A stretch of DNA of 64,000 bases. Source: Macrostomum lignano (lineage: Eukaryota). Each line of letters opens with the position of its first letter. The stretch's first letter is position 1. Below, in pieces: positions 1 through 64,000 of this stretch. Both the position numbers and the translations under genes were made by a program. The DNA is taken from NCBI GenBank assembly GCA_002269645.1, contig NIVC01000677.1:124001-188000 (forward strand). The letters run 5' to 3'. The notes under the pieces are model-generated. The model saw only the letters and a list, made by a program, of their open reading frames with translations, made no database searches and was not told the origin of the DNA.

Positions 1-126
1 CTTGGTGCTAAAGCCCCTTGGTGCTAAAGCCCCTTGGTGCTAAAGCCCCTTGGTGCTAAAGCCCCTTGGTGCTAAAGCCCCTTGGTGCTAAAGCCCCTTG
101 GTGCTAAAGCCCCTTGGTGCTAAAGC
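1..126. repeat. 16-bp tandem repeat (TTGGTGCTAAAGCCCC), continues off the left edge
   Basis: About 7.5 perfect copies read directly from the sequence. Confidence 0.95.
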
Positions 127-499
127 ACTCGACGTCCTACTAAAGCACTCGAAATAAAGAAACTTTGCAACACCCCTGAACAAATTTGTCAGTTATATAC
201 TCGTAGATTACACCTGGCCCAGAAAGCCTGACTCACATAGATTGAGTATTAGGATGCCGAAAATCCAGGCTTGAATCGAACCGCTTTTAACGAGATAATG
301 CAGAAGTTTATTTATTTTTGCATTACCAACTATCTAATTGTCATCACTGCTAGCTAATAATTAAAGTATACTTTTACAATTGAAGAATGCCTGTGAGTTG
401 TCTGTGAGTTGTCGCTTCATATTGTGTCAACTGGTGCTTCATGGTGCTCAGAAAGAAATCCTCCTCGTGTCGCTTGAAACAGCGCGTGTTTCCGTTATT

Positions 500-508
500 T
501 ATCTCTCT

Positions 509-587
<79 letters not shown>

Positions 588-590
588 CGC
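500..590. repeat. (CT)n microsatellite
   Basis: Direct reading. It produces the SLSLSL ORFs in the track. Confidence 0.95.
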
Positions 591-1259
591 TCCGCTTCAT
601 TGATGACGTCTTCGGCGTGTGGCGGGGCACTGAGGCGGAGCTGGTCCAGTTTCACCAACATTTGGACGCCCTCGACCCGAACATCCGGCTTTAACTGAGC
701 TACAGCAGTACAAAAGTCAATTTTCTGGACACCACCGTCTAGATACTCATCAGCCAAAGAATCGACTGTAACGCCACGAACGCCGTCTATGCGGTGTTCT
801 GCCGCTGATGCGACCACACGGTCCACGTCAGCGAGACCGTCAACAGCATCCGCGGTCGCATGCTGGCGCACATCGGCGACATTCGGCACGCCCGCGACAC
901 TCCAGTGGCGCGCCACTTTACCAGCGGCGGCCACAGTCTGGCGGACTTTGCCTTTACCGGCATCTGGACACGGGAGGGCACAGGGCCCAAGAGCTAACGA
1001 GCGGCGTCAGCGCCAGGAGGCCAAGCTCATCGAGGTCCTGAGGACTCATGTTCCACACGGCGCCAATGAACTTGCCGGCGTACTGCACAACCCGGCCATC
1101 CCGCTGATCCTGCCCCACTGTGCGACCTCCGACGCCCTGGCTGCCAAGGTGAAAGATAGGATGACACGGCACTGCGAGACCCCGGTGCTACCCGCTTACA
1201 CTAAGGGGAGAAGCCTCGGAACTCTGCTCTGCCATAGTCGGCTCGGTCCTGCCAACTAA
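590..1259 (+). mobile_element. Degenerate Penelope-like retroelement fragment (RT C-terminal part + GIY-YIG endonuclease)
   Basis: Manual translation gives RFIDDVFGVW...KVNFLDTTV (RT motifs), then QRIDCNATNAVYAVFCR*C...HVSETVNSIRGRMLAH...PVARHF...RQEAKLIEVLRTHVPHGANE (PLE GIY-YIG signature). It has in-frame stops and one frameshift near 965. Confidence 0.85.
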
Positions 1260-1769
1260 CTCCTTTTTTGACGCCAAGGCTCTTTTACTTCTAGTTTCGC
1301 TCTCCTCTGCGATTTTTTTCATTTGGCTTTATTTTGATGATGATTTTTTTCTCTGCTTTTTTATTCTAAGGTTTTTCTGACGCTATACGTTGCGCCTGAC
1401 TCTTTGCAGTGAGCATTTAATAACTTTTTATTTACCTTGCCTATTTATTCTGCCTTTTGCCGAGTCAGTGCCTAAGATTGGAGGTGCCCTCCTCTCTCTC
1501 CCTCCCGATCCCAATCTCTGTGTGTGTCTGTCTGTCTGTCTCTCTCTCCGCTCGCTAACCATGCAAACTATAATTTATTAAAATAGCAAACCCGTTCACT
1601 ACAAATAGGCAAGCTTTCTAACATACGCTCGTAGCAAATAATTCTTAGTCGGGTTACAGCTTTAATCATTAGTCATAATACAGGAAAAAATATTATATAG
1701 CACGCAATCTGCATTACTATAAGTAGCCAACATGCCTAATTATGCCAGGTTTTTCCAAACTATACTAAA

Positions 1770-1880
1770 AATGGTCTGTCTGTGTCTATCTATGTGATCG
1801 ATTAGAGAAAAAACGGCTCAACCGATTTTCTTCGAACTTGCACTGTTCGATCAGAAAATTTTCCGTGACGGTACATGCAT
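1770..1880 (+). mobile_element. Possible DINE-1/Helentron-like conserved block
   Basis: A short GTCT-type microsatellite is followed by AAAAACGGCTCAACCGATTTTCTTCGAAC, which resembles the motif I recall from DINE-1-like non-autonomous Helitrons. The comparison is from memory. Confidence 0.4.
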
Positions 1881-2289
1881 CGTGGCTAAGAAATTGCTCA
1901 ATGCTAAAGGGATTAAATATTCGAAAAACATGCTTTTTTGCAAAGGTCAAGCAGCTCTTTTGACTTGAAATGCATTGTAAGAATGCTAGAGAAAAAACTG
2001 ACTGGTTGAATTCTGATTCTGAAATAGATTGCATCACAATAGGCTTTCTATTTATCGACTGTGTACTGGCTGAATTTGACACTGAATTGAATTGCGTCAC
2101 AGTATTGAAAACGCAGTGTGGAAGCATAGCATAGCACCATACTTGATTTATATTGCGTAACCACAATGCTAACTTTGATAGAGACTGGTACTGACTTGCT
2201 TGATTATGTCATAACTGCCTCGTGTGACTTTTACTCAATTGACTTGGTGTGAGTGTTGAATTATAAGTGCTAAAACTTCATTTGTAGCC

Positions 2290-2500
2290 TGATAAACCAA
2301 GGATATTACTGCACTTGATAAACCAAGGATTACTGCGCTTGATAAGCCATGGATTATTGCACTTGATAAACCAAGGATTATTGCACTTGATAAACCAAGG
2401 ATTATTGCACTTGATAATAAGGAATATTGCACTTGATAAGCCAAGGATTATCGCACTTGATAAACCAAGGAATATTGCACTTGATAAGCCAAGGCACTAG
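2290..2500. repeat. ~24-bp degenerate tandem repeat (GATAAACCAAGGATTATTGCACTT), decaying to ~2660
   Basis: About 8 copies read directly. Confidence 0.85.
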
Positions 2501-2689
2501 ATTAGAAAGATTACACTAGCTGAGACATCGATTTTTTGACTTGATGAGTAAAGGATTATTGCACTAGCTGAGAAGCTGATTATTGCGCTGTCTAAAAAAG
2601 AGATTATTGCGCTCACTGAGACGTGGATTGTTGCACAACCTGAGAAAGCGATTATTGCATTAGCGGAGGTAACATTTGCACTAGCTACT

Positions 2690-3270
2690 TGCTGTCTCGT
2701 GGATGCTTGCTATCTGGGGGATGCTTGCTCTCGAGGGGGGGTACTGGCTACATGTATGGGAGTCTTTCTATTTAGGGATGCTTGCTATTTAGGAATTCTT
2801 GCTATCTGCAGGATGCTTGCTATCTGGGTGGATGCTTCAACAATATCTGGGGGATGCTTGCTATCTGCAGAATGCTTGTTGTCTGGGTGGATGCTTCTAT
2901 CTGGGGGATGCTTGCTATCTGGGGTGATGCTTGCTATCTGGGGTGATGCTTGCTATCTGGGGTGATGCTTGCTATCTGGGGTGATGCTTGCTATCTGGGG
3001 TGATGCTTGCTATCTGGGGGGATGCTTGCTGTCTTGGGAATATTTTCTATTTAGGGGGGCTATAGTTTGCTGTCTGTTTGTTAATTTTAGAGAAAAAGAG
3101 ATTCATAGCAAACATCTTTGTCCGTGACAATTTTACATAAATAAGGTGATTTTTAAAAGTGAAGAAGGAATTGGTTCTTAAGAAAATGTGCTTTTTTAAT
3201 TGTTTTCAATGACCTATTTTTGCTCCTTGCTTATTGGGCGCCCCGAAGGGGGGCCGGACTAGATTGCTAG
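2690..3270 (+). mobile_element. Non-autonomous Helitron-like element carrying an 18-19-bp satellite (GATGCTTGCTATCTGGGGT)
   Basis: The satellite (2690-3030) and ~200 bp of unique flank match the reverse complement of 60590-60900. It ends in a GC hairpin (GCCCCGAAGGGGGGC, 3240-3254), then CTAG (3267-3270) followed by T, the canonical Helitron 3' end. Confidence 0.7.
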
Positions 3271-3354
3271 TTCCAAACTAAAGGTTATGATTCTTGATAG
3301 CTGCCGAATTTCAGTGAAAATCATCTTATCAAGACTGGGTGATTAGGGCTGAGA

Positions 3355-4005
<651 letters not shown>

Positions 4006-4189
4006 TTGTATTTCTCTCTTCCTTCCGTTTGCCGCTCTGCGAAAAACTTACGTCTAGAATCTTTCAGATGCCAAAACATTTTCAGCTTATATTGATAATG
4101 TACAACACGTGGAAATGTGGCAGAATTGAAAATACAAATGAATAGACAAAAAATGAGCTGATGGCTGCAGCTATGAGGAAAAAGATGAC

Positions 4190-4290
4190 AGCTGAGATGA
4201 GACACAAGCCGTCAGCGCACCGGATTGCTATTGTGAAGGACCCGAAGGCCGGATTGAGAGGCTTTGCGGGTCGGAGTCTGCCGACCCCTG
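4190..4290 (-). mobile_element. Terminal fragment of a hAT-type MITE
   Basis: The minus strand starts CAGGGGTCGGCAGAC, then AAGCCTCTCAATCCGGCC...CTTCACAATAGCAATCCGG, the same module as at 8952, 21806 and 29707. Confidence 0.65.
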
Positions 4291-4469
4291 GTGTAGAGCG
4301 TACGAACTCAACAGTTTAGGTAGCTTAAGAATATTTTTCTTAGAGTGAGATACTCATTCTATTGAGATGGCACCACAGTAGCTCACTACTCGAAATTATT
4401 TCGCTAGAGCTCTTAGCCCTCACAACAATTCTAGGGCATTTCAGGTGACCCTGTAGCACAGACAGTAAG

Positions 4470-4765
4470 GGAAAGAAATGCTGAGACGGGAGACAGAGAG
4501 AGAGGAAGAGAGGATGAGAAAGAGTGAGAGAGGGGGAGAGAGGGAGAGAGGGGAGAGAGATTGAGAGAGGGGGAGAGAGAAGGGGAGACATAGATATCGA
4601 GGGAGATATGCAGAGAGAGGGGGAAGGAGAGGAGAGAGAGATAGGGGAGGGAGGGGTAGAGAGACGTGGGAGAGAGACAGGGGAAGAGAGAGGGAGAGAG
4701 AGGGGGAGACAGAGATAGGGAGAGAGACAGGGACAGAGGAGGAGGGAGAGAGGATCGAGGAGACA
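4470..4765. repeat. GA-rich low-complexity tract
   Basis: Direct reading. Confidence 0.9.
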
Positions 4766-5019
4766 ATGAAACCTTTTCCATTGATCGAGCCCAGATCTCA
4801 TTTTCACTGATTTGCTTAATACACTTGCGTGCTTAAAATCTATTTTAAGATTTTAAATTAGAAATAAACATGAGTGTTGAGGGTTAAATATCGAAAGAAA
4901 CATATGGAACCTTCGGCTTATTTAATTGATTAGAAGCATATACGATTGGTACGGTCGTACAATCATCGTCAAAGAGAGAGAGACGGAAGAATAAGAGAAA
5001 ACTGAAACATTTAGAGGTT

Positions 5020-5285
5020 GGAACTTAGGACTGTGCAGTGCTTACTCCTTTACAAAAGAAGCAATGTTTTCAAGCTCTGCTCCGAGCAAATTGCGGTGCC
5101 CAGGGCTCACGGCAGTCCTTGGGTTTATGAAAGCGTCTTAGACAACGAGTGTTTTAAGAGGCCCAACTTAAGGGTTTGGAGAATTATTCGCAATAAATGA
5201 TGCAGGTTAAGTAGCAAGCTAGTTTAATTCATTTTAGCCACGAGTGAGCCGTGTGCGGTTCCCATCTTGTTCTAAGACTAACCCA
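5020..5285 (+). repeat. ~270-bp interspersed repeat, copy 1 (copy 2 at 9478-9790)
   Basis: Both copies share GGACTGTGCAGTGCTTACTCCTTTACAAA...TTAAGGGTTTGGAGAATTATTCGCAATAAA...CCCATCTTGTTC.AAGACTAA. Confidence 0.85.
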
Positions 5286-5561
5286 CGCAGTATCTTAATC
5301 AAGTAGCTGCATTGTCCAGCCTCTATGGCAAGCAGTGAGAGATGAAGAGATGCATGGAGCGCAAACTAAGGTTAGCTTAGGCAAGGCAGCAGGCAGTCTG
5401 AGCCACGCAAAGCATTGCATTGAAAACGTGCACCCACAGCGCCCTGGCACGTTTTAGAGCTGCTTTTAAAAGCAGCTGACCCGAAGCAGCGCGGCCTCTC
5501 TGTCTCAACTAGGAAAGTTTAAAATTTATTCAAGCCTTTCAAAACCAAACACAGCTGAACC

Positions 5562-5783
5562 ATGAAGATGCAACTTGGCATCGCACTGCTGCTGACCCTG
5601 TTCCTCGTGTCCCAGCTGGCAGCCAGCAACCAGTGGGATCAGGTGGAAGAGCCCGACTCGCTTGACGACATCGCCGGCGAAAGTCTTGATGAGCCGCTGG
5701 AAGCTGACAAAGAATACGATGAAGAAGTTCAACCTGTTGCCAAGTGGGGGCGCCGCCGCCGATATAGCTCCGGCAAGAAGTGA
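5562..5783 (+). CDS. Small secreted peptide precursor, 73 aa (signal peptide, acidic propiece, cationic C-terminus KWGRRRRYSSGKK); possible antimicrobial or signalling peptide
   Basis: ATG start in good context (ACCATGA). The N-terminus is a basic-hydrophobic-AxA signal peptide, the middle is D/E-rich and the tail is K/R-rich. Coding-like GC content against AT-rich flanks. Confidence 0.75.
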   Translation: MKMQLGIALLLTLFLVSQLAASNQWDQVEEPDSLDDIAGESLDEPLEADKEYDEEVQPVAKWGRRRRYSSGKK

Positions 5784-7499
5784 AAGCAAAGTGAAGCAGA
5801 CATCAAAGTGTTTTTAATCAAACTTTGTGAAACACTCTTATGCTACTGAAAACTGTTTTTTATTCCCAAGCAAACACCCTACAGACTACAGTGTTGCTAA
5901 AGTGTCCAAAGTTTTGTCATTTTTAGAACCCCACAAAATTAAGGTGTGCCAGTGTTATATTGTGACACCAATTAAACTGAATCTTTAAATATATTTGTTT
6001 GTTTACTAATTGGTTGTGTGAGCAGACGTAGGCGATCAACAACCGTTCTTTTCTTAATGTCTTTTACTAGCTATAGAAACTTTAGATAGCAGTTGTAGAG
6101 TTCGTCCATTGATTAGTAGAAAGTGTAGAATGTGAAAAGCTTGCATTGATGACAAAGAAATTTCGCCACGAGAGAGCGCATGCAGAAGTACAAGCCTACA
6201 AGGTTCTGCTCAACCTCGTTAATGGAGTGGCGTGGGGTCTAGCCTTTGAGGAGGCCAGCTTAAGAAGCACATTGAGTCGACACCATCATGTACGTAATTG
6301 GAATTAATCTGGTCGAGGCAGCGGAAACTCGTAGTTTTTTATCGGAAGTGCAGTGGCTTTTGACCCCGCACAGTCACTGTTGTAAGTTTGTTATAAAACT
6401 TTAAAAACTTCTTAAAGATGAACGTGAACAAATTCACGTTGTCAACAAACAGACACTCGTCCGTATGGCCCCCAGGGTTTAACCTCATCATCTTCCTCAC
6501 CGATTTCTTCTTCTTCATCTCCTGCTTCTTCGAACATCTCCTCGTCGCTCATTCTTCTATTTGTGATATTTTTTCAAAAATAAATTCAGTGCATATTCCC
6601 GTACATAAAGCTTCTGTGTTCTAGAAGCGAACTTCAACGAGAGCACTCAGTTGAAAGGGCGGATGCTATAGAGAACCACAGAGAGTTACAGTATTTGTCG
6701 TTAGCTTGAGAGGGGGTGTGTTGAAGATTGATGGCTCGAACAGTTCACAAAAAGCAGCACACAAAAATGTGTTAAAATTGAATGGAAAATCTGCATGCAA
6801 ATTTTGTCCATAGACAGAATGAGCGCTCTTAATAGAATATTTATTTGTCGAAATTGAATGCCGCTTGCCGAATTGGAATGCGAGTTTTGTGGAAAGTGAA
6901 CGGAAAAAGGTGTTATAACTTTTTATTTCACAGTTTTGAGCAAGTTTCGGCCTTAAAGCAGAACGGTAGCGCATTTTTCTGAATCCAATTCAATCAGAGT
7001 CAGTTCAAGAAGACTTTATTTAAAGGAAATTATTCAACAAGAGAAGTATGCCAGGTCAAGAAGCCGTCTGCATCGGAGACTGTGTGCCAGATCTGGCTGG
7101 TACGGCCATTCTAGGCGACGATGTTGGCGATTTCAGTTGAATTTCAGGCACTAAAGTGAATTTCTGTTCTGTCATTCAAGATCTGTGACGAGTACGAGTC
7201 ACCAAGCGACTTGTTGTGCGGTCGGGCCACAGCCGGTGCAGGAAGTGTTACTGCGTTCCATCGTTCGCACCCAGGCCGTCAACCGCGCCCTGTGACGTGA
7301 CGACGAGCCATTATATTTTCACAAAAGTACAAATAGTGCTGACAACTCCTGGCATCGCGGCTAGATCATCAGGACGCGGATGACCTCGGTTGGCTCGGAC
7401 TCCGCGTCTCGGCTGCGGCAACAAAGATCAGCACACTAGGGACACGCAGAGGTCGGCGCAGCGCGCAACGTCGCACTGAGCGGCGGCGCGAACGCGACC

Positions 7500-8330
7500 G
7501 GCGAGGGCGACTCCGTGGCGCGGCCAGGCGCCTGTTGACCCAGTCTCTGCAACTTCAACTATGGATCCTCCAGGTGGCGCCGGGGACCACGAGGTCAACC
7601 TTCATTTGGCCCAGCTGTACCAGGTGGCCGCCTCATACTCGGCACGATGAACTGCCGAACTCTGAAGGCCCCCTGGCGTCGCACAATTCTCGTCCAGCTG
7701 GCCCACGACCTACAGCTGGACCTCGTCACGCTGCAGGAGGTTTCTATCGTGGCTGAGCCGGGGTTCCACTCTGAGGACTCGGAGCCGGCTGGAGCCTCCT
7801 GTACTCGTCGGCAGACGACCGCGGCCGGGCGGTGTCGGCGTACTGATCGGACCGCGCCTCCAGCAGAGCGTGCACTGCACCTAGCTGTCCCCGCGACTGC
7901 TGCGGGTCGACCTGCGACTGCGCGCCCGTTGCATCCGGCTGTTCTGCGCATACGCACCCACCGCTGCTCACCCCGAGGAGGCTCGTGCCTTCTTCGACTT
8001 TCTGGCTGGGCCAGCTAGAAGAGGTGACAAATCGCGACACGCTGGCGGTGCTCGGAGACCTGAACGCAGTCCCGCGGAGGTCCGAGCGCTCGCCCTTTGT
8101 CGCGGGACGCGAGAACGCCACCACCGATGCACTGGAGGACCAGCTTGACCGGCTGGACCTGGTGTCCGCGAACTCCCAGTTCCGCAAGCCCCCGCCCGCC
8201 TGGTCACCTTTGCGGCCTGCAAGAGAAGGCGGCGGAAGGCACCTTCTATGCGAGCGGCAGCAGGCCGCTGTCGACGACGCCGTCGGGTCCATCACTGCAG
8301 CCGGCCCCGACGTGACTAGCCGCGCAGTTA
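7500..8330 (+). mobile_element. Degenerate RTE-like LINE, 5' fragment (AP endonuclease domain)
   Basis: Frameshifted motifs LNCRTL, LQEV, GGVGVLI, AYAPT, GDLNA and SANSQFRK. The 3' end (QQAAVDDAVGSITAAGPDV) matches the LINE at 51.9 kb (QQAAIDDTVRTITAAGPEV). Confidence 0.85.
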
Positions 8331-8409
8331 TATTAAAATTATAACTTTATTATAACTTTATATTAAAATTACAAAAAAAATCGCGTAGACTTTTCAGTTA
8401 AAAATTCAT

Positions 8410-8596
8410 GGAAAGAGAGGAAAGAAAGAGAGGGGGAGAGAGAGAGAGAGGGGGGGAGAGAGTGGAGAGAGAGAGAGGGAGGTAGAGGGGGTGAGAGAGT
8501 GAGAGAGAGATAAGGGAGAGAGATAGCGAGGGAAAGAGAGATAGGGAGGGAGAGAGAGATAGGGAGGGAGAGAGAGATAGGGAGGGAGAGAGATAG
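8410..8596. repeat. GA-rich low-complexity tract
   Basis: Direct reading. Confidence 0.85.
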
Positions 8597-8775
8597 ACTA
8601 GTGTCCGAAATGAATAGTGTCCGAAATGAAGAGTGTCCGAAATGAAGAGTGTCAGAAATGAATAGTGTCAGAAATGAAGAGTGTCAGAAATGAATAGTGT
8701 CAGAAATGAATAGTGTCCGAAATAAATAGTGTCCGAAATGAATAGTGTCCGAAATGAATAGTGTCCGAAATGAAG
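8597..8775. repeat. 16-bp tandem repeat (AGTGTCCGAAATGAAT)
   Basis: About 11 copies read directly. Confidence 0.92.
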
Positions 8776-8951
8776 TTCTTCCTTAATAATAGTCTCTAGA
8801 TAATTACCTAATGTCCATAAACAACATTTAGAGTTACTAAAGGATTATCTTACTTAATGAACCTTATGATGCACTTGGTGAATATGAATTATCGAGCCGT
8901 TTGACACATTTATTCACAATCATTTACATGTGATTTGTAATCAGTCTAATA

Positions 8952-9385
8952 CAGGGTTCGGCAAACTCCCTCTGGCCTCTCAATCCTCTCTCCTCTCCGT
9001 AAGCGAAGCCTCTCAATCCGGCCCTCGGGTCCTTTGAAACTTCACAATAGCAATCCGGCCCTCGGGTCCTTTGAAACTTCACAATAGCAACCCGGCCCTC
9101 GGGTCCTTTGAAACTTCACAATAGCAATCCGGCCCTCGGGTCCTTTGAAACTTCACAATAGCAACCCGGCCCTCGGGTCCTTTGAAACTTCACAATAGCA
9201 ATCCGGCCCTCGGGTCCTTTGAAACTTCACAATAGCAATCCGGCCCGCTAAAGGTTTGTGTCTATTCTAAGTTCTCTCCTCTCTCTTGTCTTCTATCTTT
9301 TCTCTTCTCTACTCTGATCTTTTCTCTTTCCTTTCCTCTCTTCTCCTCTCTCCTCTTATCTCTTCTCTCCTCTCATCTCATCTCA
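8952..9385 (+). mobile_element. hAT-type MITE with an internal 37-bp tandem array and CT-rich tail
   Basis: Starts CAGGGTTCGGCAAAC. About 6 copies of CAATCCGGCCCTCGGGTCCTTTGAAACTTCACAATAG lie at ~9014-9247. No right TIR was found. Confidence 0.65.
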
Positions 9386-9477
9386 GGTTTAGGTTAGAGT
9401 GCGGTTAGAGTTATGTTAGGTTCGGGAGTAAATGTGTGACAGAGAAATTTCTGCAGTTATATTGTGGTGGACTGTAT

Positions 9478-9790
9478 AAGGACTGTGCAGTGCTTACTCC
9501 TTTACAAACGAAGCAATTTTGTTAAATCTGCCCCGAGCAAATGGCGGGTGCCCTGGGCTTGCGACAATCCTATATCAACAACAACAAAATACGTTGTCAG
9601 CCAGTCACGCGAGTATAGTGAGAGTCCTAAATTTATGAATGCATCTATAGACGACGAGTGTTAAAGAGGCCAAACTTAAGGGTTTGGAGAATTATTCGCA
9701 ATAAAAGATGCAGGTTGAGTAGCAAGCTAGTTTAATTCATTTTGAGCCACGAGTGGGCCGTGTGCGGCTCCCATCTTGTTCCAAGACTAA
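9478..9790 (+). repeat. Interspersed repeat, copy 2 (copy 1 at 5020-5285)
   Basis: Visual alignment with 5020-5285; this copy has a ~50-bp internal insertion relative to copy 1. Confidence 0.85.
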
Positions 9791-10147
9791 GATTATTGCA
9801 AACCTGACTGGGATGATTTTAAACCTGACTGGGGATCATTGCAAACCTGACTGGGATTATTTAAACCAGACTGGGGGATCATTTTAAACCTGACTGGGGG
9901 ATCATTTTAAATCTGACTGGGGATCATTGCAAGCCTGACTGGGGATCATTGCAAACCTGATGGGGGGATTATTGGTAGATTTTTAGAAACTGATTCCGCA
10001 ATGTGGATTAGCAATTTTATAAATGCTTCGAAATACGTTAAAATACTTTATACATTAAAACACCATACTAATTGCTACCAGAATTTAAATAAATAGATTT
10101 TGCCCCTCTCTTATCGGCCGCCCCGAAGGGGGGCACTAGATTGCTAG
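9790..10147 (+). mobile_element. Helitron-like 3' region with a 22-24-bp tandem repeat (AAACCTGACTGGGGATCATT)
   Basis: The array spans 9790-9970. The terminus GCCCCGAAGGGGGGCACTAGATTGCTAG-T (CTAG 10144-10147) is nearly identical to the one at 3240-3271. Confidence 0.65.
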
Positions 10148-10503
10148 TAGATCCTATAAGAAAACGAATCAAGCTAACCTTATCGTTTAAGTAGTACACA
10201 CAGGAAGCAAACATGAAAAACAGCACATTTACATGTACAGAGAGAACATGGTTTATTGCAGAGAATCTAAACAAGTAATAGTGCTATTATAGCATGCAAA
10301 ACAATGGACACAATACTGTAAATACTGTGTACCAAAAGTATACAAATATTGAATACAAATATTCAACTACAATATTGAAACAATATTTATTCAATCTATG
10401 CAATATGTCACTACTTGTATTTTCACGCTGAAATGACTGTCCCAGTCTTAAAGCGACTTAGTAAAAGTGGAGTACAGGAGGATATCAATGCCCCACAGCG
10501 AGT

Positions 10504-11310
10504 TCACTGTTCATTAGCCTTCTCTGTTTCCATGGGAACGTCCTTCAGCTGCGGCTGCTCCCGAGCTGCCGGAGCCTCGAACGGCGCCTCGATGCACAGT
10601 CGGCCATCGTGGCTGAGCTTGCTCACAACCTGGTCCAGCTTGGTGCCGTCGGGCAGCTGGTAGATTCGCTCCAGCCGCTTGTGGACCCGCTGCCCGCCGG
10701 CCTCCTCCTTGTGCTCCGCCTCCACCAGCACGCAGTCGCCCTGCTGTCGCACGCGAATCTCGTCCGGCTTGAACTCGCGCACCGACAGCTCCGCCTTGAA
10801 CCGCTTGCTGCCATCGTCCGCCTCCACCAGCTGGCCGGACCCCTCAGACTGCAGGTCGCCTCGCAGCAGGCCGCGCAGCTCGTCCCACACGGAGTCGCCC
10901 TGCGGTTTCTGCTGCTGCTGCTGCTGCTGCTCCTGCTGCTCCTTGAACGGCGCCTGCAGCACCAGCATGCCGTCCCGGGTGAAGCCGCTGTTCAGCTTCT
11001 CTGCGTCCACTTCCTCCGGCAGCTCCACCGTCCGCTTCACCTCCGTCACGTCCTCGCCGTTCTCCAGCCGCGCCACCACCCGCACCTTCCGCTCCTCCCG
11101 CTTCACCGACACGTCCTTCGGCGAGAAGCCGCGAAGGTCCACAGTCCGGCTCCACTGACGCGGTCGCCTCGGACCTCTGTGCCGCAGCAGCTGCACCAGC
11201 GGGTCATACTCCGGCGTCAGCCAGTCGTCCAGCTCGCTCATGGCTGCCACGAGCGGCAGAGAGTGCGAGAACGGCGTGTACACGTTGCTCGGTGCGATCC
11301 ACAGAGACAT
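10504..11310 (-). CDS. Small heat-shock protein with two alpha-crystallin domains (flatworm p40-like architecture), intronless, ~268 aa
   Basis: ACD1 runs RTVDLRGFSPKDVSVK...FTRDGMLVLQAP and ACD2 runs ELSVREFKPDEIRV...SKLSHDGRLCIEAP, with a polyQ linker. The ATG at 11310 lies downstream of the TATA box and HSEs. Confidence 0.93.
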   Translation of the reverse strand: MSLWIAPSNVYTPFSHSLPLVAAMSELDDWLTPEYDPLVQLLRHRGPRRPRQWSRTVDLRGFSPKDVSVKREERKVRVVARLENGEDVTEVKRTVELPEEVDAEKLNSGFTRDGMLVLQAPFKEQQEQQQQQQQKPQGDSVWDELRGLLRGDLQSEGSGQLVEADDGSKRFKAELSVREFKPDEIRVRQQGDCVLVEAEHKEEAGGQRVHKRLERIYQLPDGTKLDQVVSKLSHDGRLCIEAPFEAPAAREQPQLKDVPMETEKANEQ

Positions 11311-11432
11311 GCTTGCTGTGTCGCTTGTAAATGATAGAGTTTGGCGATTGATTCGCTTTGCTTGAGGTTGCTTTGCTTGCGGTTGCTTTGTGTGCTCCAA
11401 TCCTGCCTCACTCTCGGATCCAGCTGTCTCGC

Positions 11433-11439
11433 TTTTATA
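11433..11439 (-). promoter_or_regulatory. TATA box of the sHSP gene
   Basis: The minus strand reads CTATAAAAG, ~125 nt upstream of the ATG and immediately downstream of two HSEs. Confidence 0.8.
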
Positions 11440-11451
11440 GACTGGCACTGA

Positions 11452-11471
11452 GGAAGCTTCTCGAATTTTCT
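11452..11471. promoter_or_regulatory. Heat-shock element, 4 perfect alternating nGAAn units
   Basis: gGAAg cTTCt cGAAt tTTCt. Confidence 0.9.
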
Positions 11472-11484
11472 TGCCCACTGACTC

Positions 11485-11504
11485 ATTCTGGAAATTTCTA
11501 GAAA
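11485..11504. promoter_or_regulatory. Heat-shock element, 4 perfect alternating nGAAn units
   Basis: aTTCt gGAAa tTTCt aGAAa. Confidence 0.9.
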
Positions 11505-13046
11505 TCGAGCCGCCTACCCAAATTTAGACGGCTAAATGTTCATATTTCTACTGCTAGTGAAAAACGTGTACAAAAATATATACTTTATTCTATTTGTAAG
11601 TTTAATGTTTAACCTCCCGATGAAACTAAAATTATCTTTATTTATCTTTCAGATAAATTGTATTATCTTTCAAACATAGCAAGTTTAAACAAAATAGCAA
11701 AAAGTGAAACCATAAGTATAGCCAGCTATAACAATATTTTCGGCTGTTTAAAGCCCTAAAGCTGTTTATTTTCAATAATATCATCATAATTAAACTTAAT
11801 TTGTCTACACATACAATTCAAAGCCTTTAAGTAGCCAAACAGAGCACTACAGACGCACAATTAAAGCATGGGCAGCTTTGCTATTAAGTCACTAAACATG
11901 AATGCTGGTAGCAAGGACTTAAAGTTTACCGTAATCTCACTAGTTAAAAAGCTGGAGCCAGAAGTAAAACTATGTACAAACAAAATGACATCAGCTGCCA
12001 GGAGTTTTGGAATTTTGCGAGCGTTTAGCTTATGTGTTTTTCCATGGATAAATTTATAGGTTCCTCTGAGATGCGGCGATGGGAGCTTAGGGCCCTCCTA
12101 GATCAGGATGCTGAATCCGCATTAGAGATGCGCAGGCAAGTTAATTGTCATTAACAGGCAAAGAGAGGGGTGGGGAGTTATCTAAGCTGAGAATAAATTG
12201 ATAAACGAATAACAGGATGCCAGACGGAACCTATTGCGGGCTGGTATAGTGTACTATGTAGTAATGACCAATGCCGCACAAGCAGACTCAAAAAAGCAGT
12301 AATTGGAATTACGGTTTAAAATAACTTACCAGGTACTGCAGAAGGCGAATTACAATACAAAGACGCCATTAAAGTGATTATTGACGATGCAAACTAAATT
12401 TCTGTTAAGACGCTCGAGAGGGGTTTGCAATTGTCTGACAATTCGATGGGGCTTATTTAAAAAAGCAGTTGGTTAATTACGACAGGAAATTACGTAGTTT
12501 ACTATACAAATAGAAACTGTTAGAAGATGATATATGTTACAGATTGACTGGGCAAAACAGCTCCATGGATGGCAAGCAAAATCCCTATGGCTATGTGAAC
12601 ATTCGAGAAGAAAACAATGAACTTCTAAAACCTGTCACTGTAGCTCTCTAAATACTATCTATATGAGATATATCCAGCATTATAGTCAATTATAGTGCAA
12701 TATCCAAAGGTCAGTAGCCTTTGACGTAGTTATTGGTAACACATCAAAGCTGTTTGAGTTTTACGAAAATGCCCCCCCCCTCAATTTCGCTTGAATTCGG
12801 AATTCTATGAAAACCGATAGAAACGCACAGCAAGCTTGCTAATTGTCTGCATCAGTACTCCGTAAAGCCCATTAACTACTTGTACGATTGCATCCTAAAA
12901 CCAAGAGCTGGCAAAGATTGCTCCAAGATACACTTACTTATGTTAAAGCTTTAAGCTGTTGTTGGTATTTTGCAATTCTAAGAATCTAAAATTTTAAACT
13001 GCGTGAGTCAAGTCAGCCGCATATATTTCGAACTCGGCGCTGCATC

Positions 13047-16000
13047 TTAGGCCTCGGCCACTGTGTAATCCAGAATCTCGCCAGCAGGGTGCTCAATGCT
13101 GTACCGCAGCACCAGCTCCTTGGACTCGCCTGGTGTGTTGGAAGCAACCAGGACGGCAGGGAAATAATACAGTGGAAATATTCTTCGACAAAAGATTGGT
13201 GGAAAGTATAGTATAAGTACCGTCTGAGCATGGTTTAAACTGATTTTCTCACCTTTTTCTAAACCTCTGCTATGGGGGGGGGGGCAACACAAACCCGAGA
13301 AATCTCTACTCCGAAAAGCGCTTCCCTTCATAAACCCGAAATATCATAAACCTCAAAATATCATAACTCCGAAAGTTCTAGCAATGTTCAACACTATTTT
13401 GGTTTTCGGGGTTGTGATTTTTCGGGTTTATGATGGCGATCCCTCTGCTAGTCTTTTATACTGATTCTGTTCACTGTTAGTTCTGTTAGCCAGACACAGA
13501 AACTTTTTCTGGTGCGCTTCGATTTTAAACAAACGTTTAATCAAAATGGTTTTTCAGTTCGTGACTGGAACAAAGGCTTGAATACTCTGTAGAAAGACCC
13601 GAGGTTGGCTAGCCTCAGGAGTATAGCAGATAGCTAAAACTGGGTCTCCATCACCCTAATGAGGAAGGCGTGGAGGAATGCAATGGGCTGAGAAATAGAC
13701 TCGCAGCTGTCCTGGTCACTGCACTGGGCTTTACAAAGAGAGAAGCTCTGGGTGGGAATTCGAGTCGACATGTTGAGAGCCGAGCCAGTAGAGGCCATTC
13801 CGAACCACTTAAGTGTTACTCGGTTTGGTCTGGCACTGTAACTATGTAGCTTGTAGAAGATAGGGGGGAATACTTTGCTAGAAGCCTTTGGCAGAGCAAT
13901 GTTGATGCTGATTTCATTAAGCTACGCTCGGGTTTTATACTCAGAAATCCCATACATATGAGCATAGGTTTATGAATGTACTTTTGCCGCTAAAGAGTGA
14001 ACTGTTGGATATTCTAATCCAGGTTTTGGAAGGCTTCCAACCGGAAGGCGCTAAATTCCATCGAATCTATCAAATCGAGCTTACCAGCTTCAAGGTCGAC
14101 GTCCCACTCGACATTGTTGGCCTTGTTGACGCGGATTGGTTTCTGCCTGTCGTACTTTTCCGGATGCTTCACCTGCGGCTCAATCAGGCTCACCTGGGTT
14201 TGAAGAAATAGCCATAGTTTAGTAAGTTAGATCGCTCACCCGGGTTTTGTACTGCTAATCCAGACAACAGCCGACCCGCAGCTAGCGAGGAGGCAAGCAA
14301 TCGAGCTCATTCCGCTGAGATGTACGCAGGCACATGCTCACGCGCTCAGGCAAGTACGCACTTTGCGCCTTGGCATTGGCCTTCATAGGCGTGAATCGCG
14401 GATTTCCGTGCACGAGCCGATAGACAAATTAACATGGTCGTTCGACGAATCGCACCCATGCAGAGACTTTGACAGATTCAGACGCGTCACCGCTCCAGCA
14501 CTCACTAATTAACCAAGCACCACCCTTAAAACGCTCACCTTGATCTTGTCTTCAACAGACAGTGGATAGGATTCCATCACTAGCACCCGGAGTGCCTTCT
14601 GATGATTGTTCTTGACCTCGATGACCTGCCGGTGTAGAAAGCTGACGGTTTTGGACTGGCCAGTGTCGCGCTTCTTGAACATTGGCTTGTAATTGATCTT
14701 GATGCCGTGGTCGGCGCCAAGCGGACAGCTGAACTCCTCTAAGGGTGCGGCCGCCTTCAGCTCAGACTGTGTTGGAAGCGGAGATAGGGATGTTACGAAT
14801 CAACTGTATTCATTAGACTGTAGTTTGGAACTGTAGCTAGGAGCTGGGAACTGTAGCTAGGAGCTGGAACTTTACCTTGGAGATGAAGTTGTTATCCACG
14901 TAGATATTGGCCGGGCCAGCCAGCAGTGCGTACGCCGAAGTGTTGGTCACGTTGGCCTTCAAGTAGGCGAACGGAGCTCGCCGCGGCACCGATTCGTAGC
15001 TGAAGGTAGGGCTCAGATCAATGATGGCGATGGTCACCTTGTGCTGCTCGCCATCGGATGGGATGGTAAACAGGCGCGGCACTTCGAACTGTGTGCTCTG
15101 GACGTTCAGCGACGAACAAAGCGTCTCCATGAGGCGGATCTGGGTGCCCTGAATTAGTTAGTCAATTATGAGAGGGTTTTTTAGTGCGATAGCCTCGCGT
15201 ATTGAAGTATGGAGTGTGCGAACCCAAAGTTTCCTACAGAAAGTTTCTGTACAAGTTACCCTTGGATTCGGATTAGTTACCCTTAGATTCGGACGAGTTA
15301 ACCTTTGGATTCGGACGAGTTAACCTTTGGATTCGGACGAGTTAACCTTTGGATTCGGACGAGTTACCCTTGAATTCGGATTAGTTACCCTTGGATTCGG
15401 ATTAGTTACCCTTGGATTCGGACGAGTTACCCTTGAATTCGGATTAGTTACCCTTGAATTCGGATTAGTTACCCTTGAATTCGGATTAGTTACCCTTGGA
15501 TTCGGATTATATAGTTACCCTTGGATTCGGATTAGTTACCCTTGAATTCGGATTAGTTACCCTTGAATTCGGATTAGTTACCCTTGAATTCGGATTAGTT
15601 ACCCTTGAATTCGGATTAGTTACCCTTGGATTCGGATTAGTTACCCTTGGATTCGGATTATATAGTTACCCTTGGATTCGGACGAGTTACCCTTGAATTC
15701 GGATTAGTTACCCTTGAATTCGGATTAGTTACCCTTGAATTCGGATTAGTTACCCTTGAATTCGGATTAGTTACCCTTGAATTCGGATTAGTTACCCTTG
15801 AATTCGGATTAGTTACCCTTGGATTCGGATTAGTTACCCTTGGATTCGGATTATATAGTTACCCTTGGATTCGGACGAGTTACCCTTGAATTCGGATTAG
15901 TTACCCTTGAATTCGGATTAGTTACCCTTGAATTCGGATTAGTTACCCTTGAATTCGGATTAGTTACCCTTGGATTCGGATTATATAGTTACCCTTGGAT

Positions 16001-19000
16001 TCGGACGAGTTACCCTTGAATTCGGATTAGTTACCCTTGAATTCGGATTAGTTACCCTTGAATTCGGATTAGTTACCCTTGAATTCGGATTAGTTACCCT
16101 TGAATTCGGATTAGTTACCCTTGAATTCGGATTAGTTACCCTTGGATTCGGATTATATAGTTACCCTTGGATTCGGATTAGTTACCCTTGGATTCGGATT
16201 ATATAGTTACCCTTGGATTCGGACGAGTTACCCTTGAATTCGGATTAGTTACCCTTGAATTCGGATTAGTTACCCTTGGATTCGGATTAGTTACCCTTGG
16301 GTTCGGACGAGTTTCAATTTGGTTTCACGTTGTTTCACCCGTTTTGGGGATGTTGGGATATATTTAGATAGGCTTTATCATGATTTTTATTTTCCTGAAT
16401 TCAGGATCATTGTTCATGAGTTTCTACAATTTCTCTTCAAATCGAAATCTTCAGGAAGAAAACAAACAAACTTTCTGGCGTATATTTTAATAAAGCCGAA
16501 AGTTTTGTTACTCGAAAAACTGCCATTATGCTACTTTCCAGTAGTATTCGGTCTTTATTTTCGGTACAGCCCCTGGTAATACTAGAATTTGCTCGAAGCA
16601 GCAAAAAAGTGTCAGGATTAAGTGCCTGTTGTGTGAGCGAGTGAGCAAGTCCTAATCCGTTAGGGCTTGGAGTAAACCCCGTTGACTCAGCGTAGCTCCC
16701 TCACGTGACTCACCCCCTGTTCTGCCTCTGTCTAGCGCTCTCCCGGGCAAGCCCAGCTCAGGCCCTAGCGACAATGCAAAAAAAGCAAAGCCAAAGCCGC
16801 ATCCCTGTAAACTGGGAAGCCTCCCAGCCTCCTTCCTATCTCTTTGCCTGGGTCTCCTCCCCACTGCCTTTCTTCTCTTGGCCCCCTCCCATTCCTCCTT
16901 GCTGTGTTTTTCTTCCTCCCATCGCTCGCGCGCGGGGCGCGGAGCGGAGGAAATTGGGGGAAGGCGGCGGGGGGAGGGTTGCGGTCGGGCAAGCAACTCC
17001 GCGGCGATGCGTTTTTTACGAGATGAAGAAGAGGAGAGGCTGGGCCTGGGAGAGAGATAGGATTTGCAGGGCTGGGGAACAGTGCTGGGGATCTGAGTCA
17101 CGATTGCTGAGCAGTCCAGGCAGTAGAGGGAGGGGAATTGAAAGAAGCTCCGTCTTCTCCTTCTTTTTCCGCTCCGTCTTCCTAGTCGTCATCCGCTTTT
17201 ATCTTCTTGGCTATCGCCTGTTCTCTGATTGCATTTTCTGCCGAGCCGCTCCCAGGGCAAGAGAGAATAAAGAAGGCGACCCCCCTGAAGCCCTCTGGCG
17301 CGCCCGACTCTTCGATCTTGAGGGAGCAGTTTTGACTTTTTTACTTGAGCAGCGAGCCCGACTCTTTTTACTTCGAAGCTTCGAGGGCGATTAGATGGAG
17401 AGAGAGAGAGAGAGAGAGAGAAATGAGGGGCGGGACAGAAAGATGGAGAGTTGAGATGCTGAGGCTGGATGAGGCCTGGGTGAAAGCTTTGTTTAGGTTT
17501 GAGCTTATTCGACCCCCCCACCCAACCCAATCGCCGTCCCAAATCCCACAGGCCTAATCGCGGATAACGGTTGCCAAGAGGTTTCCGGTTGCTGGGATCG
17601 AATCGGGGATTTGGATGAGGAAGTGACTGAGAGCGGCAGCGCTGAGATGGAGAAATCTGGCGCCAGTCCCACAGGGTGAGCCTGCTCAAGCGTGAGACAG
17701 ACGTCACGTGCTGCGGCGGGATGGTTCGAATTTTCTGAGCATTGTCCCGAATCGAGCATGCAGCATGCAGCTCGGAGCAGCAAGGTCTCTGAACCGGCGC
17801 AAAGTCTCAGAATTCGCTGTTGGGTTGGTCGGATTATATCTCGGCTCGTTCCTTGCTGCTCAAGTGAGCACATCATAAAAGAGTCAATCTTTAAAGAGAG
17901 CTCATATATCCTCTATTTTGTGACTCCTAAAACTCAGTTAGGACAAAATGGATAACGAATAGTTTAGGCGTTATAGAACTTATTGTCTGTGAAGTTTAGG
18001 ATTTGTGAAGTTTAGGATTTGTGAAGTTTAGGATTTGTGAAGTTTAGGGTCTGTGAAGTTTGGGGTCTATGAAGTTTGGGGTGTGTGAAGTTTAGGGTCT
18101 TGAAGTTTGGGGTGTGTGAAGTTTAGGGTTTGTGAAGTTTAGGGTCTATGAAGTTTGGGGTGTGTGAAGTTTAGGGTCTTGAAGTTTGGGGTGTGTTAAG
18201 TTTAGGGTTTGTGAAGTTTAGGGTCTGTGAAGTTTGGGGTGTGTGAAGTTTAGGGTCTGTGAAGTTTAGGGTTTGTGAAGTTTAGGGTCTGTGAAGTTTA
18301 GCATTTGTGAAGTTTAAGGTTTGTGAAGTTTAGGGTTTGTGAGGTTTAGGGTTTTTTTTTAGAGGCAGGGGGGTTGTGTGCACCCTGGCGCACTTTAAGC
18401 GATATTGGCACACAACCGGCGAGAGGCATTACTGCCCATTCCGCCGACTCCCCTGAGCAGGCATACAAGCGCGCGGATACGTACGCAGGCACACACTCAC
18501 ACAGGAGTGTACAGCGGCCCTAACTTTATTTTATCGTTAGGCATGTACACTTTACTGCGCCTTGGGGGGTTGGCTCTCAAGGCCGTTAATTGCACGAGCA
18601 GAGCCAAGCCGAGATTCCAAATCAGCCCCAAATTAATGTGACTGCACTTGGAATCGAGCCTGGGTCGCTGGCACACCAGAGCAGCTGCGCTACCGCTGGG
18701 CTACGGCCCCCCTCTGAGGTTTAGGGTTTGTGAAGTTTAGGGTTTGTGAGGTTTAGGGTTTGTGAAGTTTAGGGTTTGTGAAGTTTAGGGTTTGTGAAGT
18801 TTAGGGTCTGTGAAGTTTGGGGTTTGTGAAGTTTAGTGTCTGTGAAAGCGCCCTTCACCTCCTGTTGCCCGTTGGTGACAGCGGAGCCTGACGCAGCTGC
18901 GGCGGCTGCGGCAGCCGCGGCTGACGAGCTGGCTCCGTGCATCGGGGTGCCTTCGATCGGCGTCCTGCCGGCATCCTCGCCCGCCGCTGTCATCGCCGCT

Positions 19001-22000
19001 TCGTCCGAGGAGGCCGCGGCGCCGCCACCGCCGCCCGCGCCTCCGTCGGGATCGGCCGACGACATCCTGGCCAGATTGCTGGCCACCTTGTCGTTGGCGT
19101 GGAAGCTGAGCGCCTTGACAACCCGGCTGGATTTGCGCGCCTTGGTTGCGGTTTTCCTCAGCGTCACGGTTGGCTCGCTGCGGGAAAAGTGAAACCAATT
19201 GCACTGAGTTAATTAAGCAGTGAAATCCATAGATCGAGGAGGCAAACAGTCATGTGAATTCCTCTGGTCCCTGAATTCGTACATGCACACGCTCACACAG
19301 GGTGTACACAAGGACTACTAGGAACACTTCGTTGTAGTCTAGTCTAGTCTAGTAGTCCTTGGGTGCATATTGAATGAGTCCGCGCAGAGAATCGAACGTG
19401 GGTTGCTTGGGCGCGAAATTCTACCCATCCTTTAGGGCCTTCGCCCTCTTCTCAGGCTGTCCGATGAATGCTGTAGTGTGACCTTCTTTACCCCCCAAGC
19501 CTGGAAGGCATCAGATGCATGCAGCTGGAGCTCCTCCATCTCCAATTTACTCGCCAGCTAAGTAATGACTTTTCAGGCTAAGCTGTCACAAAAAATCCCA
19601 TGCCCGGAGGCGGCGGCGGCGGCGGCGGCGGCAATTTGAAATGCGATTTTTCAGGAAAGCCAGTCCCGACCCGCATCGCCTGAGCCGGACGCGAGCCTTT
19701 AAGCAGCGGGGCCAGTAGGGTAGATTAGAATTGCAAGAGTCTTCTTACGCGCCAGAAGCAAGAGAGTCGCAACAGCAAAGCAAGAAAATATGATGAGCGA
19801 GTCTGATGAGGGCGAATTTCAAGCAGGAATGACTCACCAGCTCGCCCTGCCTCGATTCGGCCTTCCCTACTACAATATACCCCTTGGGGGAGACTTTGCC
19901 TTCTTTTATCTTCCCAGTTGCCTTCATCAGTTTTTGTCCGTCTCCCTACTAGCTAGCTGAAGTTTGTTGCGCCCTGTTGCCCCGGGTCCATCCCGCCCGG
20001 GCCAATTTGCTCATAATTAATGCTATTGATCACCTGGGGCCACGAAGTCTGCATGCAACCCTATACTCAAATTAATGTTTCCCCGGGGAGGGAATGCTCG
20101 CCTTTAGTCTCTTTGACCAGTCCACGGATGCTGTTGCGATGCCTCCTGTGAGGCTCAAGAAAAACTATACAAGTTGAGAGAGCCAAGATCCGAGTGCTAA
20201 AAATATTCTCTAACAATGACACGGGCTTGAAGCAGTTGCATGCACTCACACTTTGCCAGCCTTAAAATGCGCCCTGTGGACTCCAAGCGCCGGAGCTGTG
20301 CCGCCAACTCCCGGCTGGCTTGTAGACAGGGACAGCTGCGAGTTCACCCAGTCCTCGCCTGTGCTCTGCTGCACGAGGCCGTAGTAGATGATCTGCGGGA
20401 TTAGAGGCGTCCGAATCCACTCCTTGGCCATGGTCTGAACTGTCAATAACTTAATCTGTCTATGATCTTAACTATCTATGACTTAAAATTTTTATGACTT
20501 AAACTTTCTATGACCTAAGCTGTCTATGACCTAAGCTGTCTATGACCTAAGCTGTCTATGACCTAAGCAATCTAAGACCTACCCAAACTGTCTATGACTT
20601 AAACTGTCTTTGACCTAAACTGTCTATGACCTGAGATTTCTATGACTTAAATTTTCTTTGACCTAAGCTGTCTATGACCTAAACTATCTAAGACCTGCCC
20701 AAACTGTCTATGACCTAAGTTGTCATTGACCTAAACTATGTCATGAGATTTCTTTGACTTAAGTTTTCTATGACCTAAACTGTCTATGACTTAAACTGTC
20801 TATGACCTGAGATTGCTATGACCTAAATTTTCGGTGACCTTCTATGACCTTCTATGACCTTCTATGACCTTCTAGCAGTCTATGATCTAAACTGTCTATG
20901 ACCTGAGATTTCTATGACTTAAAATTTCTATGACCTAGGGTGTCTATGACCTTCTCCCTCGAAAACTATCAATGACCAAAATTGTCAATGACAAATAGTA
21001 GTCAAGTGAATAACTTCCTCGGTAATGCTTAGAAATTCATTCAACTATTTACAATGCACTAACTCGATCTGGATGCAAATTTCTGCATAGCATTATAACA
21101 AACTACATTAGGCATTGGAGACTAAATTTGATTTACATTTCAGCCGGGAATTCGTACAAAAACTTTTTAGGCGGAAAAAATTCAAGAGCCAAGGCGCACT
21201 GCGGGCACACCGAAGCCCAATTAAAATCAGCTTTCACTCCAAACTCCATCGAAATGAGTGAGTAAGCTTCTCTCGCTGTGATGAAGCAGAACCTTTTCCC
21301 ATTATCGTCGTAGCGCTTTGGCCACACAAGTGAACTGGAAGTGCGGGGGACTTAAGCCAGCCTTCGGCAGTACCGTATAGTCCAGCCTTTCCGCCCCATT
21401 CTACTAGATGCAGCCCCAGCAGCGCATATTGGGATTGAAAGTTTACAGTAGAATGCCTTAAACTGCAGAGACTATATTATTCCGTCACGGCCCTCTGCAG
21501 TAGCTTGGTACAGTAGTGACTCATGGTTAAGGCATGACAGGCAAGCCGTTCTCTGTTTATACGCCAATACTTTCTTTTCCTTGGCATGGACCCCTCCCCT
21601 CTGTACCTCCTTCTGTCCTCCTTTCAGATCCTTACTTAGCAGAAATGCTTTCTTATAGTGGAGTGGAAATCAAATTAAGAGACCTCCAATATACTTAATA
21701 CAGTGTATAGTGTATAGTATATACTTTCTCTATCCACTCAATCTTTCACTAATTAAGTCGACAGTTCTCGACGAATGCCATGGAGTGTACAACAAGGGCT
21801 TGAGCCTGGGGTCCGCGAACTCCGGCCCTCGAAGCCTCTCTATCCGGCCCTCGGATCCTTTGAAGTTTGAAACTTCACAACAGCAGTCCGGGTTTGTGTC
21901 TCTTCTCATCTCTATTCTCTCCCCTCATCTCTATTCTCTCCCCTCATCTCTCTTCTCTCCCGTCATCTCTCTTCTCTCCCTCATCTCCCTTCTCTCCCTT

Positions 22001-25000
22001 CATCTCTCTTCTCTTCCCTCATCTCTCTTCTCTTCCCTCATCTCTCATCTCTCCCCTCATCTCTCTTTTCTTTCCTCATCTCCCTTCTCTTCCCTCATCT
22101 CTCTTCTCTTGCCTCATCTCTCTTCTCTCCTCTCATCTCCCTTCTCTTGCCTCATCTCTCTTCTTTCATCGCTCATCTGACCTCTCCTCTCATCTCCTCT
22201 CTCGCCTCACTTCTCTGTTCTCTCATGAGCAGCCATGAGCTGGATACTTAATCTGGCACTCGAGGTGAAACAGGTTTGCCAACCCCTGGCTTAAGGGAAT
22301 CTGATCGATTTTAACCTACAGTGGACAGATGGATAGCGAGCCTCACCTTCATGGCGGACTCGTTGCTGAACACTCGGACGTCGTATTTCGGCGACCATTT
22401 GGCCCGGCTGACCACGTAGGACAGATAGAGCTCCAGCTGCGTGGTCTCCTGGCACTCCAGTACGATGGAGATTTCGCTAAAAATTTTATACAGTTTTTTA
22501 GTGGTATTGGATTTTGGCTTGCAATTTTGTTAAAATTCAATTAGACTTCATTTTGCGGAGAGAGCGAGGCCTGTATGTAGGTCCACTCGGAGGCCACTTC
22601 ACTGAACCAAGTGGCTCTCAGGCATTTCGGTATGTTGGCTACTTTCTTGCAATATAGCGCCTCTCTGATACCATAGGTGCCTCTCTGACACCATAGGTGC
22701 CTTTCTGACCCCATAGACGCCTTTCAAACACCATGAGCGCCTCTCTGACACCATGGGAACCTCTCTGATACCATGGGAACCTCTCTGACACCATGGGAAC
22801 CTCTCTGACACCATGGAAACCTCTCTGACACCATGGGAACCTCTCTGATACCATGGGAACCTCTCTGACACCATGGGAACCTCTCTGACACCATGGAAAC
22901 CTCTCTGACACCATGGGAACCTCTCTGACACCATGGGAACCTCTCTGACACCATGGGAACCTCTCTGACACCATGGAAACCTCTCTGACACCATGGGAAC
23001 CTCTCTGACACCATGGGAACCTCTCTGACACCATGGAAACCTCTCTGACACCATGGGAACCTCTCTGACACCATGGGAACCTCTCTGATACCATGGGCAC
23101 CTCTCTGACACCATGGGAACCTCTCTGACACCATGGAAACCTCTCTGACACCATGGGAACCTCTCTGACACCATGGTAACCTCTCTGACACCATGGTAAC
23201 CTCTCTGACACCATGGTAACCTCTCTGACACCATGGTAACCTCTCTGACACCATGGAAACCTCTCTGACGCTATTAGCGCCCCTCTCTGACGATATGCAT
23301 GGTTGTCTCTCTAACATCACGATGCCTTTCTAACACCATATATCTATCGCCATAACGCCCCGCTCCCACCAAGACCCCCGTCAGTCATTTACCCCCTAAG
23401 CGTCTCCCGATTAGGATCGTTCAGGCTTGGTCAGTTTTGGCGCAGCCACAGGGAAACCGCTGACACCCAGCACTGGAGAAACACTTCCTGGACACGCGCG
23501 GTAGTTTGCTCGCTCTGTCTCTCTGACCTCAGAGTTCAGGCACTTCAATTCGCGACTGTCCCCTCCCATCCTTCCAATTTCCACCCTCCCGAAACGCATT
23601 CCCCAGCATCCGGGACCCAGTTTCCGGAATTGGTTTCCCCTTTTCCACCCTTCCCCAACGGTTTGGCTTTTTAAAAACACCCTGCAGATCCGGGCTTTCG
23701 CTTCAACGCACAAAAATGCCGAGGCGTCAATTGAGCTTGTTAAATGAAAACGACTGCACTCCGGGGTGGATGTCCTACTCTGACTCAGCAGCCACGCCAC
23801 TAAACACTGAGCAACTTGGGACGATTTTAAGTTGTTCCAGTTGCTTTTGACTACGGTTGTAAAATACTGATTGAAATTCTCTAAGGGAGGCTTCATAGAC
23901 CTTTTTGAAAGCAAGATTTGGACACCTCAAAGCTGCAATACCTGTCACCGATTGCACACCTCTAAGGATCTAAAACTACAATACCTGGTACCAATTGCAC
24001 ACCTCTAAGAATCTCAAGCTACGACACCTGGTACCGATTGCACACCTCTAAGAATCTCAAGCTACGATACCTGGTACCGATTGCACACCTCAAAGCTACG
24101 ATACCTGGTACCGATTGCACACCTCAAAGCTACAATACCTGGCTCCGATTGCACACCTCTAAGAATCTCAAGCTACGATACCTGGTACCGATTGCACACC
24201 TCAAAGCTACGATACCTGGTACCGATTGCACACCTCAAAGCTACAATACCTGGTACCGATTGCACACCTCTAAGAATCTCAAGCTACGATACCTGGTACC
24301 GATTGCACACCTCAAAGCTACGATACCTGGTACCGATTGCACACCTCAAAGCTACAATACCTGGCACCGATTGCACACCTCTAAGAATCTCAAGCTACGA
24401 TACCTGGTACCGATTGCACACCTCAAAGCTACGATACCTGGTACCGATTGCACACCTAAAAGCTACAATACCTGGCACCGATTGCACACCTCTAAGAATC
24501 TCAAGCTACGATACCTGGTACCGATTGCACACCTCAAAGCTACGATACCTGGTACCGATTGCACACTTCAAAGCTACAATACCTGGTACCGATTGCACAC
24601 CTCTAAGAATCTCAAGCTACGATACCTGGTACCGATTGCACACCTCAAAGCTACGATACCTGGTACCGATTGCACACCTCAAAGCTACAATACCTGGCAC
24701 CGATTGCACACCTCTAAGAATCTCAAGCTACGATACCTGGTACCGATTGCACACCTCAAAGCTACGATACCTGGTACCGATTGCACACCTCAAAGCTACA
24801 ATACCTGGCACCGATTGCACACCTCTAAGAATCTCAAGCTACGATACCTGGTACCGATTGCACACCTCAAAGCTACGATACCTGGTACCGATTGCACACC
24901 TCAAAGCTACAATACCTGGCACCGATTGCACACCTCTAAGAATCTCAAGCTACAATACCTGGCACCGATTGCACACCTCTAAGAATCTCAAGCTACGATA

Positions 25001-28000
25001 CCTGGTACCGATTGCACACCTCAAAGCTACAATACCTGGCACCGATTGCACACCTCTAAGAATCTCAAGCTACGATACCTGGTACCGATTGCACACCTCA
25101 AAGCTACGATACCTGGTACCGATTGCACACCTCAAAGCTACAATACCTGGCACCGATTGCACACCTCTAAGAATCTCAAGCTACAATACCTGGCACCGAT
25201 TGCACACCTCTAAGAATCTCAAGCTACAATACCTGGCACCGATTGCACACCTCTAAGAATCTCAAGCTACGATACCTGGTACCGATTGCACACCTCAAAG
25301 CTACAATACCTGGCACCGATTGCACACCTCTAAGAATCTCAAGCTACGATACCTGGTACCGATTGCACACCTCAAAGCTACAATACCTGGCACCGATTGC
25401 ACACCTCTAAGAATCTCAAGCTACAATACCTGGCTCCGATTGCACACCTCTAAGAATCTCAAGCTACGATACCTGGTACCGATTGCACACCTCAAAGCTA
25501 CAATACCTGGCACCAATTGCATCCCCTCTGCCAGCCATCCTCACCGGCTCTGCATCTCGTTATATCTGGCCTCGATATCCCGCAGCTGCTTCTCCAAAGC
25601 TTTGACGGCCTCCTCCTTCTTCTGGATGGCCACGCGAGTGTCAAGCAGGTCGTCATCCAGCCGGCCAGCCTGCCTGTCGTACAGGTTGAAGAAGCTGCTC
25701 AAGGTGTCCATGTGCTTCGGATCGAAGGCGTCAATCGAAGCTGCGGCCGGCGCCTGCGGCTGCGTAGCTCCATCCTGCGTTTATTAATAAATATCGTTTT
25801 TTTACATAGACATGGCGTTATCCCGCTTGATTTGGACGTATAAATAAATCTTCGCCGATCTGTATGCAGGCGCTCACTCTTCCATACACTCGCTCACACA
25901 GGGTGTACAGCAGCCCTGACTTTCTCATCATCAGGCATGTACACTGTCTGTGTCTTGGGGGCTGGACCTGATGTGTGTGAATCGCACAACAACCCCTGGA
26001 CAATTTTTTTCGTGCACAAACCCCAAATTAAATCGAAATCGAACCAGGGGTCCTGGGGCGCGAGAGTCAGACGCGTTTACGGCCGAACTACTCTACCCCT
26101 TGGGTTTTCACATGATAAATATATCCTACCCCGTGTAGAATGTCTCCTACCCCGTGTAGAGAATGTCTCCTACCCCGTGTAGAATGTCTCTAACCTCTGT
26201 TGAATGTCTCTAACCTCTGTAGAATGTCTCTAAACTCTGTAGAATGTCTCTAACCTCTGTAGAGTGTCTCTAACCTCTGTAGAATGTCTCTGACCTCTGT
26301 GGAATGTCTCTAACCACTGTAGAATGTCTCAAATCACTGTAGAATGTCTCTGACCTCTGTAGAATGTCTCGTACCCCTGTAGAATGTCTCTGACCTCTGT
26401 AGAATGTCTCGTACCCCTGTAGGATGTCCCCTACTCCTGTAGAATGTCTCTGACCTCTGTAGAAAGTCTCTAACCACTGTAGAATGTCTCTAACATGTCT
26501 CTAACCACTGTAGAATGTCTCTAACCTCTGTAGAATGTCTCGTACCCCTTTAAAATGTCTCCTACATCTGTAGAATGCCTCCTACCCTGTAGAATGTCTC
26601 CAGCCCCCGTAGAATGTCTCCTTTAGAATTTTGCTCTCTTGGCAGTTCTGTGCCCCACCGTAAAGTGCACACTCTGTTTAGTGCCTCAATCGAGTTTGTT
26701 ATGAAGCGCCAAAGTCATGGATCAGCAGAGTTCCCAACTTTCACTCTCTCTTCGTGTCCCCGACTTCCCTAAACGCCACAGCTGATGCCGGAGTCAGCCG
26801 GGGTCACGGCGTCGGTGTGAAAAGCAAATAATAAAAAAATTGGCAAGGAAGCATTAAGCATGTCGGAATTTTTTGGGTTCTGAGGAATCATTTTTTGGGA
26901 TTTTAAGGCAGGGATTTTATTTATGGATTTTCATGAATTCAAATCTAGGCCCAGGGATTTATACAGGCCTTCTATTCGTAGAAATCAATGGAAAAGAGGG
27001 ATAAACTTTCAGAAAGACACTGCATTAAAAACCCGAACAAAAAAATGACAAGAGCTTCCTTTCCTAGAAAAGTCGAAATTCATCCACTCCAATGCAGTCC
27101 AATCCAACTCCATTTAAAATCTCCCAATTTCTCTTAATCCCCCTTATGAAGTTTTCTAGATAAAAATCGCCCTAGAATGAATCGTCGTATGAAGTTCGAG
27201 TCCTGAACTTGGAATTGCCCCAATAAGAATCGCCCATTTAAGAATCGCCCCAATGAGAATCGCAACTATGAGAATTGCTACTATGAGAATCGCCCCAATG
27301 AGAATCGCTACTATGAGAATCGCCCCAATGAGAATCGCAACTATGAGAATCGCCCTAATGAGAATCGCCCCAATGAGAATCGCTACTATGAGAATCGCCC
27401 TAATGAGAATCGCCCCAATGAGAATCGCTACTATGAGAATCGCTACTATGAGAATCGCTACTATGAGAATCGCTACTATGAGAATCGCTATTATGAGAAT
27501 CGCTACTATGAGAATCGCTACTATGAGAATCGCCCTAATGAGAATCGCCCCAATGAGAATCGCTACTATGAGAATCGCTACTATGAGAATCGCTACTATG
27601 AGAATCGTCCCAATGATAATCGCTACAATGAGAATTGCTACTATGAGAATCGCCCCAATGAGAATCGCCCTAATGAGAATCGCTACAATGAGAATTGCTA
27701 CTATGAGAATCGCCCCAATGAGAATCGCTACTATGAGAATCGCCCCAATGAGAATCGCTACTATGAGAATCGCCCTAATGAGAATCGCCCCAATGAGAAT
27801 CGCTACTATGAGAATCGCCCTAATGAGAATCGCCCCAATGAGAATCGCTACTATGAGAATCGCTATTATGAGAATCGCTACTATGAGAATCGCTACTATG
27901 AGAATCGCTACTATGAGAATCGCTACTATGAGAATCGCTACTATGAGAATCGCTACTATGAGAATCGCTACTATGAGAATCGCTACTATGAGAATCGCTA

Positions 28001-29343
28001 CTATGAGAATCGCTACTATGAGAATCGCTACTATGAGAATCGCCCCGATGAGATCGCAACTATGAGAATCGCCCCAATGAGATCGCTACTATGAGAATCG
28101 CCCCAATGAGATCGCAACTATGAGAATCGCCCCAATGAGATCGCTACTATGAGAATCGCCCCAATGAGATCGCTACTATGAGAATCGCTACTATGAGAAT
28201 CGCTACTATGAGAATCGCTACTATGAGAATCGCCCCGATGAGATCGCAACTATGAGAATCGCCCCAATGAGATCGCTACTATGAGAATCGCCCCAATGAG
28301 ATCGCAACTATGAGAATCGCCCCAATGAGATCGCTACTATGAGAATCGCCCCAATGAGATCGCTACTATGAGAATCGCCCTAATGAGAATCGCCCCAATG
28401 AGAATCACCCCAATGAGAATCGCCCCTATGAGAATCGCAGAGAGCAGGTAAATCGCTCACCCCGACAGTCGCTTTGATCTCGGCGGCGGCAGCGGCCACT
28501 GCGGCCACGGACGGCTCCGGCTTCCTGATTAGCATATCGGCGAAGCTGTTCAACACGTCGCGCTGTTTCCGCAGCCTGGCCTGCCGATTGGTCAGGCTCT
28601 CCAGGGCCCGCTGCTCCTCCTGCAGGGCTTTCTGAGCAGCCGACTTTTGAGCGGCCTTCGCGTCCTCGCTCTGGCGATTGTTGCGGGCCGAGTAGGCCAC
28701 GTCCGCTATGGTGGCCGGGCCCTTCACCTCCACCCTGCGGGCCGGGTTGTCGCAGCCTTTTGATGTCTGGGCGCTAATATATCTGGGCGCCATTTTTTTA
28801 GGCGCCATTCTACTTAGACGCCATTCTATCTGACTGGTCATTTATCTGGGCGCTCATTTATCTGGGCGCTCATTTATCTGGGCGCTCATTTATCTGGGCG
28901 CTCATTTATCTGGGCGCTCATTTATCTGGGCGCTCATTTATCTGGATGCTCATTCATCTGGGCGCTCATTTTTCTAGGCATTCATTACTCTGGACGCTTT
29001 TTATATCCTCTATCCTTATAGACTAAATTAACAACGATTTAAGTTAGAAAAAATATAGAAAAGCAGTTTCCAATCCAGGTTCATAGACAACACGGCCAAG
29101 ATCTCACCTGATGGAGTCCTTGTCAATCGCAGCTGTCACATCCCTGACGATGACTTCGCATTCGCCAACCAGCACCCGAGGCCGGACAATGCGACAGACC
29201 TCAGCCCGGTCCAGGTACACCGTCACAGATTTCACCTGACAGGAAGAGGCGTTGAGCACACTTCGCTTGGGGTCGCCGCAGCTGCCGTGGTCGACTTCGT
29301 CCGATCCGGTTGCGAAATCCTCTTCAGCCAGTTGGGCCATCAT
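13047..29343 (-). CDS. DUF4140 + DUF4139 protein (C. elegans F37C4.5 / TIGR02231-like), 10 exons, ~674 aa
   Basis: Exons: 29343-29108, 28734-28461, 25774-25545, 22476-22347, 20392-20250, 19177-18859, 15148-14876, 14766-14539, 14193-14085, 13129-13047. All junctions are GT-AG and phase-compatible (2025 nt in total). Motifs: VKSVTVYLDRAEV, LSYVVSRAKWSPKYDVRV, YYGLVQQSTGEDW, FEVPRLFTIPSDGEQHKVTI, PLGADHGIKI. Confidence 0.88.
13290..13442. mobile_element. Small MITE-like inverted-repeat element
   Basis: CATAAACCCGAAA-type subterminal repeats face their reverse complements (TTTCGGGTTTATG). Confidence 0.45.
14325..14515 (-). mobile_element. Degenerate tRNA-derived SINE copy
   Basis: Shares CTCGTGCA, CCAAGGCGCA and the tail GTGCCTGCGTAC with the copy at 18470-18712. 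Confidence 0.55.
15258..16312. repeat. 21-bp minisatellite (GTTACCCTTGAATTCGGATTA) with a periodic TATA-insertion variant
   Basis: Direct reading; lies within intron 6 of the DUF4139 gene. Confidence 0.97.
17990..18352. repeat. 16-bp minisatellite (GTGAAGTTTAGGGTTT), left block
   Basis: Direct reading; the array resumes at 18716-18845 after a SINE-containing insert. Confidence 0.95.
18470..18712 (-). mobile_element. tRNA-derived SINE
   Basis: The minus strand has an A box (TAGCCCAGCGG) and a B box (GGCTCGATTCC), followed by a body ending GCTGTACACTCCTGTGTGAGTG. That tail recurs at ~19290, ~25890 and ~31465. Confidence 0.75.
18716..18845. repeat. 16-bp minisatellite (GTGAAGTTTAGGGTTT), right block, abutting the exon 6 donor
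   Basis: Direct reading. Confidence 0.95.
19275..19420 (-). mobile_element. tRNA-derived SINE variant with an internal inverted repeat
   Basis: B-box-like GTTCGATTC, the shared tail GTACACCCTGTGTGAGCG, and an AAGGACTACTAG...CTAGTAGTCCTT inverted pair. Confidence 0.55.
20455..20955. repeat. Degenerate 16-bp minisatellite (CTGTCTATGACCTAAA)
   Basis: Direct reading. Confidence 0.9.
21806..22288 (+). mobile_element. Complete hAT-type MITE with a CT-rich interior
   Basis: Left end CTGGGGTCCGCGAAC and right end GTTTGCCAACCCCTG match 11/15 as inverted repeats. Flanks GCTTGAGC and GCTTAAGG match 6/8, consistent with a decayed 8-bp TSD. Confidence 0.7.
22660..23275. repeat. 20-bp minisatellite (CTCTCTGACACCATGGGAAC)
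   Basis: About 30 copies read directly. Confidence 0.97.
23960..25520. repeat. Higher-order minisatellite of 34-bp and 43-bp units (mostly 43+34+34 = 111 bp)
   Basis: Units CTACGATACCTGGTACCGATTGCACACCTCAAAG and CTACAATACCTGGCACCGATTGCACACCTCTAAGAATCTCAAG; the ORF track shows the matching 37-aa periodicity. Confidence 0.95.
25865..26100 (-). mobile_element. tRNA-derived SINE
   Basis: The minus strand has an A-box-like TAGTTCGGCCG, a B box GGTTCGATT, then AATTTGGGGT and the tail GCTGTACACCCTGTGTGAGCG. Confidence 0.7.
26120..26620. repeat. 20-bp minisatellite (TGTAGAATGTCTCTAACCTC)
   Basis: Direct reading. Confidence 0.93.
27225..28437. repeat. 15-bp minisatellite (ATGAGAATCGCTACT / ATGAGAATCGCCCCA)
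   Basis: Direct reading; begins ~25 nt inside the exon 2 donor. Confidence 0.97.
28780..28990. repeat. 16-bp minisatellite (ATTTATCTGGGCGCTC)
   Basis: Direct reading; lies in intron 1 of the DUF4139 gene. Confidence 0.92.
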
Positions 29344-29706
29344 GCTTGCTGCCGGTCTGTTTTTAGTTGTCGGGTGCGTTAAGGACGAGGCGTAACAAGA
29401 GAGTGACTTAATAGAGAGAGTCGGGCCGGTTGCTACACGGGTCAGGCGGTGCCGGGTATTTGTACGCCGGGGCAAATCTCGCCAAATGCAAACCGCGTAC
29501 ACTCACTCTCTCAGGTCTAGCTTTAGTCTCTCAACTCTCTCTCTCTCTCTCTCTCAGAGTCCTGAGGTTGGGGTGGCGGGTGAAATTGGAGGTGTCCCCG
29601 TTGCCCCCTCTTCCCCCCAGCCAGCCAATCGTGACCGGGGAAACGGGAGGATACAGGCCCTGTTCTGCCTGCCTTCTTTCCCGAAAAATCCACTCCCTTG
29701 TATACG

Positions 29707-30240
29707 CGGGGGTCAGCGAACTCCGGCCCTCGGGTCCTTTGCAACTTCACAACAGCAATCCGGCCCGCTCCAGGTCTGTGTCTCTTCTCAGCTCCCTTTC
29801 TAATCTCCTCTCCCCCTCTTCTCACTCCTCTTGTCTACTCTCTCATAGCTTCTCTCAGTTTTCATCTCTGATCTCTTCTTTCATGCCATCTCTCATCCCA
29901 TCTCTCATCCCATCTCTCATCCCATCTCTCATCCCATCTCATCCTATCCCTCATCCCATCCCTCATCCTATCCCTCATCCTATCCCTCATCCCATCCCTC
30001 ATCCCATCCCTCATCCCATCCCTCATCCCATCTCTCATCCCCTTCTCTCATCTTATCTCTCATCTCATCCCTCATCCCATGCCTCATCTCATCCTTCATC
30101 CCATTCCTCATCTCATCTCGCATCTCATCCTTCATCCCATCCCTCATCCCATCCCTCATCCCATCCCTCATCCCATCTCTCATCTCATCTCGCATCTTAT
30201 CTTTCATCCCACCCGATCTCTCGTCTCATCTCTTATCTCA
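29707..30240 (+). mobile_element. hAT-type MITE fragment with a CT-rich/12-bp (TCCCTCATCCCA) interior
   Basis: Starts GGGGGTCAGCGAACTCCGGCCCTCGGGTCCTTTGCAACTTCACAACAGCAATCCGG, the same module as at 8952 and 21806. Confidence 0.6.
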
Positions 30241-31569
30241 CCAGCGTTATTATTACGGTGCACTACGGTGTCGGACGGACCCATTGTGTGTCCACTGCAA
30301 AACATATCTACCATCACTTTATAAAGCGCATTTTACAAGCTCAGTTCATCATGGCTTAAATCTTCTGCGTCCCAGACAATACCCCAAGAAGCAATTTGAC
30401 AACTCATGGACACATTTCGACCCCCAGACACATTTAAGTACTCCAGACACTTTTATCTCAGTTTTAGATCTCAGGGTGGACGACCTCTCTGCTGCCTATT
30501 ATCTGCATGCCAACATTGCCATAAAAATCGAAAATTTACACCTCAGAGTGCTCAATTCAGTACGGCAGTTTTATTCGGGAAAAAATTATGAGTCGAAAAG
30601 TCAAGCGGCCAGCAATGGGGAATTTATTGCCATTGTAAAACGATGACAGCCGGGCTATCTAGTCTGCTGATCTCTTTAATAACCCCGCCAACCTATGAGC
30701 TGCTAAACTCCAAGCCATCTTGCGTGGGTGGCATCGCCGCTAAAAACTTGAAATGAATCCAGCCGGGCACGTCCTGTCCGCAGGTAGGGGCGGCATTGCG
30801 GCAAGTTGTCGCTAAGCAGACTTAGCCACTGATTGAGGGATGAGAGATGGGAAATGAGGACGCCAGGCCATTCATAATTAACAGCTTGGGCAGTTCAATC
30901 AACCCCCCCCCCCAATTCCAATTAAGAGGCTCAAGCGTGGCGCCGGTCCCTGTGATTTATGACTCACCGGACCCGTCAGCGTGACTGGCGCCGCGCCGCT
31001 TGAACCGGAACTCGGCGTACGTAGCTTCCCAGCCGCCGTCCCCATCTGCTGCTCTCCCCTTGTCTGCCCCTTCCCTTGCAGCTAGTCTATGCGATGCACT
31101 GGCTGGGGGGGGACTAGCCAGTGTCCCAACTTTAGGTTAATTAATTTGCTGAAGGTATCCCGCGGGTGCCGTTGAATCTGACCAACTAGCAGCTTTTGCA
31201 ACCGTTTGCGTTATCGAATATTAAATTATTCGGGGCTTCATTTTCCTCGTGTTTTTTCTCTGTTTTTTAGTTGATTGCTTTTCTAACCTCCGGCGCACTC
31301 GGGAGTTGCTCACTCATGCGCGGCATATGCTACTGAAGACACCAAGTGGCGAGTCTGCAGACTAGCCCAGCAGCTGTCTTGGCGTGATGCTTCTGTATGC
31401 GTCTTCTGAGTCGTTCTAAGTTTTCAGAGCCTGTAGGTGCAGCAAGACCGACATCTTCGGACACACAGGGTGTACAGCGGTGCTTGACTTGCTCAGCATG
31501 CACACTCAATCGGTATTAGTCGCACGACAACCCCTATCTCATATTGATGTCGATATAAGCATGGAATCG

Positions 31570-31770
31570 CTTCCTGCGCCGGCGGCGACTTCAACGAGTC
31601 AGGCCCGAACTGGTCGATACGTAGACTGCCTGCATGCGATTCTGGGGCCCCCGACACTGCCAACAGAGCGGACTTTGTCCGCTCTCAGGCTCTGCGGCGC
31701 GCCATCTGACGCGCCCTGCTCTAACTGCCTTGCACGCGGGGGCTGCGTATTTGTTGTTGTTGTTCTTGTG
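31570..31770 (+). mobile_element. 3' end fragment of the RTE-like LINE
   Basis: Matches 53620-53750 (GATACGTAGACTGCCTGC...GCGCCATCTGACGCGCCCTGCTCT) and ends in a (GTT)n tail. Confidence 0.75.
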
Positions 31771-33029
31771 GAATGGAACCCAGACAGGCACTTATTGAGC
31801 AAGAGTTAGGCCCAACTGATAGCCAGCAGATTCAATCAAGTTAAATACGGCTCTGTCAACTTCAATTATAACAAAAAACAAATTGAAAGTATTTCACAAG
31901 AAAGAAACAGAGGCTTGCAGTATCAGCAATGCCTGCTTAAAATATAGTAAACTGTCGGAGTTCCCCCTCGCTATGAAGAAGCCCACGAAGCTGGCTGCGG
32001 CCCCGAGATGGGACTTACTTAATTAGCTAGCAGCTAACACGCCGGAACAGAAATCCAGTTATCGCCGCTGCTCAGAGCACACTTTGAAGTCGAACGGGCG
32101 GCTGGCCCAGATTGCTCGCAAAAGGAAGGAATAGAAGGGGACGGCATGGAAAGCTGAGTTAGCTTAATCTGCATTTTTCCCACGCGAGTAAGCTTCATTA
32201 AACTCATAACTATGCTCGCTGATGAAGAATGCTGCCTACTCCCCGCGCCTCCAGCAGCAGGTGGCTCTTCCCACATTTGTTTGGCAGGCTCGATGTGCTC
32301 AATGCGATCCCTTTTACTTATTATTAAAGCAAAAAATCAATATTTGTTAAAAAAACTATCCGCCTAAAAGTACCATGGAGCTTTACTTTACCAAATAATC
32401 TTTGGTACCCTGTTCAAACCTGCAGAAATGCCCAAGTACTCGTACGTCTGTATCTGTAGCGGGGCAGCGAGCAAAGTGGTTTGCTGAGAGTGTGGCGAAA
32501 GAGAAAAAAGAGAAAAATCTGCACAACTCAGCAACTTACGAACTGGAGAGAGGGAGACAGCAAGAGGAGTGGCATAAGACAGCGTAGAACTGATCGTTGG
32601 GAGTGCGAGAGCTGAGGATATCGTGAGAGTTCAGTTCCGCCCTCATTTCGGGCGCTGTCTGTTCCTCATCAATTTTCCCCACTCTCGCCCTTCCGCGACC
32701 CTTCGCAGCCTCAGCACGCGCGCACGCAAATTCGACGTCTAATTATCGATTTGCCTGGCGAGGCTGGGAACTCTCTGAAGACAGGCGCCGCACGGTTCAA
32801 GGCCGCCTTTAGTCCCAGTCCTCACTGTCCAAGCTCGTTCAGTTCAGCTTTTTTGTACTAAGAACTAAATAAACTTGTTATTTGTTCTAACTATATTTGG
32901 AAAATATCATACGTTTTACTATATATCGACGATCTGGAAACTGAAAAAAACTGACCAAGATGAATACCAGTAGCCACATCGATCACTTCGATGCCTATCC
33001 TCTGTAATTTCAGCAATGAATTGAATGAT

Positions 33030-33570
33030 CGTGGATGTTGGTTCGGATGTTGATGTGGATGTTGGTTTGGATGTTGATGTGGATGTTGATTTGGATGTTG
33101 ATGCAAATTTTGATGCGGATGTTGATGTGGATGTTGATGCGGATTTTGATGTGGATGTTGATTTGGATGTTGATGCAAATTTTGATGCGGATGTTGATGT
33201 CGATGTTGATGCGGATTTTGATGTGGATGTTGATTTGGATGTTGATGCAAATTTTGATGTGGATGTTGATGCGGATGTTGATGTGGATGTTGATGCGGAT
33301 GTTGATGCGGATGTTGATGTGGATGTTGATGCGGATTTTGATGTGGATGTTGATGCGGATTTTGATGTGGATGTTAATGCGGATGTTGATGTGGCGTTGA
33401 TGCGGATGTTGATGTGGACGTTGATGTGGATGTTTATGTTGATGTTGATGCGGATGTTGATGTGGATGTTGATGCGGATGTTGATGTGGATGTTGATGCG
33501 GATGTTGATGCGGATGTTGATGCGGATGTTGATGTGGATGTTGATGTGTGTATTGATGTGAATGTTAATG
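33030..33570. repeat. 6/12-bp tandem repeat (GATGTT / GATGCG / GATGTG)
   Basis: Direct reading. Confidence 0.95.
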
Positions 33571-34231
33571 GGGGATGGTAGTGCATGTTTGGATCCGGGC
33601 GTTGATTAAGATATTTAAAAGCACTAGCTGCACATCCAGCACCTAATATTGAGCAATTTGCTACGAGCGTACAAGCAATCCACAGGCAATCCGCAGTGCT
33701 TGACAATGCGATCATTCGGGCGCAAACAGTTACGAGCGTAAAAATAATCCAAAATAATCACTTTAGAATTGGAGGTCCGACTACAATTTCTGGCGCTTAT
33801 CCTTCTTCTGCAAGTAATCATATATCGGTAGGCTTATAATCATGAGCAGATTAGCAGCAGGATGCTCCGTGGGAATTACATTTCCTCAGAATTATGCGCG
33901 GATTGTCAGCCCACTCACCCGAGAAAGATGTGCAGCAAGAGAGTCGAAGCAAAAAGATGAGCCTGTTGTGAGTAAGCTATTTTTCCAGACGATCTGTGTG
34001 CTGAGAGGCTGCAGCGAAGAAAATTTCTTCCATGGAATTTTTTTCCTCCTCTGCCGCCCACTTCCTATTTCTATTCTTCCTATATTCCTATTTAGCGTCT
34101 AAATATACCATCAATGCCTGCAGAGCATTGGTATTCTATTTTAGACTCAAATTATTCGGGGTTACAGGTAAGAGTAGAGATTGAAACAAACAGAGGAAGG
34201 AAAATGTAATCAAATAGGGTTGGGGTCTCAC

Positions 34232-34750
34232 CGGTCGAATCTGCCGGCGGTCATAGCCGCTTGCGGTCGCCCAGGTCCCAGGTGTGCCCTACTGGGCAGT
34301 GGCGGCGGCACCGCCGATGGTAGAGGCGGTGGAGGCGGCGGCCGTGACGGTACTGGCAGCGCCGTGAGGTGGTCCTCGGACTCGCGGGCCAGGGCTTCGG
34401 CCTCCGCGTCCGCGTCCACATCGTCGTCCTCAGCGGCGGTGCTTCGCCTGGTCGAGCGAGGCGTGCAGTTGGCCGACGCGGCATCGCCGACATAGTCGTC
34501 AGCGAGCTCCTCGGGATACAGCGAATCCTCCTTGAAGTCGGCGAGGCCGGGCAGGCCGTCTGCTTCCAGACTGTCGAATTCTGTGGACGGCGAGCCGATG
34601 ATGCGGTCGATGGCGGAACCGCAGCGGCTCGATGCCGGTTTCATTGGCAGCTTGTCAAAAATGGTCGACTGCGTGCCCAAATTCACTGCTCCGCTGTCTT
34701 GGCGAGCAGTGGATAGTTCAATAGTGCTTTTGCCTCGCGCTCGCAAGGCG
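34232..34750 (-). CDS. Putative coding exon, acidic and proline-rich; gene assignment uncertain
   Basis: A GC-rich open frame (DSLEADGLPGLADFKEDSLYPEELADDY...PPPPPPLP) ends at a strong donor CG|GTGAGA in phase 2. The upstream boundary is not resolved. Confidence 0.5.
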
Positions 34751-37700
34751 CGCCACTTTTTGCTTGGCGTCTGTTCTGTTGTGAATAGCGGCAGGGGACA
34801 ACTTGGTTTGGTTCAGACAATGCGAATCAGGGACAGGGGGAGGGGAGGTGGAAGGGTGGGGGTGACGGGGAGAAGAGGAGAGGGGAGGTCAAAGTGGCGC
34901 AGCGGCTAAGCGTGCTGCACATCGCCTCCTCAACCTCCCTCCTCTCTAGCTTGACTAGTACGCAAAATGCGGGCCCACCTACCGCGGGCCATGACTTAGC
35001 AAATGCTAAGAGGCGGATTAACTAACTCAGCCCACCCGCCCCGTTGTGTTAGGGAAGAGTTTCTCTCATCTTGCTCTCGCTCTCCGCGTGTGGTCCAACT
35101 TTCCTCCCGGCAAGTCGTTTGGTCGCAGAGGTGGTTTGTGTGTAGAGAGAGGCGGGTAATGGAAAGAACAGAATGAGGCGAGACAGAATATAAGCTAGAA
35201 TAATGAGAGAACTGGATCTCGGATGAGCAAATCCCGCTGGAGTGCCGGGGAGGAGCGGTTAGGGTGCTCAGGCTTGAAGAAACGGGGGGAGTGTCGTCCA
35301 GCAATGCCCGGGGCCGGTGTGCCGGAGCGAAAGGAAAGACGACCCCGCCACGCCTAGGGGGGGGGGCACCGCGGGTTTTGGAAGTCGGGACGCTCCGGGT
35401 AGCTGAGTAAGGGATAGCTCAATAGGGAAAAGTCGCCTGCTCAATGGACGGACAGCTGGGAGAGAGGGTGCCTGTCAGTCATGACTGAAGTAGGAGACGC
35501 GCGCTAAGATGACTCAAAAAAGTTTTGGCTTTTTGGGCTTAAGCCTCCAAATTGTTGACTAACCGCGGGCTACAGCGACAACAATGGAACTAATAATGAT
35601 GCCCCCAGAGAGCGGAATTGGGTTGGACGAACACCGTGCTGAGATTGATGCTGCCTTCAAATGCGATCGATGAAAATTTATAAGGAGTTTACACACGGTG
35701 CTGCAAGTTCTGTAACGAGTCAGTTTATCAATTTAAACACTGTCAATTCCGAGCGTACACGTACAATATGATTGGAATGTATAAAAATAAATCGTTTCTC
35801 CAAAATGTACGTCGGCGATTCTAATTCTGAGATCTTAGATTAAAATTCTGAGTAAAATTGTTACGCTCAGCATAGTCTTGCTCTGCATCAGTTTCGTCGG
35901 CCCCGTGCAGCTCAGTCCATCAAAATGATTAATTGGACTTCAATTAAGAAAGCTGCATGACTCAGATTAGAAGCTCAAAGAAGGGAAAATTCAATCAAGC
36001 AAGCTTTGGTATTCTGTTCGGTCACAGAGTGAAATTATTTGCCATAGCTAGCTCATGAGTCTGAAAGCTTCCGTAGACAGTGGATGGCGGCCGGAGCTAT
36101 CATATGTAGAAAAAGGAAAAAGAAACGAAATATAATTATACTTCGCGGCAAGGCATGATGATGAAGCTTAGCTGTGGTTACACATGTATTTTGCGTCGGC
36201 AATTTTCTTCATGCACGCGCAAGTTTCGAATCAAAATATATATAGGCACGCTCACGCAGTATTACTCGATCACAAATTCCCCCATGCATGCTGCGCAAAT
36301 TCTGACGTCGGTGACTCGGTAGCCTTTTTTGGTTTCGATCGACGTTGATAGCAAATGCCTACTCTTACATTTATCAATGTCGAGGACCACTGTATATAGC
36401 TATATACAGTGGTCTTTGTGTCAGTTACATGTACATGCACTTCGGTAGCGTCGAAATGGTACGCTCATAAATGTATGTAACGTGGAGTGTTTCATATAGT
36501 AAAATAAATCCGACATCAGGTCGTCCAAATACTCGACTACAGTACAGGTTAGAATAGAGAGAAAGAAGCCCACGCTTTAGAGCGTATTGTTTTGAGCCTA
36601 CTGTATTTCTTTTATTTACAATTTCTCAGCAGAAAGGTTAGACTTATCTTTAGCTTCAAGCTAGAGATACAGGTAAGTAGCATAACTACATGTAAGTTTT
36701 TAATTGTGAAATTTTATGCATGCAGAATTACTGATTAAGTATAAATTAAGAACAATTTAATTGCACTGAGTCGAATTTGGTTTACTAAAGTAAGTGAAAC
36801 CTCCGCGAGAAATAAAAAAACTAAAATAACATGGAGCTCACCTCGAGGAAGCAATGCACGTACCCTATTTCCTCTAGCAGTCGTCCTCGGTTTGGGCATG
36901 ATAAATGTTAAAAACTTTGTAGCAACTTGTTCAGTAACTTTTTAGTATGCATTACCAATGATTTAAACTGGATTAGTTTTGGTTCCATTTTCTGTTTACG
37001 TCTGCATACTACTTGTTTTACTGTTATGGGTCGAAACCAAAATAAAACGAAAATCAAACGTATAGACTTTCCAAGAAACAACTATCTTAAAGCGTAAGTG
37101 CTCAATGCTCCACAGTGCAATAATTTGTTGATTGTTTAATTTGTTCCGTAGTTAATTTTTCACTTCAAATTAAAACGAAATATTCAAGCCGAGGATATAG
37201 CGCTTATTTATTTTTTTCGTTCCGCTAGCAGTAACAATGAGTCGAAATATTTTTGTTAGACGCAATAAATAGACATCAAGACATGACTAATGAATTCACG
37301 TATATATATTGTATATTCATTATTCATTAGTAGTTTTAGGTTTAATTCGGGGTGGAAATTTCATTTTTAAGTCTTTTATTATTTAGATTTGCAGTTGCTT
37401 TTTTAATTCATAATAATAGATTGTTCATAATTAAACTTTTTTAAAAGTACATTTTAAATTAATATGTTTTTACTTTCATATATTTATTATTTAAGCGGAA
37501 GAAATGATTTATATAAACTGTTTGTACATCCTGTGAGTTTACAACTCATTGGATTTTCTGTAAAGTTTAGACTTAGTACCTCAAAAAATCTAATATTCTA
37601 ATATAAAAATGCTAAAATAAATTATAAATTTATAGAATTATACTTTTGTGGGTTTTCATTATCATAAATTAAATATTTATCTTCTTATTATTTTTATAGA

Positions 37701-38071
37701 TACTGTGATTTTAAGTTTTATATAATAGTATAAAATTTTGTTTATAACTCAAGAGCATGCTTTATTTTATTTATGTACAAATAATGAAAAGATGAATTAA
37801 AAATAACCTGCTTTTTAATTCCCTCCCACCCCAAAATTAGATATTATCTTTAACTAGATCCTAGGCTCCCTACTAGATATTAAGGTCTAATAATAGAGCA
37901 AAAGGCTATGGTTTTGTCATACAATTTCTTTTATAAAAATTGAGCTATTAGGCATAAACATCGTCTTAGTGTTCTAAACCATACCCTTTTTGTAATCTAT
38001 CTTCAGTAAACCGCGGCTTCAAAGCAGCCGCCAGCGCTACCCCCGCATTCCTCAGCAGCAGCCCAGCTTGA

Positions 38072-40988
38072 ATGGAATCTGTGCCAGCCGCGCCCACCTT
38101 GGATCACGTGACTGCGCTGCAACGCGGCGAGACTCTGGTCCGCGCGGCCGCCTACATCGGCTCCTTTGCCGTTGAGGGCGCGGATCCGCGGCACCGCTCA
38201 GAATTCGCGCACCGCGAGCTGGACAGAATGCGCAACTACAACCGGTCCAAACCGGTTCAGCTCTGGTTGGCGCTGTCCGGCATTAAGGTGATGCCATTCG
38301 GGCCTGGGAGATAAGAATTATCCTCGGGAATTTCCCGCTAGCCCTTATAAAGTCCAATCATGGCTTTTTAGGTTTTCCTGTATTACCGACAAGATCGAAA
38401 TGTTACGCTTATTAATTATTAATCAGCTGTTTTCACCAAGTCAGACAGCAGATGTTTCACCATGTCAAATGCGGATATTTAGTAATAAAAAGCCAATGTA
38501 AACGCATTAATATTCGATTAAAGGTCTGCGACGAGTTCGGGCGCACAGTCTACATGGCGCACGCGCTGAGGCGAATCTCCTACGCCAGCTGCAACCCGGA
38601 CCACTGCCAGTTCGCTTTCATGGCTCGCGAGCCCAAGGCTCAGGTCAATCTCCAATACTGCCACGCATTCGTCACTGTGCACCCGGACTTAGCCGAAGAG
38701 CTTAACAATTTGGTTGGCGACTGTTTTAAGCTGGCCTACACCCTGCAGCAACAGCAGAAGCAACAACAGCAGAAACAGCAGCAGCAGATTCTGTTACAAC
38801 AACAGAAACAACAGTACGTCAAAAAGCAACCTCTACAGCAGCCACAGCCGATCAATAAACAGCAGCAGGTACAACAGCAATTGCAAATGTACCAACAGCA
38901 GCAGCAACTGCAACAAAAACAACAGCAGGAGCAACAGCAGCAACTGCAGCAGCAAATTCAACAACAACAACAACAACAGCAACGCCCAGCCCGTCGCTCA
39001 GAGGCAGCCCAGCAAACGACGCCACCGCCACTAGTTGATGAGTCGACTCGACGCTGTTCGCAGCTCGGCAGTTCGTCGGCTGGTTCCCAGCAGCAGCAGC
39101 AGCAGCAACCGCCGCCGCCGCCACCAAGGGACAACAGCTGCTGCTTGGACCAGTCAGTGTCCAGCAGCTCCTCGTTGGCCAACATGCAGTGGTCAACTAC
39201 GGATCAAAATTTACCTGAATCAACTGTCACGCAGCAACAACAACAACAACAACAGCAGCAGCAGCAGCAGCAGCAACAGCCTCGACGAAATCGCAGGTCA
39301 GGCCGCGAATATCTCGCAACCGTCGGAGGCATCGCAGGCAATGGAGCTTCAACTGCTGCATCCGCGGGTACTGTTGGTGACACTACTCCCTCGCCGCCAC
39401 CGCCGCCTTTGCCAGCACGGTGAGTCTGGAAGAATTTTCTCGGTTGTGTCTTTCCACCTCAGTCGGTTGTGTCTCTCCACCCAGTCGGTTGTGTCTCCCC
39501 ACCCAGTCGGTTGTGTCTCCCCACCCAGTCTTTTGAGTCTCCCCACCCAGTCGGTTGTGTCTCCCCACCCAGTCTTTTGAGTCTCCCCACCCAGTCGGTT
39601 GTGTTCCCCCACCCAGTCGGTTGTGTCTCCCACCCAGTCGTTTGTGTCTCCCCACCCAGTCGGTTGTGTCTCCCCACCCAGTCGGTTGTGTCTCCCACCC
39701 AGTCGGTTGTGTCCCCCCACCCAGTCGGTTGTGTCTCCCCACCCAGTCGGTTGTGTCTCCCCACCCAGTCGGTTGTGTCTCCCCACCCAGTCGGTTGTGT
39801 CCCCCACCCAGTCGGTTGTGTCTCCCCACCCAGTCGGTTGTGTCTCCCACCCAGTCGGTTGTGTCTCCCCACCCAGTCGGTTGTGTCTCCCCACCCAGTC
39901 GGTTGTGTCTCCCCACCCAGTCGGTTGTGTCCCCCACTCCGGATGGCTTCAACCGTAGCAGCGGCCAACTTGGCGCACCGGACATCACAAACAGATCTTC
40001 GCCAGCGTCGGCTTCGTCTACATCAGCGCAGTCGTCGCAGCCGCCGCCGCTGTCCGCGGAGAATTCGGAGGAGGCCGGCGCCGAGGAGCCGGTGAACGCC
40101 GACTGGTACCAGGCCGACATGCCGCGCGACACCGCTCTGGGCCTGCTCAGCCGGGAGGAGGTCGGCGCCTTCATAGTGCGGGACAGCGGCACACATCCCG
40201 GCTGCTACGCGCTGTCTGTCCGGGTTGCCCGGTCGGACAATCCGAGCGGCTTCGCACACTACCTTGTCCAGCGGACTCAGCGCGGCTGCGTCCGGTTGAA
40301 GGGCCTGGCCAAGGTGAGGAGCTTGTAGCCTTCTATTAGGATTAGTTTGGTTTGCAGTGGACTGGTGATCTAGTCTAAGGACTGGTGATCTAGACTAAGG
40401 ACTGGTGATCTAGTCTAAGGACTGGTGATCTAGTCTAAGAACTGGTGATCTAGTCTAAGGACTGGTGATCTAGTCTAAGAACTGGTGATCTAGTCTAAGG
40501 ACTGGTGATCTAGTCTAAGAACTGGTGATCTAGTCTAAGGACTGGTGATCTAGTCTAAGGACTCGTGATCTAGTCTAAGGACTGGTGATCTAGTCTAAGG
40601 ACTGGTGATCTAGTCTAAGGACTGGTGATCTAGTCTAAGCACGGGTGGTCAAGTCTAAGGATTGTTGATCCAGTCTCAGGACATGATGAGGCCGGGTGAT
40701 TAACTGATAATGCATTGGTACCTGTCCCAGGAGTGGCCCGGCCTTCAGTCGCTGGTGTGCCACCTGTCGGTGATGCCGGAGCTGCTGCCCTGCCCGCTGC
40801 GGCTGCCCCGCTATCGCCAGGAGGAGGACAACCCGGTGTACACCGACGACCGGGCTCTGGGCGGCGCCACCACGGCCAGCGACGAGCAGGATGGTGTCGG
40901 CTGCCCCTACGGCCTGGGACTGCCGCCAGATGAAGATTATCAGAGGCTGTCCGATTTCAGCTCCATCATGGCTGAGCTGCGCATGTGA
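38072..40988 (+). CDS. PTB-domain, polyQ, SH2-domain adaptor (SH2D5 / EGFR-adaptor-like), 4 exons, ~574 aa
   Basis: Exons: 38072-38287, 38524-39419, 39959-40313, 40731-40988; all GT-AG and phase-compatible. PTB: AYIGSFAV...MAHALRRISYA...FAFMAREP...CHAF. SH2: WYQADMPRDTALGLL...GAFIVRDSGTHPGCYALSVRV...HYLV. Confidence 0.88.
39440..39935. repeat. 20-22-bp minisatellite (CCACCCAGTCGGTTGTGTCTCC) filling intron 2 of the adaptor gene
   Basis: Direct reading. Confidence 0.96.
40355..40680. repeat. 20-bp minisatellite (GGACTGGTGATCTAGTCTAA) filling intron 3 of the adaptor gene
   Basis: Direct reading. Confidence 0.96.
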
Positions 40989-41114
40989 GCAAAGTGTTGA
41001 AGGACAAAAGGCTTACGAGTACAGTGATCATTGGCGGGGTAATATGAATTTGTGGAAAGCATTTTGCAGCGCTAATGTATCCTTAGTAATCCTTTGGCAT
41101 TGTGTCTATAGCCA

Positions 41115-41800
41115 TAATACACAGTCACGATACACACTCAGTCATGATGCACACTCAGTCATGATGCACACTCAGTCACGATGCACACTCAGTCATGATG
41201 CACACTCAGTCAGGATGCACACTCAGTCATGATGCACACTCAGTCACGATACACACTCAGTCATGGTGCACACTCAGTCATGATGCACACTCAGTCATGA
41301 TGCACACTCAGTCACGATACACACTCAGTCATGATGCACACTCAGTCACGATACACACTCAGTCATGATGCACACTCAGTCATGATACACACTCAGTCAT
41401 GATGCACACTCAGTCACGATACACACTCAGTCATGGTGCACACTCAGTCATGATGCACACTCAGTCATGATGCACACTCAGTCACGATACACACTCAGTC
41501 ATGATGCACACTCAGTCACGATGCACACTCAGTCATGATGCACACTCAGTCATGATGCACACTCAGTCATGATGCACACTCAGTCACGATGCACACTCAG
41601 TCATGATGCACACTCAGTCATGATGCACACTCAGTCATGATGCACACTCAGTCATGATGCACACTCAGTCACGATGCACACTCAGTCACGATGCACACTC
41701 AGTCATGATGCACACTCAGTCATGATGCACACTCAGTCATGATGCACACTCAGTCACGATGCACACTCAGTCACGATGCACACTCAGTCACGATGCAGTC
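41115..41800. repeat. 17-bp minisatellite (ATGCACACTCAGTCATG) just 3' of the adaptor stop codon
   Basis: About 40 copies read directly. Confidence 0.96.
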
Positions 41801-43130
41801 ATGCTATAGACATTGCCTCGACTTGTGTAAGTAACATTGCCCAAGTACAAGCGTACAAAAGAGTTTTAGATATTTAGATGCTGAATCATGTTATTGGTCA
41901 TATAAACCTTACCTTTTGAAACCCAATTTAGCAATTATTATGATATTTACCGTGGAAAGGCATGCTTTCTTTGTCAAACAGGTCTTGGACCTGCAGTCTG
42001 CTTGCTTGCTATCCAAAGCTTCATTTACGTACTGAATAGAAAAATTTGTATGCCTTTATAATTGCCCTAGGCAATCAATTCAAACGTTAAATAATAGGCA
42101 GTATCGGAGATAGAAATTTTAATTTATTAATTTTTTTGTTTCACCTTAAAATGCAGTGATAGACCAACAAAAAATTAAAGTTTAATTAAACTTTCTTTCG
42201 GCAACAGAATTTCGACGGCAAACTCCAGTGTTTTGTACTGCTTTTTCCTGTATTCTCACTGTTCTGTTTATTGTAGTCGCCTATTCGATATTTATCATCT
42301 ATATCTACATTTAGCAGGCATTCATTAATTACTATATACCTAAGCTTAGTTCACTTATCGAATTATCGCGTTTAAACAAAATGTTTCTGAGCTTTTAAAC
42401 TTTTTGTTGTCGATTACTAACAAAATTAGTCACGATCTATATACTCGTAGTGAAGTTTTCTCTTCCATTGTGCAAGTTTAACTGCCATTAGTAGCATGTA
42501 ATGATGAGACACGGTTGGCACACGGCTGACATTAAATACGCAGGTCTCCACCTGCATTGATTTTGTGTTCATTTTTGGCTTGCATTGAGCAGCCTGACTC
42601 TGACTAGTCTGTTTCCGCTTTTTTACCTCAACAATTTTTACAGGTATTACAAAGTGAAAAGATTTTTTAAAGCACAAAAAATTGAAGTATTCCTCAAAGC
42701 GCCTTTGGAATCCTTCAGCTTTGTTATCCTGATTAGTAATGAAAGGATGACATGATTTTTTATTGACGTCAATTTTTGCTTCTATCCGAGTGACAAGAAA
42801 ATATAAAACTAAATAAACAGTTATCGAACACGCAAATATTAGCGAATTAGTAACGTTTTGTCTGATGTTATGATGGCTACTTGCCAGAATCATTCTTAAA
42901 AGTTCATCGAAGTGGCAAACTTAAGTAAATGTACAAATAGGCTTAAACTTTGAAAAATTCGAATCATCAATAGAATTGGAACAAAGCAATTAGAATTATG
43001 TCAGATTTTCAGTTTTTTTAAGGTTTCAATTATTCCGTTTCACGTAGTGGATGGATGACTAAAATAAAATTTTCTTTTGAAATGGCTATGAAGTTGAGCA
43101 GTTAAAAGTCCTGCTAGCAAGGGGCACTAC

Positions 43131-46100
43131 TTAATTTAGCGAATCCACAATTTGCCGCAGGGAGTCCGCAGCGGACTCTGCACTCGGACGGGAGTCTGGA
43201 GTGCCGCTCCAACAGCGCTCCATCAGGCTCCAGAGCTGGTCGGGCATGCCCGGCAGCCGCTTGGGTCGGCGGTCCTGGGCACCGGGTAGCTGGATTGGCC
43301 CGAAGCTGGGCAGGAGCTCAACGTACTCCGGGTGGCGCCTGCCAGTGCCTTCGCTGCGGGAATCGGGGTAAATGGGGGGCATCGGTGTATAGAGAGCTGC
43401 ACAGTAGGATGGACAACAAACGCAAACGCTATTTAGTTAGGCCAAGAAGTTTTCCCTCCGGCACTGTTTTTAGTGGTTATTACTTACAACCTCCAGATTT
43501 TCATAGTAGATGGATGTTTAAAAAGGCTATGCATTTATTTAGCTAGTCTTGGTGTGACATACCCTTCAAATTGCCTAGAAGAGGTTTGTAGCCTAGTGGA
43601 AGGTGTGAATTGGCTGTCTTATACCGATTTGAACTATACTGCTTTGTGCGTTTGGCTGCTCAAATTTAGCTTACCACTATAGACCCTCCCCCTCCACTGA
43701 ACTGATCGATTTCTGTTTATACGTACAGTACTTCTTCGCAATGTACATCGTTCGTCCTAACTACATGTACTCAGTTCTATAATACAATATAAAGGACCAA
43801 CGCGTCAGTTAAGAAACGCTGTTTACAACTTGCGGCTCAAGCCAATTCAATCGCTTCTTCTCAATCTCAATTCATCACAATGGCGACGAGGACTTTTGGC
43901 CAAATTCCAGAACTTTCAGCTGAATCAGACCTTGAAATCTACGCTGAGCGCATGAACCAATATTTCATATGCAACAAAGTTGAGACTGCCGAGGCCAAGC
44001 GTGCTATCTTTCTTACTGCCATTGGTGAGAAGTACTACAAATTGCTTCGCGACTTGTGTCAGCCACAGAAACTGACTGAAAAATCCTACGAAGATCTGCA
44101 GGACATACTAAAGAAGCATTGCTCGCCCGAACCTTCGGAGATCGCCGCACGTTTCAAATTTCAGCAACGTCTTCAGCAAGATGGTGAATCTTTCGCTAAC
44201 TTCTTGGCAGGGCTGAAAAACGCTGCAAACCATTGCAAGTTTGGCGAGTCCCTTCAGGAGCGACTTCGAGATCAGTTTTTGTTCGGAATGAGAAGCGACA
44301 CTTTCCGCTCTAAGCTACTCGAGAGTTCGGATCATTCGTACGCTGGGCTGATCAAACTGGCCTTGGACCTCGAAGCTGCTCACAAATCTTCAAGCGAGAT
44401 GGCGCACACTTCAGCAACCAATCGAGTCAGCGCGAATCCATCAGTGGCACGCCCGAGAGCACAGTACAACATCAGCCAACACTCTGGTCCCGCTGGATCA
44501 GCATCCAAGCCAGGCACCTGCGACAGCTGTGGAGGTCCACATTCGCGTCAGAACTGTAAATTCCGTAACTCGAAATGCCATGCTTGCGGGAAGGTTGGCC
44601 ACATTAAGAAGGTTTGCAGGTCAGCAAAATCTGTGAAACTCCTGGAGGAGAATGAAACCGGGTCTCAGTACGACGAAAAAAACTACGAGGAAGAGCCAAT
44701 ATTTCATGTCTCAATGACTTCCAAGTCCCCGATTCTGGTGCCTCTGCAAATCGAGGAAGTGCAATCTCATTTTGAGCTGGACACAGGATCTGCTGTAAGT
44801 CTCGTTCCCAAGGCATTCTATGATAGCCATCTGTCTCATCTGCGACTGCATCCGTCCAAGACGACTCTGCGAACCTACACGGACCAGGAGTTCTCTCCGA
44901 TCGGAGAAGTAACAGTGAAGGTCACTTACGAAGGGCAGGAAGCTTCTCTGCCGCTACTCGTGGTGTCTGAAGGCAGCGCTCGACTCCTGGGACGCAACTG
45001 GCTAACCGTCATCCGCCTAGATTGGCCTCGCTTGACAGCACCCGTCAACTCGTTGATCGCAGCACCTAACGATATGGCTACTGAGCTGGTCCGTCAGTTT
45101 TCGGATGTCTTCGCCGAGGGTCTCGGTAAGTATCGCCTCAGTGAAGTCGACCTTCATTTACAAGAAAATGCTACGCCAAGGTTTTACAAGGCGCGACCGA
45201 TTCCCTATGCTCTGCGTGAGACCGTCGATTTAGAGCTTCAGCGCATGGAATCAGAAGGGGTCATCACTCCAATAGCGACTTCTCAATGGGCTGCCCCGAT
45301 TGTGCCAGTAGTAAAGAAGGACGGGTCTGTACGAATCTGCGGAGATTACAAGTGCACATTCAACCAGGTCGCAAAGCAAGAGCACTACCCGCTGCCGAGA
45401 ATCGAAGATTTATTTGCGAGACTGGGTGGCGGCCACAAATGGAGCAAACTCGACCTGGCAAAGGCATTTCTGCAGCTCCCAATATCAGAAGACAGCAAAC
45501 AGTACCTCGTTATCAACACTCAACGTGGACTGTTCAAGGTGAACCGCCTGCCATTCGGTATCTGCTCGGCCAGTGCAATTTTTCAACGCATCCTTGACAG
45601 TCTGCTCGGGCATCTCAACGGCGTCCAGGTTTATCAGGACGACATCCTGGTTACCGGGTCTTCACTGGCGGCTCACAAAGAAAATCTGCTGCAAGTCCTG
45701 CACAAGCTTCAAGAGGCCTCAATTCCTCAATTCATTTGAATCCTCAAATGAATCCTCAATTCATTTCCAGGGAATTCGCAAGCTTTACACGCAGCAACGG
45801 CATTCGGCATGTCACGTCAGCGCCTTACCATCCTGCTACGAACGGTCAAGCTGAAAGATTTGTACAAACACTGAAGCTGCACATCAGGAAATCCGGTCAC
45901 TCCGCCGCTGCTTTGCAACGCTTTCTCTTCGCCTACAGGGTAACGCCGCATTCGACTACAGGCACCTCTCCCAGCGAACTGCTTCTGGGACGTCGGCTGC
46001 GCTCCAGACTGGACCTTCTGCGGCCATCTCTAGTAGACCAAGTGCGCGATCGGCAAGAGGCTGCCGCTGAGTCCCAGCGCCGCACCCGGTTCTTCGGGAT

Positions 46101-49100
46101 CGGCGACAATGTTCGAGTGAAAGGATTCGGCAAGGAATCCGGCTGGCTGCCTGGAGTGGTCGTCGCGGCGTCGCAACGGAACTACGATGTTCGAGTTGGC
46201 ACCAGCATCGTCCGGCGGCACGTTGACCAGATGCTGCCTGATTCGGCGCAGCCTCCGCCATCCGCCGCTGACTCTCAACACCTCGGCACCAGCATCTCGA
46301 CTCCATCGTCGGCGCCTCCGGCTCTAGATGTTCTGAGCCCCGCGGCTGTCTCCGAGCCCGCTATCCAGCCACCATCGGAGGAAAGAGCCGCGGTCCCCAC
46401 AGGCCCGGCAGACAAGGCGGCAGCCGCGGACGCGGACGTACCTGACCAGTTGCCAGAGGGTGCGACCCGCCGATACCCGCCTCGAATTCGGTCATGTCCA
46501 GAGCGACTTCAAGTGGGGGTGTGATGAGTGACTGTGCGGAAGCTGACAATGATCTTGAACTGACTTTTCGCAAATTCTCCTGTCTTTCATGCAACCCATT
46601 ATTACGTATGTTTCTCCAATACAAATTATTGATTCACTACTAATTCTAGTTTTCGACAATGCAATATTTCGCTATTTTGTTCGACACAATTTTATTTCCT
46701 TACTTTTCATCTGCTCTGCAATTGTGTTTGCTAATTCGATTGTTTTCCAATACTACAATACTACATGTACGCTATCGTCGATTCGCTTTTCGTAAAAATT
46801 CATCTCATTGATCCCACTTCCCCTTGGGGAGGGAAGTGTGAATTGGCTGTCTTATACCGATTTGAACTATACTGCTTTGTGCGTTTGGCTGCTCAAATTT
46901 AGCTTACCACTATAGACCCTCCCCCTCCACTGAACTGATCGATTTCTGTTTATACGTACAGTACTTCTTCGCAATGTACATCGTTCGTCCTAACTACATG
47001 TACTCAGTTCTATAATACAATATAAAGGACCAACGCGTCAGTTAAGAAACGCTGTTTACAACTTGCGGCTCAAGCCAATTCAATCGCTTCGTCTCAATCT
47101 CAATTCATCACAGAAGGAGTTTTAACCTAGTGGTTAGAGCGTCTGACTCACGACTGAAAGGTCGGGGGTTCGATTCTCGACTCCAATCGGAACAATTTGT
47201 GTCCTTGAGCAAGACACTTAACTCTGCATTGCTTCAGTTCACCTAGCTGTAAAATGGGTGCCAGCATTAGCTGGGGTAATTGAGGGTGTGTGTGGCGACC
47301 CCATAATCATATACATTGGACTGAACAGCCGTACGCAGCCTTCAGATGCGCCGCGCAATAGCTGCGGCTGAGTACCGGTTGCACATCTGGCCATCAGGGC
47401 AGGTGTAATCAATTATTACGACTTATTACCCTCCAAATAGGCACCTTACTCACAACAAATACCAAAGAGCAATTCCAAGACTGAAGACATCAGTGCTCGC
47501 GTCGGGACTGGACCTGCCTGTGGCAATCTCTGGCGCTAAGTAGACCGGAATGCTGGTCGTTTGCTGGTTGTTATGGCTGTAGCACTTCACTATCCCGAAC
47601 GGCGCTAACTTCACCTTGTTCAAATCTTCGTTAACCTAGAAGAATAATTCGAGCCAATTTCAAAGCAAGAAAGCTAAGCTTTTAACGCATGTACAAAAAT
47701 AGCTCGTCGATTTTCATACCCAAACATTGCTCAGTGCAACATCCTGATGAACGAGCTCGCTGGAGTGAAGAAACTGCAGAGACGTCGCAATCCGTAAGCC
47801 GATCTTCAAGCGCTGTTTTACGGGCAGGCTGTAGCGCTGCATCAGAGTCCAGGCGTCGCAGAGCATCAGCTCCATGTAGATCTCCACCGTGTACCAGTTC
47901 TCTTCCGGCCGTCTCTTGTGCAGCCGCACGCCGACTACATGAACCAGATTTGGATGCTCAAAAGCGCTGTAATGATACGGCATAAAAATCGATATTCATG
48001 CATAATGCAAACTGCAATGTTCAGAAAAAAATTGTGAATTTTTATTATTTTTAAACTGGTCATAAGAAGACCTGTCAAAAGTTATTCATTTGTGAGATTA
48101 TTTGAAATGGACGCCCGAAGTAGACAGTTCTTCAAATAAGAGTAAGTCTTTTTAATTTCGACTTTTGACTCGTTTCGTTTTAAGCACGTCTTCGAACGAC
48201 CATTCCAAAACAGGCTTTTTTTTACCATAAATACATGAAGCTGCATTACCTGCTGTGGTACACCTCTGTCGCAATGTCGTCCAGACTAGTTTCACAGGAA
48301 ATTATCCTTTTAGCTGCAAGCGTTGGCTCGCCGATCTCATTCAAAACTCGAAACATATCGCATTGAGCCGCAGATCCGAGCTTTCCTTCCGTGTCAATTC
48401 GAAATCCGCGAAACTTGTACTTTGAGGTAACATCCATCGTAAGCAGGTGAAGTCGAGCGACTCTCGGGTAAAGAGCCTTGATATCGGATCGCTCCTTCTC
48501 GGTCAGCTTCATGGATTTTTCGACCAGCTGTTCCGATGACGTGATTTTTTCGACGAACTCCCTGTGCTGGTTTTCGAACCACCCATTTAGTGAAGTGATG
48601 AGGCAGTCAACGAGATTTTCCTTGCTGACTGAACCTGCAATTATGCATTTGCATGTAAAAATAGCGCTTCAATCATTTCTTTACGTAACTTATCATGGAA
48701 AGGCAAACGAAAAGTACAATAAAATCAAGATCCCAAGAGCGAATTGCAAAGCACGCCATGAAAAGCCATTGTTTCAAAGATGTGAAAAACTCACTAAGAT
48801 AGACATCTGCTTGATATTCCTTCCACCTTTCATCTTCAACAGGACTAGACATTGACAGTACAAGACCTGGATTCTTCACTATTAGCTTGATGAAGTGCTT
48901 CATCTTTCTGAGGATAATGCTCAAAGGACCCAGCATAAAGTCCTTCGAAGACAACGAGTAGCCCACGAGCAGCGTCTTCTTCAACACCTGGTACGCGGGC
49001 GTCTGTTCCACATCCTTCTCGTACTCTGCGACTACCTGCTTCAAACGATCGAAATCGTTTTGACAAGTCTTCAGAGCCCCATCCTTGAGGAAGTCGCAGA

Positions 49101-50808
49101 ATGACGCAATTATTCTGTCGTTGATGAGAGCATGAATCTCATCGACGCACTTCTTCTCAATGTCTTTCTGAGACATATCGGCTGAAATCACCGATTCCGA
49201 GTACTTCAGCGCTCTGACTTCGTCGAGAATGAGCGGCTTTCTTTCGGCGAAGAATCGACCTGCTTGTCTCAACAGCTCGTCTCGATTTTTCTCCACGATG
49301 CTCTTAGACTGCTGGTGGATCTCCTGCTCCAGGCTCTTGATTTGGTAGAGCGCCTTCTTCTTGCGCAAGTTCGACTCTTTGATGTTGGTGGCCTTGTCCA
49401 TGAACAGTGTGAGAATCTCGCTTTGAATGCGCCTCAGGCCGCCACCAGAACTCACGATGAGGTTTCGAAATTGATCCTGAGCGAACTTGAGAATTCTCGT
49501 CTTGACCTCCTCGAATCGTCTGACCCACTTTGAGTTCTCCATCTCCTTGAGAGCCTCAGGGTCGAGCTTGTTCTTCTTGATCATGAGTTCCTTTTTGCGA
49601 CGGAATCGCCTTACTTCCCAACACGAGACGCAAAGGAACTTGTTGCACGTGTCTCTGGTTTCGTTCGGGCTGATGTAGCCGAGACGCTGCAGCTTAGAGA
49701 AGACGCGCTCGGCCTTCTCTTCTTCAATCTGCTCCGTTGTGCTTGATGATTCTACCGCTGTTTCTCTGGACACATCCATCTTGGTAATTAGATAGAAAAC
49801 CTCAGCTCCAATCTCTGGGAGTTGAATTGCTTTCAAATCTTTCTGGACCTAGGAATGTTTTTCATGTATTTTAGTTCGCAGAAAGTGCGACTTTGATTTG
49901 CACTGTATTATTACTGGTATTTGAAAGTGCCTCGTGAACAAAAGACCTTACGGCAATGGTGATGCCCGAGTTCGAGTCGATGACGTAGATGATGATCGGT
50001 AGAAACGAGTCGATCGCCCCCAGCGTCAGCGAGTCCAGAGACGAGTTCTCGTTCAGTCCTGGCGAGTCGATGATGTCGATGCCGTGTCGCAGGAACTCGC
50101 ACTTGATGCCGGCCTCGACAGTCGAGCTGATGAGCTCATCATTCTCGCGGTCCTCGTCCTTCAGCTTGACGAGGTCCTCCTCGATTGTCGGCTTCTCGAG
50201 GTACTGGACGTCTCCGATCTGCTCGCCGGTCTTGGATCGCACGAGCACGTAGATTCGGTCGGAGTAGGTGAGCCGGGTGACTCGGGCGGTGCACGGGGAC
50301 TGCGACTGAGCCACGAAGGTGCCGCCTAGGAAATACTTGAATCAATGTATATAAAAAACATAAACCTGGTCTCAATGTTTAACTGCAACACATTAGTTCG
50401 GGCTATGTGCTGAGTGTGTTCTTGATGGGAGCACTCAGCTTCCTCCGTTTTACCTGCATTTTCATGCGAACATATTTTGCCAGTCTGTATCCTGGGTTTA
50501 ACTCTCAACTTACCTAAAAGCTCATTGATGAAGGAGCTCTTGCCCGACTTGGTTTGCCCAACAATGATGATGCACGGCTTGCTGTCATCCTTGGAGCCGG
50601 TCTCGTTGCCTCGGTACAGCCGCTTGATGGCTTTCGTCAGTGTCGGCAGTTGAAGCTTTTGCTTGAGCTCCTCGGATGACTCCACAGACAGGCTGCTGGC
50701 GATGGGGCCATCCAGCAGAGCCTGGGTGCTCTCCAGCTGCTCACTGATCAGGTCGCGGTTGATGTGAAACTCAGAAATTTCTTTCTCCAACGAGTCAACA
50801 TCCGACAT
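43131..50808 (-). CDS. Paralogue A: dynamin-like GTPase + helical region + pseudokinase (DSTYK-like), 7 exons, ~919 aa
   Basis: Exons: 50808-50514, 50325-49952, 49848-48795, 48634-48250, 47966-47720, 47635-47454, 43353-43131 (2760 nt, open, GT-AG). G motifs: GQTKSGKS, PCTAR, DSPG, TKMD. Kinase motifs are degenerate: GKLGSAAQC, HQDVALSN, KLAPFG. Confidence 0.88.
43880..45739 (+). CDS. LTR element gag-protease-truncated RT ORF (619 aa)
   Basis: Two CCHC knuckles (CDSCGGPHSRQNC, CHACGKVGHIKKVC), protease LDTGS, and RT motifs LDLAKAFLQ, LPFG and YQDD. The ORF ends shortly after the DD motif. Confidence 0.92.
   Translation: MATRTFGQIPELSAESDLEIYAERMNQYFICNKVETAEAKRAIFLTAIGEKYYKLLRDLCQPQKLTEKSYEDLQDILKKHCSPEPSEIAARFKFQQRLQQDGESFANFLAGLKNAANHCKFGESLQERLRDQFLFGMRSDTFRSKLLESSDHSYAGLIKLALDLEAAHKSSSEMAHTSATNRVSANPSVARPRAQYNISQHSGPAGSASKPGTCDSCGGPHSRQNCKFRNSKCHACGKVGHIKKVCRSAKSVKLLEENETGSQYDEKNYEEEPIFHVSMTSKSPILVPLQIEEVQSHFELDTGSAVSLVPKAFYDSHLSHLRLHPSKTTLRTYTDQEFSPIGEVTVKVTYEGQEASLPLLVVSEGSARLLGRNWLTVIRLDWPRLTAPVNSLIAAPNDMATELVRQFSDVFAEGLGKYRLSEVDLHLQENATPRFYKARPIPYALRETVDLELQRMESEGVITPIATSQWAAPIVPVVKKDGSVRICGDYKCTFNQVAKQEHYPLPRIEDLFARLGGGHKWSKLDLAKAFLQLPISEDSKQYLVINTQRGLFKVNRLPFGICSASAIFQRILDSLLGHLNGVQVYQDDILVTGSSLAAHKENLLQVLHKLQEASIPQFI
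45750..46524 (+). pseudogene. C-terminal half of the LTR element integrase
   Basis: PQFISREF...SAPYHPATNGQAERFVQTLK...YRVTPHSTTGTSPSELLLGRRLRSRLDLLRP. The zinc-binding domain and the first catalytic residues are deleted. Confidence 0.9.
47116..47420 (+). mobile_element. tRNA-derived SINE with a CORE-like central domain
   Basis: A box TAGTGGTTAGAGC (47128-47140) and B box GGTTCGATTC (47167-47176). The next segment, TGTGTCCTTGAGCAAGACACTTAAC...CTGTAAAATGGG, resembles the MIR CORE consensus as I recall it. Confidence 0.8.
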
Positions 50809-51411
50809 GGCTAATGCGTTTTGGAACGACAATTTTAAGCTTTCATTCTTTACCGGTCTAAACATGCAGCTGCGGGTCCTGTAAAATGACCATGGCCTCC
50901 TTTATCAGGTCTGCTAGCGGTCTGGGCAGGATAGGAGCTGCAGTGTACAGCAAAGATGCAGCACTTTGAGGTTGTCGGTACAGTTAGTGCTGATAAACAA
51001 GACAGTAATTCCAGCACTTGCTTGTTTTAATATTTTAGTGCTGTATTTAACATACAGTGAGCTGACGAATCGATCTGGAGCTTTGCCACTAACTACGATG
51101 TATGCATACAATGCATGTACTCAGCATCTAGCAAGACTGCTGTTTCCGGTTGTCCTTCAAGCTGGTATGCACAAGCTTAACGAGACTTTGCATAATCATG
51201 ACTGTGCAAAGGACTGCATAACTGATAGCTGGCTCTGTTTCCAGGTTGGATACTGAATTGAAGAAATATTTTATGCATCTGAATTTGAACCAGCCAACGC
51301 AGTCAAGTGCAGATCTTAGAGATGGTCGAAAATTTCATGGCAGCAACAGTTCACGCTCTTGCCAACAAATAGCCCACCGAAGTTAGGCCTGCCCATCTTC
51401 TAAGCGGGACG

Positions 51412-51570
51412 AGCTACAGAAGGGTTGGGGTGCCAGCTACAGAAGGGTTGGGGTGCCAGCTACAGAAGGGTTGGGGTGCCAGCTAGAGAAGGGTTGGGGC
51501 GCCAGCTACAGAAGGGTTGGGGCGCCAGCTACAGAAGGGTTGAGGCGCCAGCTACAGAAATGTTGGCTGC
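51412..51570. repeat. 23-bp minisatellite (AGCTACAGAAGGGTTGGGGTGCC)
   Basis: About 6.5 copies read directly. Confidence 0.93.
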
Positions 51571-51749
51571 AACGAGCTGCTTATCAGTAAGCGCAGGGGC
51601 GCAGGGAGCCGGATTCCAAGGGTCCATCTTGAAGAAAGTAAAATAAGGAGATGGCAGCTAGCAGAAAACAGAAGTTTTGCTGAGCTTTGCTTATGTGCCG
51701 GTTTCCAGTACGAGCATAGCGTTATACACAAATAACAACATGTAAATGT

Positions 51750-53780
51750 AATAAAACATAAACTGCTTCGCTTGCTGCGGAGCAGACGGTCCCGCTGATG
51801 CGGCAAGCGCAGAAATCGCAGCCTGTCTGGCAGAGCGACCCGACCATCAGGCAGGCGCACTCAGGCAGTGACGCTGAAGACGCGTTTGAGCGCTTTCTAG
51901 ACGAGCAGCAGCAAGCCGCTATCGACGACACCGTCCGGACCATCACTGCAGCCGGCCCCGAAGTGAAGAGCCGTGCAGTTTGGACAGCCTTTCGGACTCT
52001 AACGCCACGGGTGCAGAAAGCCCGTGGCACTGAATCTGGTCGGTGACACCCCGGAGGAGCGCAGGAATGAATTGCGCGACTTCTTCGCCGGCATCGTGAA
52101 CGCGCCTGCGTCGCCGCTGCCCACTAGCTTTTCGCTCCCACTGGACACGCCACTCCCAGCTGAGGAGGACTTCTGCACAAGCCCAGTCACCAAGGAGGAC
52201 GTTGTGCTGTTCGCTCGATAATCACCAGGCGGCAAGGCGCTCGGCTCCGCTGTGTGGCCTCCCACGTGCTCGCCGGCGCCCCTGCATCCACCGAGTGGAC
52301 TGTCGCGCACATCGTGCCGATCCCGAAGAAGGCAGGGACAACGCGGAAAGAAGACCACCGCGGGATCTCGCTGATGTCCTGCACCGCGAAGCTCTTCAAC
52401 CGGCTGCTGCTCGATCGTCTGCAGTCTGTACTGGTCGTTTTCGCGTCCGCCAGAAGGGCATCTTGCTCGCCGGGGCGGGCCGCGAACCCTCTTGGGCAGC
52501 CAAACAGGATGTTGTTGCTCGGTGTCACGTGCTCCGCAGTCCGGGCACACGTCGGAGTCGGACAGGCCGAGCCGGAATCTGGTGGCGGCGGCGAGGTTGC
52601 TGCAGCCGGCACGGAGCTGGTTGACCAGGACCTCTAGTCTCCTCGGGAGGGCTGGGAGCTTTGGCCACGAGCGTTGCGGCCCCAAAGCTCGAGATCTAGT
52701 TTTCGTCTTTTGGCATGGCATCCAGGTAAGCACTGGCTGTCATGAGGGGCGCGTCATGATTGCTCTGATCAGCGGTCGCCAATCTAGCCGGCCTGTCTGC
52801 GCGTTCATTCATGGGGATGCCGCAGTGAGCCGGGATCCAGGTGATGCGGATGGAGTGTCCGTTACTCTGGTTCCAAATTTCGGATACGAGCCGGCTGTTG
52901 CTGCGCTGGCCCGCCATGATGCTGTGAATGGCCGCCTGGGAGTCGGTGAAAATGTCGATACATTGATGTTCTCTAGTATTCTGAATGGCCAGCAGGATGG
53001 CTTGTAGCTCTGCCTGGGTGCTGCTGCAGATATTCCCTGCAGCGCTGGTGACGACCCGGCCCCAGGATGGAGTGATGATCACCGCTGTAGTCGGTCCAGA
53101 CGCTAATCGGGTGGGAGCCGCGCTCCTCGAGGTACCTCAGTGCTGTTGCGCTGCGGAGAGCGCCGTTCCTCTTCGTGCTGCTGCTGGACTGGGTTCACCT
53201 ACCTCGGCGGTCTGGTACTCCACGTGGTGAAAGTCCTCCGGCGGCGCAGAGGACTTGCCTGGGCGACCTTCCGTTCGATCCGAGCCGTCCCTCAGTCCGA
53301 AGCGCTGCCCGACCGCCAGACAGCTCGGCTATGGTAGGCGATGGTCGAAACCATCCTGCTATACAACGCCGAGACGTGGACGCTGACGGCTACGCTAGAG
53401 CGGCAGCTGGACTCGGCACACTCAGGGCTGCTCCGTGCGGCCTTTCGAGCTGACGAGAGCGTCGAGACCGAGGCCCTGTACGATCGGGCCAAGCTGCGGC
53501 GCCCGTCCATCATCCTGCGCCGGCGGCGACTTCAACTGGCGGGCCACGTGATCCGGGCCGAGGGCTACTGCCCCCAACCTGTTCAGGACGTCCTGCTGCT
53601 CACCTTGCAGGGTCCGTTCAGGCGGGGTCAGGCCCGACCCCGTCGATATGTGGACTGCCTGCTATGCGAAGCAGGGGCGCCCGACACTGCCAATGGAGCG
53701 AACTTTGTCCGTTCTCAGGATCTGCGGCGCTCCATCTGACGCGCCCTGCTCTCACTGGGACGCTGCATGCGAGCTGTGTA
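51750..53780 (+). mobile_element. Degenerate RTE-like LINE: linker, RT N-terminus and C-terminal domain, with the RT core missing
   Basis: WTVAHIVPIPKK...HRGISLMSCTAKLFNRLLLDRL (52290-52435), then FTYLGG...AMVETILLYNAETWTLT...LRRRRLQLAGHVIR (53190-53739), with stops and frameshifts. Confidence 0.88.
52437..53110 (-). mobile_element. 3' fragment of an RNase H-bearing LINE (I-group-like), antisense within the RTE-like LINE
   Basis: RNase H motifs QAELQAI, IFTDSQAA and WIPAHCGIPMNERAD, followed by a C-terminal CCHC motif CPDCGARDT/HILFGCP (frameshifted). Confidence 0.85.
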
Positions 53781-55124
53781 TTTTGTTTGTGCTGTTGTTT
53801 GTTTTACAGTGCCAATTCAGAAAAGGCCTTAATAACGAGTGCGTCCTTCGCGAGCAAGACAGAAATTCTTCGCGGCATCCCCGGAATGAGGCACCGCAAA
53901 AATCTTGAGGAAGACTTTTGGCGCAGGCCTGGCGCAGTTTCATGACATTGTGTGGCTCTTTACACTCTCAAAGGAAGGTCCGATAGAAGCTACTTACTGG
54001 CGCAAAGGGCGGCGACTTCAATGTAATTGAGTATAGCTAAAGATTATACCGGAAAAAATCATCAAATATTTTAAGACATGAGTATAACTCCTCCGATTGA
54101 TTTTAACAAAAAACCTCACACTCGGCAATATGTTAAAGTGTCCACCCCAAGTTAAATTGGTCAACAAATGTGAGCTTTAATCCAACTCTTGCCAAAACTC
54201 ACCAGCCTAAGCCAGGGCCTTGTGACGCAAATCACTCCACATGGTTGAGACGAGAACCGCAGGCGTGGCGTGAATTGCGGCACTTGGGGCTGACGCCTGA
54301 GAGAAGTTGACCAGTGGTTCAGGGTGGAGACTTGGTGGGTGCAAACTGAATAAAGAGCGTACGTACCTAACGGTGGAAAAGTTTCTGTACCAGAAATTGA
54401 TAATTCGTCTGAATGTTTTCCTTTGCTTCAGTTTCTCGCTTGGATGCCCTTTGGATATCGAAGACTGATCGGCTCCTGAGTCCGCGACGTTGAGCTTTTT
54501 AATCGCTTTTAATAACCGAGTGCTCACTGCTTCAGATGAGTTCCAAGGATTTTAGAGTGAGAGCTGTTCATTATCGGGCTCGTGTGAATTCGAGATGCAA
54601 CAGAATGAAGATCTTTCTGTCATCCGTGTGATTCCTTCGATTTTCTCTGAATGATAAGCAGGTATCCGGTCCGGTCTGAATGATAAGCTTGTCTTAAATT
54701 TAATCGCTCAAAATCCATTCACTGAGCCTACCTCATTTGGATTCCAAGTTGCGCAAAAAATCAAGCCAAATGAACAAAAATAATGAATAAGAAACTGACA
54801 GATGGCGATCCCACCATGCAGTTATACGAAGAGCGTAATATAAGAAGTCGAGAGAGTAGCAATTTATTCAATAAAAATTTCAATTTACTGATTGGCAACT
54901 GTCAGAGAAGCATGCAGAATGGGTATTGAGCTACTTGAGTAAACTAAATTAGTGGCCATATATTTGTCTAAATGAACTCTTGGCCCACAACTCATTGAGC
55001 ACCGCAAACTAAGCAGTAGATAGAGTTCAATCAAGGCAGATTGATTAAACGGTAGAAAAATCACCCAGGAAAAGGAAAAAGAAAAGGAAAGCTAGAAAAA
55101 CATCTTGAATTTGCATCATTGTGT

Positions 55125-55479
55125 AGTATTGCTTTTGTCAGCCTAACTGAGAATAAAGCCACCCAAAATGAGAATCCTGCCTACGCTGACTGCGAGGGCC
55201 CGGCTGCGTGCAGCCTTAGTCTATGGGCCATAGACAATAAAGGACAAGCAAAGTGATAAAAAGCCATCCAATGTGAGAATCGATTGGTCTATGTGTCGTA
55301 TTCTTTTATTTTTATACCTTCTGAGGTTTTGAGCTATATGACTAGCCAATCCTAGCTTATCCTTTATAGTCTATGGCTCATAGACTAGGCTGGACGCAGC
55401 CAGGCCCTTCGCATTCAGCGTAGGCAGGATTCTCACTTTGGATGGCTCTACTCTCAGTTAGGCTGACAAAACCAATACT
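55125..55479. mobile_element. MITE / foldback element with ~130-bp imperfect terminal inverted repeats
   Basis: AGTATTGCTTTTGTCAGCCTAACTGAG...GAGAATCCTGCCTACGCTGA is mirrored by TCAGCGTAGGCAGGATTCTC...CTCAGTTAGGCTGACAAAACCAATACT. No clear TSD. Confidence 0.8.
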
Positions 55480-55791
55480 TAATCTTCTAATATCTGTGAA
55501 AAACCATTATGGTGGCACAATTGAAACAGCTTTCAAACCATTCCACCAAAACTGAGTTATAGAATTCCAGTTTGTACTGCGTTTGTACTACTTGTCATTT
55601 ACATGTACGCGAAGTGGGTCTAAACGGCAGAAAGCAACCATTTTCCTTGTAAATTAAAATTGAGCTAATTTTTTTTTCATAATTTAACCAAACTTGGCCA
55701 CTGGATCAGCTAGTAGTATAGTTAGAATAGTGAGCAATATTGAGTAAGCAATGCATGGTTAGCATTATTGAAATCATCCTAGTAAGAGCGT

Positions 55792-58700
55792 CTAAGACTC
55801 CAGCGAGTCCACAATTTTCTGCAGGGATTCTACAGCTTTCTCCGCTGTCGGTCTGGAGTCTGGGGTGCCGCTCCAGCAGCTCTCCATCAGGTCCCACAGC
55901 TGGTCGGGCTGGTCGGACATGTTGGGCAGCCGCGTCGGCCTGCAGTCCAGGGCGCCGGCGAGCAGGATGGCTCCGACACTGGGCATGATCTCGACGTACT
56001 CCGGGTGGCGCTTGCCCGTGCCTTCGCTGTGGATTTAAATCAATGGCATCTCGCATCAATGGCTCGAGAATCTCTGCTTGCTCGTCCGCTACCTCAGGGC
56101 TACCGGGTGAGGTGGTCACCCACCTCTTGGACTCTCCAGGGCGACTGCGCTGCAAGACATCTGGCATTCCAACTGTCTGCAGCGGCCCCTCAGGCAGTGT
56201 AGAATTCCTTACGAGCTGTTACCCCCTAATAATAATTTACCCCCTTACCTAATAACATTGCGCAATCTTTTTTGAACTTACAAAAGATACCAAAGAGCGA
56301 TTCCAAGACTGAAGACGTCCGCGCTCGTGTGGTAGCTCTCGCCTCGGACCAGCTCAGGCGCAAGGTAGATTGGCGTTCCAACTAAGGTTCGGTTTACAAA
56401 GCCTGTACTCTTCATGAGTCCGAAGTCCGACAGCTTCACTTGTCTTAAATCCTCACTCACCTGAGGGTTTGTAAGGGTTTGTGGGCTGTTAAAATCATAA
56501 AAACAGTCGGTCCACTCTCAAAAAAATGCTTACGAGGACGTTGGCGAGTTTCACGTCTCTGTGAATCAGCTCGCTCGAGTGAAGGAACTGAAGGGCCTTC
56601 GCCAGCTCCAAGCCGATCTTCAGGCGCTGTCGAACGGGCAGCCTGTGGCGCTGCATCAGATTCCAGGCGTCGCAGCACATCAGCTCCATGTAGATCTCTA
56701 CTGTCCATCGCTTCTCATCAGATTTGCTTTTGTGGAGCCTCACGCCGACTACGTGCACGAGATTATCATGCTCGAGAACGCTGGAATGTAACAACTTCTC
56801 ATGCTATTATGAGAACTAGAAGTTATGCGATCGAAATATGTGCACTATATCTACTCAAGTATAGTAACTTACCTGCTGTGGTACACTTCCGTTGCGATAT
56901 CGTCAAGACTAGGCTCGTCGGATACGATTCTCTTGGCCGCTAGCGCTGGCTCTCCGCTCTCGTTCAAAACTCGGAACACCTCACCTTGAGCTCCGGATCC
57001 GAGATTTCCTTCCGTGTCGATTCGGAACCCGCGGTACTTGTACTTGGAGATAACATCCATCGTAAGCATATGCAGTCGAGCAACTCGCGGGTATAGAGTC
57101 TTGATCTCGGATCGCTCCTTCTCGGTCAGCTTCATACAGCTTTCGACTAGTTGCTCCGATGAAGCAATGTTGTCAAGAAACTCTCTGTGCTGCTTTTCGA
57201 ACCATTCTTTCAGCGAGGTGATGAGGCACTCGACAAGATTTTCTTTGCTGATTGTACCTGAAACAAATGAAGACAAACAGCTGATTGTGCAATGGTAGCC
57301 TAGATAATTTAATTGAAAAGCGAGTAGTTCGACCGTTTATACCATAGAAAATGACAATGTCTGACATACAAAATATATTACTAACCTAGATACTTTTCTG
57401 CCTGATATTCCTTCCACTTTTGATCCTGGATCGGTGTGGAGATTGACAGAACGAGACCTGGATTTCTTACCATCTGTCTCACGAAATGCTTTATCCTGAA
57501 TATTATAACATTCAAAGGACCCAATAAGAAGTCCTTTGACGACAACGAGTAGCCTTCGAGAAGCGTCTTCTTTAACACCTGGTACGCGGGCGTCTGTTCC
57601 ACATCCTTTTCGTACTCTGCAACTTTCTGCTTTAAGTCGTCGAATTCCTGTAGGCACAATCTCAGAGCCCCACCTTTGAGGAAGTCGCAGAATGACGCAA
57701 TTATTCTGTCGTTGATGAGAGCATGAATCTCATCGACGCACTTCTTCTCAATGTCTTTCCGAGACATATCGGCGGTAATCACTGACTCCGAGTACTTCAG
57801 CGCTCTGACTTCTTCGAGAATGAGCGGCTTCTTTTCGGCAAAGAATCGACCTGCTTGTCTCAACAGCTCGTCTCGATTTTTCTCCACGATGCTCTTAGAC
57901 TGCTTGTGGATCTCCTGCTCCAGGCTCTTGATTTGGTAGAGCGCCTTCTTCTTGCGCAAGTTCGACTCTTTGATGTTGGTGGCCTTGTCCATGAACAGTG
58001 TGAGAATCTCGCTTTGAATGCGCCTCAGGCCGCCACCAGAACTCACGATGAGGTTTCGAAATTGATCCTGAGCGAACTTGAGAATTCTCGTCTTGACCTC
58101 CTCGAATCGTCTGACCCACTTTGAATTCTCCATCTCCTTGAGAGCCTCAGGGTCGAGCTTGTTCTTCTTGATCATGAGTTCCTTTTTGCGACGGAATCCC
58201 CTTACTTTCCAACACGAGACGCAAAGAAACTTGCTGCATTTCTCTTTGGTTTCATTCGGGCTGATGCATTTGAGACTCTGCAGCTTGGAGAAGACGCGCT
58301 CGGCCTTCTCTTCTTCAATCTCCTGCGCTGTTTGATTGGCTTCCTGCTCTGTGTCTTTCGAGACATCCATCTTAGTGACAAGATAGAACACCTCAGCTCC
58401 CAGCACCGTTTGCTTAATTCTTGTTAAGTCGTTTTGGACCTGCAGTTTTAGTAGTTCGGTGGAAGAATAAAATGTCAACAGAATTGCTAACAGAAATATA
58501 CTGCATGGGGCCTTCTCTGGATTCCTTTCACACCAATTATTATTAATGATCACAGATTGTACGATAGTGGCAAGCTGCAATACATTGTTAGAAGTCGGAA
58601 ATTTTTATTAGAACTCACGGCAACGGTGATGCCCGTGTTCGAGTCGATGACGTAGATGATGATCGGTAGAAACGAGTCGATTGCTCCCAGCGTCAGCGAG

Positions 58701-59783
58701 TCCAGAGACGAGTTCTCGTTCAGTCCTGGCGAGTCGATGATGTCGATGCCGTGTCGCAGGAACTCGCACTTGATGCCGGCCTCGACAGTCGAGCTGATGA
58801 GCTCTTTATTCTCGCGGTCCTTGTCCTTCAGCTTGACGAGGTCCTCCTCGATTGTCGGCTTCTCGAGGTACTGGACGTCTCCGATCTGCTCGCCGGTCTT
58901 GGATCGCACGAGCACGTAGATTCGGTCGGAGTAGGTGAGCCGGGTGACTCGGGCGGTGCACGGGGACTGCGACTGGGCCACGAAGGTGCCGCCTGCAAGT
59001 ATCGAGCACATTTTACATTATGAAATTACGCTCGTTCCTGGTTTTTCTGGCTCAGAGGTTCTCATCAGCTGCCGGATTTTCTTTCAAGTGGAATCTAAGC
59101 AGCAAAACTAAGCTTGCTGTGTGTACAGTGATTTCTACGAATTTAAAAAAATTTCAGTTCTCATGTGAGAAGAATATTAATCTATCTGTTTGGCAGGAGT
59201 GAAAATGGTATTAAATTTTTTAATAATGCTGATCAATGCATCGGGAGTTTTTTGAATGTGATATCAACTTATTGGGTGAATTTCCATTGAGAGAAAAGAA
59301 ATTAAACTTCAATTATATCACACATACTACTGTAATCTAACAATTCGTGGTTCCTATTGAGCAGATCTAAATGGATTTTATGGATACAAGCTTGAGAAAT
59401 GACAAAAAACATTGACAGCGCTGACATGGACAGAATTTTATTTAACAAAAGTTAAACAGCTGCTCACCCAGAAGTTCATTGATGAAGGAGCTCTTGCCCG
59501 ACTTGGTCTGTCCAACAATGATGATGCACGGCTTGCTGCTGTCACTGGAACCCGTCTGGTTGCCCCTGTACAGCTGGTTGACCTTTTGTCTCACGGGTTC
59601 AAATTTTAGCGACTCTTTCAATTTTGCCGAGAATTCCGGAGACAAAGCCTTCGAAAAGCTTTCCGTTAACAGTCTCTGCGTAGTGTCCAGGTGCTCTTTG
59701 ATCAGGTCCCGGTTGCTTCGGAACTCGGCGATCTCCTCGTCCAGAAAGCCGATCGGCTGCGCCTCCGCTTGCGGGATGGCCAT
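55792..59783 (-). CDS. Paralogue B: dynamin-like GTPase + helical region + canonical protein kinase (DSTYK-like), 7 exons, ~929 aa
   Basis: Exons: 59783-59468, 58992-58619, 58439-57386, 57257-56873, 56780-56534, 56460-56282, 56026-55792 (2790 nt, open, GT-AG, same intron positions as A). Motifs: GQTKSGKS, DSPG, TKMD; GSGAQGEV, AAK, HRDVKLAN, DFG, GTPIYLAPE, DVFSLG, CW...RP. Confidence 0.9.
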
Positions 59784-60849
59784 GGCGGCTTTTTTGCAGC
59801 TTCAAGTCTCGGTTTGGGGCGCACAGAGAGCCACGCGTCTTTGACACTTCTTGTAGCCTGGAGAGGCAGTGCTTTGTATTCGAGCCCTCGTACGCAGCCA
59901 AAAGTGTCTGCCCTACTCCCTGGCCACTCCAGTGTACGCTTGGCTGGCTGGGTGCGCTGCTGCGAAGGCTTCTCTCTTCGAGCATTGGCCTTCGTTTATG
60001 TGGAGTTTAGGCGGAGTATAATTCAAACTCCGCTTCTGCACACCAGATTGCTCGAGGCCGCGTCGTTCACGATGCAGTTCAATTGCAAAAAAGATGGAAA
60101 ATTAGCCTTTGCATCTGTTAGAATGGGTGGGGCGCCAGATACAAAAGGGTTGGATGCGCGTTGGCTGCGTACCTGGTCCTCTGGCAGCTGTTGAGACGCA
60201 TTTCTGCATTCAATTCAAATAGCCGAAAATTGAGAATTTTAACAAAACATGAAACAAAGCAAAACAAAGAATTTGAATGCTTTGTTGAGCTCTACATGAA
60301 TATCAATTTGAAGCTTTTAAGTTGGCCAATTTATTAGCAGACTTTTAGAAAGTCGTTTTTTACGATTACCTACTTGTTTTGGCCAGCAGAACTTTTCTTT
60401 CATCGAAAAAACAAGGAGGCACCTGTACACTAGGTTGAAGGAACATTGATTAGAACGATCTGCTATGTGGGATCGTCTGCTGGTTTGCAAACACTGTTGC
60501 GAGAGTGAGCAATTTGAATTATACCAGTCTGACTTTAGACAATCGACTAGCAATCTAATGCGGCCCCCCGAAGGGAGGATGGGGCGCCCAATAAGCAAGG
60601 AGCAAAAATAGTTCATAGAAAGAAATTAAAAAAGCACATTTTCTTAAACACCAATTCCTTCTTCAGTTTTAAAAATTACTTTATTCATATAAAATTGTCA
60701 CGGACAATGATAAGTGCTATAAATCTCTTTTTTTCTAAAATTAACAAACAGACAACAAAATATAGCTTTCACAAAGACAACAGGCATTCCCGCTAAATAA
60801 AAATTATTCCCAAGACAGCAAGCATCCCCCTCCAAAAGTAAGCAACCAC

Positions 60850-61885
60850 AGATAGCAAGCATCCACCCAGATAGCAAGCACCCCCCAGATAGCAAGCATC
60901 TGCAGATAGCAAGCATCCTGCAGATAGCAAGCATCCTGCAGATAGCAAGCATCCTGCAGATAGCAAGCATCCTGCAGATAGCAAGCATCCTGCAGATAGC
61001 AAGCATCCTGCAGATAGCAAGCATCCTGCAGATAGCAAGCATCCTGCAGATAGCAAGCATCCTGCAGATAGCAAGCATCCTGCAGATAGCAAGCATCCTG
61101 CAGATAGCAAGCATCCTGCAGATAGCAAGCATCCTGCAGATAGCAAGCATCCTGCAGATAGCAAGCATCCTGCAGATAGCAAGCATCCTGCAGATAGCAA
61201 GCATCCTGCAGATAGCAAGCATCCTGCAGATAGCAAGCATCCTGCAGATAGCAAGCATCCTGCAGATAGCAAGCATCCTGCAGATAGCAAGCATCCTGCA
61301 GATAGCAAGCATCCTGCAGATAGCAAGCATCCTGCAGATAGCAAGCATCCTGCAGATAGCAAGCATCCTGCAGATAGCAAGCATCCTGCAGATAGCAAGC
61401 ATCCTGCAGATAGCAAGCATCCTGCAGATAGCAAGCATCCTGCAGATAGCAAGCATCCTGCAGATAGCAAGCATCCTGCAGATAGCAAGCATCCTGCAGA
61501 TAGCAAGCATCCTGCAGATAGCAAGCATCCTGCAGATAGCAAGCATCCTGCAGATAGCAAGCATCCTGCAGATAGCAAGCATCCTGCAGATAGCAAGCAT
61601 CCTGCAGATAGCAAGCATCCTGCAGATAGCAAGCATCCTGCAGATAGCAAGCATCCTGCAGATAGCAAGCATCCTGCAGATAGCAAGCATCCTGCAGATA
61701 GCAAGCATCCTGCAGATAGCAAGCATCCTGCAGATAGCAAGCATCCTGCAGATAGCAAGCATCCTGCAGATAGCAAGCATCCTGCAGATAGCAAGCATCC
61801 TGCAGATAGCAAGCATCCTGCAGATAGCAAGCATCCCCAAAATTGTAGAAGCATCCACCCAGATAGCAAGCATCCACCCAGATAT
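60850..61885. repeat. 18-bp satellite (GCAGATAGCAAGCATCCT), ~50 near-perfect copies
   Basis: Direct reading. Confidence 0.97.
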
Positions 61886-61892
61886 TGTTGAA

Positions 61893-63531
61893 TAGGGGTG
61901 TTCGGGATGGCATTTTTTTCGGGGTTCGGGGTTAACCCCGATCCCGAACATCTTTCGGGAATCCCGAACCCCGTCCCGAACATTTATCGGGAACCCCGAA
62001 CCCCGTCCCGAACCCTAATCCCGACCCCGAACCCCGATAACCCCGAAGTAAGCAGTAGCATGATATAAAAAGTGGTATTGACGGCTACTTACGACTATTA
62101 GCCTGTTCAGACTTTCAGTTCAACTTAAAATTAATGTGAAATTAATTTAAGGCAGGTTGCATTTCTTTTGTTTTCTTTTTCCAATAGTGAATCAAATAGT
62201 GAACTCAAGGTTCGAAAACCACTATTTATTCAGTATATTATTCAATTCCATCGATTACGAATACGAAATACGAACTAACGAACTTACGAACTCAACGGTT
62301 GTGTTCATTGTGCAACAATTTTGATGTGTTTGATGTGTGAAACATCATGTGCCTCTTTCTCTGCAGAGGTGGAAGCTATCTTATCAATCAATAATCAATC
62401 TCTCTTTTTCTTAATCTCGTTTACTTAGTCTTTGGTGGCATTGCCATTGATGCACGTTGACGCTAGTAAACACTAAAATAATCTGAATTCTCATGTCATC
62501 TAATCTAAATGATCAGACTACCAAGTGATAATAAAATATAGAACGCGAGTCACTTTGCAGTCTCTGGCTCAACGAATATGGCATACAGCTAATCGAATTT
62601 GTCTCGCAAGAACATTAACTTGCTGAGCGATGAGCTGAAAAGGATGCAGCGTTCCTTGCGCTTTAGAAAACCGGCAGCACTGAAGGCGCACTCTGGTGGG
62701 ACAGATGATGCTGGGGCAGTGAGGTGAAGCTGCCAGCTCTGGAAGATTAGCGGAGTTCTGCTTCCAGAATTCGCTGACTGCTACCTGAAAATTCTGCTGC
62801 GCCAGACTCCTGTACAGAGAAAGCTGATCAGCTGCTCTGCGCCTCGCTTCCTTCTTCCTCGCGTCTCCTCTGGCGCCGGAGTTCGATGCACTCGCAGTCG
62901 CATTGCACTCCTGAGTGGTAATTCCAGATAATCTGCAGAACTGCAAAAACTTGCATCCAGAGCTGTCTTCAGTACCCGAAATGACATTATCGTGCATCTC
63001 CTCGGTAGCGGCCATTGTATTTGCGCTGCTGGCATCAGCAGCGGCATCTTGCCCAGAAAGCTCCTGCTCAAGGCTCCAGATGACCTCACTCTTGAGATGG
63101 TTTTGGATGTCCACCATGTCACCCAGGTTTAGATGAGGCGATGCGACGATGGTATTGTCTAGAAAAGCAGCGGTCTTGTAGAACAAGATGTTGAAGTCTT
63201 TGCACTCAAACGTGTACTTGTTCAGCTGCTCCATAAGACGCCTCCGAATGGATCGATCGACGCCGTCAACATCAGCAGAAAGAAATTGCCGCAGACCATA
63301 GAGGACGACATTCTAATTCATAAGGATTTTTTCGTAGTTCTATGGGAATTCAGAAAATTTTCGAAACCCCGAAAACCCCGAAATCCCGGTCCAAAATCCC
63401 GTCCCGAACCCCGATCCCGAACATTTATCGGGAACCCCGAACCCCATCCCGAACATTCACCGGGACCCCGAACCCCGACCCCTAATCCCGACCCCGAACC
63501 CCGACCTAACCCCGAACCCCGAACACCCCTA
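61893..63531 (-). mobile_element. Complete non-autonomous hAT transposon (1639 bp) with a transposase C-terminal remnant
   Basis: Perfect 14-bp TIR TAGGGGTGTTCGGG / CCCGAACACCCCTA; exact 8-bp TSD TTGTTGAA (61885-61892 and 63532-63539); CCCGAAC subterminal repeats. The minus strand 62590-63234 encodes EFWKQNS.NLPELA / LTAPASSVPPECAFSAAG...LMFLR (hAT dimerisation domain, frameshifted). Confidence 0.95.
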
Positions 63532-63539
63532 TTGTTGAA

Positions 63540-64000
63540 GCATCCACCCAGATAGCAAGCATCCACCCAGATAGCTTGCAAGTATCCACCCAGATGGCAA
63601 GCATCCTGCAGATAGCAAGCATCCCCCAGATATTGTAGAAGCATCCTGCAGATAGCAAGCATCCCCCAGATATTGTAGAAGCATCCTGCAGATAGCAAGC
63701 ATCCCCCAGATATTGTAGAAGCATCCTGCAGATAGCAAGCATCCCCCAGATATTGTAGAAGCATCCTGCAGATAGCAAGCATCCCCCAGATATTGTAGAA
63801 GCATCCTGCAGATAGCAAGCATCCCCCAGATATTGTAGAAGCATCCTGCAGATAGCAAGCATCCCCCAGATATTGTAGAAGCATCCTGCAGATAGCAAGC
63901 ATCCCCCAGATATTGTAGAAGCATCCTGCAGATAGCAAGCATCCCCCAGATATTGTAGAAGCATCCTGCAGATAGCAAGCACCCCCAGATATTGTAGAAG
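63540..64000. repeat. 40-bp satellite (GCATCCTGCAGATAGCAAGCATCCCCCAGATATTGTAGAA), a higher-order derivative of the 18-bp unit
   Basis: Direct reading; exact 40-bp period. Confidence 0.96.

What the first reader, a model, noticed from the sequence alone, without database searches (positions are those of the whole stretch)
43131..59783. Tandem pair of dynamin-like GTPase-kinase fusions: one active kinase and one intact pseudokinase
Seen: two same-strand 7-exon paralogues with identical intron positions and fully open reading frames (~919 and ~929 aa). B has canonical kinase motifs (GSGAQG, AAK, HRDVKLAN, DFG, APE). A has replaced several of them: Gly loop GSAAQC, HRD to HQD, the catalytic-loop Lys to Ala, DFG to PFG. 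It keeps the VAIK lysine, APE and the fold. Established: losing the DFG Asp removes Mg2+ coordination, a standard pseudokinase criterion, and the dynamin-like domain plus kinase layout is that of DSTYK/RIPK5. Inference: several catalytic substitutions without any stop or frameshift suggest a selected pseudokinase rather than decay. The pair could work as a sensor or regulator plus executor that heterodimerises through the GTPase/stalk, analogous to paired kinase-pseudokinase immune modules and paired bacterial dynamin-like proteins. I know of no description of such a pair in animals but could not search the literature.
Basis: partly seen in the sequence, partly recalled or inferred. Interest (0 to 1): 0.85.

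Follow-up and report, generated by a model that had tools for sequence, protein, structure and literature searches.

The report
Flatworm DSTYK-like kinase and pseudokinase neighbours
Two neighbouring genes of the flatworm Macrostomum lignano encode dynamin-like GTPase-kinase proteins of the DSTYK superfamily, and one is a young copy that has lost its kinase catalytic residues while the rest still looks constrained; this is a tidy but fairly ordinary kinase/pseudokinase pair.

Summary
Two minus-strand, 7-exon genes sit in tandem, with identical intron positions and phases and all junctions GT-AG. B is 929 aa. A is 938 aa, or 919 from Met20. B has every kinase motif. A has GSAAQC, HQDVALSN and PFG but keeps AAK, the αC Glu and APE.

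The window is Macrostomum lignano. Both genes belong to the GTPase-competent "DSTYK-like" branch of the DSTYK superfamily, and the N-terminal half is closest to bacterial dynamin-like protein (BDLP). A is sister to B, so it is a young, lineage-specific pseudokinase.

Selection evidence favours a retained pseudokinase over decay:
- Kinase ω on the A branch is about 0.33 against 0.04 for B, but only if A and B share a synonymous rate.
- No family-invariant C-lobe residue is changed (0 of 16), against 7 of 15 invariants before APE.
- No stop codon occurs (simulated P about 0.01).

The GTPase core exon is 97-99.5% identical in DNA among A, B and paralogue C, while the flanking introns do not align. 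That points to gene conversion.

Expression, nucleotide binding and any A-B interaction are untested. Clusters mixing active and degenerate-kinase DSTYK-like genes also occur in Lingula, Saccoglossus and Ptychodera. Canonical DSTYK has the opposite defect, a dead P-loop. I rate this moderately interesting.

The parts
55792..59783 (-). Gene B: DSTYK-like dynamin-type GTPase plus active-type protein kinase, 7 exons, 929 aa. Exons: 59783-59468, 58992-58619, 58439-57386, 57257-56873, 56780-56534, 56460-56282, 56026-55792.
   Evidence: Manual model with GT-AG introns. Pfam Dynamin_N plus Pkinase at 134 bits. 97% identical to M. lignano PAA74831.1 (P0001). Its first 398 aa and its kinase part match UniProt models P0004 and P0006, apart from one D-to-E difference in P0004.
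43131..50865 (-). Gene A: paralogue with an intact GTPase and a predicted pseudokinase, 7 exons, 938 aa (919 from Met20). Exons: 50865-50514, 50325-49952, 49848-48795, 48634-48250, 47966-47720, 47635-47454, 43353-43131.
   Evidence: Manual model with GT-AG introns at the same positions and phases as B. Pfam Dynamin_N plus Pkinase at 80 bits. The kinase part is identical to UniProt model P0007.
50536..50559 (-). A P-loop (G1), GQTKSGKS. G3 DSPG lies at 50057-50068 and G4 TKMD at 49774-49785. All three are intact.
   Evidence: None of the 50 family-invariant N-terminal positions is changed in A.
49952..50325 (-). A exon 2 (GTPase core, 374 nt). It is 97-99.5% identical in DNA to exon 2 of B (58619-58992), of the other B copies and of paralogue C.
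   Evidence: dS is 0.03-0.09 in this exon against >1 elsewhere for comparisons with C. The 150 nt of flanking intron align no better than random sequence.
48360..48377 (-). A Gly-rich loop, GSAAQC (B has GSGAQG at 56983-57000). The VAIK-type Lys in LAAKRI is kept, at 48303-48320.
47726..47749 (-). A catalytic loop, HQDVALSN (B has HRDVKLAN at 56540-56563). The Arg and Lys are lost. The catalytic Asp and Asn are kept.
47594..47602 (-). A has PFG in place of DFG (B has DFG at 56419-56427). APE is kept at 47528-47536.
43598..47112 (+). LTR retrotransposon inside intron 6 of A, antisense to the gene. The LTRs lie at 43598-43879 and 46831-47112. The gag-pol ORFs lie at 43880-45739 and 45736-46524.
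   Evidence: The LTRs are 282 nt and 99% identical. Pfam finds RVT_1 and rve_3.
47116..47428 (.). Short dispersed repeat in intron 6 of A. It also occurs in introns and flanks of the other DSTYK-like loci (L001, L002, L005).
   Evidence: blastn gives 82-89% identity.
51999..53950 (.). Non-LTR retrotransposon fragment in the 4.9-kb spacer between B and A. It is also present downstream of the other B copies.
   Evidence: Pfam finds RNase_H and RVT_3. The region is colinear with L001 and L005.

Best explanation
Shown:
- B and A are tandem paralogues of the Macrostomum lignano DSTYK-like family.
- Each protein has an N-terminal BDLP/mitofusin-type dynamin-like GTPase with a long helical stalk, fused to a C-terminal protein kinase domain.
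- B has every catalytic motif of both enzymes.
- A arose from the B lineage after B split from paralogue C.
- A keeps the GTPase motifs and every family-invariant N-terminal residue.
- A has lost a cluster of kinase active-site residues: Gly-loop G to A, HRD R to Q, catalytic-loop K to A, DFG D to P, and activation-loop GT to SI. It keeps the kinase C-lobe core.
- The GTPase core exon and the middle of the stalk exon are kept nearly identical between A, B and C by gene conversion. The N-terminal helices, the distal stalk and the kinase domain have diverged.

Inferred:
- A is a retained pseudokinase, not a dying copy.
- It most likely still binds GTP.
- It most likely co-assembles with the active paralogues through the shared G domain and stalk, as dynamin-superfamily proteins do. 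In that assembly it would act as a non-catalytic partner that scaffolds, tunes or competes with kinase output.
For: Identity of the family:
- Gene models and motifs.
- Database names and Pfam domains.
- The only PDB sequence relative of the N-terminal half is Nostoc BDLP (2j68, E=1e-13).
- An AF2 model of B' (P0001, mean pLDDT 77) has BDLP 2j69 as its top fold hit over 727 alignment columns.

Origin of A:
- In NJ trees A is sister to (B, B'), with 100% bootstrap for the kinase domain and 98% for the GTPase plus stalk. D is an older, separate branch.

Selection on A:
- Pairwise ω for the kinase domain, A against B, is 0.23 (dS 0.93, dN 0.215).
- Three-point dN puts about 0.18 on the A branch and about 0.03 on the B branch.
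- A codon maximum-likelihood model with equal neutral rates in A and B gives ω_A=0.33 and ω_B=0.04. It rejects ω_A=1 (p=5e-9) and ω_A=ω_B (p=3e-9).
- Independent of any clock, 7 of 15 family-invariant kinase residues before APE are changed, against 0 of 16 from the P+1 loop onward (Fisher p=0.002). C-lobe changes fall on variable sites (MWU p=5e-6).
- With about 165 random substitutions, only 0.8% of simulated kinase ORFs stay free of stop codons.
- AF2 gives A's kinase part a confident bilobal fold with a disordered activation loop.

Other support:
- Gene conversion.
- A second A copy, P0011, carries the same HQDVALSN motif.
- Active and degenerate-kinase DSTYK-like genes sit together in M. 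lignano (C then D), Lingula, Saccoglossus and Ptychodera.
Against: - There is no transcript evidence for A. The NCBI annotation of a related copy of the locus (L005) calls no gene downstream of B, but an N-gap lies there, so this says little.
- Without the equal-rate assumption the outgroup is saturated and ω_A=1 is not rejected. The no-clock model fits slightly better (lnL difference 2.3).
- The open frame over the GTPase and stalk is partly explained by conversion from functional B copies, not by selection on A.
- A carries a very young 3.5-kb LTR element in intron 6, which could impair expression.
- Nothing here tests A-B interaction, GTP binding or ATP binding.
- AF2 confidence for A's kinase fold leans on an alignment made of active kinases.
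Confidence: 0.55

Rival explanations
1. A is a redundant duplicate on its way to becoming a pseudogene. Its kinase has simply lost constraint. The frame is still open because conversion from B keeps repairing the N-terminal two thirds, and because not enough time has passed for a stop to hit the remaining roughly 275 codons.
For: - The unconstrained codon model cannot exclude ω_A≥1.
- Conversion tracts cover exon 2 and nt 121-720 of exon 3.
- A has a recent LTR insertion in intron 6.
- I could not retrieve any transcript-based gene call for A.
- The genome is recently duplicated and holds several B copies, so redundancy is high.
Against: - Kinase dS between A and B is about 0.9, yet there is no stop or frameshift, and both indels are in frame. 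The simulated probability of staying stop-free is 0.003-0.03.
- None of the 16 invariant C-lobe residues is changed, although about 29% of kinase sites differ (P=0.004 under uniform change).
- ω_A=0.33 under equal synonymous rates.
- All 12 splice sites are intact.
Confidence: 0.25
2. A is still an enzyme with an unusual mechanism, for example a Mg-independent kinase like CASK, which also lacks the DFG Asp. In that case the pair would be two kinases with different properties.
For: A keeps the VAIK Lys, the αC Glu, the catalytic Asp of the HRD motif, the catalytic-loop Asn and APE. That some kinases lacking the DFG Asp are active is established knowledge (CASK); I state it from memory and did not test it here.
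Against: Several further catalytic and ATP-site residues are lost together: two Gly-loop glycines, the HRD Arg, the catalytic-loop Lys and the activation-loop Gly-Thr. Seven of 15 invariants around the active site are changed. The Pfam kinase score drops from 134 to 80 bits.
Confidence: 0.07
3. A acts independently of B. The diverged kinase-like domain and N-terminal helices have become a new binding module, such as a decoy or sensor, on a working dynamin-like GTPase. Physical linkage to B is only a by-product of tandem duplication.
For: - Non-synonymous change is about fivefold faster and is focused on the kinase N-lobe, the activation segment and exon 1.
- The family forms fast-evolving tandem clusters in several invertebrates, a pattern typical of expanded defence-type gene families. 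The defence analogy is my inference.
Against: No signal of ω>1 survives the equal-rate model. The identical G-domain core shared with B and C is more simply read as compatibility for co-assembly, or as neutral conversion. No expression or infection data are available.
Confidence: 0.13

Closest known systems
Canonical DSTYK (dusty kinase, 'RIPK5') of vertebrates, arthropods, molluscs and echinoderms
   Same: It is a homologue. A profile built from the flatworm, nemertean and hemichordate proteins hits fish DSTYK at E=1.7e-120. BLASTP of B' (P0001) against fish DSTYK gives E=1e-47 over the stalk and kinase. The length (929 aa) and the C-terminal kinase position are the same. Databases name the flatworm proteins DSTYK.
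   Different: Canonical DSTYK has a degenerate G1 and G3 (for example GQDCAARY and PCPS) and no Pfam dynamin hit. It is therefore a pseudo-GTPase plus active kinase with DLG. It forms its own clade in the tree. A and B keep GQTKSGKS, DSPG and TKMD, and A has the opposite defect: live GTPase motifs and dead kinase motifs.
Bacterial dynamin-like protein BDLP / mitofusin-class dynamins
   Same: The G-domain sequence matches (2j68, E=1e-13). BDLP is the best fold match over the G domain plus helical bundles (2j69). Paired tandem DLP genes that work as heterotypic partners are known in bacteria; I state this from memory.
   Different: BDLPs carry no kinase domain. No membrane paddle was identified here. 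GTP-dependent dimerisation of A or B is untested.
Kinase-pseudokinase paralogue pairs such as Fam20A/Fam20C (PMC5413348), STRAD-LKB1, HER3-HER2 and JAK JH2-JH1
   Same: A catalytically dead paralogue keeps the kinase fold under constraint next to an active relative. In the known cases the pseudokinase allosterically regulates or scaffolds the active one.
   Different: No interaction has been shown here. The proposed interface is a dynamin-type G domain and stalk, not the kinase domains. The pair is young and limited to one flatworm lineage.
ROCO proteins (LRRK1/2): a GTPase and a kinase in one polypeptide
   Same: One chain couples a GTPase to a kinase, so the nucleotide state could gate kinase output.
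   Different: ROCO proteins use a Ras-like Roc-COR GTPase, not a dynamin-type one. They are not homologous outside the kinase fold, and their domain order differs.
Ancient GTPase-intact, kinase-degenerate DSTYK-like proteins of other invertebrates (Lingula XP_013414054, Nematostella XP_032222785, Ptychodera XP_070553798, Glandiceps XP_077984882)
   Same: The architecture and the class of defect are the same: an intact GKS P-loop with the HRD and/or DFG motifs lost. They often lie beside an active paralogue.
   Different: Those are old, deeply diverged clades. A is an independent, recent loss nested inside the active Macrostomum clade, with its parent gene still next door.

Membership tests
Active eukaryotic protein kinase | Gly-rich loop GxGxxG, VAIK Lys, αC Glu, HRD Asp with catalytic-loop Lys/Asn, DFG Asp, APE | tested here: met
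   This row is for gene B. It has GSGAQG, LAAKRI, E705, HRDVKLAN, DFG and APE. Pfam Pkinase scores 134 bits. Activity itself was not assayed.
Active eukaryotic protein kinase | The same catalytic motif set, scored for gene A | tested here: not met
   A has GSAAQC, HQDVALSN (Arg and Lys lost) and PFG (Asp lost). Nine of 38 family-invariant kinase residues are changed in the 8-sequence alignment, and 7 of 31 in the broader 11-sequence one.
Pseudokinase | A recognisable kinase fold that lacks at least one of the VAIK Lys, the HRD Asp and the DFG Asp | tested here: met
   A lacks the DFG Asp. Pfam Pkinase and PK_Tyr_Ser-Thr are still significant. AF2 predicts a bilobal fold with pLDDT mostly 78-95 outside the activation loop.
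Pseudokinase | Lack of phosphotransfer activity | not testable with these tools
   This needs a biochemical assay.
Dynamin superfamily (BDLP/mitofusin-like) | G1 GxxxxGK[ST], G2 Thr, G3 DxxG and G4 [NT]KxD motifs in a large G domain | tested here: met
   Both A and B have GQTKSGKS, PCTAR, DSPG and TKMD. Pfam Dynamin_N gives E=1e-19 for A and 8e-20 for B.
Dynamin superfamily (BDLP/mitofusin-like) | A helical stalk or bundle after the G domain, with an overall fold like solved DLPs | tested here: met
   The AF2 model of P0001 has long helices from residue 337 to 655. Its top PDB fold hit is BDLP 2j69_A (E=1.5e-14, 727 columns).
Dynamin superfamily (BDLP/mitofusin-like) | Nucleotide-dependent G-domain dimerisation and stimulated GTP hydrolysis | not testable with these tools
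   This needs biochemistry, or at least multimer modelling.
DSTYK superfamily | Full-length homology: N-terminal G-like region, stalk and C-terminal 'dusty' kinase | tested here: met
   The profile search recovers named DSTYK and DSTYK-like proteins end to end. BLASTP against fish DSTYK gives E=1e-47.
Canonical DSTYK orthologue group | Placement in the clade that holds vertebrate DSTYK, with its degenerate P-loop and HRDIKLKN...DLG kinase signature | tested here: not met
   In the NJ tree A, B, C and E fall in a Macrostomum clade outside the monophyletic canonical DSTYK group. Their P-loop is intact and their kinase signature differs. The tree has no bootstrap support values and is distance-based.
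RIP kinase family | The kinase domain clusters with RIPK1-4/ANKK1 | not tested
   Reviews PMC10492769 and PMC9573974 argue that DSTYK itself is not a genuine RIPK. I made no tree with RIPKs.
Functional kinase-pseudokinase module | Co-expression and physical or allosteric interaction of the two paralogues | not testable with these tools
   No RNA or protein data are available here. The only indirect hints are the shared G-domain sequence and the recurrent clustering.

The most novel reading that the evidence does not exclude
The DSTYK superfamily may be an ancient metazoan system in which dynamin-like GTPase-kinase proteins work as mixed assemblies of catalytically complementary paralogues. The three types are GTPase+kinase+, GTPase+kinase-dead and GTPase-dead kinase+. 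On this reading the mixed gene clusters in flatworm, brachiopod and hemichordates reflect functional pairing through a shared G domain. Vertebrate DSTYK, a human disease gene, would be the lone pseudo-GTPase survivor. The A/B pair would be a newly born pseudokinase partner, with conversion keeping its G domain compatible with B and C, and so a tractable model for how such partners arise.
Probability: 0.15. Interest if true: 0.7.

Novelty: new member of a known kind. Interest (0 to 1): 0.4.

Why it matters
Pseudokinase paralogues that regulate active kinases are a well-known theme, so the pair itself is not surprising. Its value is context for DSTYK, a poorly understood kinase linked to urinary-tract malformation and spastic paraplegia.

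The flatworm genes show the ancestral form of the family: a working-looking dynamin-type GTPase fused to the kinase. Different lineages have then switched off one or the other enzyme. I found no paper in the held library that describes the dynamin-like domain of DSTYK or its pseudokinase relatives.

M. lignano is amenable to RNAi and transgenesis. A young pseudokinase sitting beside its active parent is therefore a practical place to test what the GTPase does to the kinase, and what a dead-kinase partner adds.

Tried and rejected
1. I tried to look up the spliced A and B proteins in the assembly index. I used database proteins P0001, P0008 and P0342 instead.

2. At first I read the other B loci as lacking A. 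I withdrew this. In L001 the colinearity ends at a full-length LINE insertion that runs to the end of the locus. In L005 it ends at a 2.5-kb run of N. Whether A is present in those copies is unknown.

3. The unconstrained 3-taxon codon model gave ω_A=3.7 and ω_B=0.02. I rejected this as an estimate. With a saturated outgroup the synonymous changes cannot be divided between A and B, and it would imply roughly 17-fold different silent rates in adjacent paralogues. I report it as a caveat.

4. I tried P0011, a second A copy, for an A-versus-A' comparison. The model is patchy and frame-shifted, so it only shows that HQDVALSN is shared.

5. The word-indexed homologue searches never reached vertebrate DSTYK. 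The full HMMER scan did.

6. I tested whether A and D descend from one ancestral pseudokinase by inverted duplication of a pair. I rejected this: A groups with B at 100% bootstrap in the kinase tree and D branches earlier.

7. I considered cDNA-mediated conversion for the exon-limited identity. It is unlikely, because the first 120 nt of exon 3 are highly diverged, so the tract does not cross the exon 2-3 junction.

8. PolyA signals and flank similarity were uninformative.
Full report
**What is there**

The region holds two genes on the minus strand. I rebuilt both from three-frame translations and splice-site inspection.

- Gene B spans 59783-55792. It has 7 exons, a 2790-nt CDS and encodes 929 aa.
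- Gene A spans 50865-43131.
- All introns are GT-AG and intron phases are identical.
- Exons 2-5 have the same lengths in both genes (374, 1054, 385, 247 nt). Exons 1, 6 and 7 differ by multiples of three.
- Neither CDS has an internal stop.
- The proteins are 77% identical.
- Pfam finds Dynamin_N and Pkinase in both. The kinase score is 134 bits for B and 80 bits for A.

B has GSGAQG, LAAKRI, HRDVKLAN, DFG and APE. A has GSAAQC, LAAKRI, HQDVALSN, PFG and APE.

**Origin and naming**

The best database hits are Macrostomum lignano proteins. P0001 (PAA74831.1) is 97% identical to B. P0004 and P0006 match B over their shared parts. P0007 is a mis-spliced model that contains A's kinase domain exactly. 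UniProt and NCBI name these and their relatives 'dual serine/threonine and tyrosine protein kinase(-like)', that is DSTYK. The window is therefore flatworm genomic DNA.

Intron 6 of A is 4100 nt because it contains two insertions:
- An antisense LTR retrotransposon at 43598-47112. Its LTRs are 282 nt and 99% identical, and it carries RVT_1 and rve_3 domains.
- A short dispersed repeat at 47116-47428.

Without these insertions the intron would be about 270 nt, close to B's 255 nt. The 4.9-kb spacer between B and A holds a non-LTR retrotransposon fragment.

**The N-terminal half**

- The only PDB chain matching residues 1-656 of B by sequence is the Nostoc bacterial dynamin-like protein (2j68, E=1.2e-13).
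- An AlphaFold2 model of P0001 (mean pLDDT 77) shows a G domain followed by long helical bundles. Its best PDB fold match is BDLP 2j69 over 727 columns. The remaining hits are kinases matching the C-terminal domain.
- G1 (GQTKSGKS), G2 (the Thr in PCTAR), G3 (DSPG) and G4 (TKMD) are intact in A and in B.

**Family landscape**

I ran a full HMMER scan of 1.84 billion representative proteins with a 7-sequence profile, then a motif census and name look-ups. Three classes emerge.

1. GTPase motifs and kinase motifs both intact. This class holds M. lignano B, C (P0008) and E (P0010), two nemerteans, Saccoglossus, Ptychodera, Lingula and amphioxus.
2. GTPase motifs intact, kinase motifs degenerate. 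This class holds A, together with old clades in Glandiceps, Ptychodera, Lingula (P0253) and Nematostella (P0234).
3. P-loop and G3 degenerate, kinase intact (HRDIKLKN...DLG). This is canonical DSTYK of fish, bee (named 'RIPK5'), Artemia, spider, tardigrade, scallop and sea cucumber.

Further points:
- Pfam sees only a kinase domain in fish DSTYK.
- BLASTP of P0001 against fish DSTYK gives E=1e-47 over residues 342-926, which is the stalk plus kinase.
- In a distance tree canonical DSTYK is monophyletic, and A nests inside the Macrostomum clade of fully motif-intact genes. That tree has no support values.

The intact 'dynamin plus kinase' layout, however, belongs to the DSTYK-like branch and not to vertebrate DSTYK. 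Reviews also dispute that DSTYK is a RIP kinase (PMC10492769, PMC9573974).

**Age and origin of A**

In bootstrapped NJ trees A is sister to (B, B'). Support is 100% for the kinase domain and 98% for the GTPase plus stalk. C, E and D branch earlier. All six introns and both flanks of A and B lack detectable similarity. Kinase dS between A and B is about 0.9. The duplication is therefore not recent in absolute terms, but it is specific to this lineage.

**Is A's kinase domain decaying or retained?**

- Nei-Gojobori values for the kinase domain are dS 0.93, dN 0.215 and ω 0.23 for A against B. B against B' gives ω 0.19. dN to the outgroup C is 0.53 for A and 0.38 for B. That places about 0.18 of dN on the A branch and about 0.03 on the B branch.
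- I wrote a 3-taxon codon likelihood model. Without constraints it cannot divide synonymous change between A and B, because C is saturated, and it does not reject ω_A=1.
- Assuming the two adjacent paralogues share a neutral rate, it gives ω_A=0.33 and ω_B=0.04. It rejects ω_A=1 (LRT 34, p=5e-9) and ω_A=ω_B (p=3e-9). The no-clock fit is better by 2.3 log-likelihood units, which I keep as a caveat.
- Two tests need no clock. First, among residues invariant in ten active-type relatives plus B, A has changed 7 of 15 located before the APE motif. These are G670A, V675M, R784Q, K787A, L792W, D804P and G820S, all in the ATP, catalytic or activation segments. A has changed 0 of 16 from the P+1 loop onward (Fisher p=0.002).
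- Second, C-lobe differences fall on variable columns (MWU p=5e-6). With 29% of kinase sites differing, zero hits on 16 invariants has P=0.004.
- In the N-terminal region, 0 of 50 invariants are changed.
- Random substitution of B's kinase CDS at A-branch levels (about 165 changes) leaves no stop in only 0.8% of trials.
- AF2 on P0007 predicts A's kinase part as a confident bilobal fold with a disordered activation loop. This is weak evidence, because the alignment consists of active kinases.

Together these favour a retained fold with specific loss of catalytic residues. That is the signature of a pseudokinase rather than a pseudogene.

**Gene conversion**

- Exon 2 (374 nt, the GTPase core) is 97-99.5% identical in DNA among A, B, two further B copies and C. 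The rest of C has dS>1 to the others. The 150 nt of intron on either side align no better than random sequence.
- In exon 3, nt 121-720 of A differ from the B copies L001 and L002 by 0-4 positions per 60 nt, mostly 0-2. The first 120 nt and the last 180 nt differ by 11-22 per 60 nt.
- The B copy in L005 carries an A-like tract at nt 781-840.

Exchange between A and B-type genes is therefore continuing but is confined to the GTPase core and proximal stalk. This has two consequences. Part of A's open frame is maintained by copying rather than by selection on A. And A, B and C share an essentially identical G-domain core. The second point is compatible with hetero-assembly through the G interface but does not prove it.

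**Other copies and a second pair**

The M. lignano assembly GCA_002269645.1 holds at least three further copies of the B locus.

- L001 and L002 have B' head-to-head with C. C is followed on the same strand by D. D is an 877-aa product with a Dynamin_N hit but no kinase hit, and it has HGN for HRD, DLG, and no APE.
- This genome therefore contains a second, independent 'active then pseudokinase' tandem.
- L001's copy of C lacks exon 2.
- L005 is colinear with window 50981-61884 at 96.4% identity, but then runs into an N-gap. L001 runs into a LINE insertion. Whether A accompanies those copies is unknown.

**Mixed clusters elsewhere**

- Lingula: pseudokinase P0253 lies 4 kb upstream of active P0196 on the same strand, with a third gene nearby.
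- Saccoglossus: five family genes lie in 23 kb. Two of them have HRD and DFG degenerate.
- Ptychodera: three family genes lie in 24 kb, one with only weak kinase hits.
- Lineus P0012 has no such neighbour.

**Mechanism**

Shown by sequence: GTPase motifs are intact in both proteins, kinase motifs are intact in B and broken in A, A's C-lobe is constrained, and the G-domain core is shared.

Inferred from what is known of dynamin-superfamily proteins and of pseudokinases: A binds GTP, assembles with B (and perhaps C) through the G domain and stalk, and acts as a non-catalytic partner that modulates or scaffolds kinase output.

The rivals are a dispensable duplicate drifting towards pseudogenisation, an atypical still-active kinase, and an independent new binding function.

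**Literature**

Searches of the held library found no paper linking DSTYK to a dynamin-like domain, to pseudokinase paralogues or to Macrostomum. The library does not cover most subscription journals, so this is not proof that no such paper exists.

**Verdict**

The pseudokinase reading is reasonably supported, and the functional pairing is untested. As a kind of thing, a pseudokinase paralogue next to its active parent is well known. What is new is the family it occurs in and the wider pattern of alternating enzyme loss in the DSTYK superfamily. I score interest at 0.4.

Noticed in passing
window 49952-50325 and 58619-58992; L002 11273-11646, 6642-7015; L001 10782-11155: Exon 2 (GTPase core) is 97-99.5% identical in DNA among A, B, two other B copies and the otherwise 54%-identical paralogue C. 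Identity stops within a few bases of the exon borders, and the flanking introns are unalignable. This looks like exon-confined concerted evolution. Why the tracts coincide with exon ends is unexplained; homology-limited conversion is my guess.
   Followed up: partly
window 48795-49848 (A exon 3) versus B copies in the window, L001, L002 and L005: Exon 3 is a mosaic. In nt 121-720, A is nearly identical to the B copies of L001 and L002, and in places closer to them than to its own neighbour B. The L005 B copy (P0342) carries an A-like tract at nt 781-840 and a strongly diverged 3' part.
   Followed up: partly
L002 15851-20902 (gene D) downstream of C (10001-14725); the same arrangement in L001: There is a second tandem 'active kinase then pseudokinase' pair in the same genome. 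D keeps GQTKAGKS, DTPG and THMD but has HGN for HRD, DLG, and no APE. It is an older, independent pseudokinase.
   Followed up: partly
L001 about 6100-6900: The L001 copy of paralogue C lacks exon 2 and the start of exon 3, and its gene call has only a kinase hit. It may be a truncated copy or an assembly problem.
   Followed up: no
P0210 (Merluccius DSTYK) and 15 other canonical DSTYK representatives: Canonical DSTYK from vertebrates to arthropods has a degenerate P-loop and G3 motif in a region colinear with the dynamin-like G domain of the flatworm proteins. This human disease gene therefore looks like a pseudo-GTPase-kinase. I found no description of this in the held literature.
   Followed up: partly
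L003 (Lingula), L004 (Saccoglossus), L006 (Ptychodera): These loci hold tandem clusters of 3-5 DSTYK-like genes that mix intact and degenerate kinase domains. One pseudokinase signature (DLRxTN ... INTLKxRDD ... PYPDGxxPFH) is shared between the hemichordates Saccoglossus and Glandiceps and, in looser form, Nematostella.
   Followed up: partly
window 43598-47112: A very young LTR retrotransposon (282-nt LTRs, 99% identical) lies antisense in intron 6 of A. Its internal part is truncated: gag, protease and RT, then only the integrase C-terminus.
   Followed up: yes
window 60698-61983, also 63538-64000: An 18-bp satellite array of more than 1.2 kb lies just upstream of B. It gives long repeat ORFs in three frames and is also present upstream of the L005 copy. 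Other long tandem arrays lie at about 3321-4205, 22599-23320, 24038-25787, 27253-28065, 33025-33561 and 39349-40100.
   Followed up: no
window 10504-11478 (-): This ORF has two Hsp20/alpha-crystallin domains, so it is probably a small heat-shock protein gene.
   Followed up: no
window 38452-39423 and 39555-40328 (+): A PTB/PID domain ORF is followed by an SH2 domain ORF with a Gln-rich linker. This is a Shc-like adaptor gene, interrupted or overlapped by a 'GWGDTTDWV' tandem repeat on the other strand.
   Followed up: no
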